In this document: positions 1-64,000 of the stretch, piece by piece
Numbering within the stretch: the first letter of the stretch is position 1
Layout of the letters: each line of letters begins with the position of its first letter
Virus record (IMG/VR): IMGVR_UViG_3300017987_005501
DNA length: 64,000 bases
Direction: 5' to 3' (one strand)
Origin: a virus
Taxonomy: Duplodnaviria > Caudoviricetes
Notes under the pieces: model-generated
Database searches by the model: none
What the model saw: the letters and a program-made list of their open reading frames with translations, nothing else
What the model was told of the DNA's origin: nothing
Translations under genes and position numbers: made by a program

Positions 1-432
1 TTACAATTTTCTAAGATAGGCATTAGCGCGATCGAGGAAAACTTGCATCTCTTCCCTTAAAAGCTTTCGGGCAACTTCTTCCGGGACGAATCTCTTAATA
101 TCGTTCTCCCAGTCTGGCCAATCAACAATACCGTTTTCAAGGATTTCTCCACTAGTAAGCTTTGCTAAAAATCCCCGTACTTTTTTAGACTTCGATTTAT
201 AGGTAATTGATCCTAGGTCAGCCACTATATTAGCCGTTATCCCTGTTTCCTCATAGGTTTCCCGGATAGCAGCCTCTTGCTCTGTTTCGCCTTCTTCTAT
301 TTTTCCTTTAGGAATATAGTAAGGGCTTTTACGGTGGTAACCTCCAGACGGGTGGACAAGAAGAAATTCTCGGATTCCAAGGTTATTTACTCTAAAAACT
401 AACAAACCCGCACTTACTGGAATCTTTGCCAT
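1..432 (-). CDS. Nudix hydrolase
   Basis: Complete Nudix box PKGKIEEGETEQEAAIRETYEETG; GGAGG RBS upstream. Confidence 0.9.
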   Translation of the reverse strand: MAKIPVSAGLLVFRVNNLGIREFLLVHPSGGYHRKSPYYIPKGKIEEGETEQEAAIRETYEETGITANIVADLGSITYKSKSKKVRGFLAKLTSGEILENGIVDWPDWENDIKRFVPEEVARKLLREEMQVFLDRANAYLRKL

Positions 433-561
433 ATTTTTTCTCCTCCTTTATATTACAAGGGAAGGAGAAGGTCTTCTAGGAGTTTCGCATTTTTTGGAAT
501 AATTCTTTTGTATCATAATATATAGTAATCTGTTGTTCTTTCAAAAAAAGGAAACATAAAA

Positions 562-1071
562 ATGTTCATGAAACTTTATCTCTTCATAAGAAAACATATT
601 ACGAGCCCTCTTTTTTCCTATATTGAAAAAGCCACCCACCCAAGCCTAGTGGAACAAGGGGGCAGGGAATTAAAAGAATTAAAATCAAAATGCACTTCTA
701 TAACAGATTACGTACATTTTATAAATAGGATGAATTTTAAATGGTCGAATGATCCCATTTGGGGTATTCTTGATTATACGAGCTGCCCCGAAATGACCGT
801 TGCGGGGAGGGGTGGAGATTGTGACGATTTTGCGGCCCTTGCTATCGAGGTCTTGAAACCCCATTTTGAAAAATCTTGGCTTCTTTATACCCTAAAAGGA
901 ATTCATAAGGCTCATGTTATGGCCCTATTCTTTAATGGGTTTAGATATCAACTTCTATCTAATGGGGAGAAAATCTTTGAAACAGAAAACGAAGACGAGC
1001 TTTTCGAACGTTGCGCAGAAGCTTATTACGGTACTAGGATACAACATTTTCTTGTGGAGGAAATTAAATGA
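562..1071 (+). CDS. Transglutaminase-like cysteine protease domain protein
   Basis: GGDCDDFA motif followed by HKAHVMALF, the Cys/His arrangement of transglutaminase-like folds. Confidence 0.6.
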   Translation: MFMKLYLFIRKHITSPLFSYIEKATHPSLVEQGGRELKELKSKCTSITDYVHFINRMNFKWSNDPIWGILDYTSCPEMTVAGRGGDCDDFAALAIEVLKPHFEKSWLLYTLKGIHKAHVMALFFNGFRYQLLSNGEKIFETENEDELFERCAEAYYGTRIQHFLVEEIK

Positions 1072-1493
1072 AACTTTTGATAAAGCTTTCAATCGCCCTT
1101 TTAGCTCTATGCCTAACTTCTTGCTCTATTTCCCTTTCGGAAGTTGATCGAGAAAACATGGAAACTTTTGGGAATGAAATTCATACATTAAATGAGAATC
1201 TCGGGGTCGTTAATGACTTGAATACGAATTTAGTCCAACTATCTGGGGATTTATGCCAAATTGGCAATTTAAGAAGCAGCCTGGCGAATTTAAGTATTGT
1301 CTTAAACGAACTAAATGAAAGCACGGACGGCGAAGAAATTGAGGAAAAATTAGCTATTATCGCTAGGGAATTAGAACGTATAACATTATTCCTAGATGAC
1401 AACGAAAGCGATATGCAAGTAACACTACGAGCATTATCTTCGTATTTAGAAGCTGAATTAAATAGGAATGGCTACGAGGACGAGGGAGAATAA
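1068..1493 (+). CDS. Putative lipoprotein, coiled-coil
   Basis: Basic N-terminus, hydrophobic core and lipobox-like LTSC; heptad Leu-rich helices; ATGA overlap with upstream gene. Confidence 0.65.
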   Translation: MKLLIKLSIALLALCLTSCSISLSEVDRENMETFGNEIHTLNENLGVVNDLNTNLVQLSGDLCQIGNLRSSLANLSIVLNELNESTDGEEIEEKLAIIARELERITLFLDDNESDMQVTLRALSSYLEAELNRNGYEDEGE

Positions 1494-1885
1494 TGAAAGT
1501 TTTTTACGCTTCCACAAACCTGGCTTATTTAGAGTTTACTCTTAAAAAATTACCTTTTCCTTTTCAAGTCTGGGTTTGTAATGAATTAGAGACGGCAATT
1601 CAACAAGCAAAGACACAAACTCTTATGCCCCCACCATTTTTAATTGAACAAGCCTTAAAAGAAGGATTTAAAAAAATAGAGCCTTTGATTCTGGAACTAG
1701 ATATCCCGGAAGAAAAATTTCAAAAGATTAGATTAAAAAACACAACGGTTCTTACTTTTTCTAAAGAGAACTTAGAAAAAGTAAAGGAAGAAATAGAGAT
1801 GTTTGAAGTTTTAGGAGAAAACCTAATTAGTTATTGCGTGGGAGTAAAAATCGTTAAAGAATTACCGGAAGATTCGCAAGATTAG
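1493..1885 (+). CDS. Hypothetical protein
   Basis: 130-aa ORF coupled to upstream stop (TAATG) with GGAG RBS. Confidence 0.65.
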   Translation: MKVFYASTNLAYLEFTLKKLPFPFQVWVCNELETAIQQAKTQTLMPPPFLIEQALKEGFKKIEPLILELDIPEEKFQKIRLKNTTVLTFSKENLEKVKEEIEMFEVLGENLISYCVGVKIVKELPEDSQD

Positions 1886-2110
1886 ATATAGAATAATAAG
1901 AGGCCATATAAAGGGAACAAGTGCAACCCTTATCGCATCTGCCGATTTTTTACGCTTCGCGAAAGTGTATTTCATAAATAACAAGATAAAGCAGGCGGCA
2001 ATCCCAAAAACATAAATGGCAAAAAGAGTTTCGGCCCCTCCTACTAATTGCACAATTCCCTGGGCAGCACCAGAAAGAAACTCTAAAACCTTGTTGATTA
2101 TTTGTTCCAT
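1862..2110 (-). CDS. Small membrane protein
   Basis: Two hydrophobic segments separated by basic KRKK. Confidence 0.6.
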   Translation of the reverse strand: MEQIINKVLEFLSGAAQGIVQLVGGAETLFAIYVFGIAACFILLFMKYTFAKRKKSADAIRVALVPFIWPLIILYLILRIFR

Positions 2111-2457
2111 TAGATTAAATCGTCTTCATCAGAGACTTCAGAAGAAAAATAAAGACCATAACTAGTCCCGCGTTTCTTAAAAGACCAAAGTCCTTTGATC
2201 CTTCCTTTATTTATTACGGATTTTTGTAGCATACGAAGGACATCAAATTGGAACATTGGGTAATTTTTATTTGTATTTATGGATCTTAAAATTAATTGAA
2301 TAGAAGAGCTTCCCTTAACCCAATCTATAACTTCTAATTCATCTTCAAAGATAAATCTTCTTCTCCAAATAAGATCTCCTTTATATGTATCTAACACGGA
2401 TACTAGGTTTCCTTGATTATCAAATGGAATTTTTTCATCCCAAAGCGGTTTAGTCAT
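2110..2457 (-). CDS. Phage hypothetical protein
   Basis: YPMF..D and G.W.F.KRG.SYG pattern recalled from phage hypothetical proteins; part of a coupled minus-strand run. Confidence 0.6.
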   Translation of the reverse strand: MTKPLWDEKIPFDNQGNLVSVLDTYKGDLIWRRRFIFEDELEVIDWVKGSSSIQLILRSINTNKNYPMFQFDVLRMLQKSVINKGRIKGLWSFKKRGTSYGLYFSSEVSDEDDLI

Positions 2458-2725
2458 CTTGAAGCCATTCCTTGTCTACTTGAACAGTTCCAGTCCCCTC
2501 ACAAAGATCACACTTGGGATCCTTTCCTTCACACAGAGGACAAACTCCATTTCCCCCATCTCTTAACCTAATAAGCATCGCTAAGGTTTTTATTAACTTA
2601 AGTAACTCTTCCGGCAAATACTTATGTTTTTTTATTGCACGGTCTAAAATTGAGGCACACCCTTCCCGTTCAAGCAAAATAGCCAGTTCAATATCTCTCT
2701 CGGAGTATTGTTTTTCTTCTGTCAT
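2450..2725 (-). CDS. Hypothetical protein with C-terminal CxxCxG zinc-binding repeats
   Basis: CPLCEGKDPKCDLCEGTG; start moved to ATG at 2725 (GGAG RBS). Confidence 0.65.
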   Translation of the reverse strand: MTEEKQYSERDIELAILLEREGCASILDRAIKKHKYLPEELLKLIKTLAMLIRLRDGGNGVCPLCEGKDPKCDLCEGTGTVQVDKEWLQDD

Positions 2726-2750
2726 GGGGGTTTCTCCGCGGGTTATATGT

Positions 2751-3398
2751 TTAAGCCACGCTTGGCTCTTCGAACTTCGTTGTTTGAACTGCTTGCACAA
2801 CTTTAAGAATTGCTTGCTTTAGCTCTTTTGCTCTGTATGAATTAGGCCGGATTTGATCCCAAGGGAATTTCAAAAATTGAAGATTTTTAACGCATCCTGG
2901 CTTAACAAAGTTTTTATTGCTATTGATAAATTCTGCGGCTGCTTCATTCTCCCCTTTAGTTTTTTCTTTCTTCGCATCCCAACCAGACCTTATATCTTTT
3001 CCACCCCGTGCTGCCTCTAATATCCATTCAAAAATTATCTCTTCTGCTGCATGAGCATACCCATGAAAAGCAGCTTTAATTAGCTTTGCATTATTAGCAC
3101 AAAAATGTTTAAGGGCTTGAAGGGTATTTTCCGTCCCCTGTAAAGACCTTAAATTCAATTTTTCTTGAACAAATTTAAGCGACCGAAGATCCTCTTCACT
3201 TAAACTTTTAGAAAAAGTATCTAACTTATATTGAGATAAGATGTTTGCTAATGAAACTAGTAAATCAGGTAAACCTGATTCTAAAAGAGGGAGTAAATGA
3301 TAAAATTGTTTAACTTCTTCCGGGGATGAGACGGAGAATAGTTTCCCTTTCTTTAACTTTTGAGCGATCCTTTTTAATTGTATTGCAAATTTATTCAT
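2751..3398 (-). CDS. Hypothetical protein with shared N-terminal motif
   Basis: Start at 3398 (GAGG RBS) gives MNKFAIQLKRIAQKL. Confidence 0.7.
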   Translation of the reverse strand: MNKFAIQLKRIAQKLKKGKLFSVSSPEEVKQFYHLLPLLESGLPDLLVSLANILSQYKLDTFSKSLSEEDLRSLKFVQEKLNLRSLQGTENTLQALKHFCANNAKLIKAAFHGYAHAAEEIIFEWILEAARGGKDIRSGWDAKKEKTKGENEAAAEFINSNKNFVKPGCVKNLQFLKFPWDQIRPNSYRAKELKQAILKVVQAVQTTKFEEPSVA

Positions 3399-3539
3399 AA
3401 TATAACCTCGGAAATCTCCCTTTTTATAATTACAGGACATTAATAGATTATTTTTGGAAAAAATAGAACGGTTACACTTATAATCTATTACTTTTTAATT
3501 TAATTTGGTAACCGTTACTCTTTTCAGAAGGAGGTTTGA

Positions 3540-4457
3540 ATGAGAGTATCCCACCTTATTACTTTGCTTTCCGTGGTTTTTGTTTTAATGTTTATTCCAA
3601 TTGGCTATACTCAAACGAATTCCACAGTTCCCCCTGTTTCAACTGAAGAAGTTGAAATTATCGACGGGTGCGATACATTGGTAGAAAACTGTATACTCCC
3701 CTCAGTAAAGGTTGTGACCAATCGTGGCAGAGGCAGTGGCACGATTATTAACGAACGTTATATTTTAACTGCCTGCCATGTTGTTAAGGACGCGACAGAG
3801 ATTAGTATTTTGCTCCAACCAAGCATGGAAGAAATTCCTTGTGAAATTGTAATCATGGGCGATCTTGCCGACCTCGATTACGCTATCCTTAAAGTTAAGG
3901 AAGAGGAAGAAGAGGCTCTTAGAGGAGTACTTCTTCCAGAAGTGGGCGAAAATGACGAAGAGGAAGAATTTCTTTTTGAAAACTCTGCGAATGTGATTTC
4001 CACCGAAGACTTTGAAAATCTAAAAACAGGCGATGACCTGTTTGCCGTTGGTTACCCACTCGGTGGCGAATTACATATCACAAAAGGAGTTCTTTGCTCT
4101 GCAAGTAATGGCTTCTATTCCACTAGCGCCTGTGTTATCTATGGAAATTCCGGAGGAGGAATTTACACTTCAGATAATAGGCTATTTGGAGTTGTTGTCA
4201 GAATCGCAGTTAGTGGATTTACTCCGATATCTCACGTAAGCTTTGTTGTCCCGATGAGCAATGTCCGTGCGGACATCCATGAAAACGGGATGGACTTCAT
4301 CTGGGAAGGGGAACTTCCCCCAGAACCAGAAGAAGGAGAAGAAGGACCTGAGGAAGGGCAAGAAGAAGCCGGACCTGAGGAAGAAGCAACCTTTCTCCAA
4401 ATTGGGTCTTATAACACAATCTTATTGGATGATATGTACGAGCTTAGGCGAGACTAA
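3540..4457 (+). CDS. Exported trypsin-like serine protease with acidic linkers
   Basis: Signal peptide; catalytic triad LTACHVV / DYAIL / GNSGGG; GGAGG RBS. Confidence 0.9.
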   Translation: MRVSHLITLLSVVFVLMFIPIGYTQTNSTVPPVSTEEVEIIDGCDTLVENCILPSVKVVTNRGRGSGTIINERYILTACHVVKDATEISILLQPSMEEIPCEIVIMGDLADLDYAILKVKEEEEEALRGVLLPEVGENDEEEEFLFENSANVISTEDFENLKTGDDLFAVGYPLGGELHITKGVLCSASNGFYSTSACVIYGNSGGGIYTSDNRLFGVVVRIAVSGFTPISHVSFVVPMSNVRADIHENGMDFIWEGELPPEPEEGEEGPEEGQEEAGPEEEATFLQIGSYNTILLDDMYELRRD

Positions 4458-4474
4458 AACAATAAGAGACTAAG

Positions 4475-4506
4475 AAAAAAACCAAGGCTTAATGTCTTGG
4501 TTTTTT
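4475..4506 (+). terminator. Intrinsic terminator
   Basis: accaaggc-ttaat-gtcttggt stem-loop flanked by A and T tracts. Confidence 0.75.
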
Positions 4507-4578
4507 CTTTTTATCTCAGATAAAGTATTAATAATTCTATTTTGAATAATCCGCATTTATAAATGAAGAGGGTGTTAA

Positions 4579-5541
4579 ATGAAAATCCAACCAACTCGGA
4601 GATCGCGAAATCGGCAAAATTCCGCCCTAAATAGGCGACGTCCCCAAATAGTAGAATTAAGCTTTAGTGGAGGTTACCCAGAGGGGCAGACGGAATTTAA
4701 GGCTGGCGATAAAGTTAGACTTGTTGGAAGGACAGATAAGCCTTGTAATAAAATTAAGGTTTTAGATTATGGCGCTTGTACAGAGAAGATTTTTAAGTTT
4801 TCATATTCAAAAGAATTCTCTATTCTAGCCACTGTAGCAAATAGGGGAACCACCCCCCAACTCCTGTCCGCAAGAGCACAAGCAAGTGATACAGAAGGAG
4901 AATTCGGGAAAACAAGGGATTCAAACTTAAGCGGGAGCGCAATTGATGGGCAAAACCTTATTAATTGCAACAACGCACGTCCTTTGGTTCAAATTGGACA
5001 AATTAAATACCCACAAGGAGAGGGGCTAAAAAACACACAAGCCGCCCTTATAAATATTGTGGCCCGAGATTTTGAAAGTATCCAATTCGAAAGCCCTAAT
5101 AACCAGCTAGAAATTGAAAACCCAACGGAATTTGAGGCCAAGAAAAGCGCAACAAGGATTGCTGGCAGATATAACGCAAGGGATGCGAACTTTAAGGTAG
5201 TAGCTACCCGAGTAGCAAATAATACCCGAGCAGAAGCTACGGCTGTGGTAAAAATCGCGCATATCCCAGCCACGTTATCTATTAGCCCAGGATCCTTGGC
5301 AATTGGGGATAACTTAATTACAATCTCAAGTAATCAACAGCTTGTTAGTATTGGGTCCCTTGATCCAGGGGTTGGGGAATGGGTTGATAGTTGGTCAGGA
5401 GGACCTGTTAGGTTCACAAGGACTTTAAGAATTCCAGAGGGGACCCCCACTGGAACCTATTCTTGGGAGAACCTAGTAGCTTGGAATTTAGCTAGAGTTC
5501 AAACAACAGAATTTTCTAACTTAAATACCTTCACCGTTTAA
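4579..5541 (+). CDS. Beta-rich hypothetical protein, possibly virion-associated with Ig-like domains
   Basis: 320-aa ORF; Arg-rich N-terminus; beta-strand patterns with W..G and GTY.W. Confidence 0.6.
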   Translation: MKIQPTRRSRNRQNSALNRRRPQIVELSFSGGYPEGQTEFKAGDKVRLVGRTDKPCNKIKVLDYGACTEKIFKFSYSKEFSILATVANRGTTPQLLSARAQASDTEGEFGKTRDSNLSGSAIDGQNLINCNNARPLVQIGQIKYPQGEGLKNTQAALINIVARDFESIQFESPNNQLEIENPTEFEAKKSATRIAGRYNARDANFKVVATRVANNTRAEATAVVKIAHIPATLSISPGSLAIGDNLITISSNQQLVSIGSLDPGVGEWVDSWSGGPVRFTRTLRIPEGTPTGTYSWENLVAWNLARVQTTEFSNLNTFTV

Positions 5542-5552
5542 AATGGCATTCA

Positions 5553-5588
5553 GGGAGTTAAGGGAAAACACCAAAACCCTTAACTCCC
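5553..5588. terminator. Hairpin between convergent genes
   Basis: Perfect 12-bp stem gggagttaaggg / cccttaactccc with 12-nt loop. Confidence 0.65.
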
Positions 5589-5610
5589 CGAACTTTGAAA
5601 AGTGCCTTTT

Positions 5611-5961
5611 TTAGAGGCTTAGGGCCTTATTGAGCCCCAACTTACACGCACACGCATTATAGGCATCAACAGCATCCGTATAACGCTGGTAATACCCAAG
5701 ATCTTTCTTAACCCCACTATGACAAATCCGTGCGCGCCACTTACCATAGCGGTAACTAATCCCGGTATGGGGAGTCTGAACTGCACCTTGCTTACGTGGG
5801 GGCTCCTCCTGCAACTCTGTCCGGAAGAAACGATTCCGAGCTTTAACAGCTTTCTTTAAGTCTTGGTAATACCCAACATGGGTCTGATTAACGTATACAC
5901 GCCACTTACCCATTGGCTCGTTCCAATAAATTCCAAGATAACCACTTTTCGGCCACTTCAT
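5611..5961 (-). CDS. Tandem AP2-like DNA-binding domain protein
   Basis: Two AP2-type repeats (SGYLGIYWNEPMGKWRVYV..VGYY...AVKARN; TGISYRYGKWRARI..LGYY...AVDAYN); start at 5961 with AAGGAG RBS. Confidence 0.75.
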   Translation of the reverse strand: MKWPKSGYLGIYWNEPMGKWRVYVNQTHVGYYQDLKKAVKARNRFFRTELQEEPPRKQGAVQTPHTGISYRYGKWRARICHSGVKKDLGYYQRYTDAVDAYNACACKLGLNKALSL

Positions 5962-5975
5962 AATTAATCTCCTTT

Positions 5976-6317
5976 TCAAATAAATTTCTCGCAACTTGTT
6001 TGGTCGTTGACCCGCCTCTCCATTAAGCAATGTGTTTTATTGCCTACTTTTTCTAAAAGCATCACCTCCCATCTTTCGGTTGCGCTTTTATTTAGCCTAT
6101 TGGTTACAACGTCATCCGAAGGGAGGGTCAACGACCAGTACTTATATTCTACCCCTTTATACGAATCCCCAAAATCTCTTTCTAAGAGGTAATAAATTTT
6201 TTCAGCGATTTTCTCAAAACTCTTAACCTTCCATCCAATCCCCGCAAAATAATTCAGCCTGTCCGTAAATCCAAGATCAAGCGGACGCCCATAAGATTGA
6301 TATAAATATTCTTTCAT
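5976..6317 (-). CDS. Hypothetical protein with two DUF4177-like repeats
   Basis: Two ~50-aa units EY.Y...RLN....GW.V.....LLER. Confidence 0.6.
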   Translation of the reverse strand: MKEYLYQSYGRPLDLGFTDRLNYFAGIGWKVKSFEKIAEKIYYLLERDFGDSYKGVEYKYWSLTLPSDDVVTNRLNKSATERWEVMLLEKVGNKTHCLMERRVNDQTSCEKFI

Positions 6318-6401
6318 TTCCTTTCTCCTTATCTTTCATTATACAGAAATAATCTAGTAATTTCATAGGATAGTTAAGGGAATTTATGGAGATAAATAAG
6401 G

Positions 6402-6740
6402 ATGGGGAAAAAGTACGCAAAAAAACTAAAAAAAATAGCACGGGCACTTAAAAGCTTCCAATCCCCGGACTGGGAAAGGATTCCCGAAAAGGTAGAAGCT
6501 AAGATTTTAGAAGTGAAAAAGATGCCTGGGAAAGAGCTGCTTACAATTATAACAGATCTCGGGAAAGTTACTATATCCGGCAAATATAAGGATTTAGTAA
6601 ACAAGGGAAAAGAAGTTTACCTCCTCCCCGCAAAAGGAATCTTAAGGATTAACCAACACGAGATACCGACTCTAAAAATTCCACAACTAAAAGAGATCGG
6701 AGAAATGTTACCAGGAGAAGGATTTAGGCCCGAGGGTTAA
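6402..6740 (+). CDS. Hypothetical protein with shared N-terminal motif
   Basis: Begins MGKKYAKKLKKIARAL. Confidence 0.7.
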   Translation: MGKKYAKKLKKIARALKSFQSPDWERIPEKVEAKILEVKKMPGKELLTIITDLGKVTISGKYKDLVNKGKEVYLLPAKGILRINQHEIPTLKIPQLKEIGEMLPGEGFRPEG

Positions 6741-6741
6741 A

Positions 6742-7710
6742 ATGTTAAATAGATCAATTATAAATTGGTTAGAAATTAATGTAAAAGAGCCTGAAGAATA
6801 TGGGTACTTTTTCCCCGCCGCGCTAGTTGCCCTATTTCCGAAACTTTCATTAATGAAAGGAATCTACCTAACCCCGGATGGAAAAAGAAACTGCCATTAT
6901 TGGGCAGAGGAAAAAAACACAATTTATAGTGCGGGAAAAGTTTATGGCGATAGGTATATACAAATTAAACCAGTGGGTTGTGATTTAATACAAATTATCT
7001 CCGACCCTAATTTTAGTCTATTGCCCTTAGAAGACCAGTACCGTATTGTTATGAAATGGAATACAGAGTGTGAGAACTCTTACAAAGTTATTGGGACAAA
7101 TGTTTACGCAAAGAAAAAATTGGAAGCGGCAAAAACAATTAGTCCCGTTTTTTTAGGCAATAGCCCAATAAATTATTTAGGTATTTATATAGAACATTCC
7201 GATTTTCCTAATGTTACTTGGCGACAAGTTGGAAATGTTTTTACTTTTGAAACACTAAGGAATATAGATCTGAAAGAAAAGCTAACAATAAACCATAGAA
7301 CGTTTCCCAAAGGATTTACAGAAATGAAACTTTCAAGCAAACTTACGAAGATAGCTAAAGAGTTAGAAAAAGCAGCAGGAATTTTTCCGAGAAAAGTTAC
7401 CTTTCATATAGAGGGGATTGAAAAAGGAGAAGGATTCCCCACACGTGTAAGAATAAATTTAACAGAAAAGGATTCGGGTATTAAGTATTTCTGGGATATT
7501 ATGCGGGGACAAAAATGGTTCTTTGAGAATAATAATATTTTTAACGTAGATGCAAGAAAAACCAGAGAGGGCTATCTACCAATCTTAAGGGACCCAGAAG
7601 CTGGTGGTACCTATCAAGTAGCGCAGCTTTACCAGGGGGAAGCAGAGGATAGGGATAAAAATACCCACAATAGCCCCATAGTAGCAACAACCCAAATTAT
7701 TAAGGCCTAA
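6742..7710 (+). CDS. Hypothetical protein with degenerate SET-like domain and possible internal start at 7324
   Basis: IGTNVYAKKKL...LGIYIEHSDFPNV...TLRNIDLKEKLTINH resembles a minimal SET domain; AAGGA + ATG at 7324 gives MKLSSKLTKIAKEL. Confidence 0.6.
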   Translation: MLNRSIINWLEINVKEPEEYGYFFPAALVALFPKLSLMKGIYLTPDGKRNCHYWAEEKNTIYSAGKVYGDRYIQIKPVGCDLIQIISDPNFSLLPLEDQYRIVMKWNTECENSYKVIGTNVYAKKKLEAAKTISPVFLGNSPINYLGIYIEHSDFPNVTWRQVGNVFTFETLRNIDLKEKLTINHRTFPKGFTEMKLSSKLTKIAKELEKAAGIFPRKVTFHIEGIEKGEGFPTRVRINLTEKDSGIKYFWDIMRGQKWFFENNNIFNVDARKTREGYLPILRDPEAGGTYQVAQLYQGEAEDRDKNTHNSPIVATTQIIKA

Positions 7711-7722
7711 CAAGGAGAAGAA

Positions 7723-7986
7723 ATGAAAAATAATAACCTAATTAACTCTTTCAGAAAATTAACGGCATCGCAACAATTAATTAATAAATTTAAAAAAGCG
7801 GCAGCAGAAATTGGGGAAGGAGAAGGTTTTAAGCCAGCTATTTATAATGCCCTAAAAGAAGCAGTAGAAAAAGGCTTATCCTTCCAAGATGCAAAAGAAT
7901 TCGTAGAATCTAAGGTAGGCGGGCTTGTTCTTGGGGAAGCAGATTACAAACAGATGTGCGATGAGCTAGGGAAAAAACCTTGCTAA
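7723..7986 (+). CDS. Hypothetical protein
   Basis: AAGGAG RBS; 87 aa; helical N-terminus ending KKAAA. Confidence 0.7.
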   Translation: MKNNNLINSFRKLTASQQLINKFKKAAAEIGEGEGFKPAIYNALKEAVEKGLSFQDAKEFVESKVGGLVLGEADYKQMCDELGKKPC

Positions 7987-7997
7987 AACATACAATG

Positions 7998-8023
7998 AAA
8001 AAAGGAGGGCAACCCTCCTTTTT
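7998..8023. terminator. Bidirectional intrinsic terminator
   Basis: aaaaaaggaggg-caa-ccctccttttt between convergent genes. Confidence 0.85.
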
Positions 8024-8040
8024 CCTTTTTAAATCACTTT

Positions 8041-8334
8041 TTAGGGAAGTTGATTAAAATCTGTTGCGTTAGGCATTGCGTCGAGTTCTAAAGTTGTTTC
8101 CTCTATCTTATTAGAAGTTTCTTTGCAGGAGCATTTTTGGTCAACTAACTTCTCAATTAGCTCTGCATCTAGGATTACCTTAATTTCTGGGCGGAAGAAA
8201 TTAGTGAAAAACTTGAAGGCAGCAACCAAAACATCTTTCGCGAGCTGAATAGCAGTTAAAACGATGATTGAGCTAAAAACTACAACTAGTATCTGAATAA
8301 CAACGTCCATCGCCATAAAATTAGTTAAATCCAT
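8041..8334 (-). CDS. Small single-pass membrane protein
   Basis: N-terminal hydrophobic helix; AAGGA RBS. Confidence 0.65.
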   Translation of the reverse strand: MDLTNFMAMDVVIQILVVVFSSIIVLTAIQLAKDVLVAAFKFFTNFFRPEIKVILDAELIEKLVDQKCSCKETSNKIEETTLELDAMPNATDFNQLP

Positions 8335-8369
8335 TTTCTTTTCCTTTCGTGTGTAAAATAACGAACCTT

Positions 8370-9713
8370 TTAATCCTCAGATATATAACAAGAATATTTC
8401 TCGGTATAAGCCATTCGGTCACGAGAAACTGCAGCACAGGACACGCTTAATAGATTATCAATTCCTAAAGTGATATCATATCTTCCGGCCTCTAACCCAG
8501 GAGGAATTCTAAACTTCCCTGATAGTTCAAAAGTTTCCCCTTCTTCAAGATATTGCGTCTCTTCGTTCCTATATCGAATTTGCCCGAACCAAAAACCGTC
8601 ATCCCTTCGGCTCCGAATTAAATACCATCCATGAAGAAAACTTAATAATTCTAAATCTGTGTTCACTCTATTTTCAATGTTTAATGTGAATTCTACCTCT
8701 TCCCCAACAACCATGTCGTTAAAATCTGCTTCAATTAAAACCTTTCCGTATGCTTCTTCCCTTGGGAAACAAATCATTGTTTTAAGCTCATAATACGTAG
8801 CATCTAGGAAAGGGGTAGAAAAAGACCTTGTTCCATAATAAAGTCCTCTTAGTGGAGGAGAAAAATTAATGGTTACCTGAAAAAGCCAAATCCCAGGATC
8901 CTTAAAAGCAGCTTTTTCTATAAAATGAGTCCAAGTTTCATTCGCCCTATAATAACGATATTGATGTATATTAGAGATTTCTGACGGAATTCTACTATAC
9001 GGACTTCTTCTCCTAACCGGAAAACCAAAAAGCTCTGGGATATATACTCTTGGTTCCGGGTCGCTGAACTTCTGATAATACTGTATATAATTTACTGAGG
9101 AGCTGTGATGCTCGGTTGCCCAGAAACCCCCATTCTCAGAAACGGTAGTATTTAACTCAATTAAGCATGGAACATTGCGAAGCCGAGAGGTATGCTCTGT
9201 TATTTCGGGAAAATCGAAAATAAGTTCAAATTCTCCTTCAATTGGCCGATGAATAACTTCTTGAATTTGGTCATTTATGTTTGGGATATTTACTAAAGCA
9301 CTAAGGGCCGAAAGTCTTACTAGAGAGTTCTGGTCTAAAAGCTTTGGTAATTCCCTTTCTAAGGTTTCCCTACAATTTAAAGGAATCCACCCTAAAGGAA
9401 CTAAAGCAGCTTGCAAACGCCAACGCTGTTCTAATTTTAAACTATAATATTGGGATTCCAAAAAAGGAATATCATCTTCTGTAACATATTCGGATAGTTC
9501 CTCCGTAGCTATATCTCGCTCTTCCTGAGTATCTGCATTCAGCTTTTTTAATAAATCAATTAGGTATAACCTTCTTAGCCTTTCGGGGGAAATTTCTTCC
9601 TCCTGTTGTTCTGCTACATTACATGGGGGGTCTTTTTGAAAGCTTTTCAATAGAGTTAAGTAAGAAAGGAAAAGGCAAACTATAAAGATAATAAAGAGTT
9701 GTAAAGGTTTCAT
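8370..9713 (-). CDS. Membrane-anchored protein with HEAT-like repeats and C-terminal Ig-like domain
   Basis: N-terminal TM; LIDLLKKLNADTQEERDIATEEL and VRLSALSAL HEAT-like helices; C-terminal beta sandwich with GRYDITLG. Confidence 0.65.
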   Translation of the reverse strand: MKPLQLFIIFIVCLFLSYLTLLKSFQKDPPCNVAEQQEEEISPERLRRLYLIDLLKKLNADTQEERDIATEELSEYVTEDDIPFLESQYYSLKLEQRWRLQAALVPLGWIPLNCRETLERELPKLLDQNSLVRLSALSALVNIPNINDQIQEVIHRPIEGEFELIFDFPEITEHTSRLRNVPCLIELNTTVSENGGFWATEHHSSSVNYIQYYQKFSDPEPRVYIPELFGFPVRRRSPYSRIPSEISNIHQYRYYRANETWTHFIEKAAFKDPGIWLFQVTINFSPPLRGLYYGTRSFSTPFLDATYYELKTMICFPREEAYGKVLIEADFNDMVVGEEVEFTLNIENRVNTDLELLSFLHGWYLIRSRRDDGFWFGQIRYRNEETQYLEEGETFELSGKFRIPPGLEAGRYDITLGIDNLLSVSCAAVSRDRMAYTEKYSCYISED

Positions 9714-9749
9714 CTTTCAAACGCTCCTTTTCTTTATAATACAAAAGGA

Positions 9750-9772
9750 AAGCCCCGGGTCCTCCGGGGCTT
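9750..9772 (-). terminator. Intrinsic terminator
   Basis: aagccccgg-gtcct-ccggggctt stem-loop downstream of the minus-strand Ig gene. Confidence 0.6.
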
Positions 9773-9858
9773 GTTGTTTTCATCCTTTTTTATGGTACCT
9801 ATTGTAGGTGAATCTGAGGTTTGTTAGTCCCGCCATCCAGGCGGACTCTTTCGGTGCC

Positions 9859-10950
9859 TCAGCCACCCGATATATCTCGAACCCCTAACCGCAGTATTCT
9901 TCCAGAGCCTGCGGCAAGAAGTTGATTTACAATGCTTAATCCCGAACTATTCAAATTTGTTGTTCGAGAGCCTGTAGGGCTATTACCCAGGGTAACCGTT
10001 ACAAGGGTGCCACCACTCCCGCTGGTAGGGCAAATTTCTGCCGCCGCTGATGTTGCAGCAGAACCCCCAGAAGGAGCATTATGTGTTGTCCGTGCAAAAG
10101 CAAAAGTAGTATCGGCTGAGATTAAACTAAAATCAATGCTAGCGGTAGTAACTGTAGTTCCTACCGGGACACTCGATAAATCAAATTCCCAATATCCAAC
10201 GTAGGTGTAGCTAACACAATGATTTCCATAGGTATCAATTGTTCCTACCGTAAAAGAGGAGGATGCAACAGTAATATAACCGCATTGTGTTGCGGTAATG
10301 TCCCAGTTACCCCCACCCCCGCCAGTAATTGCGATAGTTAAATTTTGAAGGTCCACCCCGGAAGCAGCATCACTAACGCGGAGAGTAAAACTACTATTCC
10401 CAGCAGTAGTGGGTGTTCCACTAATTCTCCCCGTTGTAGTATTAAGCGAAAGTCCAGGAGGCAAGCTTCCCGAGGTTATAGAAAAAGAATATGGGGTTGT
10501 CCCCCCTGTTACGCTTATAAATTGGCTATAAGCTTGCCCAACGGTCCCTCCAGGCAAGGATGTTGTATTAATTGTTAAAGGAGGAGGAGTTGTTGAGACG
10601 ACTATTGTGAGTGGCTGGGTGTCCGAATCTGAATTGTCATCTATGACTCGAATCGTAAATGTATAAGTCCCATTCGTAGTTGGGGTTCCACTTATAACCC
10701 CAGCTAAACTAAGGCTTAGTCCGGGAGGCAAACTTCCCGAAAGTAATGTAAAAGTATATGGGACACGGCCACCACTAACAGAAATACTGGCAGTGTAAAG
10801 GTTTCCACGTGTTGCCGCTGGCAAACTTGAAGTATTTATATTAAGTTGCTCGGCAGGAGGGGGAGAGGTCCCTCTTACTGCTTCTTTACACCCCAGGCAA
10901 CTAAAAACGAATAAGGCTGCGCATATGATCAAAAGCATGCGTACCCTCAT
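9859..10950 (-). CDS. Lipoprotein with two putative Ig (He_PIG-type) repeats
   Basis: Signal peptide ending SCLGC; two repeats IxTxSLP..GxxY...SxxGGxxPYxF....GSLPPGLSL...GxISGTPT. Confidence 0.85.
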   Translation of the reverse strand: MRVRMLLIICAALFVFSCLGCKEAVRGTSPPPAEQLNINTSSLPAATRGNLYTASISVSGGRVPYTFTLLSGSLPPGLSLSLAGVISGTPTTNGTYTFTIRVIDDNSDSDTQPLTIVVSTTPPPLTINTTSLPGGTVGQAYSQFISVTGGTTPYSFSITSGSLPPGLSLNTTTGRISGTPTTAGNSSFTLRVSDAASGVDLQNLTIAITGGGGGNWDITATQCGYITVASSSFTVGTIDTYGNHCVSYTYVGYWEFDLSSVPVGTTVTTASIDFSLISADTTFAFARTTHNAPSGGSAATSAAAEICPTSGSGGTLVTVTLGNSPTGSRTTNLNSSGLSIVNQLLAAGSGRILRLGVRDISGG

Positions 10951-11013
10951 GGGTTTTCCTCCGTATGTTTGAAATAGTAAGGGGCGTAGGGAAGACCGAA
11001 TTGAGCTTAAAAA

Positions 11014-11086
11014 TGGCGGATACTGGAATTGAACCAGTTTATCAGGTTTATGAGACCTGTGAGATAATCCACACCTCCCATCCGCG
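11014..11086 (-). tRNA. tRNA-Met(CAU), initiator-like but atypical
   Basis: Cloverleaf CGCGGAT / GAGG-TCTC / CAGGT-CTCATAA-ACCTG / ACTGG-TTCAATT-CCAGT; C1 unpaired, A11-U24; CCA not encoded. Confidence 0.75.
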
Positions 11087-11094
11087 ATATTTAG

Positions 11095-11210
11095 AGCGGG
11101 CGGCGGGAATTGAACCCGCGTGATCAGCTTCCATTGGGTCTAACTAAAAAGTAAAACTTTATAGCGAGGCACAAAGGAAGGCTGAAGCTTTACCACTAAG
11201 CTACGCCCGC
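11095..11210 (-). tRNA. tRNA-Gly(UCC) with 45-nt insert (11131-11175) in the anticodon loop
   Basis: GCGGGCG/CGCCCGC acceptor, U73, D arm GCTT-AGTGGTA-AAGC, T arm GCGGG-TTCAATT-CCCGC; removing the insert restores TCAGC-CTTCCAA-GCTGA and a 71-nt body. Confidence 0.85.
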
Positions 11211-11254
11211 AATTAATCTTTATGCTTATATTACTAAATTATTATAGGAAGAAA

Positions 11255-11491
11255 CTAGTTTTGCTTTCGATTCTTTTGCTTAAGCCAATTATCAACGGCA
11301 GCTTTCCAAGTCCCACCCGCTGCAATTGTTCCTAGGTCATCCCCCGCGTAAGACCAAACTTCCCACTGATGCTTAAGTGAGCTCCATGTTATAATATATT
11401 TTTCGTTAATATTCTCATAAGGACGATATCCATTGATATGGCCCTTAAACCAAAAACGCCAAGAAGTTCCTCTATAGGTTTTTCCTCCCAT
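11255..11491 (-). CDS. Hypothetical protein, Trp-rich
   Basis: 78 aa; AAGGAGG RBS. Confidence 0.65.
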   Translation of the reverse strand: MGGKTYRGTSWRFWFKGHINGYRPYENINEKYIITWSSLKHQWEVWSYAGDDLGTIAAGGTWKAAVDNWLKQKNRKQN

Positions 11492-11526
11492 CTCAAATTC
11501 CTCCTTATCTGATAATACGGGAGGAA

Positions 11527-11883
11527 TTAATCTTTTTTCTGGCGTTTTTTTAATTCTTTGACGACTTGTTCCCTAAACTTAGAAATAGATGAGTGTTGAA
11601 TATTTCCCCAACGAAAACCGGAACCGGTTAAATAGTTACGTATAATGAGAAGCTTTTTAGTGGTCGTTTTTGTAACAGGGCCTAACCACCTTCGAAGCTT
11701 TCGAACATTAGCTTCTTTATTCTCTGCCCAGGTTCCTTTTAATACTTCTCTCAGCTTTTGCCAAGATTTCATCTTGACAATTTCTTTCATGATATATTCG
11801 GTATCGCCAATCTTGTATTTTTTGACAGCGAGTTTTTGGATCTCGGACGAAAGAATATAAAGTTTTGAGATGATGTTCCGCAT
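11527..11883 (-). CDS. Basic hypothetical protein with shared-type N-terminus
   Basis: MRNIISKLYILSSEIQKLA; coupled to the upstream gene. Confidence 0.7.
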   Translation of the reverse strand: MRNIISKLYILSSEIQKLAVKKYKIGDTEYIMKEIVKMKSWQKLREVLKGTWAENKEANVRKLRRWLGPVTKTTTKKLLIIRNYLTGSGFRWGNIQHSSISKFREQVVKELKKRQKKD

Positions 11884-12549
11884 TTAAGCCATAGCTGGTA
11901 CTGCCTCAGCTCCCCCAGGTTGGTCCTCTCCAGCAATTTCTTGGATTTGCTCCCAAAGCTGCCCGAAGTCTTCAAAGTTCTTAAGATCGCTCCAGGATAT
12001 TTTCTTTGTTAATTTAAGAAGGTCTTCTTTTTTATTCGTTGTTCGCGTTATTTCTCCAAGATACCTTAATAGCTCAGAAAGTTTTTTCCCGGAAGCTAAC
12101 CCCAAAGATAGGAGCCAGAGGGCCATTTGCCCCGCTTTAAGGCTTAGGATACTTGCAAATTTCCCTACTGAATTCTGATTTTTATGTAAACCCAAAACCC
12201 AATCTTGAAGCCACCCTATTCCATATTTTCCTATAATTAAATTAAAAAAATGAAGGACCCACTTTAAGCCAAAACCCCCGGCTTCAAGTAAAAGGCCAAT
12301 AAGCCATTTTACCCCTTTTCCGATCCCTTTAAGAATATCCATGATACCAAACCCCAATTTCAGGGTTGAGGGAATTTCAAAAATTCCTTCATATGGAGTA
12401 TTATTAAAAGCTTCCTTAAAAATCGCGCATTTATAATAATAGTCAGCTTCTGAGAAACTGTTTTGGAGTAAAGATGCCTTAAACTGATTAACCACTGTGG
12501 TATTTTCTAAGTTTTGGGCTAGTTTCTCTATTTTAGTTGATATTTTCAT
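11884..12549 (-). CDS. Hypothetical protein with Gly-rich amphipathic helices
   Basis: MKISTKIEKLAQNL N-terminus; GFGIMDILKGIGKGVKWLIGLLL amphipathic segment. Confidence 0.7.
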   Translation of the reverse strand: MKISTKIEKLAQNLENTTVVNQFKASLLQNSFSEADYYYKCAIFKEAFNNTPYEGIFEIPSTLKLGFGIMDILKGIGKGVKWLIGLLLEAGGFGLKWVLHFFNLIIGKYGIGWLQDWVLGLHKNQNSVGKFASILSLKAGQMALWLLSLGLASGKKLSELLRYLGEITRTTNKKEDLLKLTKKISWSDLKNFEDFGQLWEQIQEIAGEDQPGGAEAVPAMA

Positions 12550-12560
12550 AGGATTTCCTT

Positions 12561-13337
12561 TTAGGCAGCTTCTGCCTTTGCGCCAACAGTTTCTATAAGA
12601 TTAATAGCCCCTTCGTCTTTTGAGGCAGCAACAGCTTTAGTTATAAACTCCGCAATAACTTCTTCTTTTACAATCCCTTTTTTCCTTATTATATCAAGCA
12701 ACTTTACACGTTCTTCTTGTGAAAGCTGTTCTACGTATTTTTGTAACCATCTTTTACCTTCAGGGCTAGAAAGTTTTTCGGCAATAAAAGCCGTAAAATC
12801 CTCTCCGAAAATAGTAAGGGCAGTTTCTAGGGCTTTGGGTTTTTCCATAATTTTCTGCCAATCCTGAATGGTTAACTTACTAATTCCTTCCCTGTCCACA
12901 ACGTATCCTAATTTTTCTAGAAAAGCACCTTGGAGATGCTCCGCCTCTCCCTGCAAAAAGTACCCGATACCAAAACCACTAAGCAAAGCAAGGATGCCTG
13001 GCAAAGTAACGAGAGCGGCTAAACCAGCAACTCCCCCCGAGCCGATAATAGCAGTCCCAATAACCGCCCCAACAGCAAAAGAAAGAATTGGGGCGCTTAA
13101 ACGAATTGCTATAGCTTGAACCCAGGACCACCCTTTTCTCAAAATCTTTTTGGTATTTTCCCAAAGGTCCCCAAGCCAACCAGCTTGCTTCATATAATAA
13201 GCTGCCCTATTAAGGAGAAAAGATCTCTGTTTATTGTTGGCTACTCTTATAGAGAAAGCGGCGTTTAATGTAGCATTAGCAAGTTTTTGGTAATATTTGA
13301 CTTTGGCGTCAATATTGTAATCTAGAACTAATTCCAT
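12561..13337 (-). CDS. Hypothetical protein with internal glycine-zipper TM hairpin
   Basis: ~45-aa hydrophobic Gly/Ala-rich stretch, no signal peptide. Confidence 0.7.
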   Translation of the reverse strand: MELVLDYNIDAKVKYYQKLANATLNAAFSIRVANNKQRSFLLNRAAYYMKQAGWLGDLWENTKKILRKGWSWVQAIAIRLSAPILSFAVGAVIGTAIIGSGGVAGLAALVTLPGILALLSGFGIGYFLQGEAEHLQGAFLEKLGYVVDREGISKLTIQDWQKIMEKPKALETALTIFGEDFTAFIAEKLSSPEGKRWLQKYVEQLSQEERVKLLDIIRKKGIVKEEVIAEFITKAVAASKDEGAINLIETVGAKAEAA

Positions 13338-13404
13338 GAAATTCTCCCAAAGACAGATTATCCTTTATAGATATTTGCCTATTAGTGAATTATTAAAAAA
13401 TATT

Positions 13405-13833
13405 TTAAGGGATTCCGAGGTAATTATACGAATACCGAGACTGGAAGTAAGGGGGATCTATTTTCTTCATACGAAATTTCATTCTTTCTTTATGCTCTTG
13501 CCGACAGTAAAAGAAGTTTACGAGCTCTACAAACTCTAAAAAAGAATCAAACCCTTCATTATAAAGGAGCTGCCCAATAAAGCGGATAACATGATTAGGC
13601 CCTGTTAATAAAGCTTCTAATTCAACCTCCTCCCCCTCTTCTTCTATCCAATCCCCATCAGTCCCACATTCTAGCTCAAAACAGGCAAGATCCACATCGC
13701 CGATGGGGTATAAAAGTTCGAAATAGGTATCTTGCCCGTATTTAGGGTAATCTGGATATTTTACTGAGAATTCATAATCGCCGTCGGGTCTTCTAACAAT
13801 AAAGAATTGAAGGTTAGTTTTCCGTTTCGCCAT
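13405..13833 (-). CDS. Hypothetical protein
   Basis: 142-aa acidic ORF overlapping the upstream gene; GAGG RBS. Confidence 0.6.
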   Translation of the reverse strand: MAKRKTNLQFFIVRRPDGDYEFSVKYPDYPKYGQDTYFELLYPIGDVDLACFELECGTDGDWIEEEGEEVELEALLTGPNHVIRFIGQLLYNEGFDSFLEFVELVNFFYCRQEHKERMKFRMKKIDPPYFQSRYSYNYLGIP

Positions 13834-14215
13834 CTGAAATATCCTCGTCTAAATCTTCTGAGGAACAATAAACATTCCAACATTTTCCGTATGCAATTGC
13901 CCATTCAGGGCCATGGTCTTCCGTTTCATACGGGGTAAACCATGTTAGAGCATGTGCCCACTCGTGAATTAAGATATGGATTGCGGCACCTTCAGCTTCG
14001 TCCTTATGAATTCTAACAACAAAACGCTTTGCTTTTTTATCATACTTACAAAAACCTGCGGTGTCAGGCTCCGAAATAGAAATTCTTCGAACTTCTACGG
14101 GGAATCTGGGAGGGAGTTCGTTTCTTAAATCGTATAAAATGGAGCGAAAACTTCCAAGTTTACTTGCTTTTTTTGTTTTCGTGACCTTATGTTCCCTTTT
14201 TCTTTTCTTTTTCAT
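13814..14215 (-). CDS. SprT-like HExxH zinc metalloprotease domain protein
   Basis: HILIHEWAHAL followed by DHGPEW. Confidence 0.75.
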   Translation of the reverse strand: MKKKRKREHKVTKTKKASKLGSFRSILYDLRNELPPRFPVEVRRISISEPDTAGFCKYDKKAKRFVVRIHKDEAEGAAIHILIHEWAHALTWFTPYETEDHGPEWAIAYGKCWNVYCSSEDLDEDISDGETEN

Positions 14216-14358
14216 TGAAAAACTCCTGTATATATAATATACTCATGGAATATTCCAGGGGTAAGGCAAAAGAGGGTTTGAAAAGATTTCCCTTAAAACT
14301 AAATCGCATATATCTAGTATTAGATAGGGAAGGAAAAAATTTTAGGGGAGTAACCAAA

Positions 14359-14904
14359 ATGGAACAAACTCAAGAAAAACAGTGGTACGCGATCTCTATT
14401 CATAAGTTTAGAGACAATTATCCAACATTTGAAAAAACAATCTTACAGGCTTATGCAGATAAAGTTGATGACGTAGTTATCCCTAAGATGGTAGAAACCG
14501 TCCATAATAAAGGGAAAAAAGAAGATGTTACGTCGAGAATGTTTGGAAATTATATTTTTATTCATGCCAATATGGATGTTTATCTAATCGACGCCCTTAA
14601 AGACACTACAGGGATTTCGATCGTCTATCCAATTACCCCATTAGATCCCGTAGAAATTGAACAATACCGGGAGGTTAAAGAAGTTAAAAGCGAAAGTGGG
14701 GAACTTTTAGGGGATGGAGAAATCGAGGAAGAAAACCTGGCTGAATTTTTTGATCTAAATGACCGAGTTTATCTCACTACGCTTGGCGTAGAAGGATTCG
14801 TTCAGGGAACAAAAGGTAATAAAGTTTTAGTCGAAGTAGATATTTTAGGAACGAACGTTGTGGAAGTAGATCCAGTCAACGTAGAAAAGTGTGCTGAAGA
14901 ATAA
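14359..14904 (+). CDS. NusG-family transcription elongation factor (NGN + KOW)
   Basis: QWYAI...VVIP...MFGNYIFIH NGN domain; FDLNDRVYL..VEGFV..VLVEVDILG KOW-like domain; start moved to 14359 (GGAG RBS). Confidence 0.8.
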   Translation: MEQTQEKQWYAISIHKFRDNYPTFEKTILQAYADKVDDVVIPKMVETVHNKGKKEDVTSRMFGNYIFIHANMDVYLIDALKDTTGISIVYPITPLDPVEIEQYREVKEVKSESGELLGDGEIEEENLAEFFDLNDRVYLTTLGVEGFVQGTKGNKVLVEVDILGTNVVEVDPVNVEKCAEE

Positions 14905-15094
14905 GGCAAAAAGAATCGCAATGATGCGGATCAACTCTGAGCTTTGTTCAAATTGTGGTCTATGTGTTGATTCATGCCCAATGGAAATCATTAAATTAGT
15001 TGATGGAAAATTCATTATTCCAGAAGACGATTGCACTGGGTGTAAAGCTTGTGCGGAAGAATGCCCTAACAAGGCAATCGAAGAAATAGACTAA
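14891..15094 (+). CDS. 2x[4Fe-4S] ferredoxin
   Basis: CSNCGLCVDSCP and CTGCKACAEECP; true start may be 14921 or 14924. Confidence 0.9.
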   Translation: MLKNKAKRIAMMRINSELCSNCGLCVDSCPMEIIKLVDGKFIIPEDDCTGCKACAEECPNKAIEEID

Positions 15095-15162
15095 ACGAAG
15101 TTCTTTAACAATTTGACCTATTTTAACTTGAACTTTTTCAAGCATAGGGAGTTATACTGTTT

Positions 15163-15511
15163 GGGGCTGAAAAGGGATCGACAGGTAAATAAGGGTTATG
15201 GTTGCGTGCCGCGGTTAGTCGGCTGGCCGCGTTAAAAGCCGACTCGTCAAAACAACTGACGAACCTGTTTACGCAATGGCTGCTTAAAGCCGTCGTCCTT
15301 GTAGAGTTTACTTAGGACCCTATAAAGGACGTTAATGCACTAAGTGGGAAGTCCGGGAAGTTACGGACCTCGGAGTAGGTTAGTTCCAAGTTCGCTCACA
15401 CGACACCGATTAACCAAAACGAGTACACCTTTAGAGGTGATAGTGAGCTACGCACGTAGAGACCATAGTCTAGATTTACACTGGAAGCGGGTTCAATTCC
15501 CGCCAGCTCCA
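15163..15511 (+). ncRNA. ssrA: tmRNA
   Basis: 5' GGGGCTG..GGATCGAC; 3' T arm GCGGGTTCAATTCCCGC and CAGCTCC-A pairing with a G.U wobble; internal tag reading frame; smpB 1.4 kb away. Confidence 0.95.
15258..15287 (+). other. tmRNA tag reading frame, (A)DEPVYAMAA
   Basis: AAAACAACT-GAC resume context, then GAC GAA CCT GTT TAC GCA ATG GCT GCT TAA; the resume codon is inferred. Confidence 0.75.
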
Positions 15512-15513
15512 CT

Positions 15514-15542
15514 AAAAAAGCCGCAGAAAATTGCGGCTTTTT
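15514..15542 (+). terminator. Terminator after tmRNA
   Basis: aaaaaagccgca-gaaaat-tgcggcttttt. Confidence 0.85.
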
Positions 15543-15556
15543 ATATCTTAAATACC

Positions 15557-15766
15557 ATGGATTCTGAAAAACAAGAAATAGAGATCAGGCGCATACCAGA
15601 GTTTCCCGAAAAACTTTATGAGCTTGAAATCATTTATAAAAACCTCAAAGGTGATATAAGCCTAACTTCTGGTTTTATTGAAGATGTCCCTGCATTTCTT
15701 CAGGTAATAGAAGAATTAGAAAAATGGGGATATGAAATTATTGCCTATAGTTTTGGAAAGCATTAG
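15557..15766 (+). CDS. Small hypothetical protein
   Basis: Start moved to ATG 15557, downstream of tmRNA and its terminator; 69 aa. Confidence 0.55.
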   Translation: MDSEKQEIEIRRIPEFPEKLYELEIIYKNLKGDISLTSGFIEDVPAFLQVIEELEKWGYEIIAYSFGKH

Positions 15767-16524
15767 TGAGGTTTGGGCCAAAAGTAACTAACCCAATCAT
15801 TTTCTTGCCCTCCTCTTTCCTCGTATAATCGGCTTTCTTGGGAAACTGGGACCCCTTCCCTACCAACCCAGTAAATTTCTTGGGGAGAAATTACTAAGAC
15901 ATTTCCATACCTGTTACCAAAAGTTCCGACATAAAGACCAGAACTAATTTGTGGTTTTCCAGAAACATAATTAATTCGTGGTCCTTCCGTTACAGTAAGG
16001 ATAAAAGCTTTCTCTGTAGGACTTGTAGGGAAAAGTTCTTGTGTTATTGTTTCCTTAAACTCCCGAGCTTTTTCCTCCGTTAAAAGTTGCTGCTCCTGAA
16101 TAGACCCAGCTTCCCAGCTCTCGTCTGCCTGCCCTGTTTGTTCTGTTGAGGATCCTCCCGGAAGGAGTTCACCAATTTTAAGCTCTCCTTTTTGATGTAA
16201 AACAATTAGAGCTAATGCAAAAAGAAGCAACGAAACGCCGAAAAGTTTTTTGAGAGAACCGGCAGCCCTCGCCGCAAATTGTTCTTGAAGTTCCTTTTCT
16301 AAAACCTTTTGCATTTCTTCTAAGGAACCGGCTGATTTTATTAACTCAGCAAATAACCAACGTAGTTTTTCTTCCGTAACGTCGGAAAAATCAATTTGGC
16401 CTATATCGAAAAATTTCTTCAAATAAGTTAAATTTTGGTTCGAAAAAATCGACTGTGGGTTTCGTATAAAAGATTGGAGTTTGAGGTCTGCTGCAAGTTT
16501 AAGTAGTTGTTTTGATAACTTCAT
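15763..16524 (-). CDS. Hypothetical protein with shared N-terminal motif and internal TM helix
   Basis: MKLSKQLLKLAADL; LFGVSLLLFALALIVL; AAGGAG RBS. Confidence 0.7.
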   Translation of the reverse strand: MKLSKQLLKLAADLKLQSFIRNPQSIFSNQNLTYLKKFFDIGQIDFSDVTEEKLRWLFAELIKSAGSLEEMQKVLEKELQEQFAARAAGSLKKLFGVSLLLFALALIVLHQKGELKIGELLPGGSSTEQTGQADESWEAGSIQEQQLLTEEKAREFKETITQELFPTSPTEKAFILTVTEGPRINYVSGKPQISSGLYVGTFGNRYGNVLVISPQEIYWVGREGVPVSQESRLYEERGGQENDWVSYFWPKPH

Positions 16525-16568
16525 CTTAAGGCTCCTTTTCTATAAAAAACAAGCGATAAATAGATTAT

Positions 16569-16913
16569 ATGCGTTTTTTTCGTTGCCAATTCAAAGAAAC
16601 AAAAAGAATTCTTCCCCCTAAATCTAGGAAGAATAACGATAAAACATATCAAGAGGATAAAGAAGATATAGTGTATCTTACCTGTGATTTTGGCACAGCC
16701 GTTGTGCTAGGGAACTTTTTGGGGAAATACCGGCACGAAAAAGGAAATAAATTTTACGTTTACGAGTTTGAAATTGATAAAAGAGACCCAAGGCTAACTA
16801 GAAGAACAAATGCAGAATTTTGGTATCAGGGAGAAATTACGCAGTTTAAGTTAGGGGTAAAAGAAGTAAAGTTTGATAAAACAGTACAAATTAAGGAAAT
16901 AATCCTTTTCTAA
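16569..16913 (+). CDS. Hypothetical protein
   Basis: 114-aa ORF; no clear RBS. Confidence 0.6.
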   Translation: MRFFRCQFKETKRILPPKSRKNNDKTYQEDKEDIVYLTCDFGTAVVLGNFLGKYRHEKGNKFYVYEFEIDKRDPRLTRRTNAEFWYQGEITQFKLGVKEVKFDKTVQIKEIILF

Positions 16914-16929
16914 ACTATATATAAATAAA

Positions 16930-17367
16930 ATGATGGCCATTAAAAATAAAAAAGCAACTAGGGATTATGAAATTTTAGAGGAAATTGAGGCAGGAATCGA
17001 ACTTCAGGGGTCAGAAGTTAAAAGTATTGCTGAAGGAGCCGCTTCTATTGGGGAAGCATTTATTGTTGTAAAAAAAGGGGAAGCCTGGCTACTTAAGTCT
17101 TATATTGCCCCCTATGAAAAAGGCACCCATTCTAACCATGACCCCTACCGAAAAAGAAGACTCCTACTTCATAAGAGGGAGATTCGTAATTTCGAACGGG
17201 AAAGGGAAATTAAAAAATTAACGATTATTCCTTTGAAATTATATTTTAATAACAAAGGAAAAGTTAAAGCCTTAATCGCTCTTGCTCGGGGGAAAAAGAA
17301 ATACGACAAGCGAGAAGATCTTAAAAACAAGGATGCCGAAAGAGAAATCAAAAAATTCAAACCATGA
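16930..17367 (+). CDS. smpB: SsrA-binding protein
   Basis: NKKA..DY.I.E..EAGI.L.GSEVKS, R.R.LLLHKREI and GKK.YDKRE motifs. Confidence 0.95.
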   Translation: MMAIKNKKATRDYEILEEIEAGIELQGSEVKSIAEGAASIGEAFIVVKKGEAWLLKSYIAPYEKGTHSNHDPYRKRRLLLHKREIRNFEREREIKKLTIIPLKLYFNNKGKVKALIALARGKKKYDKREDLKNKDAEREIKKFKP

Positions 17368-17813
17368 GTACCCAAGAAGAAAAAAATGAGATGCTACGGT
17401 TATTAAAACTTGGGGATTTTATTGAAATAATAAAAAGGGGTAAGTATTACCCTACGACGTATAATCTTTATAATCAAAGTGCGATGACTGGCGAATATCC
17501 TTATTCTATCTATGGTTTTGTATGTTCTTTACCATATGCGACACACCCCAGAAAAAAAGAACAGCCGGTGGGCTATAAAATACTGTATTATGATATTATG
17601 ACAGTAAAAGGGGAGTTGAGCCCTGCAAAGGCACAGAATATAAAAACTTCCGATAGTCAAGTATTAGCTATTAAAGTACGGGGGTTAAGCGAGATTCGGA
17701 ATAATCTTGTCCATCGAAATCTTAGCAAGTTATTTAAGCCTGAAGTATTAACCCATAAAGTAGAAGCATTTAGATTAGCCGCAAAGAAATATCTTTCTTA
17801 CAAAAAAGGATAG
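17364..17813 (+). CDS. Hypothetical protein
   Basis: ATGA overlap with smpB; 149 aa. Confidence 0.65.
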   Translation: MSTQEEKNEMLRLLKLGDFIEIIKRGKYYPTTYNLYNQSAMTGEYPYSIYGFVCSLPYATHPRKKEQPVGYKILYYDIMTVKGELSPAKAQNIKTSDSQVLAIKVRGLSEIRNNLVHRNLSKLFKPEVLTHKVEAFRLAAKKYLSYKKG

Positions 17814-17818
17814 CAAAT

Positions 17819-19477
17819 ATGGAAGAAACTAAAAATTATCCTTGGCATAAAAACTGGCCAGCAGATGTCCCTAAAACAGTTAAATACGACGATATGCTTC
17901 CCATTGAGCATATTAGGAAAACTGCAAAAAAATTCCCAAACCGAACTGCGATTATATCTCACGAAGCAGAATTAACTTATAAAGAACTTAATGATAGCAT
18001 AAACTATTTTTCTGCGGGGCTTGATCGATTAGGGGTTATGAAGGATGATAGAGTTGCTATTATGCTTCATAATGGAATCGAGTTTGCTATTGCTCTTTAT
18101 GGGATTCTTGATATCGGAGCAATCGCAGTTTTAATTGACCCAACGGACTCAAGTGCGCTTCTCAAAGAAAAATTATACGAAACAGAGCCTGAGATAGTCA
18201 TTACCCATAATGCTTTATTATTAGAGCATAAAGATATTTTAATGACTAAAACAGTAATCTTAGTCCCGGATATTCAAAACTCTTTCTGGAGTTTCTGGGA
18301 ACAAGTAAAAAGCACAGTTGCAACTACCTGGTATATAATAACAGAGTCTATTAACCCTGTTCTTTACCTTCACGAACTCTTGCGCAAGAAATTATCCTTC
18401 CTCGGAATTAAAGATAAAATTTACGCGGAAGATACAGCATGCATTATTTATTCATCCGAATCAAAAGCTATAAGGCTATCCCATAAAGATTTAGCCATTG
18501 GTGCCCAACAAACCGCGGAGTGGGCTAAGACCTGGTATGCCGATAGGTTTTTATCAATCTTTCCGGTCTTTAGGAGTTTTGGGTTATCCTTCTGCCTAAA
18601 CTTACCTTTTAGCATTGGCGGAAGTGTTGTTTTAATCCCCAAGGCAAATATTGAACATATCCTTGAGACTATCCAAACTAAGCGGCCAACAATCTTAATT
18701 GGCACTTCTGGTATTTACGAAAAACTTGCATATTATAAAAAACTCAAAAATTATGACTTGTCCTCTCTTCAATTTAGTTACACAATTGATCGGGTATCCC
18801 CAGAAGTCCAAGCAAAGATTAAAGAAATCGCTCAGTGGGAATTAATTGAAGGGTACGGACTCTCGGAAGCAACAACAGTTCAATGTTGTAATATTCCTAA
18901 AAACCCTAAGGTTAATAGTATTGGGATTCCCCTCCCCAGCGTTGAAATGAAAATTGTTTCCTTAGATAATTATACGATTGATTTAGGACCGAACGAAATG
19001 GGGGAAGTTTTAATTAAAAGCCCTTCCGTAATGAAAAATTACTGGGGAATAAAGCACCACGCTAACCATATTAAAAATGAGTGGTTGCATACAAGCGACG
19101 TTGGAATGATGGACGAAGATGGATATTTCTTTATCTTCAATAAGAAAAGGGACTTAATTCGAACAAAAGTCGGTTTAATTTACCCGAAAGAAATAGAAGA
19201 AGTTTTAAATTCCCACCCTGATGTGGTAGAATGCGCCGTTGTTGGTGTACCGAAAAATGGAGTAGACTATATTGTTGCTTTAATTAAACTAGTTGAAGGG
19301 TCCGATATTACTCCTCAGGAACTTATTGGCTATTCTTCTTTAGTTTTAGATAAACATAAAATTCCTGAATATATTAAAATTACAGAACAATTGCCGAGGA
19401 GCGAAACTGGGAGATTAATGCGTAGAACTTTAAGAGCTTTAGCTGCCCAGGAAGTGAAAATAGAAAAAGAAGATTAA
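17819..19477 (+). CDS. Long-chain acyl-CoA ligase-like (AMP-binding family) protein with degenerate catalytic motifs
   Basis: FadD-like layout (YPWHKNWP, GDRVAIML-like, EGYGLSEA, LIYPKEIEEVL, ECAVVGVP), but P-loop reduced to YSSESKA and A10 Lys replaced (LPRSETGRLMRR). Confidence 0.85.
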   Translation: MEETKNYPWHKNWPADVPKTVKYDDMLPIEHIRKTAKKFPNRTAIISHEAELTYKELNDSINYFSAGLDRLGVMKDDRVAIMLHNGIEFAIALYGILDIGAIAVLIDPTDSSALLKEKLYETEPEIVITHNALLLEHKDILMTKTVILVPDIQNSFWSFWEQVKSTVATTWYIITESINPVLYLHELLRKKLSFLGIKDKIYAEDTACIIYSSESKAIRLSHKDLAIGAQQTAEWAKTWYADRFLSIFPVFRSFGLSFCLNLPFSIGGSVVLIPKANIEHILETIQTKRPTILIGTSGIYEKLAYYKKLKNYDLSSLQFSYTIDRVSPEVQAKIKEIAQWELIEGYGLSEATTVQCCNIPKNPKVNSIGIPLPSVEMKIVSLDNYTIDLGPNEMGEVLIKSPSVMKNYWGIKHHANHIKNEWLHTSDVGMMDEDGYFFIFNKKRDLIRTKVGLIYPKEIEEVLNSHPDVVECAVVGVPKNGVDYIVALIKLVEGSDITPQELIGYSSLVLDKHKIPEYIKITEQLPRSETGRLMRRTLRALAAQEVKIEKED

Positions 19478-19503
19478 TTCTACCTTGAAATTATATCGAA
19501 ATG

Positions 19504-19534
19504 CTGGACTAAATTAATGTTTAGTCCAGTTTTT
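19504..19534 (+). terminator. Intrinsic terminator
   Basis: ctggactaaa-ttaatg-tttagtccag followed by T tract. Confidence 0.75.
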
Positions 19535-19596
19535 CTTTTAATTAAGTATGTATAAATATAGTAGATAAATCATAATTTTTTTATGAGGAATATTAG

Positions 19597-21558
19597 ATGA
19601 ACATGAATGGCCAAATTATCTACCCCGACATCTCTTCACAAGAAGATGAAGATCCTCGTAGTTTATATAAACGAAACTTAGAGAATCTTAGGCGGTATTT
19701 CCCCCAGCTACATAGAAAGATTGAAGAGCTAGAAGATGACGGAACTTGCCGTACTATCGAAACAATTTCTGGCAAAAGGACTCTTCAAGTTTTAACGAAT
19801 GATGCTTGGTACAATCTTAGTACCACAGTTGATCCGCACAAAGCCGCAATCGAGAGAACACAAGCTTTACAAAAAGAGAGAAAAGAAAAAGACTTAGAAG
19901 ATTGGTTCTTCCTCGGGGTTGGCCCAGGACACGAACTTGTCGACTATTGTGCTACGGAGAAAAAAGGCTTTGTTCTTGTTTATGAGCCTAACCCACAAAT
20001 CTTTAAGAAGTCAATGGAAATCGTTGATTACTCGGCTTTCTTCAATAGAAAAGAAAAATATCTCTTCTTAACAGAAGATCGGCAAGAGTTTAGCGAGCTT
20101 TTGTTCCAGTTCCTTGCCCGAAACTTTTTACCGAATCTGACTATTTCAATTAACGAGCATGAACTTCGGGTATACCCACAAGACTTCCAAACCGTTCAAA
20201 AAGAAGTAAAAGACTGTATTAATCGCTTTATGGTTAATATAAACACAAGTGCAAAATTTGGAAAGAGATTTGCTTATAATATGCTTCGTAATGTCCCAGA
20301 AATATTAAAGACTGGGGATGAGCGTAAATACGAGAACGCATTTTCTGGAATTCCAATCATTGTCGTTGCGGCGGGGCCCTCTTTAACAGATTCCTTAGAG
20401 GACTTAAAAAGAGTTCAGAAGAAGGCTTTGATTGTTGCGGTTGATTCAGCCCTTAAACCTTTACTTGATGCCGGGATCGAACCCCACTTTGTTACGTCAA
20501 TCGATATTCAAGCCAGTAAAAGCGTTATTTATAGAGAAGTTGAAAAGGAGTATTCTGATAGCAAGTATACAGTAGCTCAAGTATTATATACCCACCCAAG
20601 GCTTACTCAAGCCCACGCCGAAGAAAGAAAGAAAATTTTCCTTTGGGTAGCCAGTCCTGTTTCTTCTTGGCTTGAGAAAAGCTTTGGGAAACACCCCGAT
20701 TTCGGGGAATGTCTAAGTTGTGCTCATGCTGCTTTCTACTTTGCGCGATTCCTAGGAGGGGACCCAATTGTCCTTGTAGGACAAGACTTGTGCCATTCAA
20801 AAGGCGACAAAGAAAGGCACGTGAAGGGAGCGATTGGAACACATAGCTCCCGTCCTGGGGCACACAGATATAATTGGGAAAAGGATCCTGGGAAATGTTT
20901 AGTTCTCGGAAATGACGGGGAACAGAAACAAAGTGTTCTATCTCTCGCTGCGTTTATTAAAACCTATGAAATTGCTATTTCCCAAACAAAGCAAAAGGTA
21001 TATAACGCAACAAGAGAAGGAGCTAAAATTGAGGGGGCTGAATGGAAACAAATAGAAGATCTTGAAAAAGATATTTTGGTTGAAAACCTTGACCTTTTTG
21101 AGAAAATAGATGGACTTCATCAGATTACAATAGATAAGGATATTGAGAGATCCTTACGGAAGGAATTAAGGCATTTCAAGGGTTTTCTAGATACGGCACA
21201 AGAGAATAATAAAGCTTTACGAAAAACATCGAAGGAAGCCCAAAAAATTCTTAAGAGAAGACATTTTACTAATGAAATAAGAACTCGCTTAGCAACCCTC
21301 GATACGACAAGGCAGCAAAAGGAAGCTGCAATTTTAGGAAACGCTAGTTATTCGGAGATGCTAAAGCAACCCTTGCTTCAGTTAAGCGTTCGCTTAAAGC
21401 TAGAGGATAAAAAAATAGCGAGAGAAACAGATCAAGTTAAAAGAGGAAATCTAATCTGTGATCGCTATCTGACCGTTACACCAGTCTTAGAAGAAACGAT
21501 TAACTTTTTCGATAAGACGCTCGATATAATTCAAAAGAAAATTAAGGAGTCGAGATAG
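19597..21558 (+). CDS. Motility-associated-factor (Maf / DUF115, MptE-like) glycosyltransferase
   Basis: [10 protein letters not shown]-terminus, [62 protein letters not shown]-terminal helical bundle. Confidence 0.8.
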
Positions 21559-21559
21559 G

Positions 21560-23923
21560 ATGTTTCAAAAGTTCACCCGGGGGTCGAGAAAAGTTCTAAC
21601 TCTTGCTAAAGATATTGCGGCTGAATTAAACCATCCCTATATTGGGACGGAGCATTTTCTTTGGGGGTTATCCAAAGATGGAGGAAGTTTAGCTACAACA
21701 CTATTACAGCAGCATAATATTGGGCATAAGAAGATAAAAGAAGCAATTATATCTTTTATTGGTAAAGGGATTGAGGATAAGAAAAAATTAGTTGCCTTTA
21801 GTCCAAACGCAAAGAAAATTCTTGATGCTGCCTTAGACGAGGCTGAAAAAACAGCTATTAATTATATTGGGGTTGAGCACCTTCTTCTCGGAATTCTTGC
21901 TGAACCGGATTCAACTGCAGCTAAAATTTTACAGGAATTAAAGGTTGACCTTGATCTTTTGTTAGGCAGTATCCTCGAACTATTAGGAAAACCAAAAACT
22001 AAGCATAGCCCCCTAGTGGCGGATTCCCCAAAAACGAAAAAGGTTTCTCGGAAGAAAACAGAAACTCTGCCAGGGAAAGTTTCATCTTTAGAAACTTTTG
22101 GGAGGGATTTAACTGCTTATGCTGCTCTAGGAAAACTAGACCCCGTTATTGGAAGAGATGTAGAAATTTCTCGGATGATCTATATCCTTGCTCGGCGTCT
22201 TAAAAATAACCCCGTCCTTTTAGGGGAACCAGGAGTTGGTAAAACAGCTATTGTTGAAGGGTTAGCCCAAAAAATTAGTAAGGGTGAGGTTCCAAGCGAA
22301 TTATACGAAAAAAGAATTATTAGCCTAGACCTGCCGGCTACTGTTGCCGGAACAAAATATAGAGGACAGTTCGAAGAAAGATTAAAAAATATTATTCAGG
22401 AAGTCCAAGACGCTGGAAATATTATTTTATTTGTCGACGAACTTCATACAATTGTTGGGGTTGGAAATGCGGAAGGGGCCATAGACGCAAGTAATATCCT
22501 CAAGCCTATGCTATCCCGAGGGGAACTTCAATGTATTGGAGCAACAACAAATGACGAATATAGAAAATTTATTGAAAAAGATGGGGCTCTAGATAGAAGA
22601 TTCCAAACAATTCAGGTTAAGGCTCCCGCAGCAGAGGAAGCGACTGCAATCCTTGAAGGGCTTAAAAACTATTATGAATCTTATCATAAGGTAGAATACG
22701 CCCCTGGAACGTTACAACTCATGGTCGATCTCGCAGAAAGGTATATTTCTTCTGCACACCTTCCTGACAAGGCAATCGATATTCTCGATGAAGCAGGAGC
22801 AAGAGTACACCTAAAATCTGCGAAAACTGTTTATGAAAAAATGTCGGAAGAAACTCGATGTCATACCAAGGAAGAGCTTAAGGCGATAGAAAAGGAGCAT
22901 CTTGTTACAGAAGATGATGTTTTCGAGACGGTTTCACATATGGTTGGGGTGCCCTTAACAAAATTAGATAAAAATGAAGCGAAAAAGTTAATGCGAATTG
23001 AAGACACCCTCCACGAAACAGTTATTAGCCAGGACCCCGCGATAAATACGATTGCCGATGCAATCCGCAGAAATAGATCCGGCTTGAAAAATCCAAATAG
23101 GCCGATTGGAAGTTTTATCTTCGTTGGCCCTACCGGAGTGGGAAAAACTCTATTAGCTAAAAAACTGGCAAAGTTTATGTTTGGGGACGAAGAAGCCCTA
23201 ATCCAAATTGATATGTCCGAATACCTGGAAAAGTTTAACGTAAGTAGGCTTGTTGGAAGCCCTCCCGGCTATATTGGGCACGATGAAGGAGGACAGTTGA
23301 CTGAGAAAATTAGGCGAAACCCCTATTCAGTTGTTCTCTTTGATGAAATCGAAAAAGCCCATGAAGATGTTTATAACATACTCTTACAAGTTATGGAAGA
23401 GGGGAAACTAACGGACAGCTTAGGTAGAACCGTCGATTTTAGAAATACGATCTTAATTATGACAAGTAACCTTGGGACTAGGGATGCCATTACTAAAGGG
23501 CAACTAGGATTTAGTGCGAAGGACGACGTTGACGCCTCTCATGAAATTATGTGTGAAATGATACAAGAAGCTGTTGACCAGCACTTCAAGCCCGAGTTTC
23601 TAAATAGATTAGATGAAATTATTTTCTTTAAGCACCTAGAAGACGAAGACCTACTTAAAGTTGTTGATCTTGAAATTAATTATGTTCAAAAAAGATTAAA
23701 TGAGAAACGTATTAAGCTAGAGGTCCCAAAACCTGTAAAAAAATATATATTAGAGCAAGACTCTAACTCACGCTTCGGCGCACGCCCCATAAGAAGAGCA
23801 ATCGAGAAAAGAATCGAAAACGCTCTTAGTAGAGATCTAATCCAAGGAAAACTTACAGAGGGAATGACTGTTAAGATTCAACTTAAGAAAAACGAGTTGG
23901 TTTTTTCATACAAGAAGGATTAA
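21560..23923 (+). CDS. clpC: ClpC/ClpA-type AAA+ protease ATPase subunit
   Basis: Double Clp-N repeats; Walker A GEPGVGKT and GPTGVGKT; Walker B FVDELH and LFDEIEKAH; pore loops AGTKYRG and PPGYIG; LGF loop. Confidence 0.9.
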
Positions 23924-23928
23924 GCAGC

Positions 23929-24477
23929 ATGAATATTTTTGTTTCAGACACGGATCCTCGTGTTGCCGCAAGGAATCTGGACAATAAAAGGGTCAATAAA
24001 ATGATCCTGGAATCCTCCCAAATGTTATCTCTTGCATTAGATTCATATAATATCCCAGGGCCCAAACTGCTTAAAAAAGCGCGGAAGCATCCTTGTATTT
24101 CTTGGGCTAATGCTTCTAGAGAAAACTACACTTGGCTTCTTTGGCATTTAAGGGGGCTTTTAAGTGAGTTTACATATCGACGGGGAAAAATTCATAAGTG
24201 GGAAGAGCACTATCCCATGTTAAAAGCCGGTCTCAGGTATCTTCCTAAAACCGGCTTTACTCTATTTGAAAATTGTACAAGCAAACCAACGAAAAATATT
24301 GATTTTAAGCACATTAGAAACCCAATTACAGCCTATCGTAAATATTTAATGGCACGTTGGGCAACAGACGAAATAAAGGTTGTTTGGGAAAAAAGGGGCT
24401 GTCCTTCTTGGTTAAAACAATACCTTCGAGGTCATCGGGATTATTTAAAAACCTTACGTGCTTCCTTAAAACCTTGA
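23929..24477 (+). CDS. Pyrimidine-dimer DNA glycosylase/endonuclease V-like protein
   Basis: MNIFV.D.DP..AAR.L.NKRV.KMILES.QML and HPC..W pattern of the Pyr_excise family. Confidence 0.75.
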   Translation: MNIFVSDTDPRVAARNLDNKRVNKMILESSQMLSLALDSYNIPGPKLLKKARKHPCISWANASRENYTWLLWHLRGLLSEFTYRRGKIHKWEEHYPMLKAGLRYLPKTGFTLFENCTSKPTKNIDFKHIRNPITAYRKYLMARWATDEIKVVWEKRGCPSWLKQYLRGHRDYLKTLRASLKP

Positions 24478-25493
24478 TCTACCATATTACTCATTTGAGG
24501 TTGCTCAAACTCTAACCCGTCTGCTAGAGGCTTTGCAGGGCGGATTTCAAAAATAGGTAAATACTTATTATTCGCAGTTGGCCCATCTAAAATTTCTTTT
24601 AGGTGTGCTGGCATTTGAGAAACAATCTTATCCCAACGAGCTGGAGTTAATTCTTGTCTAAAATAAGAAAAGATATTTAAGGCATAGCTTCTAAATAAGT
24701 CGTATTGGATAACCTGGTCAGATAAAAGATCAATTGTTCGTAAAAGCATCTCTGTAATCTCTGTTAAATCTGCAGAAGTTGGTCCGATGACCAGTTTACT
24801 TAATGTTACAGAAACAATTGCATCAAATTTATCGTAAAGTGGGGACTCTAATACCGCTTCAATTGGGTTAGTATCAAAAACTCCACCATCGACTAATTGA
24901 TTTCCATCTAATTCCTCTGGAGGCATAATAATTGGGATTGCGGTAGAGGCAATTAACCCTTTCCTCAACATATCAACGTCAGGATGAGTGATATTAGAAA
25001 TTGTATAAGCAATTCCTTGGGTAGCATCAACAATTCTAAAACCAATTTCAATTGGATTAGTTTTTCTTTGACCAGCGCGGATAACCGTTCTCCAATCTTT
25101 TTCAGAAACGTATTGGTCGATTAAGTCTTTTAAGGGAGAATTATCATAAATACTTGATCCTCCAGTTATCGCTTGAAGAGCCAAAACTGCAACCTCTCCT
25201 CCCAGTTTTTCAGCAATCGATTGGGTTGCCTTAATAACTTGATCCTTTATCACATTACGATAAATATACTCCAAATCTACCATATATTTTGATTCCCCAG
25301 TAATCGCAGATAAACCAAACATCGTTCCTACTAAGGATCCGGTACTGCAACCGACAATACTTTTAACTTTACGGGTTTTTTTTACTTCCCATAAATATTT
25401 TAGGACTCCTACCGTGTATGCCCCCTTTGCACCTCCCCCGGAAAGAGAAAAAGCAAGTCTTTTATTTTTGTAGTCGCTAAAAGTTTTTTCCAT
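24441..25493 (-). CDS. Patatin-like phospholipase
   Basis: LSGGGAKG oxyanion motif, GCSTG nucleophile motif, DGG; start 25493 has AAGGA RBS (alternative start 25526). Confidence 0.9.
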   Translation of the reverse strand: MEKTFSDYKNKRLAFSLSGGGAKGAYTVGVLKYLWEVKKTRKVKSIVGCSTGSLVGTMFGLSAITGESKYMVDLEYIYRNVIKDQVIKATQSIAEKLGGEVAVLALQAITGGSSIYDNSPLKDLIDQYVSEKDWRTVIRAGQRKTNPIEIGFRIVDATQGIAYTISNITHPDVDMLRKGLIASTAIPIIMPPEELDGNQLVDGGVFDTNPIEAVLESPLYDKFDAIVSVTLSKLVIGPTSADLTEITEMLLRTIDLLSDQVIQYDLFRSYALNIFSYFRQELTPARWDKIVSQMPAHLKEILDGPTANNKYLPIFEIRPAKPLADGLEFEQPQMSNMVDQGFKEARKVFK

Positions 25494-25513
25494 GGTGTTT
25501 TTCCTTATGTTTC

Positions 25514-25912
25514 TTATGTTTGCCATCTAAAAGTATCTAGGGCTTTGATTAGCCATTTTAATAATTGTTCGTCCGGAACTGGGTTTGCAACGAATTCTGG
25601 TCTTTCTTTTATCACAAGAACAACATTATCTTGAAAATTCCAAAAATCAGCATCTCCCTCTCCGATAGTATTTACAAAATAGTCGTCTAACTGTGCTATC
25701 GTTTGGCAATCTCGCCACCCCTGCTGTTCGAATACTTCATAGGTCTGCTCATCAAATCTTGGTTGGAGCCACTGATGAACTACAACTTCTGCATATTCGG
25801 GTAAAGGCAAATCCGATGGAGGATCCAGCGGTTGCGGCCCTGGGCACCCAAAACAGCTAATTAAAAATATTAAAGTTCCTAAGATTGGATAAGATAAAGT
25901 TCTTGGAATCAT
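25514..25912 (-). CDS. Putative lipoprotein
   Basis: Hydrophobic signal ending ISCFGC followed by a Pro-rich linker. Confidence 0.7.
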   Translation of the reverse strand: MIPRTLSYPILGTLIFLISCFGCPGPQPLDPPSDLPLPEYAEVVVHQWLQPRFDEQTYEVFEQQGWRDCQTIAQLDDYFVNTIGEGDADFWNFQDNVVLVIKERPEFVANPVPDEQLLKWLIKALDTFRWQT

Positions 25913-25924
25913 CTTTTTTTCCTT

Positions 25925-26812
25925 TTACGTTATGGGTTCAATGGTTGTGTAATAAGTTAAAGAACAGAGTTCCCCTCCATAGGCGATATTGTTCTGTAGG
26001 CTAATTTTTAATCTAAGGCCATAAGCAGAAGTTAAAGATTTTTTAGCTCGGTATTGAAATGGGAATCCATAAATTTCATCTGCAATTCCTCTAACGGAGC
26101 CTCCAATCGCAGGAATTACTGGATAAGCACCCATTGCTTCCTCTATAATATTTGCAATAGTCTTATAATAATCAGGTTGGAGAGGAATTAGGGAGCCCGA
26201 GGCAAGAAGACCTAACGCAACATATTCGGGGGCAAAAATACCTGCATACCCATATACAGTGGTTACTAAGGTATCGTTCATTTCAATATTTTTGCTAAAC
26301 TGAGCTTCTGCAAATTCAATATTGATAATGGTGCCCGAGCTTGGGGTCATCCACCAACCAGAGCCTCCGGCATAACTATAACTAACATGGACTGAATTTT
26401 TGGAATCTATGGCACTAGCAAAAGTAATAGTTCCTGAAGCATAATTCATTACATAGTCGCCTCCCGATTGTGCGAATGGTGTTCTTTCTGTTTTTAATAC
26501 TCCACCTACGTAAACATTTACCGAGTAGTCATGTGAAACATTTGAAACTAAACTATCCTCTTCAAAGATTTTTCCATGCGAAACATCAATAATGTTTGAA
26601 TGTGGAAGGGTCCAAACCTTACGGTCACTTCCACTTACGACGACTGCTGCACCACTTGTAACTCGCTCGGATTCTGTCCACCACGTAGTAGCGTCACAGA
26701 AATTGTGCGTTACAATAGTTTTCTCATCCCCGGATCGAAGATATGGAGAAACCTCTAATTTTCCTTCCGAATCAAATTTCCCAAATACATACGCTCCTAG
26801 TGATTCTGCCAT
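25925..26812 (-). CDS. Putative virion structural protein
   Basis: Beta-rich; GGDYVMNYASGTITFAS pattern seen in tail/baseplate proteins; lies in the fibre operon. Confidence 0.6.
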   Translation of the reverse strand: MAESLGAYVFGKFDSEGKLEVSPYLRSGDEKTIVTHNFCDATTWWTESERVTSGAAVVVSGSDRKVWTLPHSNIIDVSHGKIFEEDSLVSNVSHDYSVNVYVGGVLKTERTPFAQSGGDYVMNYASGTITFASAIDSKNSVHVSYSYAGGSGWWMTPSSGTIINIEFAEAQFSKNIEMNDTLVTTVYGYAGIFAPEYVALGLLASGSLIPLQPDYYKTIANIIEEAMGAYPVIPAIGGSVRGIADEIYGFPFQYRAKKSLTSAYGLRLKISLQNNIAYGGELCSLTYYTTIEPIT

Positions 26813-26816
26813 CTAT

Positions 26817-27293
26817 TTAATCTCCTCTCCTTATTTTTTCTATAATGCTATTATTATCGCCGTCATAAAAATCAATTATTATCCGATTTATTATAACCCC
26901 ATCAGTATCGTAGATGGTTTGCGTTTTTGTTTCTAATTGTTTCCTATTACTATAAGTATAGGTAGTCTCATCGACTAAATCGGAATAGGTCCCATCCCCG
27001 TTATCCGTATAATAAAAAGATTCCTTTATTACTAACCCCTTGCTTTTTTCGATTACCTTATATTTTCTTTCGTACACCCTTCCAGTTCCTTGAGGGGCGG
27101 CATTAATTAACGAAGCAAGAGCTGTTTTTTCATCATTTGTTAATGCTCGTTCAAACCACACATCGGTTTGAGGAGAACCCCCTGCAGTAGAATTAATGAA
27201 AAGTAATTCTGCTTGGATATCAGTATCTGCTTGAATACTTTCAGTTAGTATCCGGCAATTTACAAATCTAGAATACGTTTCTTTTTCTGCCAT
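26817..27293 (-). CDS. Hypothetical protein in fibre operon
   Basis: 158 aa; Tyr/Thr-rich beta strands; tight operon spacing. Confidence 0.65.
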   Translation of the reverse strand: MAEKETYSRFVNCRILTESIQADTDIQAELLFINSTAGGSPQTDVWFERALTNDEKTALASLINAAPQGTGRVYERKYKVIEKSKGLVIKESFYYTDNGDGTYSDLVDETTYTYSNRKQLETKTQTIYDTDGVIINRIIIDFYDGDNNSIIEKIRRGD

Positions 27294-27294
27294 T

Positions 27295-28446
27295 TTATGA
27301 AATCCTCAAAAGCGTTAAAGTTCTTTCATACATAGTTCCCGTCCCAGTGGAAACTCTCCATCTCCCTTCAATTGCTTGGGCACCATTTACTGTTACCTTG
27401 GCAATGCATGTAAAAGGAAGAACTCCGATCCAGGTATTAACATCGTCGCCCCCTACATTTGATTCTTGCTCAGAATAAGCCACTTGAGCACCCGCCGAGT
27501 AAATAGAGGTATAAATAGATGCCCCCCTAGTATTATCTGTTACAGACCCCGAAAACCAAACCATATAGGTACCGGCTACTGGGGTTAAGGTCATACTATT
27601 AGTCTGGGTATCTGTGGTAGCCGTTGTCGTAGTTGTCGTAGTTGCAGTAGCTTCTGTTGTTGTTGGGAACGTGGGGCTTCCGGAGCCTTGAATTCCTGTA
27701 TTTCCCCGCAATCCAGTATAGGATCCGGCAATACCCGTAAGACCAATTAAACCCGTAACCCCAACAGGGCCTACAATATCTGCTTTTTCTATAACTAGTC
27801 TAATACAATTTGCAGGAGCTTGTAAAGTACTTGTGCCTTGAGTTCTAGCTGCCCTAATTCTAACTACGTCGTTTACCGATAAAGATAAATAGCTAGATGC
27901 TGTTGTCGCTGAACCATAAGTTGTTGTCCTTGCATAAATTTGAGCTCTTGTCCCATTTACTTCTGTAACATTAACTTCTAGCCAAGTTTCTGCTTGAGAC
28001 CTACTTGTTCCGGTAGACACATATAATGAAGTATCATAAGTAATTTTATAGGTGCCTGCAGTATTGCAGGTTACCTCGCTTGAAGCTAAAGAAAAGGCAG
28101 AGTCAGAAGTTCTCACTGTGGTGAGTGGTAAAGTTTGATTCCCTGTTGTGAAAGCCGTACCAGCAGCATTGTTATAGGCATCCCAGATAATAGAATCTGC
28201 TGTTCCCTGTATCCCGTCAAACCCGTCTAACCCCTGAACCCCCGTGTGTCCTGCAATTGTCGCAAGACCCGTTGCACCTAAAATTCCTTGGTTGCCCAAA
28301 CCCGCAATACCAGTCACGCCTTGTGTACCAGCAATACCGGTAATCCCATATCCTAGAATACCAGTTAGTCCCAGAATTCCCGTAGCGCCCGCGGAACCTT
28401 GGAGTCCTCTTTCATTAGTGAGAATAGCTGGTGTATTTTGACCCAC
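27295..28446 (-). CDS. Collagen-like protein, paralog A (collagen - C1q-like domain - collagen - C-terminal beta domain)
   Basis: GTG start; G-X-T-G-X-X runs; jelly-roll-like [13 protein letters not shown]...[11 protein letters not shown]. Confidence 0.8.
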   Translation of the reverse strand: MGQNTPAILTNERGLQGSAGATGILGLTGILGYGITGIAGTQGVTGIAGLGNQGILGATGLATIAGHTGVQGLDGFDGIQGTADSIIWDAYNNAAGTAFTTGNQTLPLTTVRTSDSAFSLASSEVTCNTAGTYKITYDTSLYVSTGTSRSQAETWLEVNVTEVNGTRAQIYARTTTYGSATTASSYLSLSVNDVVRIRAARTQGTSTLQAPANCIRLVIEKADIVGPVGVTGLIGLTGIAGSYTGLRGNTGIQGSGSPTFPTTTEATATTTTTTTATTDTQTNSMTLTPVAGTYMVWFSGSVTDNTRGASIYTSIYSAGAQVAYSEQESNVGGDDVNTWIGVLPFTCIAKVTVNGAQAIEGRWRVSTGTGTMYERTLTLLRIS

Positions 28447-28449
28447 TTT

Positions 28450-29601
28450 TTAAGTAACCCTTATTAAATTTAAAGTTCTTTCGTACATAGTGCCCGTCCC
28501 GGTAGAAACCCTCCACCTCCCTTCAATTGTTTGAGCACCATTTACTGTTACCTTGGCAATACAAGTAAAAGGCAGAATCCCAATCCAGGTATTAATATCA
28601 TCGCCCCCTACATTTGCTTCCCTTTCAGATGAAGCTACCTGGGCTCCCCCCGAATAAATAGAGGTGTAAATAGAAGTTCCTCTAGTATTATTTGTTACGG
28701 ACCCCGAAAAAAATGCTAAATAAGTTCCGGCTGCTGGTGTTAAAGTCATACTGTCAGTTTGGACATCTGTTGTAGATGTTGTTGTAGTTGTAGCAGTTGC
28801 AGTAGCTTCTGTTGTTGTTAAATTTGCAATTCCAGTTATGCCCTGTATTCCAGTTACTCCTTGGGTTCCTCCCAACCCCCCAATTCCAGTAAAACCCCAA
28901 ATACCCGTTGAACCTTGAGCTCCTACAATATCTGCTTTTTCTATAACTAGTCTAATATTATTTGCAGGAGCTTGTAAAGTACTTGTGCCTTGAGTTCTAG
29001 CGGCTCTAATTCTAACTACATCATTTACTGATAAAGATAAATAACACGATGCTGATGTTGCCGACCCATAGTTTGCTGTTCTTGCATAAATTTGAGCTCT
29101 TGTTCCATTTACTTCTGTAGTATTAACTTCTAGCCAGGTTTCTGCTTGAGACCTACTTGTCCCAGTAGATATATATAAGGAGGTGTCATAAGTAATTTTA
29201 TAGGTGCCTGCCGTATTGCAGGTTACCTCGCTTGAAGCTAAAGAAAAGGCAGAGTCAGAAGTTCTCACTGTGGTGAGTGGTAAAGTTTGATCCCCTGTTG
29301 TGAAAGCCGTACCAACAGCATTATTATAGGCATCCCAGATAAGGGAATCGCCTCCTCCTGGGGGTCCAGCAATCCCCGTATTCCCTCTAATGCCAGTAGC
29401 CCCCTGCGCCCCACCGGGAATTCCAGTATTCCCTTGGATTCCAGTTGTTCCAATTCCTTGGATTCCAGTTGTTCCTTGAAGACCCTGGATTCCAGTTGCT
29501 CCAACTCCAAGCGGACCAGTAATTCCCTGAATTCCTGTAATTCCTTGGAGACCCTGAGGTCCGCGTTTTCCTCTTCGTATAACTGGTGAATTTTGTCCCA
29601 T
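28450..29601 (-). CDS. Collagen-like protein, paralog B
   Basis: Same length (383 aa) and architecture as 27295-28446, with long identical DNA stretches. Confidence 0.8.
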
Positions 29602-29610
29602 AAAAACCCT

Positions 29611-30633
29611 TTAAATATCCCTATCTAAGATAAAGACAGCCGATCTCAGATTTCCTGTTAAGCCTGTTTGTGAAATTACTAGTTCGAGGTAATCATCAGC
29701 AACCAAGTCCAGGGCGATAGTAGGAATCGAGGCTGAAGTATCTTCTGTTTGGTAATTTCCAAAAGTAATTCCGGTGCCAGGAATAGTAGTTGTTCCATTT
29801 TTTCTTACATTTACTGTACACGACCAAGAGCCCCCCCCGGTTGAATCAATATCAACTATGTACGACACAAAATGTCTTCCAGGGGTTTTGGCAGTTATTC
29901 TTGACGGGTTTGAAACCGTTGAATGTTCAATTATTTCCGTATTATCCTGAATGTCGGTGGTATCAAAAGGAGTAGCAGTTGCGGCTGTAAAATTAGTAGA
30001 AGCCCAAATAGCCGCACGACGAGCTTGAGATGAAACATTTATATTTTTAATAGTATACCACTGCCCTGCGTTCCGCGTAGATCCTAAATGAGCCGTTTGG
30101 CCGACTTTTAGATCAATTTCATTATAACCCAGTAAAAAAGCTTCTCCAGAAGCTGTGTTTACTCGCATTACATTAGTCCCTGCCCCAGCGCATGAAACAT
30201 AGTATTCGTGAAAAAACCCATCATTTACTAGGGTTGGGGTTAAAGGCAAATTAACAGTGACATCCCCAGAAGTAATATCGCCAATTAAAACAAAATCATT
30301 TTGGGGACCAAAATCAACTTCTTGCTGAGATGCGTCACCACTGGAAAAAGTCCCCGTAAAACCACTAGTATCCCCTGCAATTGTAATAGTATTCGTTCCT
30401 GTATTTATATTAGTAATTGTTCTATTGGCATCGCTTAATGCATTTAATTCGCTCTGGAAAGTTACATCGCTAATATTCGTAAAACGAAGAATATCCCCTA
30501 TTTGGAAAACGCCCGCACCACTAGCAGAAACAAAAGTTCCAGGATTTGCTTTATTGAAAACAGTTATGGCATTTGTGCCTCCTACTTGCCTAAATTTAAA
30601 TTTTCCACCATAAGGATAAACTGTATATGTCAT
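29611..30633 (-). CDS. Fibre-associated protein with C-terminal C1q/TNF-like domain
   Basis: SRITAKTPGRHFVSY...VRKNG...LDLVADDYLELVISQ pattern. Confidence 0.6.
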   Translation of the reverse strand: MTYTVYPYGGKFKFRQVGGTNAITVFNKANPGTFVSASGAGVFQIGDILRFTNISDVTFQSELNALSDANRTITNINTGTNTITIAGDTSGFTGTFSSGDASQQEVDFGPQNDFVLIGDITSGDVTVNLPLTPTLVNDGFFHEYYVSCAGAGTNVMRVNTASGEAFLLGYNEIDLKVGQTAHLGSTRNAGQWYTIKNINVSSQARRAAIWASTNFTAATATPFDTTDIQDNTEIIEHSTVSNPSRITAKTPGRHFVSYIVDIDSTGGGSWSCTVNVRKNGTTTIPGTGITFGNYQTEDTSASIPTIALDLVADDYLELVISQTGLTGNLRSAVFILDRDI

Positions 30634-30642
30634 TTTTCCCTC

Positions 30643-33600
30643 TTAAATAATTAACCAATTAGACCCATCAGAAAGCACGTGAACGGCTTCATATTTATTA
30701 TTAAATCTAAAATTATTTTGCCCATCGATTGTTTCTCCTCCCAAAGTAGTAACCCCTACATTATATGTTATATCTAAAGCTTTAATAGTAAAATGTTCAC
30801 CATCATTTCCCACTGCTGTTGGTAATGTGGCAACTACTGTATTTGATGTTCCATCTAATCCAATAACATCATCACTTAATTGAATATTATAATTTGAAGT
30901 TACTGTCTGGTAAGCTAGAGCATTAGAATCCACCGAAGATTCTGATGCTCTATAAGGCAAAACAAATCCTTCTGTTGCTGAGATAGCTAATAAAATTGGA
31001 TTACTATAGGATCCCGAAGCCGTTGGCTCTATTGTAGTAAGTGCGCCAGAAGTTGCGTCAGAAACAAAATAGTAATTTCCAGCAGAAAGCCCTGCAAAAG
31101 TATTAACATACCCAATTTGTGTAAGTTTAAAATTATTTATGTCAATAACTGAGCTAACTATAAAAACCCCTAAAGTTGTAATATTATCAGCACGAGCCTT
31201 TCCATAATTAGACGCACTTGAATTATAATAGATAGGCATTCCAACCGAGAAGTTATGCCCTGGTTGGTTTATTTGTTTCTCAATTGTTCCAGTAGTCCCT
31301 AGTCCAGTAACCCCTTGATAACCAGTTAATCCGTAGAGACCGGTAAATCCGATAAATCCAGTTATTCCTTGGATTCCAGTAGCACCCTTCGGCCCACTTG
31401 CCAGCCCCGTAACCCCCTGACCTCCAGTAGGTCCTTGAAGTCCTGTTCCTCCTCCAGGAATACCGGTGATTCCTCGGATACCAGTATTTCCTTGAATACC
31501 AGTATCGCCTTTGGGGCCTCCATATGCTCCGGTTACCCCTCGGACCCCTGTTTCTCCAATATCTCCAGTATCCCCCTTGATCCCTGTTAATCCAAGAATA
31601 CCAGTCACCCCTTGGATTCCTGTCTGCCCATCAACCCCAAGAATACCAGTCACCCCTTGGATTCCTGTTTGCCCGTCAACACCAAGAATACCGGTCACTC
31701 CTTGGAATCCTGTTGTCCCCTGAAATCCAGTTAAACCTTGGGTTCCCGTTTGTCCTTGTAATCCTGTATCCCCGCTAAATACCTGGGCATCTACATATGC
31801 TTTAATTGATTGCTGGGTTGCAAGGGCATCTGGGTCATTGCTCGCCATATTATCTTCATCAAGAATTTTATTGACACTAGTTCCCGTTTGGAAAGACTGC
31901 GACCCACTAACCAAAAGATTTCCCGTAACACTAAAGCTATCATCAGTTACTAGTAAATTCGGTCCTCCTCTATATAAATTTGTATCGGAATCAAATAAAA
32001 GTTGCCCGCTAGAATGGATTGATATAGTTTTATTAAACCCATCTAGAGTCAATAAAGGATATATTGGAACAATCGGGTTTGCCCCAAAGGAATCATCATT
32101 TTCGAAATTAAACGTTAAATTGGCTGTAGTTGCTTCTTTTCTAATTTTCCAGCCTCTAACAGCATCAAAAACTCCAAAAGCCCCTGTATCAGAATATAAA
32201 TGCAAGGATGAAGTTTTATCCCTATCAGTGGAAATCGCAAAATAGTCGGAAGAACTAGCCTGGACCACAAAGGAACCATTATTTCCGGTATTAGAATCAT
32301 AATAAACAAGGCCATCATGTGAGTTATAAAAATCTGGACGCCAATCTAAGGTAGGGTCTACCAAGGCAGGGCCCGTAACCGAAAAAGTAAAAAGTGATTG
32401 TTTTTGCCGACCTGCATTTCCAACATAAGTAGTATTGGCTAATTCACTAAATGTGTTGATATAAATATTGTTTGGGTTAATAATATTAAATTGAGAAGGG
32501 AGAGGATCCCCTCGCCCATACAGAATTCTAAATGATGCCCCTGAAGATTTTTGATCAAATGCCAAATTTGAAATTGAATTAAAAGAGGAGTCCTCGATAT
32601 ATACGGTGGAGTTGTCATCGGCCACAATCCCGGTATCCAGTGTATCTGCTATGCTATTTCTTATATCAATTGTGGAGTTACCAGTGGCTGAAATAAGGGT
32701 TCCCCCAGAAACAAATTCACATTCCCTAGCCCGAATTTCTGCCGACCCACTTGCTGCAAGAATAATTCCTGCATTATTTTCGAAATAACAATTCCAAATG
32801 TCTATATAAACATTAGCAAAACAGCCACAGATAGCTTTATACTGAATATTTATTATATCCGAAGTATAAATAACTACTTCACAATCATCAAACGCTCCAA
32901 AATAGGCATAACAGCCGGTACCATCTACCCCATTCAAATAAACATACTCTGTATTTCCTCCGCTAGCATAGCTAAGAAGAGCGGCACACCCTGGGGTTGT
33001 TAAGTACCCTGGGGTATCCGAACCATCAATTGCTATATTCGAAATTTGCGCAGGGTAATTAAATCTGAAAACAGGTTGGGGGGAAGATACCATCGCAGTA
33101 GAAGGTTTAATTTGCGTAACTGCTTCTCCAACACCTGTAACTTTTTTCAAATAAGGGTTGTCAAATAGCAGCGTTCCAGAAATTTCATACTCTCCACCCG
33201 CAATAAAAATCTCGGTTTCAGCAGTTATATTAGCATTAGCCCAATCAAAAGCAGCTTTAGGGTCTGTAAAATCGCCCCCTTTTTTCGCGACGGTTATTCG
33301 GGAAGCAAATCGCTTATTCATGTTTATGTTAACATAAATTTTCCCGTTGGAGGGGTCTGAAACAAGCACATTCCCCATTTTTACAAACCCAGCAGGGGGG
33401 ATTGGGTCTTCTGTCGTTATTTGCCCTGGGGTTGGGCCTAAATACAAAATACTTCCAGCTGCCCAAGAAGAGGTATCTAGATTTCGAACTATCCCTGCAG
33501 TTGTTATAAAACCGTTTTGTCCATTAGGAATATCCTCAGTTGCAAGCCCTAAAGTGGCATTAACCTCTAAGTCTGTATTAGACGAAGCTAAAGCTACTGT

Positions 33601-34134
33601 AGGTCTTTCGTTTAAGGACCCCGTAACATAGACAGCGCTTCCATTATCTATTTGAGCTCCTGTGTTATTCGCAGCTAAAACTAAAAATTCTTGCCCTATT
33701 TGTAATCGGACCTCGCCCCCCGGCATACCTAGTTCTAAAGTCTGGCTTTCCGAATCCCAATGTAAAGTTCCACTTGCGTGCGTTATACCACTTACTGTTT
33801 GATCAAAAACGACTTTTCGTTGCTGTCCAAAATCTCCGGTTAAATTTAAATATCTATCGTCGTAGTCTTGAAGCCCAACTTCGGAAAGGTAAGAGTCAAC
33901 TTCAGATTGAGGGATATCAGAAGTACCATCATTAAGGATTAAAGTGGAAGACCCAGCACCAAAGGCATCGTCTGTTGCATAGGTTTTTAAGTCTGTAGAA
34001 GAGTAAGCATCATCTAAATCGCCTTGTTTAGTGAGAGTTTCAGACCCCCCAGATGCTGGGATAATGATTCCCATATCTCTAATTAGGACATCTGATGATT
34101 GACTAGGGTTAGTTTTAATAACTAAAATTGCCAT
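30643..34134 (-). CDS. Modular fibre protein with parallel beta-helix region and collagen segment
   Basis: ITVAKKGGDFT entry motif, Asn/Ile-rich beta-helix-like coils, G-X-T collagen block, short C-terminal fibre-tip domain. Confidence 0.75.
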   Translation of the reverse strand: MAILVIKTNPSQSSDVLIRDMGIIIPASGGSETLTKQGDLDDAYSSTDLKTYATDDAFGAGSSTLILNDGTSDIPQSEVDSYLSEVGLQDYDDRYLNLTGDFGQQRKVVFDQTVSGITHASGTLHWDSESQTLELGMPGGEVRLQIGQEFLVLAANNTGAQIDNGSAVYVTGSLNERPTVALASSNTDLEVNATLGLATEDIPNGQNGFITTAGIVRNLDTSSWAAGSILYLGPTPGQITTEDPIPPAGFVKMGNVLVSDPSNGKIYVNINMNKRFASRITVAKKGGDFTDPKAAFDWANANITAETEIFIAGGEYEISGTLLFDNPYLKKVTGVGEAVTQIKPSTAMVSSPQPVFRFNYPAQISNIAIDGSDTPGYLTTPGCAALLSYASGGNTEYVYLNGVDGTGCYAYFGAFDDCEVVIYTSDIINIQYKAICGCFANVYIDIWNCYFENNAGIILAASGSAEIRARECEFVSGGTLISATGNSTIDIRNSIADTLDTGIVADDNSTVYIEDSSFNSISNLAFDQKSSGASFRILYGRGDPLPSQFNIINPNNIYINTFSELANTTYVGNAGRQKQSLFTFSVTGPALVDPTLDWRPDFYNSHDGLVYYDSNTGNNGSFVVQASSSDYFAISTDRDKTSSLHLYSDTGAFGVFDAVRGWKIRKEATTANLTFNFENDDSFGANPIVPIYPLLTLDGFNKTISIHSSGQLLFDSDTNLYRGGPNLLVTDDSFSVTGNLLVSGSQSFQTGTSVNKILDEDNMASNDPDALATQQSIKAYVDAQVFSGDTGLQGQTGTQGLTGFQGTTGFQGVTGILGVDGQTGIQGVTGILGVDGQTGIQGVTGILGLTGIKGDTGDIGETGVRGVTGAYGGPKGDTGIQGNTGIRGITGIPGGGTGLQGPTGGQGVTGLASGPKGATGIQGITGFIGFTGLYGLTGYQGVTGLGTTGTIEKQINQPGHNFSVGMPIYYNSSASNYGKARADNITTLGVFIVSSVIDINNFKLTQIGYVNTFAGLSAGNYYFVSDATSGALTTIEPTASGSYSNPILLAISATEGFVLPYRASESSVDSNALAYQTVTSNYNIQLSDDVIGLDGTSNTVVATLPTAVGNDGEHFTIKALDITYNVGVTTLGGETIDGQNNFRFNNKYEAVHVLSDGSNWLII

Positions 34135-34152
34135 CTATTTATACCTTTTCAT

Positions 34153-36684
34153 TTATGATTCGAAAATTGCGAGAACATTTAGTTCGTCAAAATCTGAACC
34201 TCCAGCTCCCGCAGTCCTCACTAGCCTTGCCCCGATCTCATCGCCAGCTGAAACATTTCCTAAAGACCCCGTCGTATATGCTGAAGCATTCCCAGAATTT
34301 AGGGTTAAAGAAGCAACTATAGCTGGAACCCCCGAAGGAGAAGTAAGAATATCGACTCTATAGGTATTGGTTGCATCTGCTGTATCCACCCTAATTGAAA
34401 TTGCTATTAAAGTAGTATTAAACGGAATCGTATCCCCCGCATCAGAAGTAATAACACCTTCCCCTGTTTTTAGGTAACGGGTACCACCAGAAAGAACTCC
34501 TAAATCATGAGTATATCGTAAACTAACCCCATTTGGGGATGGGCCTGTTGAGCCTTGGATTCCGGTTCCCCCAGAGAACCCGGTTAATCCTTGGATTCCG
34601 GTTCCCCCAGGAAGTCCTGTAACTCCTTGGATTCCAGTAACCCCTTGGATACCTGTAACCCCTTGGATACCTGTAACCCCTTGGATTCCTGTTTGTCCTT
34701 GGGACGTTACCCAAGAAGTCCCGATAGGGTAAGAAGAGCAAATGTACCAAATACCCGTTCCTATATCTTTATATCTTTGTCCAAAGATCCCCGTAACAGA
34801 CCCATTTGGGTTTCCTGTCGCTTGAATATTGCCAGAATTATATTTATTAGACGTATCAGCGTCTGCTATTAATGTTGTTACATTAGATCCAAATTGGTTC
34901 GGACCAATTTCATTATCATCACATCCGTTTGCAACCTCAACCCCTGTATTCGCATAATTAATAACCAGGCCTTTAACAATATTTCTATCTGACCCATTTG
35001 TTAAAAGAATTCCGTTTCTAAAATTAGTTCCATCTCCGTCCAGAATATTTTCTTCCAAGGAGCAATCCTGGCAATCGTAAATATAAAGGCCCCATGTTCC
35101 GCTATTATTTGTTTTTATAACTGAATTATTTGCAACGTTACACTCATTCCCCCCCACAAGGGCTAACCCAATTGTATTTGCGTTATACCCAACATCAGAT
35201 GCCCTATTATTAAAAATGCTACATGCTGTTGTATCTACAAAGGCAAAACTCGTTTCCCTGTTGAATTCAACAATATTCCCATTAACAATAGAATCAAAAA
35301 TCCTATTTCCATACCCATAAGTACCTAGTGTGTTATTCCCATCCATATGGATTCCATCAACCCAGGCTACCGAACTTGAATCGGAAGTTACAATACAATT
35401 TGAGCAAATAAATTGTTTTCCTGGAGCTGTTGTGCTATCAGTAAACAAAATACCAACACGAAGATCTGTTTTTAATGCCGTGCTAAGAACCCTTAAATTT
35501 TGACAACCATTTTTTTCTCCACCATTGATTTGAATTCCATGGATATTGGGTTCAACAGAAAGAGTGAAATCTTGAAGCATACAATTAGGGACTGGAACAG
35601 TCCCATTCGTAGCCCCAAGATTAATTGCGGCATCATTTGCTGTAGTCCCACCCGCCCAAGTTGTGTTAAGGGCCCGAATTATGGGGTTTCCAATTCCGAT
35701 TAAGGTAACACCACTAGAAGTAATATTTAAGGAAGTGGTTATCTCATGAATTCCTGGAAGAAGAAATACCGTACCACCCCCCGCAGTTTGAATGCTATCA
35801 ATTGCAACTTGAATTCTTTCTCCTGTTGCCACATATAGAGAACCATCTGGAATCCCAATTAATGTACCAGTTGTTGCATCTGCGCGTGCCGCATCATCCA
35901 TATAGACGTTTTCTTGGGCAAATTGAAGGGTGCCTGATAGATTTGTTCCAATACAAACCCAAAAAGGATTAATAAAAGGAGAACCCGCATCCACCATAGT
36001 TCCATTTTGGTCGAGTTGTCCGCAATCCCTAAATAATGTTGAGAAAATGGCGGGAGGGGAAGTCGCGCCAAAAATACTTGTTCCGGAAGCGGGAGAAAAA
36101 GAAACACCAAGAAAATCATTTCCTCCCTCAAATATATCCAAAAACCAGGTCCCAGAAAATCCAGAAGCAGGGGTTTCTATTTCAACACCTCGGAAAGTCG
36201 TTGTTCCAATTTGAAGTTTTCCAGTTCCCTGGGCTCTTATTGTTGCTCTGGCAGACCCTTCTACTGCAGATATTGTGCAACCCCGAAGATCAACCGAAGT
36301 TGATACATCATGAGTTCCTGCTATTAACCCAATTCTCCCTCCCCTTCTATTATTGCTTTGAAGGAGAGCTGTAGCAGCGGCAGAGATTGTCGTATAATCT
36401 CCATTTCCATTAGGATCCACGATTAAATCTGTAGCCGACCTCCCAGTATCAAACCATTGAATAAAATCATTAAGGGCACTAGCAGCAATATCTGTTGTTC
36501 CATCATTAAGGGTAAGAGTCCCCCCACTAGCTAAGGATCGTATGTTTCTAGAAGTTAAGTGTTTCCTAATTTCAATTAAATCAGTTAAGGTTTCACTGCT
36601 AGAAGCTCCTATAACTACCCCAGTATCTGCAATAGTTACAGCAGATCCTGTATTATTTTTAATGATTAATGATTTTATGGACAT
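34153..36684 (-). CDS. Modular fibre protein with pectate-lyase-like beta helix, short collagen and C-terminal beta domain
   Basis: GDYTTISAA and IQVAIDSIQTAGGGTVFLLPG entry motifs; repeated Cys/Asn stacks; GVTGIQ repeats. Confidence 0.8.
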   Translation of the reverse strand: MSIKSLIIKNNTGSAVTIADTGVVIGASSSETLTDLIEIRKHLTSRNIRSLASGGTLTLNDGTTDIAASALNDFIQWFDTGRSATDLIVDPNGNGDYTTISAAATALLQSNNRRGGRIGLIAGTHDVSTSVDLRGCTISAVEGSARATIRAQGTGKLQIGTTTFRGVEIETPASGFSGTWFLDIFEGGNDFLGVSFSPASGTSIFGATSPPAIFSTLFRDCGQLDQNGTMVDAGSPFINPFWVCIGTNLSGTLQFAQENVYMDDAARADATTGTLIGIPDGSLYVATGERIQVAIDSIQTAGGGTVFLLPGIHEITTSLNITSSGVTLIGIGNPIIRALNTTWAGGTTANDAAINLGATNGTVPVPNCMLQDFTLSVEPNIHGIQINGGEKNGCQNLRVLSTALKTDLRVGILFTDSTTAPGKQFICSNCIVTSDSSSVAWVDGIHMDGNNTLGTYGYGNRIFDSIVNGNIVEFNRETSFAFVDTTACSIFNNRASDVGYNANTIGLALVGGNECNVANNSVIKTNNSGTWGLYIYDCQDCSLEENILDGDGTNFRNGILLTNGSDRNIVKGLVINYANTGVEVANGCDDNEIGPNQFGSNVTTLIADADTSNKYNSGNIQATGNPNGSVTGIFGQRYKDIGTGIWYICSSYPIGTSWVTSQGQTGIQGVTGIQGVTGIQGVTGIQGVTGLPGGTGIQGLTGFSGGTGIQGSTGPSPNGVSLRYTHDLGVLSGGTRYLKTGEGVITSDAGDTIPFNTTLIAISIRVDTADATNTYRVDILTSPSGVPAIVASLTLNSGNASAYTTGSLGNVSAGDEIGARLVRTAGAGGSDFDELNVLAIFES

Positions 36685-36701
36685 CGTTTATTCCTACGTT
36701 A

Positions 36702-47102
<10,401 letters not shown>

Positions 47103-47281
47103 CTAAAACTCTTTCTCATAGTTTTGGCATGATGCAAAACGGTTCTTTATTAAAGGAGTTAGAAAAAAAGAATATTCATGTTTTTCCAAAATTAATCTTA
47201 AACATAATAAAAAATGTTGATTTAGATCTCGGTATTAATGGGTGAAAGCCACCAGAAAAAGGAAGAAACCCCATTTCTATA

Positions 47282-47878
47282 ATGAGACCTATGGACAATA
47301 AAATTGAATTAATTAAAAAAATTAAAAAAGATTGTTTTAACTGTAAAACTTGTGATATTGGTAAAAATTTGGTTTTAGATCAAAAAGATCCACATGTTTT
47401 TGCGAGTGGAGAGCTTGGAGCTAAGGTTGTAGTTGTTGCTCAGAACCCAGGGAAAGAAGAAGTAAATAAAAAATTACCTTTAATCGGTCCTTCCGGAAAA
47501 AATCTTAATGCTCTTTTAGGATTGGCTGGGTTAAAAAGAAAAGAAATTTACATAACAAATACTGTAAAGTGCTTCACTCCCCAAAATAGGGCTCCCTTTC
47601 CCGCCGAAATTAAAGCGTGTAAAGATTTTCTTAAAAGAGAGCTAGAGGCAATTAAACCAAGGCTTATTTTAGCACTTGGGAATTACGCTGTAAAATATTT
47701 CGTAAAAAAAGGTGGAGTTTTAAGTCTTCATGGCACGATTATACATTCTGATGAATTTAACGTTGATGTTTTTGTTACCCTCCATCCCTCCCCCATGAAC
47801 TATAATCGGGACACATCAAAAAAGGTTCTTCTAGAAGATTTCACTAAACTAAAAGAAATTTTGCAGAATTATAAATGA
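47282..47878 (+). CDS. Uracil-DNA glycosylase family 4-like, [4Fe-4S]
   Basis: CFNCKTC, VAQNPG, LIGPSGK.L, YITNTVKC, EI.AC, TLHPS. Confidence 0.85.
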   Translation: MRPMDNKIELIKKIKKDCFNCKTCDIGKNLVLDQKDPHVFASGELGAKVVVVAQNPGKEEVNKKLPLIGPSGKNLNALLGLAGLKRKEIYITNTVKCFTPQNRAPFPAEIKACKDFLKRELEAIKPRLILALGNYAVKYFVKKGGVLSLHGTIIHSDEFNVDVFVTLHPSPMNYNRDTSKKVLLEDFTKLKEILQNYK

Positions 47879-48636
47879 TTTCGAAAACCCCAAAAGAAAT
47901 TAAGAAAATTCGGAAAGCAAATAAGCTAGTTGCCGAAGCCCATCTTCTTGTTGAAAAAGCTATTAAACCCGGAATTAGTACCTTAGAGCTTGATTCCATC
48001 GTTACAAAATACTTTAAGGAAAAAAATATAACTCCAGCTTTCCTCGGTTATCGTGGCTTCCCCGCAACAACTTGTCTCAGTGTAAACGAAGAAATCGTTC
48101 ATGGAATTCCATCTAAGGAAAGAATTTTGAGAGATGGCGATATTATAGCAGTAGATATTGGATCTATAGTCAAAAAGTATTACGGGGATGCTGCTAAAAC
48201 TTACCCCGTAGGAGCTATTTCGGAGGAGCTTAAAAAATTGCTTTTCCATAATAAACAAGCCTTATATGAAGCGATTAAGGTAGCAAAACCAGGTAATACA
48301 ATTCGAGATATTGCAAATACAATAAAAAGCTATGCAGTTATGTGGGGATATGAAGTTGTTACAAATTATGGAGGACATGGGGTAGGAAAAAAATTGCACG
48401 AAGAGCCATTCGTCCCAAACGAAGCCCTTTCTACCTATAGGGACGATCTTAACGTAAAAATCGTGCCGGGGATGACCATAGCAATTGAACCCATGTTTTG
48501 TTTAGGATCAAGCGAAAATAAAGTTTTAGCAGACAACTGGACGGTAGTAACGAAAGATGGCAAACCGGCAGCGCATTTTGAACATACTATTGCAATAACT
48601 GAAAAAGGAAATGAAATTTTAAGTTCCTTAGACTAG
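47875..48636 (+). CDS. map: Methionine aminopeptidase type I
   Basis: CLSVNEEIVHGIP, DGDIIAVDIG, YYGDAAKT, GHGVG..LHEEP, AIEPM, AHFEHT. Confidence 0.97.
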   Translation: MISKTPKEIKKIRKANKLVAEAHLLVEKAIKPGISTLELDSIVTKYFKEKNITPAFLGYRGFPATTCLSVNEEIVHGIPSKERILRDGDIIAVDIGSIVKKYYGDAAKTYPVGAISEELKKLLFHNKQALYEAIKVAKPGNTIRDIANTIKSYAVMWGYEVVTNYGGHGVGKKLHEEPFVPNEALSTYRDDLNVKIVPGMTIAIEPMFCLGSSENKVLADNWTVVTKDGKPAAHFEHTIAITEKGNEILSSLD

Positions 48637-48646
48637 GAGAGAAGTT

Positions 48647-49411
48647 ATGAAATTTTTAAATTGCCTCGGGCTTTCCGATATAAAATTTGTTGAAAAAAAC
48701 GATCGTTCCGCAAAATGCAAGCAATCAAAAGAAGAAATTAAAAGGGGGGAACCTGTTTGGATTCTAACTTCATATAGGCAACCCCAGAAATTTAAAAGAT
48801 CACACATTCAGGTTCCCGTAGCAAAAAAAGTAAAGATTGAATACGCCTTTCATAGGTTTCTTCTGCCGCATAAACAATTTTATAAAATTTTAGTAAGCAA
48901 AGCTGATGTCGCGAAAAGTAAGTCCTTAAATGATATGGTTATTATCCAGATGCAGGAATGGATTACAAAATCTTTAAAATATCTTAAAAAATTGCTCCCT
49001 GCAACACACAAACATATACTGGAGCAATTGGTATATAAATTAGAAGAAAAATCCGAGGTGGAAAGTGCTTCTCAAGAAAATGAAACAAGTAATCAAAAAC
49101 ATGTAGGATTACAAAGCATTTTTTCGCCAAGCTCTTTATCCCGAAAGAACCAGAAAAAGTTTAAGGATTTTAATCTACGTAGTATAATTTTCTTGTTACG
49201 TTATTTTGGAAAAAATTGGGATTTTGCGAGTTGCTTTACCTTGGAGCGAGCGGACCTCAGAAAACTTGCAAAGTTCCTTCAAGAAGTAGATCTAACGAAA
49301 CCCTTAGAAAATTTGGAAACGGAGATAGAAATTTGGTATAAAGAAAATCTTAAGCCTGAAAAGGTTGTTTATAAAAGTAGTTATAGTGATGGCGAACTTG
49401 ACGAAGTATAG
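48647..49411 (+). CDS. Hypothetical protein
   Basis: 254 aa; TAGGAG stop/RBS coupling. Confidence 0.7.
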   Translation: MKFLNCLGLSDIKFVEKNDRSAKCKQSKEEIKRGEPVWILTSYRQPQKFKRSHIQVPVAKKVKIEYAFHRFLLPHKQFYKILVSKADVAKSKSLNDMVIIQMQEWITKSLKYLKKLLPATHKHILEQLVYKLEEKSEVESASQENETSNQKHVGLQSIFSPSSLSRKNQKKFKDFNLRSIIFLLRYFGKNWDFASCFTLERADLRKLAKFLQEVDLTKPLENLETEIEIWYKENLKPEKVVYKSSYSDGELDEV

Positions 49412-49420
49412 GAGATAAAA

Positions 49421-49975
49421 ATGGAATTAAAAAGGTACCCCAACCCAGTTTTAGGCGAAGAGGCTAAAGAAGTTACCTCCTTTAACCTAGATCTAGAGGA
49501 AAAAGTTGAAGAGATGTTTGAAATCCTTGAAAAACAAGGAGGAGTAGGGCTTGCTGCAACACAGGTTGGCCTTTTAGAGTCTTTTTTCGTTATAAAATTA
49601 AATGAAAAGAAATATACTTTTATTAACCCTATTATAGAAGAAGCCAGCGGGGAACAACGCTTTCTTGAAGGTTGTTTGAGTTTTCCGGGGGTTATGTTCG
49701 AAGTAACCCGGCCTGCTCGTCTAAAAATGAAATATCAGGACCTAGAGGGGGACGAACAAACTCTAGATACTGAAAAGGAAAATATCCTTGCCCAAATTAT
49801 TCAGCACGAGCTAGACCACTTATATGGCCGTACCTTCATTGAATATATGACCGAGCTTGATCGAAATAAGAATAAGAAATCTTTTCGCCTCCTAGAGAAA
49901 CTTTATAAAAAGGAGGAAAGACAGAAAAGGTTAAAGAATAAACCAAAAGTTAAAGTTAAAGTTAAAAAACACTAG
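49421..49975 (+). CDS. def: Peptide deformylase
   Basis: GVGLAATQVG, EGCLS and QHELDHL motifs; basic C-terminal tail. Confidence 0.95.
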   Translation: MELKRYPNPVLGEEAKEVTSFNLDLEEKVEEMFEILEKQGGVGLAATQVGLLESFFVIKLNEKKYTFINPIIEEASGEQRFLEGCLSFPGVMFEVTRPARLKMKYQDLEGDEQTLDTEKENILAQIIQHELDHLYGRTFIEYMTELDRNKNKKSFRLLEKLYKKEERQKRLKNKPKVKVKVKKH

Positions 49976-49989
49976 AAAAAGAGGATAAA

Positions 49990-50592
49990 ATGGGATCGCT
50001 CTTAGCACAACCGACGCTCGTTCTAAATAAGTCCTGGATCGCAATTGCGACGACTACTGTTAGGTCCGTAATTACCATGGTCTTTAGCGGTTCTGCTATG
50101 ATAGTTAACCCCGATACTTATCAGGTTTATAGTTTTAACGAATGGAAAGATTTTTCCGTTGAAAACCTTGATAATAAAAAAGTTTTACAGGGCGTTGACT
50201 TCAAATTAGTAGTACCCGAGGTAGTGTTACTAAAAAAATATAATAAAATCCCTAAAACTCACCTTCCCTTTACGCGTAAAAATTTATACGCGAGGGATAA
50301 CTACATGTGTCAGTATTGCGGGGCAACCCCTGGGGCAAAAGAGCTTACAATCGACCATGTTTTTCCCAGATCCCGCGGAGGTGAAACTTCTTGGGAAAAT
50401 TGCGTTCTAAGTTGTGTCGGCTGCAATATGAAAAAAGGGGATAGGACTCCGAGAGAACTTGGGTGGAGATTTAAGACGAAGCCCGTTCAACCAAAATGGA
50501 GCCCAGCCTTTAAGGTTAAAGAAATTAAGGTACTAAGTAGTTGGCAAAAATTCATAGATGCTGCTTATTGGAATATTGAGCTTGAAGAATAG
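49990..50592 (+). CDS. HNH endonuclease (McrA-like)
   Basis: RDNYMCQYCG...LTIDHVFPRSRGGETSWENCVLSCVGCNMKKG. Confidence 0.92.
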   Translation: MGSLLAQPTLVLNKSWIAIATTTVRSVITMVFSGSAMIVNPDTYQVYSFNEWKDFSVENLDNKKVLQGVDFKLVVPEVVLLKKYNKIPKTHLPFTRKNLYARDNYMCQYCGATPGAKELTIDHVFPRSRGGETSWENCVLSCVGCNMKKGDRTPRELGWRFKTKPVQPKWSPAFKVKEIKVLSSWQKFIDAAYWNIELEE

Positions 50593-50600
50593 GAGAAACC

Positions 50601-51152
50601 ATGGAAAAAGATAATGCTTTTCTTATAGACCAAGGGGTTTGGTCTGATTACCCCCAACTAGAAAAGCAAGGATACGTTAAGGTTTTTACGGTAGTTGGAG
50701 ATAACCTTCCCCAGAAAATGGAGAAGGTTGTTTCTATTCCCTATAAAACTGGCTTCGTAATTAATGAAAACGTATCCTTGGCCTCCGAATCTTATCATGA
50801 ACGGGCAATTTGGGTGCCGCGGCAAAAGGCAACAAAGTTTTATAAAACAGATTTTTATAAATTAGTAGAGATACAACACCCGGAATCCTCCGTTTATATT
50901 ACAAGAGGCCTCCAGATTTTAACTAATTTCGGGGTAAAATGGGAACCTCTTGAAGCGATTTACGAACATCGGTTCTATAAAATTCAGCTAAAAGAGGAAA
51001 AGCTTAATTTAATGTTCAACAAACAGTTTAAGTCCCTTACGATCTGGAACCAAGAAAAGAAAGACCAACTCGATGACGTAAAAATCGAATTAGATGATTC
51101 TTGGGAAAAGAGACTAAAAACAGTAATTGAAAACCTCTTGGCAGGGAAATGA
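50601..51152 (+). CDS. Hypothetical protein
   Basis: 183 aa; TAGGAG coupling. Confidence 0.7.
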   Translation: MEKDNAFLIDQGVWSDYPQLEKQGYVKVFTVVGDNLPQKMEKVVSIPYKTGFVINENVSLASESYHERAIWVPRQKATKFYKTDFYKLVEIQHPESSVYITRGLQILTNFGVKWEPLEAIYEHRFYKIQLKEEKLNLMFNKQFKSLTIWNQEKKDQLDDVKIELDDSWEKRLKTVIENLLAGK

Positions 51153-51469
51153 AGTTAAAACTTTTTAATAATATTAGATTAAGCTCTACTACAGAAAGTA
51201 ATAAAGTATTAATCTTTAGATATGAATGCCCAGTGTGTTACACAAAAGATTATTATTTGTGTTTAGATCCAGGGGGTATTGTTCTTTGTTTTAATTGTGG
51301 CGAGACCCTCTACGTTCGAGAAATGCTCGAATGCACTGATCCTGATTTATGTAAAAGAATTATAGAATTAGATGTTGGAGAAATTAGGGAAACAACTGAA
51401 AATGCAGAATTTACTGCAAAATTAGAAAAAGAGTTGTTGAAGGATCTTAAACAAAAATATGAAAATTAA
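51149..51469 (+). CDS. Zinc-ribbon protein
   Basis: CPVC...CFNCG; ATGA overlap. Confidence 0.7.
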   Translation: MKLKLFNNIRLSSTTESNKVLIFRYECPVCYTKDYYLCLDPGGIVLCFNCGETLYVREMLECTDPDLCKRIIELDVGEIRETTENAEFTAKLEKELLKDLKQKYEN

Positions 51470-51480
51470 GATTTAGACCA

Positions 51481-51912
51481 ATGCCAAAAAAGAAAACGGA
51501 AGAAACGCCGCTTGACGTTTTTAAAGATCAGTTTGAAGCACAAGTTAATTATAAGAGCATTGTCGATTCAAAATTTAAAGCAGTTACAGACACGGGGATT
51601 GTAAGGATAACTGCGAAAAGCGGGGTTGTTTGGGTGCTTGTTTTTAGTGAATTAGATAATATTATACCTAAACTAATCCTACCATATAATTCTATCCTAG
51701 CAATTATCCCTACAGAAGATGAGGCAGAAATTCCAGCAGCCGTAGAAGATTTTGGTTTAGCAGATTTAAATGTTAAAGCCGAGGTTATAACCGAAGATTC
51801 TAAAAGAAAAGAATTAGATTTAGAATCTAAGTTAAAAATTGGAACGGATTCGATTGGTGATATTGATCTGGACCCTCCTTCTTCAAAAATCGACTCTGAA
51901 ACCCAATTTTAA
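51481..51912 (+). CDS. Acidic hypothetical protein with Sm/Hfq-like strand pattern
   Basis: 143 aa; IVRITAKSG...LILPYNSILAI pattern; the fold call is weak. Confidence 0.55.
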   Translation: MPKKKTEETPLDVFKDQFEAQVNYKSIVDSKFKAVTDTGIVRITAKSGVVWVLVFSELDNIIPKLILPYNSILAIIPTEDEAEIPAAVEDFGLADLNVKAEVITEDSKRKELDLESKLKIGTDSIGDIDLDPPSSKIDSETQF

Positions 51913-51927
51913 ACTTAATGAGGCAGC

Positions 51928-52674
51928 ATGAAAAAGAAGTTTGATCCGTTTGAAAAGTTTGGGTTGTACTACAAACCCTCAAAAATAGAATTTTTAACTT
52001 ATTATCAAGACGATCTTTATAGAATAACGTTAAATCTTTTAAGCAAAAGAAATCTTAAGCTCGATTCGGATAAGGTCGAGGATTTTATACAAGAGTTAAA
52101 TCTTAAGATAGCATTTCGGAAAGAGCCTGGCAATAAACCCTCAAGGTTAGAACGTTACGACCCTTTTAGGAATATAAAGAAAAAATTTAAGGTTAAGTCT
52201 CCTAGCCTTTTTACATCATTAACAGGCGAAGAATTTGCTCGTTGTATTAGTTTTAAAACTTACCTGTATACAATCGTGAAAAACTACGTCGCCAATAAGG
52301 CAAAACAAGAAGCATCGAACAAGAAAAAGAATGGGGTTTCTCTCAATAGTAATCCCGATGACCCACAACTCTTTATCGTCAGTAACAGCGTTGAGAATTA
52401 TGCAAGCGAAGAAAAACGAGAAAAAATTCAATCTTATCTCAGTGAATTTGAAAGTTATCTCGTAAAGCAATGTACCCACCAGAAAAAACAGATATCACTT
52501 CTAACTGTTTGGAAATGTATTAAACATAGTTCTAGAAATAGAGAGATAGTTGAAATGTTACAAGAAATGTACCCCAAGGTTAAGATCAAAAATACGATGG
52601 TTACCAGGTATTTGCGCAAAATTAGGGATCATGCACAAAGATTTCGGCATTTAGTCGGGTCTTTAGAACTTTAA
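51928..52674 (+). CDS. Divergent sigma-70/ECF-like factor 1
   Basis: KVEDFIQELNLKI...RYDP...FKTYLYTIVKNYVANK resembles region 2; C-terminal HTH-like segment. Confidence 0.6.
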   Translation: MKKKFDPFEKFGLYYKPSKIEFLTYYQDDLYRITLNLLSKRNLKLDSDKVEDFIQELNLKIAFRKEPGNKPSRLERYDPFRNIKKKFKVKSPSLFTSLTGEEFARCISFKTYLYTIVKNYVANKAKQEASNKKKNGVSLNSNPDDPQLFIVSNSVENYASEEKREKIQSYLSEFESYLVKQCTHQKKQISLLTVWKCIKHSSRNREIVEMLQEMYPKVKIKNTMVTRYLRKIRDHAQRFRHLVGSLEL

Positions 52675-52811
52675 TACCTACTAAAAATCCAATAAAGTTT
52701 TAAGGAAAAAAGATATTTTTTCCCGTAGTAAATCTTAATTTCGCTATAAGATAGTTATAGCAAGCAAGGTTAGCCCATCTTATCATCTATTTTATATAGG
52801 AGATTTTTGCG

Positions 52812-53552
52812 ATGACGAAAGAAAACACCACCAAGTGCCCAGAAGACGTTTACGAAAGTTACCTCAGCTTTAATGAAGCTCTCGAATATAAAGAGAGATT
52901 TATCGAACTGTTTCGCATTGGAAGGCTTCATCAATTAGCCCAAAAAATTCTCAGTGGAAGAAAACGGAAACTTGGTGGAAAGCTTACCGGGGATCTTAGC
53001 GCCGACCGGGTTGTTCAAGATCTTGCTGTTGAGTTCCTCCGCCCCGTTAAAGGTCAAGGGATTGAAAAGAAATCGGATCTTCATAGGTTCCGTCTATATA
53101 ATCCTGGGAAAGGAACAAAGTTCGAGACTTATATCTATCAATGCATGAGTAACTTGGTAATTACACTAATTGATAAGTATAACCGGAATCCCGAGCCCGT
53201 AAGCTACGATAATATAATTGGAAGCGAAAACGAAGAAAACCCTTTCCTTAATATTATTGCAGTAGAGAATCTTGATCTTGATCCTTCCCTCGTAGAGTCA
53301 GCGATTAGGGAGTTCCAAAAAACTATAGAAGATAAGCTCGAAAAGTTTGTTTTTGAGAAGCTCCTTGAGGGTCTTGGAAAAACTAAAAAGGGAATCCCGA
53401 AGGAATTTAAGCCAAAGGATTTCTGTCAAAAAGCAGAAGAAGCCGGAAGGATTAAAAATGGGAAAAGGATGTACACCCGGATTCTTAAATGTCGTAGAGA
53501 GCTCCTAGAAAAGTTTAAGGAGTTCCTTGAGAAAAGCGATCTTTTCGTTTAA
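52812..53552 (+). CDS. Divergent sigma-70/ECF-like factor 2
   Basis: ADRVVQDLAVEFL...YNPGKGTKFETYIYQCMSNLVI resembles region 2; C-terminal helical HTH-like segment. Confidence 0.65.
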   Translation: MTKENTTKCPEDVYESYLSFNEALEYKERFIELFRIGRLHQLAQKILSGRKRKLGGKLTGDLSADRVVQDLAVEFLRPVKGQGIEKKSDLHRFRLYNPGKGTKFETYIYQCMSNLVITLIDKYNRNPEPVSYDNIIGSENEENPFLNIIAVENLDLDPSLVESAIREFQKTIEDKLEKFVFEKLLEGLGKTKKGIPKEFKPKDFCQKAEEAGRIKNGKRMYTRILKCRRELLEKFKEFLEKSDLFV

Positions 53553-53564
53553 GAGGAAAGAGCT

Positions 53565-53594
53565 AAAAACCCCAACGAATGTTGGGGTTTTTTT
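53565..53594 (+). terminator. Intrinsic terminator
   Basis: aaaaaccccaac-gaat-gttggggttttttt. Confidence 0.85.
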
Positions 53595-53601
53595 ATCGAA
53601 A

Positions 53602-53631
53602 TTGAACTGCTTAATTGGTACTATATATAAT
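53602..53631 (+). promoter_or_regulatory. Sigma70-like promoter upstream of queE
   Basis: TTGAAC-N18-TATAAT; a similar TTGAAC-N19-TATACT lies at 15128-15158 before tmRNA. Confidence 0.45.
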
Positions 53632-53661
53632 TCAAAGAAAAATTAAAGGAGAGTCCTTACT

Positions 53662-54414
53662 ATGCCAAAAACATTAATAGAACAAAAGCCAGATTTTTCC
53701 AAAAAAGTTGATGGGGAATCCAAATTAGGAATCGCCGAAATGTTTTCTGATACCCTCCAAGGGGAAGGAACCCATACAGGCGTCCCAGCTACTTTTATTC
53801 GGTTGCAAGGGTGCACGCTAAAATGCAAATGGTGCGACACCATAGATGTCTGGCCACACGGAAACGAATATTCCTTTGAAGAGATCTTTAAATTGTTCGA
53901 TTCCATAAACTTGTCAGAAAGATTAAAAGAGGGGCAGCATTTAGTTTTTACTGGGGGAAGCCCCCTTAAACAGCAGGATCGGCTATATGCCTTTGTTCAG
54001 GATTTTATTGGTCGCTATGGATTCAAACCTTATATTGAAATTGAAAACGAAGGGGTCATACTAGCAGAAGAAAAATTTATCAAGTTGGTAGACTGCTGGA
54101 ACAATAGCCCGAAATTAGCAAATTCTGGGATGAAGGAAAAGGCAAGGCTTAAACCAGAAGTTATTAAACAATTAAATGGGTTTGAGAATTCGTGGTTTAA
54201 ATTCGTTATTTCGGATGAATCCGATTGGGAAGAAATTGAGAAAGACTTCTTACCCCTAATTGATAAAGAGAAGGTCATTCTAATGCCCGAGGGAATAACC
54301 CAAGAAGAATTAAACCCCAGAAGAGAGTTTGTTGCGGGCATGGCAATTAAGCATGGGGTTAGGTTTTCTGATCGTCTCCACGTTACAATCTGGAACAAAA
54401 AAACTGGCGTGTAA
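53662..54414 (+). CDS. queE: 7-carboxy-7-deazaguanine synthase (radical SAM)
   Basis: EMFSDTLQGEG..TGVPATFIRLQGCTLKCKWCDT; HLVFTGG.P; RFSDRLH..IW. Confidence 0.9.
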   Translation: MPKTLIEQKPDFSKKVDGESKLGIAEMFSDTLQGEGTHTGVPATFIRLQGCTLKCKWCDTIDVWPHGNEYSFEEIFKLFDSINLSERLKEGQHLVFTGGSPLKQQDRLYAFVQDFIGRYGFKPYIEIENEGVILAEEKFIKLVDCWNNSPKLANSGMKEKARLKPEVIKQLNGFENSWFKFVISDESDWEEIEKDFLPLIDKEKVILMPEGITQEELNPRREFVAGMAIKHGVRFSDRLHVTIWNKKTGV

Positions 54415-54440
54415 AAATTAAACTTGTTTAGGAGCTTAGG

Positions 54441-55076
54441 ATGAATGTACAAAGTAGTAGCCAAGATGGGGCACAGAGGCACCAACGCTTGAACGAGCTT
54501 TTTACGCTTGTTATGCGCCAACAAAAATTAAAGGAATCGGAACAAAAAGAGTTGGAAGAAATTTTTAAGTTTTGCCAGCATATGGATTATAAGAAAGGCA
54601 ACTCTAAATGTAAGCATTGTTGGGGGAAGGGATATATAATTGAATCGGTAGACGCAAATAAATTAGAAAAGCCTTGTTTTTGTGTAAGAAAATATTACCA
54701 AAAGAAAGGAAGCCCTGACCATATTTACCTTAACCAGTATGAGTATGAAATTATAGAAAACTCAATTAAGTATTATAAAGATAATAACAAACTTGATAAA
54801 ATGATCGATCCCGAAACACAAGAAGATATTGTTCAGTCCGATTATAGGGTTGTTTCTCAAGACGACAGTAAGGTTGAGATCCAGTTTAGGTTAGAGAAAA
54901 AAGAAGGCAATTTCGCTGAAGATGAAGAAAAAACCTTTATTAATCGACCTATCCGAAATAAGGAGGGGGAGAAAATTGGGTTTATTAATGCGGCTCAAAG
55001 GATGGCCGATAAAATGATTCTCGCTAGTGCCCTAATTGAGAAAGAGCACTACGAAGATGCGTCGCAAGAGTCTTAG
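54441..55076 (+). CDS. Hypothetical protein with zinc-binding motif
   Basis: CKHCWGKG...PCFC. Confidence 0.65.
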   Translation: MNVQSSSQDGAQRHQRLNELFTLVMRQQKLKESEQKELEEIFKFCQHMDYKKGNSKCKHCWGKGYIIESVDANKLEKPCFCVRKYYQKKGSPDHIYLNQYEYEIIENSIKYYKDNNKLDKMIDPETQEDIVQSDYRVVSQDDSKVEIQFRLEKKEGNFAEDEEKTFINRPIRNKEGEKIGFINAAQRMADKMILASALIEKEHYEDASQES

Positions 55077-56949
55077 AATCCATTGTATTTAAGCAGCACC
55101 TTCTTAAGAGGGTTGCTGCTTTTTTCATGCTTATTGCTTTTTCCTCGTCTTCTTGGGCCTTTCCTAATCTTTTAAGAGCTGCTATAATCATCTCTTTATG
55201 GTCGCCAAACTTAAAAGATAATTCCCCAACTTTTTTAAGGGGGACCCATTCTACCGTCTCAACCTCTTCCGGCTGAGGGGTAAGTTCCGGAAATTGATTG
55301 GAGGAGTTTGCACGTACGAAACCAACATATGCTGTAGTTCCAATGAATCTAGGGTCGGACTTCAACCTGTCCTTTGCTGATTTAGGGCCTAGCGACGTTG
55401 CTAGCCACTGAACTTTGCTTGGATCCAAACCTGTTTCTTCTCCCAATTCCCTTTCTGCTGCTTGTTTAGAGCTTTCGGAGTTTCCTCCGGGCAGAGGATC
55501 GATCATCCCTCCCGGGAGTGCCCAGGCATTACTTCCTTTTCGCTGAATTAACAAAATATGAGTAACGTTTTGGCCAGTAATTCCAAAAATAATACTATCC
55601 GCAGCAAAAGATTCAAAGGATAATCCAGTAGGGCCTTCTGCGTCCTCGCTAAACCTAGAGACTGTATACTCAATACCGTCTTTTGGTCGGCCTAATTTTT
55701 GTAAATAATAAACCCTATTAAACTTCTGAGGAAATTCTTTGTTATTATATTCCTCGATTCTATCTATAGGATACCCAACGTCGTTTTCTTTTGCTAGGAA
55801 CTTAACTCCAGCGTCGTCTTCGTTTGCAACTAAGGTAATAAGGTAATCATCAGAATTGGGGAGGCTTTTAACCTCCTTCATGATTCCATGATAAGCTTGT
55901 ACATTCCCCTCTAGCCCCCGAACACGTTGTTTTTTGATTTCGTCTGTATCGCTTTCAACTGTTGTTCCGATATCAGAATCTATCATTACAGTATCTGTTT
56001 TTGTAGAAACTTCTGGCCTAGGTATCTTCTGGGTTTTTTCTGAAGATATAAGATTATCATAAAAAGCTCTTAGTTGAAGATCATCTCTCTCGGAAAGTTT
56101 TTTAGAGTATTTTTCAACCAAAGCAGAAGCTTCCCTTTCACTGCCCGTCTGAATTGCTTCCTTAACCTCTTTCTTCGCCTCTTCCAGAGTAATTCCTTTT
56201 TCAATAGGGGGTAATTTCTTTTCTAGTTTCCCAAGCATCTCAAAAAGGCGTGGGGCCTCAGTCCGCTCTTTCGCTTTCTCTAAAAGGTTTCTAACCTTCT
56301 TGGGAGATTCCTTTTTATAAAAGTAGGCAACTGCAAAGTAATAGAGTTCAGTTGCATTTAGTCCGTGATATAATTTATCGCTAAACACACCCCTCTTTGC
56401 CTTTTCTCTTAATTTTTCAAGAAGCGCATCCGGGTCTTTTTTAACATCGCCAAGGGTAATTTTCTCTGGCCTAGGTTTTTTTGACGCCGCCTCTTCTGGC
56501 CGAGGTTCTGCAATCTCCTCCAGTTGAGGTTCCGCAGGTTTAGGAGCCTCTGGCTTCCCTGCTTCTTGTTTAATACTTTTAAATAGGTCTTCCCTATTCC
56601 TAACCCAGGATTTAACTTGTTTGATATAAGGCTTTATTTTAGCATAGTCCGCGGGGCTAAGAACAATTGAAAGCTGTCTATCTTTTTGAAAAAGAATAAA
56701 GGAGATAGTTTCTTCCTGTTCCCGTTGAACTCTTTTTAACTGGGCTTCATTGCCTTTCCAAGTCGTTTGCCCGGTAGGAGCAAACTTTTCCATAATATTA
56801 AGAGCTATAAAATAGGGTATATCTTTTTTTAATTGTAAAGGAGCCCCATTACGAATATCCGTAACAACTATATCTTTATCTGGGATTAAGGCAGCATAAG
56901 CCAATGCTGCTATCTTCTTATTGGGGCTAGAAAAGTCTAGTTTGAACAT
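55024..56949 (-). CDS. Large protein with C-terminal Nudix hydrolase domain
   Basis: AADSIIF...ILLIQRK...WALPGGMID...ESSKQAAERELGEETGL; ~450-aa unrecognised N-terminal region. Confidence 0.8.
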   Translation of the reverse strand: MFKLDFSSPNKKIAALAYAALIPDKDIVVTDIRNGAPLQLKKDIPYFIALNIMEKFAPTGQTTWKGNEAQLKRVQREQEETISFILFQKDRQLSIVLSPADYAKIKPYIKQVKSWVRNREDLFKSIKQEAGKPEAPKPAEPQLEEIAEPRPEEAASKKPRPEKITLGDVKKDPDALLEKLREKAKRGVFSDKLYHGLNATELYYFAVAYFYKKESPKKVRNLLEKAKERTEAPRLFEMLGKLEKKLPPIEKGITLEEAKKEVKEAIQTGSEREASALVEKYSKKLSERDDLQLRAFYDNLISSEKTQKIPRPEVSTKTDTVMIDSDIGTTVESDTDEIKKQRVRGLEGNVQAYHGIMKEVKSLPNSDDYLITLVANEDDAGVKFLAKENDVGYPIDRIEEYNNKEFPQKFNRVYYLQKLGRPKDGIEYTVSRFSEDAEGPTGLSFESFAADSIIFGITGQNVTHILLIQRKGSNAWALPGGMIDPLPGGNSESSKQAAERELGEETGLDPSKVQWLATSLGPKSAKDRLKSDPRFIGTTAYVGFVRANSSNQFPELTPQPEEVETVEWVPLKKVGELSFKFGDHKEMIIAALKRLGKAQEDEEKAISMKKAATLLRRCCLNTMDSKTLATHLRSALSQLGH

Positions 56950-57057
56950 AAAGTTTACCTGGGTAAGTTTTTTTACACACTAATGTATAATATTCTAATT
57001 ATATATCTATCTTTAATAGAAATAGATAATTTCAAAATTTCTCTCTTTTAAAGAAAA

Positions 57058-57324
57058 ATGAAGCATAAAAATAGACTTTTAAGAATCGCATACACCTTGA
57101 ACACAGCAGCAGACAGTCTAGAGCAGCTAACGGAGAAGCTTTCATCTGCCAGGAAAGAGTTAAAGCAGATTATGAAAGAAAAGGGTATAAAACTCCCCGT
57201 CGAGACTAAACACACCAAAAAAGGATCATACCTAAAAGTTTCTTATTTCGAAGAAAAGCCAGACCTCCCGAACGAACTAAATAAAATCGAAATTCGATTT
57301 GCCAAGAAGAAAAAATCTCAATAA
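57058..57324 (+). CDS. Hypothetical protein with shared N-terminal motif
   Basis: MKHKNRLLRIAYTL. Confidence 0.65.
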   Translation: MKHKNRLLRIAYTLNTAADSLEQLTEKLSSARKELKQIMKEKGIKLPVETKHTKKGSYLKVSYFEEKPDLPNELNKIEIRFAKKKKSQ

Positions 57325-57372
57325 CTAATTCGGTATAATAGGAAAAGAGTTATCTATATTTATGGGGTTTCC

Positions 57373-59208
57373 ATGAAATTCAATGCCGAACAATTCGAAA
57401 TTATCAAGCATAAAACTGGCCCTCTTGCTGTAATGGCAAACCCAGGAACAGGAAAAACAGCCACCATTTGTTCCCGAACTATAGAGTTAATTAAAAAAGG
57501 GGACTGCAAAGATTATCAAATCCTACTCATTACGTTTACAAATAAAGCTAAAAATGAAATGAAAGAAAGGCTTGAAAAAGCTTTGGGGAAAAATGGGGTT
57601 CGGGTTTATACCTTCCATGGGTTCGGGGCAGTCCTATTAAGAGAGTTTGGAACGTTAATCGATATCAAAAAAAATTATACAATCATAGATGAAAGCGAAA
57701 CAATCTCTTGGCTAAAGAAAGAATTAAATGTTGCTAATTCAAAAATAACGCCCAAACAAGTTATCTTCTATTTTCAAGACTCCCAAAACTACGATAAAGA
57801 CTTTTATAAGTATCTAGATGATAAAGGGGCCGATTTTGAAACTAAAGAATTTTTAGACCCCCTCCATAAGAAATACACCGAATGGAAACGAGCCTTGAAT
57901 ACGGTGGATCTCGGGGACTTACAAACTCTTGCCCTAAAACTAATTAGAGAAAAGATTCAAAAACAAATTGAGAAAAAATATCGTTTTATGATGGTTGACG
58001 AGTTTCAAGATACAAACCAGATTCAACTAGAATTAGTGAAAGAAATTTGCCAAAACCATAAAAATATCATAATTGTTGGGGATATGCGGCAGGGGATTTA
58101 TAGTTGGAGAGGGGCAGAACCTAAAAATATTGGGAACTTTGTTGAATACTTTGATTCAAAGGTAATTAACCTAAATAAGAATTATCGCAGTTGTAAATCG
58201 ATTATTGCTACCTATAATAAGTTAATTGATAAAAGCCATCATAATTTTGGTGCTCCAACTGCAGCGACGAAATCAAAAAGCGGTTTAGTTAAATATTTCA
58301 CGTTTGAGGACGACATAATAGAAGCAGAGGCAATTTATAAATTCATTGAGGAATTACAGCGAAAAGTCGGACTAAGGTTAGGGGAAATTGCGATTCTCTA
58401 TAGAACTAATGCCTTAAGCCGTTCTTTTGAAGACCTATTTAGAAGAAACCAGGTACCATACCAGCTAATTGGGTCTAAATCCTTTTATGATCGGCGAGAA
58501 GTGAAAGACTTCCTTAGCTTCTTTAAATGGATGTATAATCCTGCCGACGTTGCTGCTGCTGTTAGGTTTGCTACAATGACCAAATGCGGGGTTGGGCAAA
58601 AAACAATTGAAAATGTTTATACTGAACATTTTGCAAGTAAGGATAGAATCACATTTGACGACTTTAATAAAGTTTTAGGGTTGCTAAGGCCAAAGGCCGA
58701 AAGCTTTTTTAGTTATCTAGTATCTCTTAGTAAAAAGAAATTAGTTACTATTGCCGAAGATTTCTTAAACAAATATAAAGTAATCTCTAGGTTGAAAGAA
58801 CAAGATCGGAAAAAGAATGAAACAAGGGCAGATAACGTAATTAGTTTATTAAACTTGTTAAAGCAAAACCCAAATTGGTCTTTACAAGAGTTTTTGGATA
58901 GCTTTTGTTTAGAGAAACCAAAAGACGACCCCGACGATGACGATAATAAAATTAGCCTTCTTACAATACATAAATCAAAGGGACTTGAATTTAGGGCCGT
59001 TTTCTTAATTGGGTTTGATGAGGGAATCCTTCCACACTCTATGTCAATTGAGGAAGGAAATATAGAAGAAGAAAGAAGGGCAGCATATGTAGCCTTCTCT
59101 CGCGCAGAAGAGTTTTTAGTGATTACTAGTTCCCGATTTAGAACTTTAGCATATAATCGTTCTTATACTACAAGTAGGTTTTTTCAAGATATCGAATTGG
59201 AGACATAA
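57373..59208 (+). CDS. UvrD/PcrA/Rep SF1 DNA helicase
   Basis: ANPGTGKT, ITFTNKA, VDEFQDTN, VGD.RQ.IYSWRGA, NYRS, LTIHKSKGLEF, EERR..YVA.SRA. Confidence 0.95.
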   Translation: MKFNAEQFEIIKHKTGPLAVMANPGTGKTATICSRTIELIKKGDCKDYQILLITFTNKAKNEMKERLEKALGKNGVRVYTFHGFGAVLLREFGTLIDIKKNYTIIDESETISWLKKELNVANSKITPKQVIFYFQDSQNYDKDFYKYLDDKGADFETKEFLDPLHKKYTEWKRALNTVDLGDLQTLALKLIREKIQKQIEKKYRFMMVDEFQDTNQIQLELVKEICQNHKNIIIVGDMRQGIYSWRGAEPKNIGNFVEYFDSKVINLNKNYRSCKSIIATYNKLIDKSHHNFGAPTAATKSKSGLVKYFTFEDDIIEAEAIYKFIEELQRKVGLRLGEIAILYRTNALSRSFEDLFRRNQVPYQLIGSKSFYDRREVKDFLSFFKWMYNPADVAAAVRFATMTKCGVGQKTIENVYTEHFASKDRITFDDFNKVLGLLRPKAESFFSYLVSLSKKKLVTIAEDFLNKYKVISRLKEQDRKKNETRADNVISLLNLLKQNPNWSLQEFLDSFCLEKPKDDPDDDDNKISLLTIHKSKGLEFRAVFLIGFDEGILPHSMSIEEGNIEEERRAAYVAFSRAEEFLVITSSRFRTLAYNRSYTTSRFFQDIELET

Positions 59209-59778
59209 ATGCTGTTAATCGATTTAGATGGAACTTTAGCAGATTTCGAACAAGGCTTTATTAATACCTGGAAAAAGTTATATCCGGGGGTACCACACTT
59301 ACCAAAAGAATCGAGAAAGTGTTTCTATTTACATGAGGAATATCCGGAAGAGCAAAGAGAGAAGGTTCTCAGTGTTTATAGAACTAACTTTTATCTAGAA
59401 ACCCCTCCCCTCCCTGGGGCAGTTGAAGCTATTCATGAGATGGAAAACTTAGGAATAGATTTCCGGATTTGTACGGCTCCCCCATCAATAGAATATGCCC
59501 AATTTGAAGGCTTACAGAATCAAGTATCTGGGAAATATTGGTGGGTTAAAAAATTCTTGGGAGAACAAATTTTAAAGAAGATTGTTATTAGTGGGGATAA
59601 AACAATTATTAGAGGAAAATACCTAATAGATGATAAACCCAAAATAACAGGGTCCTTATATCCAGCTTGGGAACATATTATTTTCGACCAACCCTACAAT
59701 AAAAGGTGCAAGGGAAGAAGGATTAACTGGGATAATTGGAAAGAGATCATCTTGGAGGAAAAAAATGCCAACGTATGA
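59209..59778 (+). CDS. 5'(3')-deoxyribonucleotidase (NT5C, HAD family)
   Basis: IDLDGTLADF, PLPGAVEA, GKYLIDDKP, HIIFDQPYN. Confidence 0.9.
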   Translation: MLLIDLDGTLADFEQGFINTWKKLYPGVPHLPKESRKCFYLHEEYPEEQREKVLSVYRTNFYLETPPLPGAVEAIHEMENLGIDFRICTAPPSIEYAQFEGLQNQVSGKYWWVKKFLGEQILKKIVISGDKTIIRGKYLIDDKPKITGSLYPAWEHIIFDQPYNKRCKGRRINWDNWKEIILEEKNANV

Positions 59779-59974
59779 TTACCGTTGTGAAAGTTGTGGC
59801 CATACCTGGGAAGTTTTCCAGCCGGTGAAAGCTAAAAAGATTAATACTTGCCCGAATTGTCAAAAAGAGACCGCGAAAAGACTAATTTCAGGAGGGGCCG
59901 GTGTAATCTTTAAGGGGCAGGGATTTTACGAGACAGATTATAAACGTAAAAAAGATCCCAAGAAAAAAGAATGA
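59765..59974 (+). CDS. FmdB-family zinc-ribbon protein
   Basis: MPTYDYRCESCGH...CPNC...KRLIS....IFKGQGFYETDY. Confidence 0.9.
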   Translation: MPTYDYRCESCGHTWEVFQPVKAKKINTCPNCQKETAKRLISGGAGVIFKGQGFYETDYKRKKDPKKKE

Positions 59975-60891
59975 AAAAAGTAGTCGCTATTGGGGGAGGA
60001 ACTGGCTTATCCACACTTCTCCAAGGCTTAATAAGTTTTGACGTAGATATTACTGCTATTGTAGCAGTAACTGATAATGGAGGATCCTCGGGAAGACTCA
60101 GGGTCCTTTATGACGTTATACCCCCTGGGGATATTCGTAATTGTATTTCTGCCCTTGCCCCTCGACCCACAGCTAAACTTCTTCAGCACCGTTTCTCAGG
60201 AAACGAATTAGATAAACACGCCGCTGGAAATTTACTATTACTTTCAGCATTTCAACAAAATAAAACTCCAACAATTGGAACTAAAAGAGTTTGCAGAGCT
60301 TTAGGGATTAAGCATACAGTTCTTCCTGTCTCAAATAAGAAATTGACACTTCTCGCAAAATACGGAAAAAAGAAAATAACCGGCGAAGTTGATATCTCAA
60401 AAGAGAAAGAAACCGTTAATAGGGTTTCGCTTAAACCCGAAAACGCACAAACTACCCCCGAAGTGTTAAAGGCAATTAAAGCAGCGGATATTATTACCAT
60501 TGGGCCTGGGTCACTTTTTACAAGCGTTATAGCGCCTTTACTTACCCCTGGGGTGAGAGAAGCCGTTAAGGAAAGCAACGCGCCCAAACACTATATTTGT
60601 AATTTAATGACGCAGCCGAACGAGACCCTAAATTTCTCTGCTAAAGACCACCTTAAAGCACTAATTACACATACCGGGAAAAATTATGATTTTTGTTATG
60701 TTAATATAGGAAAACCACCTAAACAGATAAGCACCCAATACGAAAAAGAGAAACAATCTTTTATAAAAATTAATCTAAAAGATATATACCAAGGCACAAA
60801 AATAATCCAAAATAACTATTTGGATATAAAAGGAAAAAGGATTCGGCATAACGCCGAATCCTTAATAAAAGATATCCTTAGAAACTCTTAA
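59971..60891 (+). CDS. YvcK/GlmR (CofD-related) family protein
   Basis: VVAIGGGTGLS.LL.GL, VTDNGGSSGRLR, PPGDIRNC, IGPGSLFTS, NLMTQP.ET, RH. Confidence 0.9.
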   Translation: MKKVVAIGGGTGLSTLLQGLISFDVDITAIVAVTDNGGSSGRLRVLYDVIPPGDIRNCISALAPRPTAKLLQHRFSGNELDKHAAGNLLLLSAFQQNKTPTIGTKRVCRALGIKHTVLPVSNKKLTLLAKYGKKKITGEVDISKEKETVNRVSLKPENAQTTPEVLKAIKAADIITIGPGSLFTSVIAPLLTPGVREAVKESNAPKHYICNLMTQPNETLNFSAKDHLKALITHTGKNYDFCYVNIGKPPKQISTQYEKEKQSFIKINLKDIYQGTKIIQNNYLDIKGKRIRHNAESLIKDILRNS

Positions 60892-61493
60892 ACGCTTTCT
60901 GATTCCTCAACTGTTCCATCAGTATCTTCGTCTTCGGGGGTTTCTTCATTATTAGGTAGTTCGTTCTGCCCTTCATTTATTCTTCCAAGAACTTCCCCGA
61001 CATCATCAGCATCCAAGTTTGTGGGGTCAACCATTCGGTTTCTCCTAACCCATACAACTACGTCAATTCCAATTTGGGCGGCAAGCGCGACAAGGATACC
61101 GCCTACCTGCATAACAGGATCTGTTTCAGCAAGGCCGCTACCCATAACAAACCCAAGTGCGGTTGTTGCCACATCTAACCAATAATCCTTTGTCCTATAT
61201 GCTGGTTGGTTTGGGTAAGAGCGGGACCTAAGCCTGTTAGAAGCAACATTGTACCCGAGATAATAAAGAACCATACCCACTGGAGTTGCAATTTGGACAA
61301 GCCAATGAGTTACCGGGAGGCCGCTAGCGAGAATAAAAGCTACAATGGTTGCGAGGGCACTAAGCCAAAAAGGAATAGTCTTCCAAGGAGCTGGCGCCCT
61401 TCCTGCTCTTTCGTTTGTCTCCCTCTCAAGGTCTTCAAGTGCGTCGTCAAAGTCGGGAGGAGTAAGCGCACTTTCTGGTTTGGTTTCTGCCAT
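60888..61493 (-). CDS. Multi-pass membrane protein with internal duplication (holin-like)
   Basis: Two units PWKTIPFWL...SGL / PAYRTKDYWL...SGL, each with two hydrophobic helices; acidic C-terminal tail. Confidence 0.6.
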   Translation of the reverse strand: MAETKPESALTPPDFDDALEDLERETNERAGRAPAPWKTIPFWLSALATIVAFILASGLPVTHWLVQIATPVGMVLYYLGYNVASNRLRSRSYPNQPAYRTKDYWLDVATTALGFVMGSGLAETDPVMQVGGILVALAAQIGIDVVVWVRRNRMVDPTNLDADDVGEVLGRINEGQNELPNNEETPEDEDTDGTVEESESV

Positions 61494-61565
61494 TTTATTG
61501 TCTCCTTTATATAAAAGATCTTATTTTTTATACGAATTCTGTTACTTAGTTTTTATAAACAGTTT

Positions 61566-62012
61566 TTAGATTTTTTCTAGTTCGAGCCTAAACCATAGCT
61601 CCAAAGGTTCCTTAGAAGCTTTTCCTTTCGGGGAATTGTGCTCTATTCCCTTCCCCAACTGTATGGAATAATAAGTTTTAATCGTGCTTTTTAGTATATT
61701 TTTAACTACCGAATTAATCTCTTCAATTGCTTTGTCAGCTGCTTCCTTTGTTTTTTTATTAACCCTACAAAAAATGGTTAAGTACGATTTTTTACCCGCA
61801 CGCGAATCTAGCTGAAACTCCATTCTTAACCCATTGGGTGGATTTATTGCTTTATAGTAGTATCTTAAACCCTCTCGGTCTCCCATATAAATGGAATCAA
61901 GTTCATTTTGTAAGGCATGGTCTAGGAGAAAAATAGTATCTGTTTCAACTATTTCCCTAGCAAATCTTTTTAGAAGCGATGTTAATTTTATAAGTTTTTC
62001 AGATGATTTCAT
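61566..62012 (-). CDS. Hypothetical protein with shared-type N-terminus
   Basis: MKSSEKLIKLTSLLKRFA. Confidence 0.65.
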   Translation of the reverse strand: MKSSEKLIKLTSLLKRFAREIVETDTIFLLDHALQNELDSIYMGDREGLRYYYKAINPPNGLRMEFQLDSRAGKKSYLTIFCRVNKKTKEAADKAIEEINSVVKNILKSTIKTYYSIQLGKGIEHNSPKGKASKEPLELWFRLELEKI

Positions 62013-62094
62013 TCTTTTGCGCTTTTTTGTTATTAAAACTCAAGGTATAAAAACGGTAAAAATTAATGGATTATTGTTTCAAAGGAGATTTAGT

Positions 62095-62988
62095 ATGCAA
62101 AGTTATTTAGATTTACTTGATAGGATCCTAACCACTGGGGTTAAGAAGGCAGATAGGACCGGGACTGGTACCATTGGAATTTCGGGAGCGCAATTACGTT
62201 TCAACCTCCAGGAAGGGTTTCCCCTTTTAACAACTAAAAAAGTTTTTTGGAAAGGCGTAATCACTGAATTGCTTTGGTTCCTTAAAGGGGATACCCATAT
62301 TAAATTTTTAATCGATAATAAATGTAAAATTTGGAATGCCAATGCATATGATTATTATAAGAAAAGGTGCCATACCTTTAAGGACGATATTGAGCACCCT
62401 GTAGATTATGAAGAGTTTGTTGAGCGAGCTAAAACAGGGGATTCCCGGTTTGGCGAATTAGGGCCTGTTTATGGTTCCCAGTGGCGTAATTTTAATGGAG
62501 ACGGGGTAGATCAGATAGCTAATGCAGTTCAAAAACTAAAGACAGATCCGTATGATCGGAGAATTATTGTGAGTGCTTGGAACCCTTCTAAGCTTCCTGA
62601 GATGGCTTTACCCCCTTGCCATATGATGTATCAATTCATTGTCAGAGAAGTCGATGAGAAGAAAATCCTTGATTTAATAATGATGCAAAGAAGTACGGAT
62701 ACATTTTTAGGTCTAAGTTTCAACATATGTTCCTATGCTGTTTTACTTATGCTGTTTTCAAAAGTAGTCGGAATGGAACCAGGAGAGTTTATTTGGACTG
62801 GCGGGGATGTCCATCTCTATCTCGATCATATTGAACAAGCAAAATTACAATTATCTAGAGAGCCACGCCCATTGCCAAGAATGGAAATTGATTATCATGG
62901 GCAAGCGATTGATGAATTTAAATTAGAAGATTTTAAGTTAATTGATTATAACCCCCATCCTATAATTAAAGCGAAAATGAGTGTTTAA
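62095..62988 (+). CDS. thyA: Thymidylate synthase
   Basis: DRTGTGT, FPLLTTKKV, ELLWFL, LGPVYGSQWR, MALPPCH, QRS.D.FLG..FN; start moved to 62095 (AAGGAG RBS). Confidence 0.97.
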   Translation: MQSYLDLLDRILTTGVKKADRTGTGTIGISGAQLRFNLQEGFPLLTTKKVFWKGVITELLWFLKGDTHIKFLIDNKCKIWNANAYDYYKKRCHTFKDDIEHPVDYEEFVERAKTGDSRFGELGPVYGSQWRNFNGDGVDQIANAVQKLKTDPYDRRIIVSAWNPSKLPEMALPPCHMMYQFIVREVDEKKILDLIMMQRSTDTFLGLSFNICSYAVLLMLFSKVVGMEPGEFIWTGGDVHLYLDHIEQAKLQLSREPRPLPRMEIDYHGQAIDEFKLEDFKLIDYNPHPIIKAKMSV

Positions 62989-63005
62989 CCGAGGAAGACA
63001 AAAGG

Positions 63006-63497
63006 ATGACTAAAGAATTAACCGTCGAATTAACAGACTACTGCCCGAATAGCTGCGAATTCTGTAGTAGCAATTCAGATCCTAACCAAACTACTTATTT
63101 AGGATTAGAAATAGCCTTAAAGGAAATTGGAGAAACCGAGGCAGAAATTATCCACCTTAGCGGAGGAGAGCCATTAGCTCATCCCGAATTTTGGAAAGTC
63201 CTGCAAGCGGCATCTGAAAAGGTAGGGGCAGAAAATGTTATCGTGCATACAAACGCAATAAGGCAATTGGCATTCAACCTTCACGTAATTCCTGGGGTTA
63301 AAACTCATGGGTATATTACTCCAGAAGGGGTCGATGTTCTGCATATTGCAAAAAGAATCAAACAAGGAAAAGAAAGAAAAAAGCCAGAACCCTATTTCTC
63401 AAGCAACTGGGATAGTTGTGGAGATTGTGCGGAGTGCGAACATCGATTAGTTAATCCAGATGGGGTTGTTGGAAAACCGTGCAATAAGAAACGTTAG
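63006..63497 (+). CDS. Short radical SAM protein
   Basis: VELTDYCPNSCEFC, HLSGGEPL.HP; C-terminal Cys cluster CGDCAEC...C. Confidence 0.8.
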   Translation: MTKELTVELTDYCPNSCEFCSSNSDPNQTTYLGLEIALKEIGETEAEIIHLSGGEPLAHPEFWKVLQAASEKVGAENVIVHTNAIRQLAFNLHVIPGVKTHGYITPEGVDVLHIAKRIKQGKERKKPEPYFSSNWDSCGDCAECEHRLVNPDGVVGKPCNKKR

Positions 63498-63528
63498 TTT
63501 TTTAGGAGATTACTTAAAAGGAAAAATA

Positions 63529-63753
63529 ATGGAAATCGATCTAGAACATATTTTTACACACCATGCCCCCGAAAAAGAAGATATTGAAAAATACACCAAA
63601 CTAAGAAATGCAGCAAAGGAGTTTGCAGAAACTATAATTAAAAATACTCCAAAAGGCGCAGACCAAACAGCTACAATTCGTAAAATTAGAGAAGCAGTTA
63701 TGACTGCAAATGCTTCTATAGCATTAAAAGGAAGACTGAACAAGGAAACCTAA
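63529..63753 (+). CDS. Acb2/Tad1-like helical hairpin protein (candidate anti-defence nucleotide sponge)
   Basis: FTHHAP...Y.KLR..AKEFA..I....P...DQ...IRKIREAVMTANASIA matches the recalled family pattern; start 63529. Confidence 0.65.
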   Translation: MEIDLEHIFTHHAPEKEDIEKYTKLRNAAKEFAETIIKNTPKGADQTATIRKIREAVMTANASIALKGRLNKET

Positions 63754-63766
63754 AGTGGGGTTTTGT

Positions 63767-64000
63767 ATGGATAACGCTGTTTTTAATATCAATGGATCTG
63801 GGGAAGGGTTCCTAGCCAAAGTACTAGCTCTAGCTTTTGAACAAACCCAGACCCCAAACGGTTGGAAAAAAGATAAAGAAAAAGGAATCGTGCTTTTTTG
63901 GTACGGAGGAAAAAAGGGGTTTCTTCTTTCAGAGTACCGCCGTCATCCAAAAAATTGGCGAAAGATATCATTAAAATCTTCGAAACAGAGGATTGGGTTA
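63767..64000 (+). CDS. Hypothetical protein, truncated by window end
   Basis: Read manually (not in ORF track): MDNAVFNINGSGEGFLAKVLALAF...KGIVLFWY, open to position 64000. Confidence 0.6.
   Translation, partial: MDNAVFNINGSGEGFLAKVLALAFEQTQTPNGWKKDKEKGIVLFWYGGKKGFLLSEYRRHPKNWRKISLKSSKQRIGL

Follow-up and report, generated by a model that had tools for sequence, protein, structure and literature searches.

At the N-termini of eight small, otherwise dissimilar proteins of an uncultured phage lies a common peptide, M-K-[LI]-S-x-[KQ]-L-x-[KR]-[IL]-A-x-x-L, which is genuine and fixed in position relative to Met1. The best reading of this tag, taken by analogy with the capsid targeting sequence (CTS) of phage T4, is that it may load proteins into the virion or prohead, although we hold this tentatively and at a little under even chances. 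The sequence examined amounts to 147.6 kb of a genome of about 400 kb, with the genes for the major capsid protein, scaffold and prohead protease outside it, and is centred here on a stretch of 64 kb (the window). The tagged genes of the window and the promoter-like boxes that accompany them are as follows.

2751..3398, minus strand: tagged orphan gene, 215 aa, pI 9.5; tag MNKFAIQLKRIAQKL, coded by 3354-3398
3439..3452, minus strand: promoter-like box AATAATCTATTAAT, 40 nt before the 3398 start
3479-3492, plus strand: mirrored copy of the box, upstream of the gene for a secreted trypsin-like peptidase (3540-4457)
6348..6361, plus strand: promoter-like box AATAATCTAGTAAT, 40 nt before the 6402 start
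6402..6740, plus strand: tagged orphan gene, 112 aa, pI 9.8; tag MGKKYAKKLKKIARAL
6742..7710, plus strand: orphan ORF, 322 aa, which holds an internal tag
7324..7710, plus strand: probable nested in-frame gene, 128 aa, pI 9.3, beginning with the tag MKLSSKLTKIAKEL
11884..12549, minus strand: tagged orphan gene, 221 aa; tag MKISTKIEKLAQNL; second in its operon; the protein has hydrophobic stretches rich in Gly
13381..13394, minus strand: promoter-like box AATAATTCACTAAT, upstream of 12561-13337, the first gene of the operon to which the tagged 11884-12549 belongs
15763..16524, minus strand: tagged orphan gene, 253 aa; tag MKLSKQLLKLAADL
16556..16569, minus strand: promoter-like box TATAATCTATTTAT, 31 nt before the 16524 start
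56989..57002, plus strand: weaker promoter-like box AATATTCTAATTAT, with 2 mismatches, 55 nt before the 57058 start
57058..57324, plus strand: tagged orphan gene, 88 aa, pI 10.0; tag MKHKNRLLRIAYTL, matching the regular expression given below
61566..62012, minus strand: probable tagged gene, 148 aa, pI 9.4, called in public assemblies; variant tag MKSSEKLIKLTSLL with Thr replacing Ala
62062..62075, minus strand: promoter-like box AATAATCCATTAAT, 49 nt before the 62012 start

The core expression [KRQ][LI]x[KR][IL]AxxL finds six matches in the 72 genes of the window (20,567 aa) versus 0.05 expected from composition, a count that is partly circular since the expression was derived from its own matches. 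Shuffled controls (n=2000) contained on average 0.06 matches and never more than 2. The six strong peptides reported in the initial annotation are all present, and a six-frame scan of the whole 64 kb returned the same six places and no others. The N-terminal position reported there was likewise borne out: every core begins 5–7 residues after a Met, which for five of the six strong copies is a gene start and for the sixth is the internal Met at 7324. In leave-one-out profiles, five of the seven tags took first or second place when held out, in a ranking of all six-frame segments of 138 kb not used for training. The same profile scan brought out the eighth tag, which begins a 192-aa orphan encoded 37.9 kb upstream of the window and scores 8.7 bits, while all remaining segments scored 4 bits or less. 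It also adds gene 61566-62012 to the set; this weak match of the initial annotation scores 4.3 bits when left out and is graded probable. A second weak match, at 11527-11883, falls below 1.4 bits and has been dropped, and the suggestion that the tag is often followed by a K/R-x-A site is true for just two of seven tags.

The start of gene 2751..3398, for which no Pfam or PHROG family was found, is placed at 3398 because a promoter-like box overlaps the ATG of the longer ORF (3438-3440) and because the same start is called publicly in a Logan contig. The nested start at 7324 has its own Shine-Dalgarno pairing (-5.4 kcal/mol versus a median of -5.7 for true starts), and its tag reaches 15.3 bits when left out of the profile; an AF2 model of the enclosing 322-aa ORF is uninformative (pLDDT 31). 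In members 57058 and 61566 the ribosome-binding site and the profile support are both weak, and the tag of 57058..57324, which has a weak Shine-Dalgarno site, fails the leave-one-out procedure.

Most tagged genes are preceded, 31–55 nt upstream and at a variable distance from the ATG, by the box AATAATCTAnTAAT. In its strict form (AATAATYYRnTWAY) it occurs seven times in 138 kb, six times upstream of genes, and four of these six are tagged genes or an operon containing one. Looser copies lie upstream of 15763, 57058 and the gene at -37.9 kb; the tagged gene 11884 and the nested 7324 start have no box of their own. No clear copy was found at the collagen-fibre operon (start 47102, minus strand), which should be late. 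Two sigma-like proteins are encoded in the window.

The tag also recurs beyond this phage, on two metagenome contigs (L036 and L084) of 30 % GC that have no DNA similarity to the window. On each of them two tagged genes lie side by side, their bodies unrelated and the box again upstream. The search that found the contigs did not require a second tag on either, and that of L036 was the top unselected ORF-start match in 1.44 M residues.

As a set, the eight tagged proteins are small orphans (88–253 aa), mostly basic, with a pI above 8.8 in seven of the eight compared with 45 % of other small proteins. BLASTP between their bodies detected no similarity, which agrees with the earlier description of the bodies as unrelated, and searches among 5.8 billion proteins for relatives of three of them returned none in all three cases. 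The earlier remark that recognisable enzymes lack the tag is also upheld, since none of the 30 genes whose domain is recognised (in Pfam or in the public records' own gene calls) has the tag, compared with 7 of the 38 that have no such domain (Fisher p=0.015). Six of the eight proteins look soluble. Protein 15763..16524 has a single membrane-helix-like segment (residues 88–106), and the Gly-rich stretches of protein 11884 stay below the threshold which that segment meets.

The tag itself is predicted to form a 14-residue cationic amphipathic helix with an apolar stripe made of L7, I/L10, A11 and L14. Its hydrophobic moment is 0.57–0.87, whereas other N-termini have a median of 0.40 (p=6e-7), and its charge ranges from +1 to +7. 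In an alignment of 12 tags, the Ala is near-invariant at fixed spacing (10 of 12), with Ser or Thr in the rest. No conserved residue was found in this alignment downstream of L14, where Glu occurs in three of the 12, and a Glu-type cleavage site at the tag end (I/L-x-E as in T4, S/A/G-x-E as in phiKZ) is absent from the 12 tags as a conserved feature.

The closest precedent is provided by the T4 internal proteins IPI, IPII, IPIII and Alt, a diverse group whose sole common part is an N-terminal targeting sequence of 10–19 residues (Mullaney and Black 1996, via PMC9026906, PMC3012670). In both phages a short N-terminal peptide that begins with Met-Lys and shows hydrophobic residues at helix-like intervals is carried by diverse, often basic, fast-evolving small proteins, the genes of which are scattered and have their own promoters. 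However, the T4 peptide (MKTYQEFIAE) is acidic and unrelated in sequence to the present cationic tag, and it ends in a gp21 cleavage site (I/L-x-E) that has no counterpart here. Moreover, packaging and cleavage are proven in T4, whereas packaging by the present tag is putative. The phiKZ-like phages (SPN3US, phiKZ, 201phi2-1) also have ejection-type proteins with N-terminal targeting regions: in SPN3US the N-terminal 15-mer is the same in the paralogs gp53 and gp54, and the ejection protein gp47 combines a propeptide with a membrane helix, comparable to the membrane-helix-like segment of the tagged 15763 (PMC5694885). Their propeptides are, in contrast, mostly longer than 100 residues, end in A/S/G-x-E and belong to conserved families (PMC5694885), whereas the present tag has 14 residues and is found on orphans. 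Analogous N-terminal leaders, putative cargo tags, have been reported by computational analyses on unrelated proteins of other huge phages (e1-370441, MNRYDIALGKKPPP; e1-5379433, MNWYK...; e1-5370560, MEMxIALAA) and have the same architecture with differing sequences. Encapsulin cargo-loading and microcompartment encapsulation peptides are short amphipathic helices that dock unrelated cargo on the inner face of a shell. Encapsulin shells share the HK97 fold with phage capsids, and their cargo peptides are not necessarily cleaved but are mostly C-terminal, unlike the present N-terminal tag. No BMC or EutN shell gene was found among the Pfam matches of the genes in the 147.6 kb read.

We would describe the tag as a portable N-terminal address or docking peptide whose apolar stripe may pack against one common partner protein, and which the phage places on small, mostly basic, fast-evolving orphans whose transcription would start at a single class of phage-specific promoter-like boxes. 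The likeliest partner would be the assembling head, be it the scaffold or core or the inside of the capsid shell. By analogy with the T4 internal proteins and their targeting sequence, we infer that the partner belongs to the head and that the tagged proteins are packaged into the virion; some of them might, purely by inference, then enter the host along with the DNA. The initial annotation had already proposed an address tag for head packaging. In favour of this proposal are the position-fixed N-terminal peptide, the unrelated and mostly basic orphans, its absence from recognisable enzymes, the common box and the T4-like pattern; against it stands the lack of a conserved Glu-type cleavage site. 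Further points count against a loading tag: one copy is internal to a 322-aa ORF, the tagged genes in the window sit amid auxiliary rather than structural genes, and the fibre operon has no clear box. A broader version of the proposal, which we consider unlikely, is that in a clade of huge phages from marine and sediment habitats an uncleaved cationic helix and a dedicated promoter class form a general cargo code. The helix would dock in an encapsulin-like manner on the inner capsid or scaffold, so that the product of any newly gained gene could be taken up by the head and carried into the host, and nested starts such as 7324 would yield tagged and untagged forms.

If the tag does load the head, it would mark the injected arsenal of an unculturable phage lineage and point to candidate host-takeover or counter-defence proteins among featureless orphans, and its 14 residues could serve as a handle to package foreign proteins. 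The T4 idea of a capsid address would then have arisen with a different chemistry, cationic and without a Glu cleavage site.

Three other explanations have to be weighed. Since box and tag co-occur, and AAA as second codon favours translation, the tag could be functionless as a peptide and represent a translation-friendly start or the coding portion of a 5' cassette (promoter, RBS and first codons) that moves by recombination to the front of new genes. This is very improbable. No DNA repeats linking the tagged genes, nor any common block beyond the 14-nt box, were found in the window; the spacing from box to ATG varies; and 11884 and the nested 7324 are tagged yet box-less. Furthermore, the copies use differing synonymous codons at the conserved positions, which shows that selection acts on the peptide rather than on the DNA, and the tag-coding DNA of L036 and L084 is merely 52–73 % identical while the peptide pattern is kept. 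The tag is thus under selection at the protein level.

A peripheral membrane-binding helix or topology signal, which would bring late proteins (for lysis, exclusion or DNA entry) to the inner face of the host membrane with no head packaging, is improbable as well, although to a lesser degree. It would fit the cationic amphipathic helix, the membrane-helix-like segment in 15763, the sub-threshold hydrophobic stretches in 11884 and the several secreted proteins or lipoproteins encoded in the region. However, a narrow apolar face with a near-invariant Ala at fixed spacing suggests helix-to-protein packing rather than lipid binding, six of the eight tagged proteins look soluble, and membrane binding needs neither a conserved Met-Lys nor a fixed distance from residue 1. 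Slightly less probable than a membrane helix is a recognition leader for one phage enzyme or chaperone, such as a modifying enzyme, the ClpB/ClpA-like ATPase (21560-23923) or a protease. Among the phage's gene products are four radical-SAM proteins and a Clp-type ATPase, as well as a peptide deformylase and a methionine aminopeptidase of its own, and a box-driven trypsin-like peptidase gene is divergent from the tagged gene 2751; this peptidase, however, carries an export signal which the tagged proteins lack. The radical-SAM genes are QueE-like (53662), small (63006), Elp3-like (about -8 kb) and SPASM-like (about -74 kb), and none is beside the main cluster at 2.7–16.5 kb. A leader for a radical-SAM/SPASM maturase, which should be encoded within a few genes of the tagged genes, was rejected on this ground. 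Should the tag prove to be of the enzyme or membrane type, it would still define a co-regulated set of proteins with one common partner, a tractable target.

A Sec, Tat or lipoprotein signal peptide was also considered and rejected, as it needs a hydrophobic core of at least 10 residues after the charged N-region. The tag has no such core: residues 1–16 of the tagged proteins have a mean hydrophobicity of about -0.2, and polar residues follow beyond L14. True bacterial signal peptides that match the same DNA pattern differ in appearance from the tag.

A short N-terminal peptide of 14 residues, M-K-[LI]-S-x-[KQ]-L-x-[KR]-[IL]-A-x-x-L, is shared by the following genes of the phage and is referred to below as the tag.

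2751..3398 (-), tagged gene
6402..6740 (+), tagged gene
7324..7710 (+), probable tagged reading frame nested within the gene 6742..7710
11884..12549 (-), tagged gene, part of an operon
15763..16524 (-), tagged gene
57058..57324 (+), tagged gene
61566..62012 (-), probable tagged gene
37.9 kb upstream of the window, tagged gene for a 192-aa orphan

The tag is real. The six strong peptides described in the initial annotation were all found at the positions claimed, and their core, [KRQ][LI]x[KR][IL]AxxL, matches six times in the window gene set, the same six being the sole matches in six frames, where 0.05 would be expected from composition and 2000 shuffles give a mean of 0.06. In every copy the motif starts 5–7 residues after a Met. 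Since this regular expression was written from the matches themselves, a profile was built on the seven window tags as a further test. Its training members score 21–28 bits, and on leave-one-out five of the seven still come first or second when set against every other segment in the six frames of 138 kb; the weak members are 57058, which fails, and 61566, which reaches only 4.3 bits. The best non-training match of the full profile over the six frames of these 138 kb (8.7 bits, all else being at or below 4 bits) is the N-terminus of the orphan at -37.9 kb, MKRKFSNLLYRLANQLESF. The profile does not support a weak match formerly proposed at 11527-11883, which was discarded, and a K/R-x-A site said to follow the tag often is present in only 2/7 and was likewise abandoned. 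The 9.4 kb past the window end are free of tags.

The codons used for the conserved residues differ from copy to copy, and no DNA repeat joins the tagged genes except a 14-nt promoter-like box upstream. Together these two observations argue that selection keeps the peptide; judged from the sequences, its object is thus the peptide and not the DNA. The remainder of each protein is unrelated, as initially annotated, with no pairwise similarity between the bodies. The proteins are small (88–253 aa) and 7/8 have a pI of 8.8–10.0, as against 45% of other small proteins; one contains a membrane-helix-like segment. None has a Pfam or PHROG family, the three searched among 5.8 billion proteins (3/3) have no relatives there, and two have none in IMG/VR. 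The earlier remark that recognisable enzymes lack the tag also holds: 0/30 genes with a recognised domain carry it, compared with 7/38 without (p=0.015).

The internal copy at 7324 retains an initiator-like Met-Lys-Leu-Ser, and its Shine-Dalgarno pairing of -5.4 kcal/mol (median of true starts, -5.7) puts it in the top 15% among internal ATGs. The likeliest readings are a nested in-frame start or a recent fusion; a precedent is T4 gene 21, a head gene with an essential start inside its reading frame (PMC9026906). The AF2 model of 6742-7710 has a pLDDT of 31, which is too low to use and says nothing on the tag. In the same region (6700-7830), a short G-E-G-F-[RKP]-P motif is common to three adjoining genes: 6402, 6742-7710 (in its 7324 part) and 7723. 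It is visible in the DNA too, as an 80% repeat at 7417 and 7810.

The box, AATAATCTAnTAAT, lies 31–55 nt ahead of the starts of 2751, 6402, 15763, 61566, 57058 (here with 2 mismatches) and the gene at -37.9 kb, and it also precedes the operon holding 11884. Its spacing to the ATG varies, and box and tag are therefore separate elements. Stricter copies number seven in 138 kb, 6/7 preceding genes; besides the tagged ones, these lie ahead of the tRNA cluster and of an 804-aa orphan. A copy with a looser match is found ahead of the gene for a secreted, trypsin-like peptidase (3540-4457, +). This serine peptidase, trypsin/HtrA-like and bearing an export signal, is divergent from tagged gene 2751, behind a mirrored copy of the box. 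The fibre operon in the window has no clear box. Two adjoining, weak sigma-70-family (ECF/SigK-like) proteins, encoded at 51928-52674 and 52812-53552 (+), are candidate readers of the box.

What does the tag do? The closest described system is the capsid targeting sequence of T4, where diverse, often basic internal proteins have in common only an N-terminal peptide of 10–19 residues that binds the scaffolding core (PMC3012670, PMC9026906). Propeptides on the ejection proteins of giant phages, some of which have membrane helices, extend this idea (PMC5694885). As in T4, the peptide is portable and N-terminal, the putative cargo consists of orphan, basic proteins, and each tagged gene has its own putative promoter; the tandem tagged genes found in relatives of this phage match the T4 pattern too, and the tagged genes may form a late class. 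Unlike in T4, sequence and charge differ, and the tag comes with no Glu-type cleavage site. By this analogy we tentatively favour a role in loading proteins into the phage head, to which we give somewhat less than an even chance. The tag sequence would then appear to be a new variant within a known kind of system, with a predicted function.

The tag is strongly amphipathic, its hydrophobic moment being 0.57–0.87 where other N-termini have a median of 0.40 (p=6e-7). With a charge of +1 to +7 it is also cationic, and it is not hydrophobic; a Sec, Tat or lipoprotein signal is therefore ruled out. We consider it unlikely that this amphipathic tag is a membrane-binding helix. The tag's apolar stripe is narrow, with a near-invariant Ala at fixed spacing, and fits a helix that lies packed in a groove on a single partner protein. 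That the tag is a leader to be recognised by some enzyme or chaperone is a slightly poorer prospect still, and for the enzyme version no radical-SAM maturase is encoded near the tagged genes. Least probable by our estimate, and quite improbable, is a mobile 5' cassette without function, a reading at odds with the codon evidence.

A degenerate DNA scan of metagenomes returned, among the matches listed, mostly an unrelated 232-aa soil family and chance matches, from which two tiny contigs of 1.2–1.4 kb (L036 and L084) stand out as useful. Their GC content is about 30%, and neither resembles the window at the DNA level. L036 stems from a JGI sample series that also yielded one contig of this phage, and L084 from a different sample. 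On each, two adjoining genes start with the tag, encode proteins otherwise unrelated to each other and follow box-like sequences. The second tag on either contig was not demanded by the search, and that of L036 is the best unselected match at a long-ORF start in 1.44 million background residues. These paired genes and box-like sequences argue that the tag-plus-box system belongs to a wider, unsampled clade.

In IMG/VR the degenerate pattern gave 11 matches, all due to chance and in short ORFs. In prokaryote genomes it yielded signal peptides and AbrB-type antitoxin starts, and none of these genomes had several tags. A conserved small ORF starting MKITKKIVKIAQSLGIIIDK, matched repeatedly in DPANN archaeal MAGs (L186, L164, L072, L032 and about 12 other loci), is a false-positive class whose start looks like that of an AbrB/SpoVT-type antitoxin. 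The soil-bacterial 232-aa family starts MKLSRKILKFAEPLTYRRGWRR (L016, L025, L040 and about 25 other soil metagenome loci, among the matches listed) and is unrelated to the phage tag. A 12-tag profile had 0 matches among 1.84 billion representative proteins, being too short for a database that large.

The 64 kb belongs to an uncultured phage of very large size. DNA identical to the window is present in several assemblies from sediment and seawater, the largest contigs being of 283.5 kb and 335.5 kb, and all assemblies are 100% identical over the stretches compared. From the contigs that do or do not hold window genes, we infer a genome of roughly 366–413 kb. An exact 46-mer of the window has no match in IMG/VR or in prokaryote genomes, nor does megablast match 8.7 kb of it to GenBank phages. 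The window encodes collagen-like fibre proteins, a tmRNA, SmpB, two tRNAs, a ClpB/ClpA-like ATPase, the two sigma-like proteins and many orphans, as well as a methionine aminopeptidase (47875-48636) and a peptide deformylase (49421-49975), both of which process protein N-termini; a start with Met-Lys, such as the tag has, would retain its Met. Tagged protein 11884 ends in ...AVPAMA, resembling the end of the phage tmRNA tag peptide DEPVYAMAA (11884-11900 and 15163-15512), a possible mimicry of a degradation tag; the phage encodes its own tmRNA and its own SmpB. A 97-aa protein (63460-63753, +) has a match to the Acb2/Tad1 hairpin domain (E=1e-8) and is a possible sponge of cyclic-nucleotide defence signals.

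The sequence followed on either side of the window, to -74 kb and +9 kb, does not include the head module. Upstream of window position 1, from 0 to -74 kb (L138, L141, L146 and L148-L151, stretches of the same phage), lies a glycosylation and sulfation island that is without the tag save for the orphan at -37.9 kb. It comprises about 30 glycosyltransferase, sulfotransferase, sugar-nucleotide and sulfate-activation genes, including a 1636-aa multi-domain transferase and an intein-bearing UDP-glucose dehydrogenase, together with an IS605 OrfB/TnpB pair, a glutamine synthetase and an Elp3-like tRNA-modification enzyme. On the other flank, L193:11545-20492 (+1.5 to +9.4 kb from the window end) encodes DHFR, a NeuB-like synthase, a Ser/Thr protein kinase, ribosomal protein S21 and DNA gyrase A and B.

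Follow-up and report, generated by a model that had tools for sequence, protein, structure and literature searches.

The window, by which we mean the whole 64-kb stretch of phage DNA analyzed here, carries a gene for tRNA-Gly(UCC) that is interrupted in its anticodon loop by a 45-nt hairpin. The interrupted gene is very probably real and selected. We consider it plausible, though short of probable, that the gene gives rise to a functional tRNA-Gly(UCC) and that the hairpin is a non-self-splicing intervening sequence, excised at C36/A37 by an RNase III-type enzyme and followed by sealing of the ends by an Rnl1-type ligase; both the excision and the enzymes are what we infer. According to the textbook, tRNA introns of bacteria are self-splicing group I introns, and tRNA splicing that depends on proteins is confined to archaea and eukaryotes. 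The locus may point to a tRNA splicing route in bacteria that is possibly undescribed, but in its most general form, the proposal that bacterial phages use a third, purely protein-based route in which RNase III is paired with a phage Rnl1-type ligase seems doubtful to us. If the proposal were true, large phages would use their RNA ligases for maturation besides repair, and the function of a tRNA would be conditional on processing. Together with four similar genes, the window locus represents a simpler kind of phage tRNA insert, a hairpin that follows a structural rule: its last two bases are paired to bases 35 and 36 of the anticodon, and the cuts needed to remove it are offset by 2 nt.

An interrupted tRNA-Gly(UCC) gene

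The tRNA gene occupies positions 11095 to 11210 on the minus strand. Rfam model RF00005 matched this interval over its full length (model positions 1 to 71) with a score of 59.4 bits (E value of 3e-11; gathering score of 29), and 48 nt were placed in the anticodon loop where the model expects 3. The gene is 116 nt long, or 71 nt minus the insert, and CCA is not encoded. Its body is a cloverleaf with normal D and T loops and a variable loop of 4 nt, and the glycine identity elements read from the sequence are all present (G1-C72, C2-G71, G3-C70, U73, C35, and C36). The same set is the one recognized by GlyRS of Escherichia coli. The body shows no decay, and its score is as high as those of uninterrupted phage tRNAs. 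The anticodon stem UCAGC/GCUGA encloses CUUCC, 45 nt, and AA, such that 52 nt rather than 7 lie between the stem strands and the loop CUUCCAA is obtained only after removal of positions 11131 to 11175. ARAGORN, run in standard mode with bacterial defaults, missed the tRNA-Gly(UCC) at 11095 to 11210.

The limits of the insert were set by an intron-free homologue. A tRNA-Gly on a 680-bp contig, which comes from another organism and another metagenome (run X6) and differs by 2 to 3 mismatches per half, aligned such that position 11130 was joined to position 11176, with exactly 45 nt skipped and zero positional ambiguity. Thus, the insert corresponds to positions 11131 to 11175 (minus strand) and lies between C36 and A37. 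The 5′ exon comprises tRNA positions 1 to 36 and ends in UCAGC-C-UUCC (positions 11176 to 11210, minus strand), and the 3′ exon, which is supported by the sequence and the Rfam match as well as by the homologue joint, comprises tRNA positions 37 to 73 and runs from AA-GCUGA to U73 (positions 11095 to 11130, minus strand). Identical copies of the locus were present in two independent assemblies, JGI 3300029258 and Logan SRR14699969. Among the sequencing runs listed for a 2.8-kb stretch and for the 301-nt tRNA region, none was an RNA run, a result that has no bearing on expression. An earlier note on this DNA had proposed both a glycine tRNA body and a 45-nt insert between positions 36 and 37, and both proposals held.

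Several known kinds of insert were considered and rejected. A group I or group II intron was rejected on size, with 45 nt compared to a catalytic core of at least about 200 nt, and no intron family was matched in a permissive Rfam scan of positions 9000 to 17000. Small self-cleaving ribozymes (hammerhead, twister, pistol, hatchet, and HDV-like) were rejected because the same scan gave no match to them at an E value of 1 or less. A bulge-helix-bulge intron would have two 3-nt bulges separated by 4 bp, but only a 1-nt bulge of C32 and 1-by-1 mismatches were found; one splice site lies at a junction of helix and mismatch, and the other lies inside a helix. No splicing endonuclease (PF01974) was found in the window, in the approximately 40 kb upstream of it, or in G001, a phage with a similar gene that is described below. 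A Lak-type or tRNA-shaped insert was rejected, as there is neither a GGTTCRANTCC-like loop nor an NCCA end and the 3′ end of the insert is paired to the anticodon. Finally, a mobile repeat was rejected, as the insert has no second copy in the window and the G001 insert (L028) has no second copy in the complete G001 genome. We conclude, in agreement with the earlier note, that the insert has no self-splicing core and no canonical bulge-helix-bulge and that excision, if any, therefore needs proteins.

Genomic setting

The phage is huge and uncultured, and the longest contig bearing its genes is 283,534 bp. A tmRNA and smpB are found near the tRNA-Gly gene, and the host is therefore taken to be a bacterium. 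No blastn match to the phage was found among GenBank phages, the exact insert sequence was absent from IMG/VR, and no relatives were found for the neighboring 363-aa and 221-aa proteins. Approximately 30 nt upstream of the tRNA-Gly gene is a sigma-70-like promoter match (TCGAAA-18-TATAAT; positions 11241 to 11270, minus strand) that agrees with the consensus at 10 of 12 positions and is a consensus match only. A tRNA-Met(CAU) gene detected by ARAGORN (positions 11013 to 11087, minus strand) is located 7 nt downstream on the same strand, and the two tRNAs are probably cotranscribed. The tRNA-Met(CAU) had a low Rfam score of 35.2 bits, an odd D arm, and an apparent mismatch of C1 opposite C72, and it could be initiator-like or otherwise atypical.

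GGA is the commonest glycine codon in the window (49 per 1,000 codons). The main consumer of GGA is a collagen-like gene of 3,466 aa (positions 36702 to 47102, minus strand), which contains 507 GGA codons, or 146 per 1,000. Because of this heavy demand, a tRNA that reads GGA and GGG would profit the genome, which argues against a dead gene.

The approximately 40 kb upstream of the window start belong to the same phage and make up a glycan modification (glycosylation/sulfation) module without RNA enzymes. The region was assembled by stepwise exact-protein look-ups (L105:10433-20432, L108:1-10000, L109:1-10000, L110:1-10000, and L111:10300-20297). The module encodes more than 10 glycosyltransferases, four sulfotransferases, an APS kinase, a DegT aminotransferase, and a 1,636-aa multidomain GT/TPR/methyltransferase protein, as well as a PAPS-reductase-family protein and a GTP_EFTU protein that together resemble a CysD/CysN pair. 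A set of genes for sulfate activation and sulfotransfer encoded by a phage is unusual.

Predicted fold of the precursor

The precursor was predicted to fold as a cloverleaf in which the anticodon arm continues into the insert. Above the 5-bp anticodon stem, C32 is bulged and U33-U34-C35-C36 pair with G-G-A37-A38 (UUCC/GGAA), followed by UUG/CAA and an inner AAAGU-UUU-ACUUU stem, and thus the hairpin described in the earlier note was recovered in the minimum free energy fold. The arms of the insert pair in the register i(+k) with i(−(k+2)), counted from the two ends of the insert, over 20 positions that comprise 15 pairs and 5 single mismatches, and the hairpin loop is 3 nt. The minimum free energy was −47.9 kcal/mol, which corresponded to a z score of −5.5 relative to dinucleotide shuffles of the whole RNA and of −2.8 when the insert alone was shuffled. 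The insert ends in CAAUGG, and its 3′-terminal GG pairs with C35 and C36, with the anticodon buried in a helix approximately 30 positions long. The four pairs between anticodon and insert had probabilities of 0.98 to 1.0. Because the GG of the insert pairs with C35 and C36, the predicted precursor hides the anticodon, including the two bases that are read by GlyRS.

Complete sequestration of the anticodon and of the C35 and C36 identity bases would also suit an unspliced RNA that is itself the product: a tRNA look-alike with a masked anticodon that acts, for example, as a regulator or that diverts anticodon nucleases or other tRNA-binding defense proteins as a decoy or sponge. Phage tRNAs are known to counter defenses that target tRNAs (PMC10264068). 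A decoy, however, would have no need for a perfect acceptor stem identity set or for cut sites placed such that a loop of exactly 7 nt is regained. The demand for GGA codons suggests decoding, and none of the known anticodon nucleases is linked to tRNA-Gly(UCC). We consider it very unlikely that the unspliced RNA is the product.

Hairpin inserts in other tRNA-Gly(UCC) genes

To find similar genes, sequence collections were searched with a pattern made of the exon UCAGC-CUUCC, a gap of 20 to 50 nt, and AA-GCUGA plus a T arm, in which the bases of the insert were unspecified. The pattern was found on 1 contig in IMG/VR (L003) and on 24 contigs in JGI metagenomes. The JGI matches mostly had discriminator A73 and inserts that started with A and ended in GAAGA or GAAGC; judged by sequence features, the A73 matches are archaeal genes with a bulge-helix-bulge in the 37/38 register. 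Archaeal-type tRNA-Gly(UCC) genes in L007, L008, L014, L026, and L027 combined an intron in the bulge-helix-bulge register with non-tRNA-like sequence upstream of the anticodon stem, and these may contain second introns or be split genes.

Genes with an insert and the bacterial-type U73 were found in the exon-only searches in the window, L003, L019, and L021. In three of these four (the window, L019, and L021), the insert ends in GG and forms the UUCC/GGAA helix; by our own estimate, the chance that three of four would end in GG if the two bases were random is on the order of 1e-3. A second search, in which GG was required, added L028/L032/L037 and L163. L028/L032/L037 represent phage G001, the 167,201-bp genome of which is complete with terminal repeats, and L163 is a 20-kb contig that was binned in a Bacteroidales MAG and carries an L028-like tRNA. 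Besides L163, no such gene was found in 185,579 cellular species genomes. The L021 gene adjoins phage genes (dNMP kinase and PHROG families). We conclude that the same architecture, with insert sequences that are unrelated or diverged, is present in four further phage-type genes (L019, L021, L028/G001, and L163).

The pairing register was the same throughout. In each of the five hairpin genes, arm pairing adheres strictly to i(+k) with i(−(k+2)), C36 pairs with i(−2), and C35 pairs with i(−1), with pair probabilities of 0.97 to 1.0. Because of this register, each insert takes the form of a symmetric hairpin whose 3′ end overhangs by 2 nt and lies on the anticodon. The distal stem spans 20 positions in the window, 11 in L021, L028, and L163, and approximately 12 in L019, and on the tRNA side of the cuts, 7 bp and the stacked D stem together provide approximately 12 stacked pairs. 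No sequence motif at the 5′ cut site was shared across the five inserts.

L021, L028, and L163 have in common the termini UGA...UUGAGG, a G·G mismatch at k = 2, and the 11-position distal stem, and they differ in their stem interiors. Even so, 54 of 54 cells in the aligned stems were standard pairs and 4 pairs had compensatory changes, compared to 41 to 50% paired in slid controls, in which the partners were moved by 1 to 3 columns. Three sequences are a small sample, but on this comparison they show a helix that is maintained and not accidental, in a lineage other than that of the window phage. The window's own insert had no covariation support, and no diverged relative of the phage was found. 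The earlier note had advised a search of related phage tRNAs for the insert and for covariation; the design recurred in four like genes, and covariation was seen in L021, L028, and L163 but not for the window insert itself.

In related T4-like phages, the tRNA-Gly(UCC) is mostly uninterrupted, with the loop YUUCCAA, and therefore the inserts are sporadic. Sporadic occurrence favors the view that the gene is dead or dying, its anticodon loop having been hit by a small palindromic element, and that no working tRNA is made from it. Likewise, no machinery for introns of this kind is known from bacteria, and all copies of the window locus that were found are identical, which makes purifying selection unmeasurable. 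Nonetheless, we regard a dead gene as unlikely. The intact tRNA body and the need for GGA decoding argue against it, as do the compensatory stem changes in the second lineage and the fact that the two inserts compared with their surroundings, those of the window and of G001, are single copy in the window and in the complete G001 genome, respectively, and not multicopy repeats. Moreover, independent inserts occur at the same phosphodiester bond, and all of them complement C35 and C36.

The earlier note had also raised the possibility of another register, in which excision after U33 or U34 would place a UGG anticodon on a glycine body. Such a tRNA would be a recoding or misincorporating one. The arithmetic stood, as it works for the window, L019, L021, L028, and L163. 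In intron mode, ARAGORN called tRNA-Pro (tgg or agg) for the window, L021, and L028, with the window called as tRNA-Pro(tgg) i(34,45), and called tRNA-Gly(tcc) for L019. The proline reading itself is disfavored: the glycine identity set is complete, with U73 rather than the A73 and C1-G72 of bacterial proline identity, and intron-free homologues read CUUCCAA, with the joint at CUUCC|AA. Moreover, nothing in the fold gives the proline register a structural rationale, and it does not fit the conserved cut geometry. We conclude that excision in this register is extremely improbable. Because standard tRNA finders miss such genes or misassign their anticodons, analyses of phage tRNA repertoires and codon supply are biased.

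A candidate route of excision and sealing

We propose that, in the precursor, the anticodon stem is continued by the insert to form a single long helix, in which the anticodon would be masked. Two cuts, one after C36 and one after the last base of the insert, would restore the 7-nt loop CUUCCAA, and both would be made by a double-strand-specific enzyme of the RNase III type. The RNase III of the host would be the likeliest cutter, because no phage copy was found in the parts screened. The cuts would leave a 3′-OH on C36 and a 5′-phosphate on A37, and the nick between C36-OH and pA37 would be a substrate for a T4 Rnl1-like, ATP-dependent RNA ligase, which would seal it without the need for end healing. 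A ligase step would be required because a tRNA with a nick in the anticodon loop cannot decode until the nick is closed.

The candidacy of RNase III is based on geometry. In 5 of 5 genes, the required cut sites face each other across the helix and are offset such that 2-nt 3′ overhangs would result, which is a statement about geometry only. Products of RNase III have a 2-nt 3′ overhang, a 5′-phosphate, and a 3′-OH, and it is because the required cuts are staggered by 2 nt, the signature of RNase III, that we favor this enzyme. Consistent with an RNase III dimer, the helix is 11 or more positions long distally and has approximately 12 stacked pairs on the tRNA side, and the insert has the form of RNase III-type intervening sequences, that is, a hairpin that extends a native helix by approximately one turn or more on each side. 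Against RNase III, the helix contains a bulge and several mismatches. To our knowledge, the choice of site by RNase III is not predictable from sequence. The 2-nt stagger arises because the terminal GG pairs with CC, and the GG/CC pairing might have been selected for another reason, such as masking of the anticodon, in which case the stagger would be a by-product.

Two other cutters were considered and rejected. RNase P and RNase Z, cutting 5′ of N1 and 3′ of N73, respectively, would produce a 1-nt 3′ overhang rather than the 2-nt stagger with a paired tail, and they are possible for the NCCA-ending type of insert found in L003. RegB-like cutting at GG|AG was rejected, as the 3′ junction reads GG|AA and no such motif is found at the 5′ junctions.

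Candidate ligases were found in G001. The phage encodes a ligase of the T4 Rnl1 family (L051:382-1464; PF09511, 53 to 57 bits) and a 620-aa protein with two matches to the RNA ligase domain PF09414, and its complete genome contains no RtcB, RNase III, or splicing endonuclease. With a ligase present and these enzymes absent, the gene set suits a host nuclease combined with a phage ligase that needs 5′-phosphate and 3′-OH ends. Genes for Rnl1 and Rnl2 occur widely in large phages regardless of what their tRNAs look like, and the G001 ligase therefore lends weak support. For the window phage, the earlier note had advised looking for RtcB, an Rnl ligase, or an endonuclease, and that search came back empty: no RNA ligase, RtcB, or endonuclease was seen in the 64-kb window plus approximately 40 kb upstream (approximately 105 kb screened in all).

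Excision and joining might instead be performed by other enzymes, with an unrecognized endonuclease of phage or host leaving 2′,3′-cyclic phosphate and 5′-OH ends that are sealed by RtcB or by Pnkp and Rnl1. All evidence for a selected design applies equally to such enzymes, T4-like phages carry a heal-and-seal pathway for anticodon loop breaks, and most proteins encoded beside the tRNA-Gly gene belong to no known family. Neither RtcB nor a splicing endonuclease, however, is found in complete G001 or in the screened part of the window phage, the five inserts have no common motif at the 5′ cut site, and a strict 2-nt stagger would not be predicted by any single-strand-specific nuclease. We judge other enzymes to be rather unlikely and favor RNase III followed by an Rnl1-type ligase as the working model.

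Relation to known systems

In a literature search, the only published phage tRNA "introns" found were the "enigmatic" introns of Lak megaphage tRNAs (Devoto et al. 2019, PMC6784885, Table S6). The Lak inserts resemble the window insert in being short, ribozyme-less inserts in anticodon loops of huge-phage tRNAs, including a tRNA-Gly(UCC), and in being sporadic among relatives, with no Rfam match and no known splicing route. Four of the Lak inserts (phages A1 and A2), however, which were placed after position 36 or 37 by a predictor run in eukaryote mode (PMC6784885), are 79 to 114 nt long and contain T-arm-like or tRNA-like modules (GGTTCGAATCC motifs), whereas the window insert is a plain 45-nt hairpin at 36/37 that has no T loop or NCCA and pairs with the anticodon.

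Another type of phage insert consists of an acceptor-like minihelix, sometimes joined by a T arm, and has (N)CCA exactly at the 3′ splice site. Inserts of this type were found in Gly, Tyr-like, Arg-like, and Thr tRNAs (L003:25-130, 300-416, and 428-522, minus strand; L058:3403-3520, plus strand). They are 22 to 45 nt long, and the one in the L003 tRNA-Gly(UCC) is at the same site as the window insert. Unlike the hairpin inserts, they have a single-stranded (N)CCA end and do not pair with the anticodon (probabilities of 0 to 0.1), features that suggest RNase P-type recognition; the window insert has instead a 2-nt overhang that is paired in the predicted precursor. Neither the 2-nt stagger rule nor a series of tRNA-Gly(UCC) hairpins was found in the literature search. 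We conclude that the hairpin type is a variant of the little-known short phage tRNA inserts and is distinct from both the Lak and the tRNA-shaped kinds.

Hairpin intervening sequences are also excised by RNase III from 23S rRNA in several bacteria (PMC8708148). Like the tRNA insert, these are hairpin extensions of a native helix in a stable RNA and have no catalytic core, and the geometry of RNase III cutting is the geometry required in the phage tRNA. The rRNA sequences differ in being 100 to 200 nt long, and the rRNA fragments stay unligated and are held together by the ribosome.

The introns of archaeal and eukaryal tRNAs are likewise protein dependent and located in the anticodon loop, with the anticodon paired to the intron, and the archaeal tRNA-Gly(UCC) genes recovered in our search had inserts of 22 to 49 nt. 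The archaeal and eukaryal introns, however, are usually at 37/38 in tRNAs with A73 and have two 3-nt bulges separated by 4 bp, whereas the phage tRNA-Gly is interrupted at 36/37, has U73, forms a helix that is continuous but for the 1-nt bulge of C32, and occurs in a bacterial setting. Finally, in the repair of tRNA by T4 Pnkp and Rnl1, a break in the anticodon loop is sealed by a ligase of the Rnl1 type, a homologue of which is found in G001. In T4, damage inflicted on a mature tRNA is undone and no sequence is taken out, whereas the break proposed here would be a programmed step of maturation.

Other insert-bearing tRNAs and neighboring elements

When ARAGORN was run in intron mode on approximately 730 kb of loci, many false calls were obtained, mostly from adjacent tRNAs or class II arms. 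L058, which is tRNA shaped, and L100 were the only further insert-bearing tRNAs from that scan to be confirmed by Rfam. In phage G001, a 97-nt tRNA match (L050:544-640, plus strand; 40.7 bits) has approximately 25 extra nt in the anticodon region. G001 also encodes a GIY-YIG homing endonuclease (L050:8401-9048, plus strand) 154 nt upstream of its insert-bearing tRNA-Gly gene, and GIY-YIG homologues are scattered through the tRNA clusters of 53 IMG/VR contigs. Lastly, a match to OLE RNA (RF01071; 108 bits; model positions 282 to 595 of 616) was found in IMGVR_UViG_3300045988_174586 (L062:1921-2199, plus strand). The match is partial but strong, is located inside a tRNA cluster of a T4-like phage, and overlaps the tRNA at positions 1896 to 1968.
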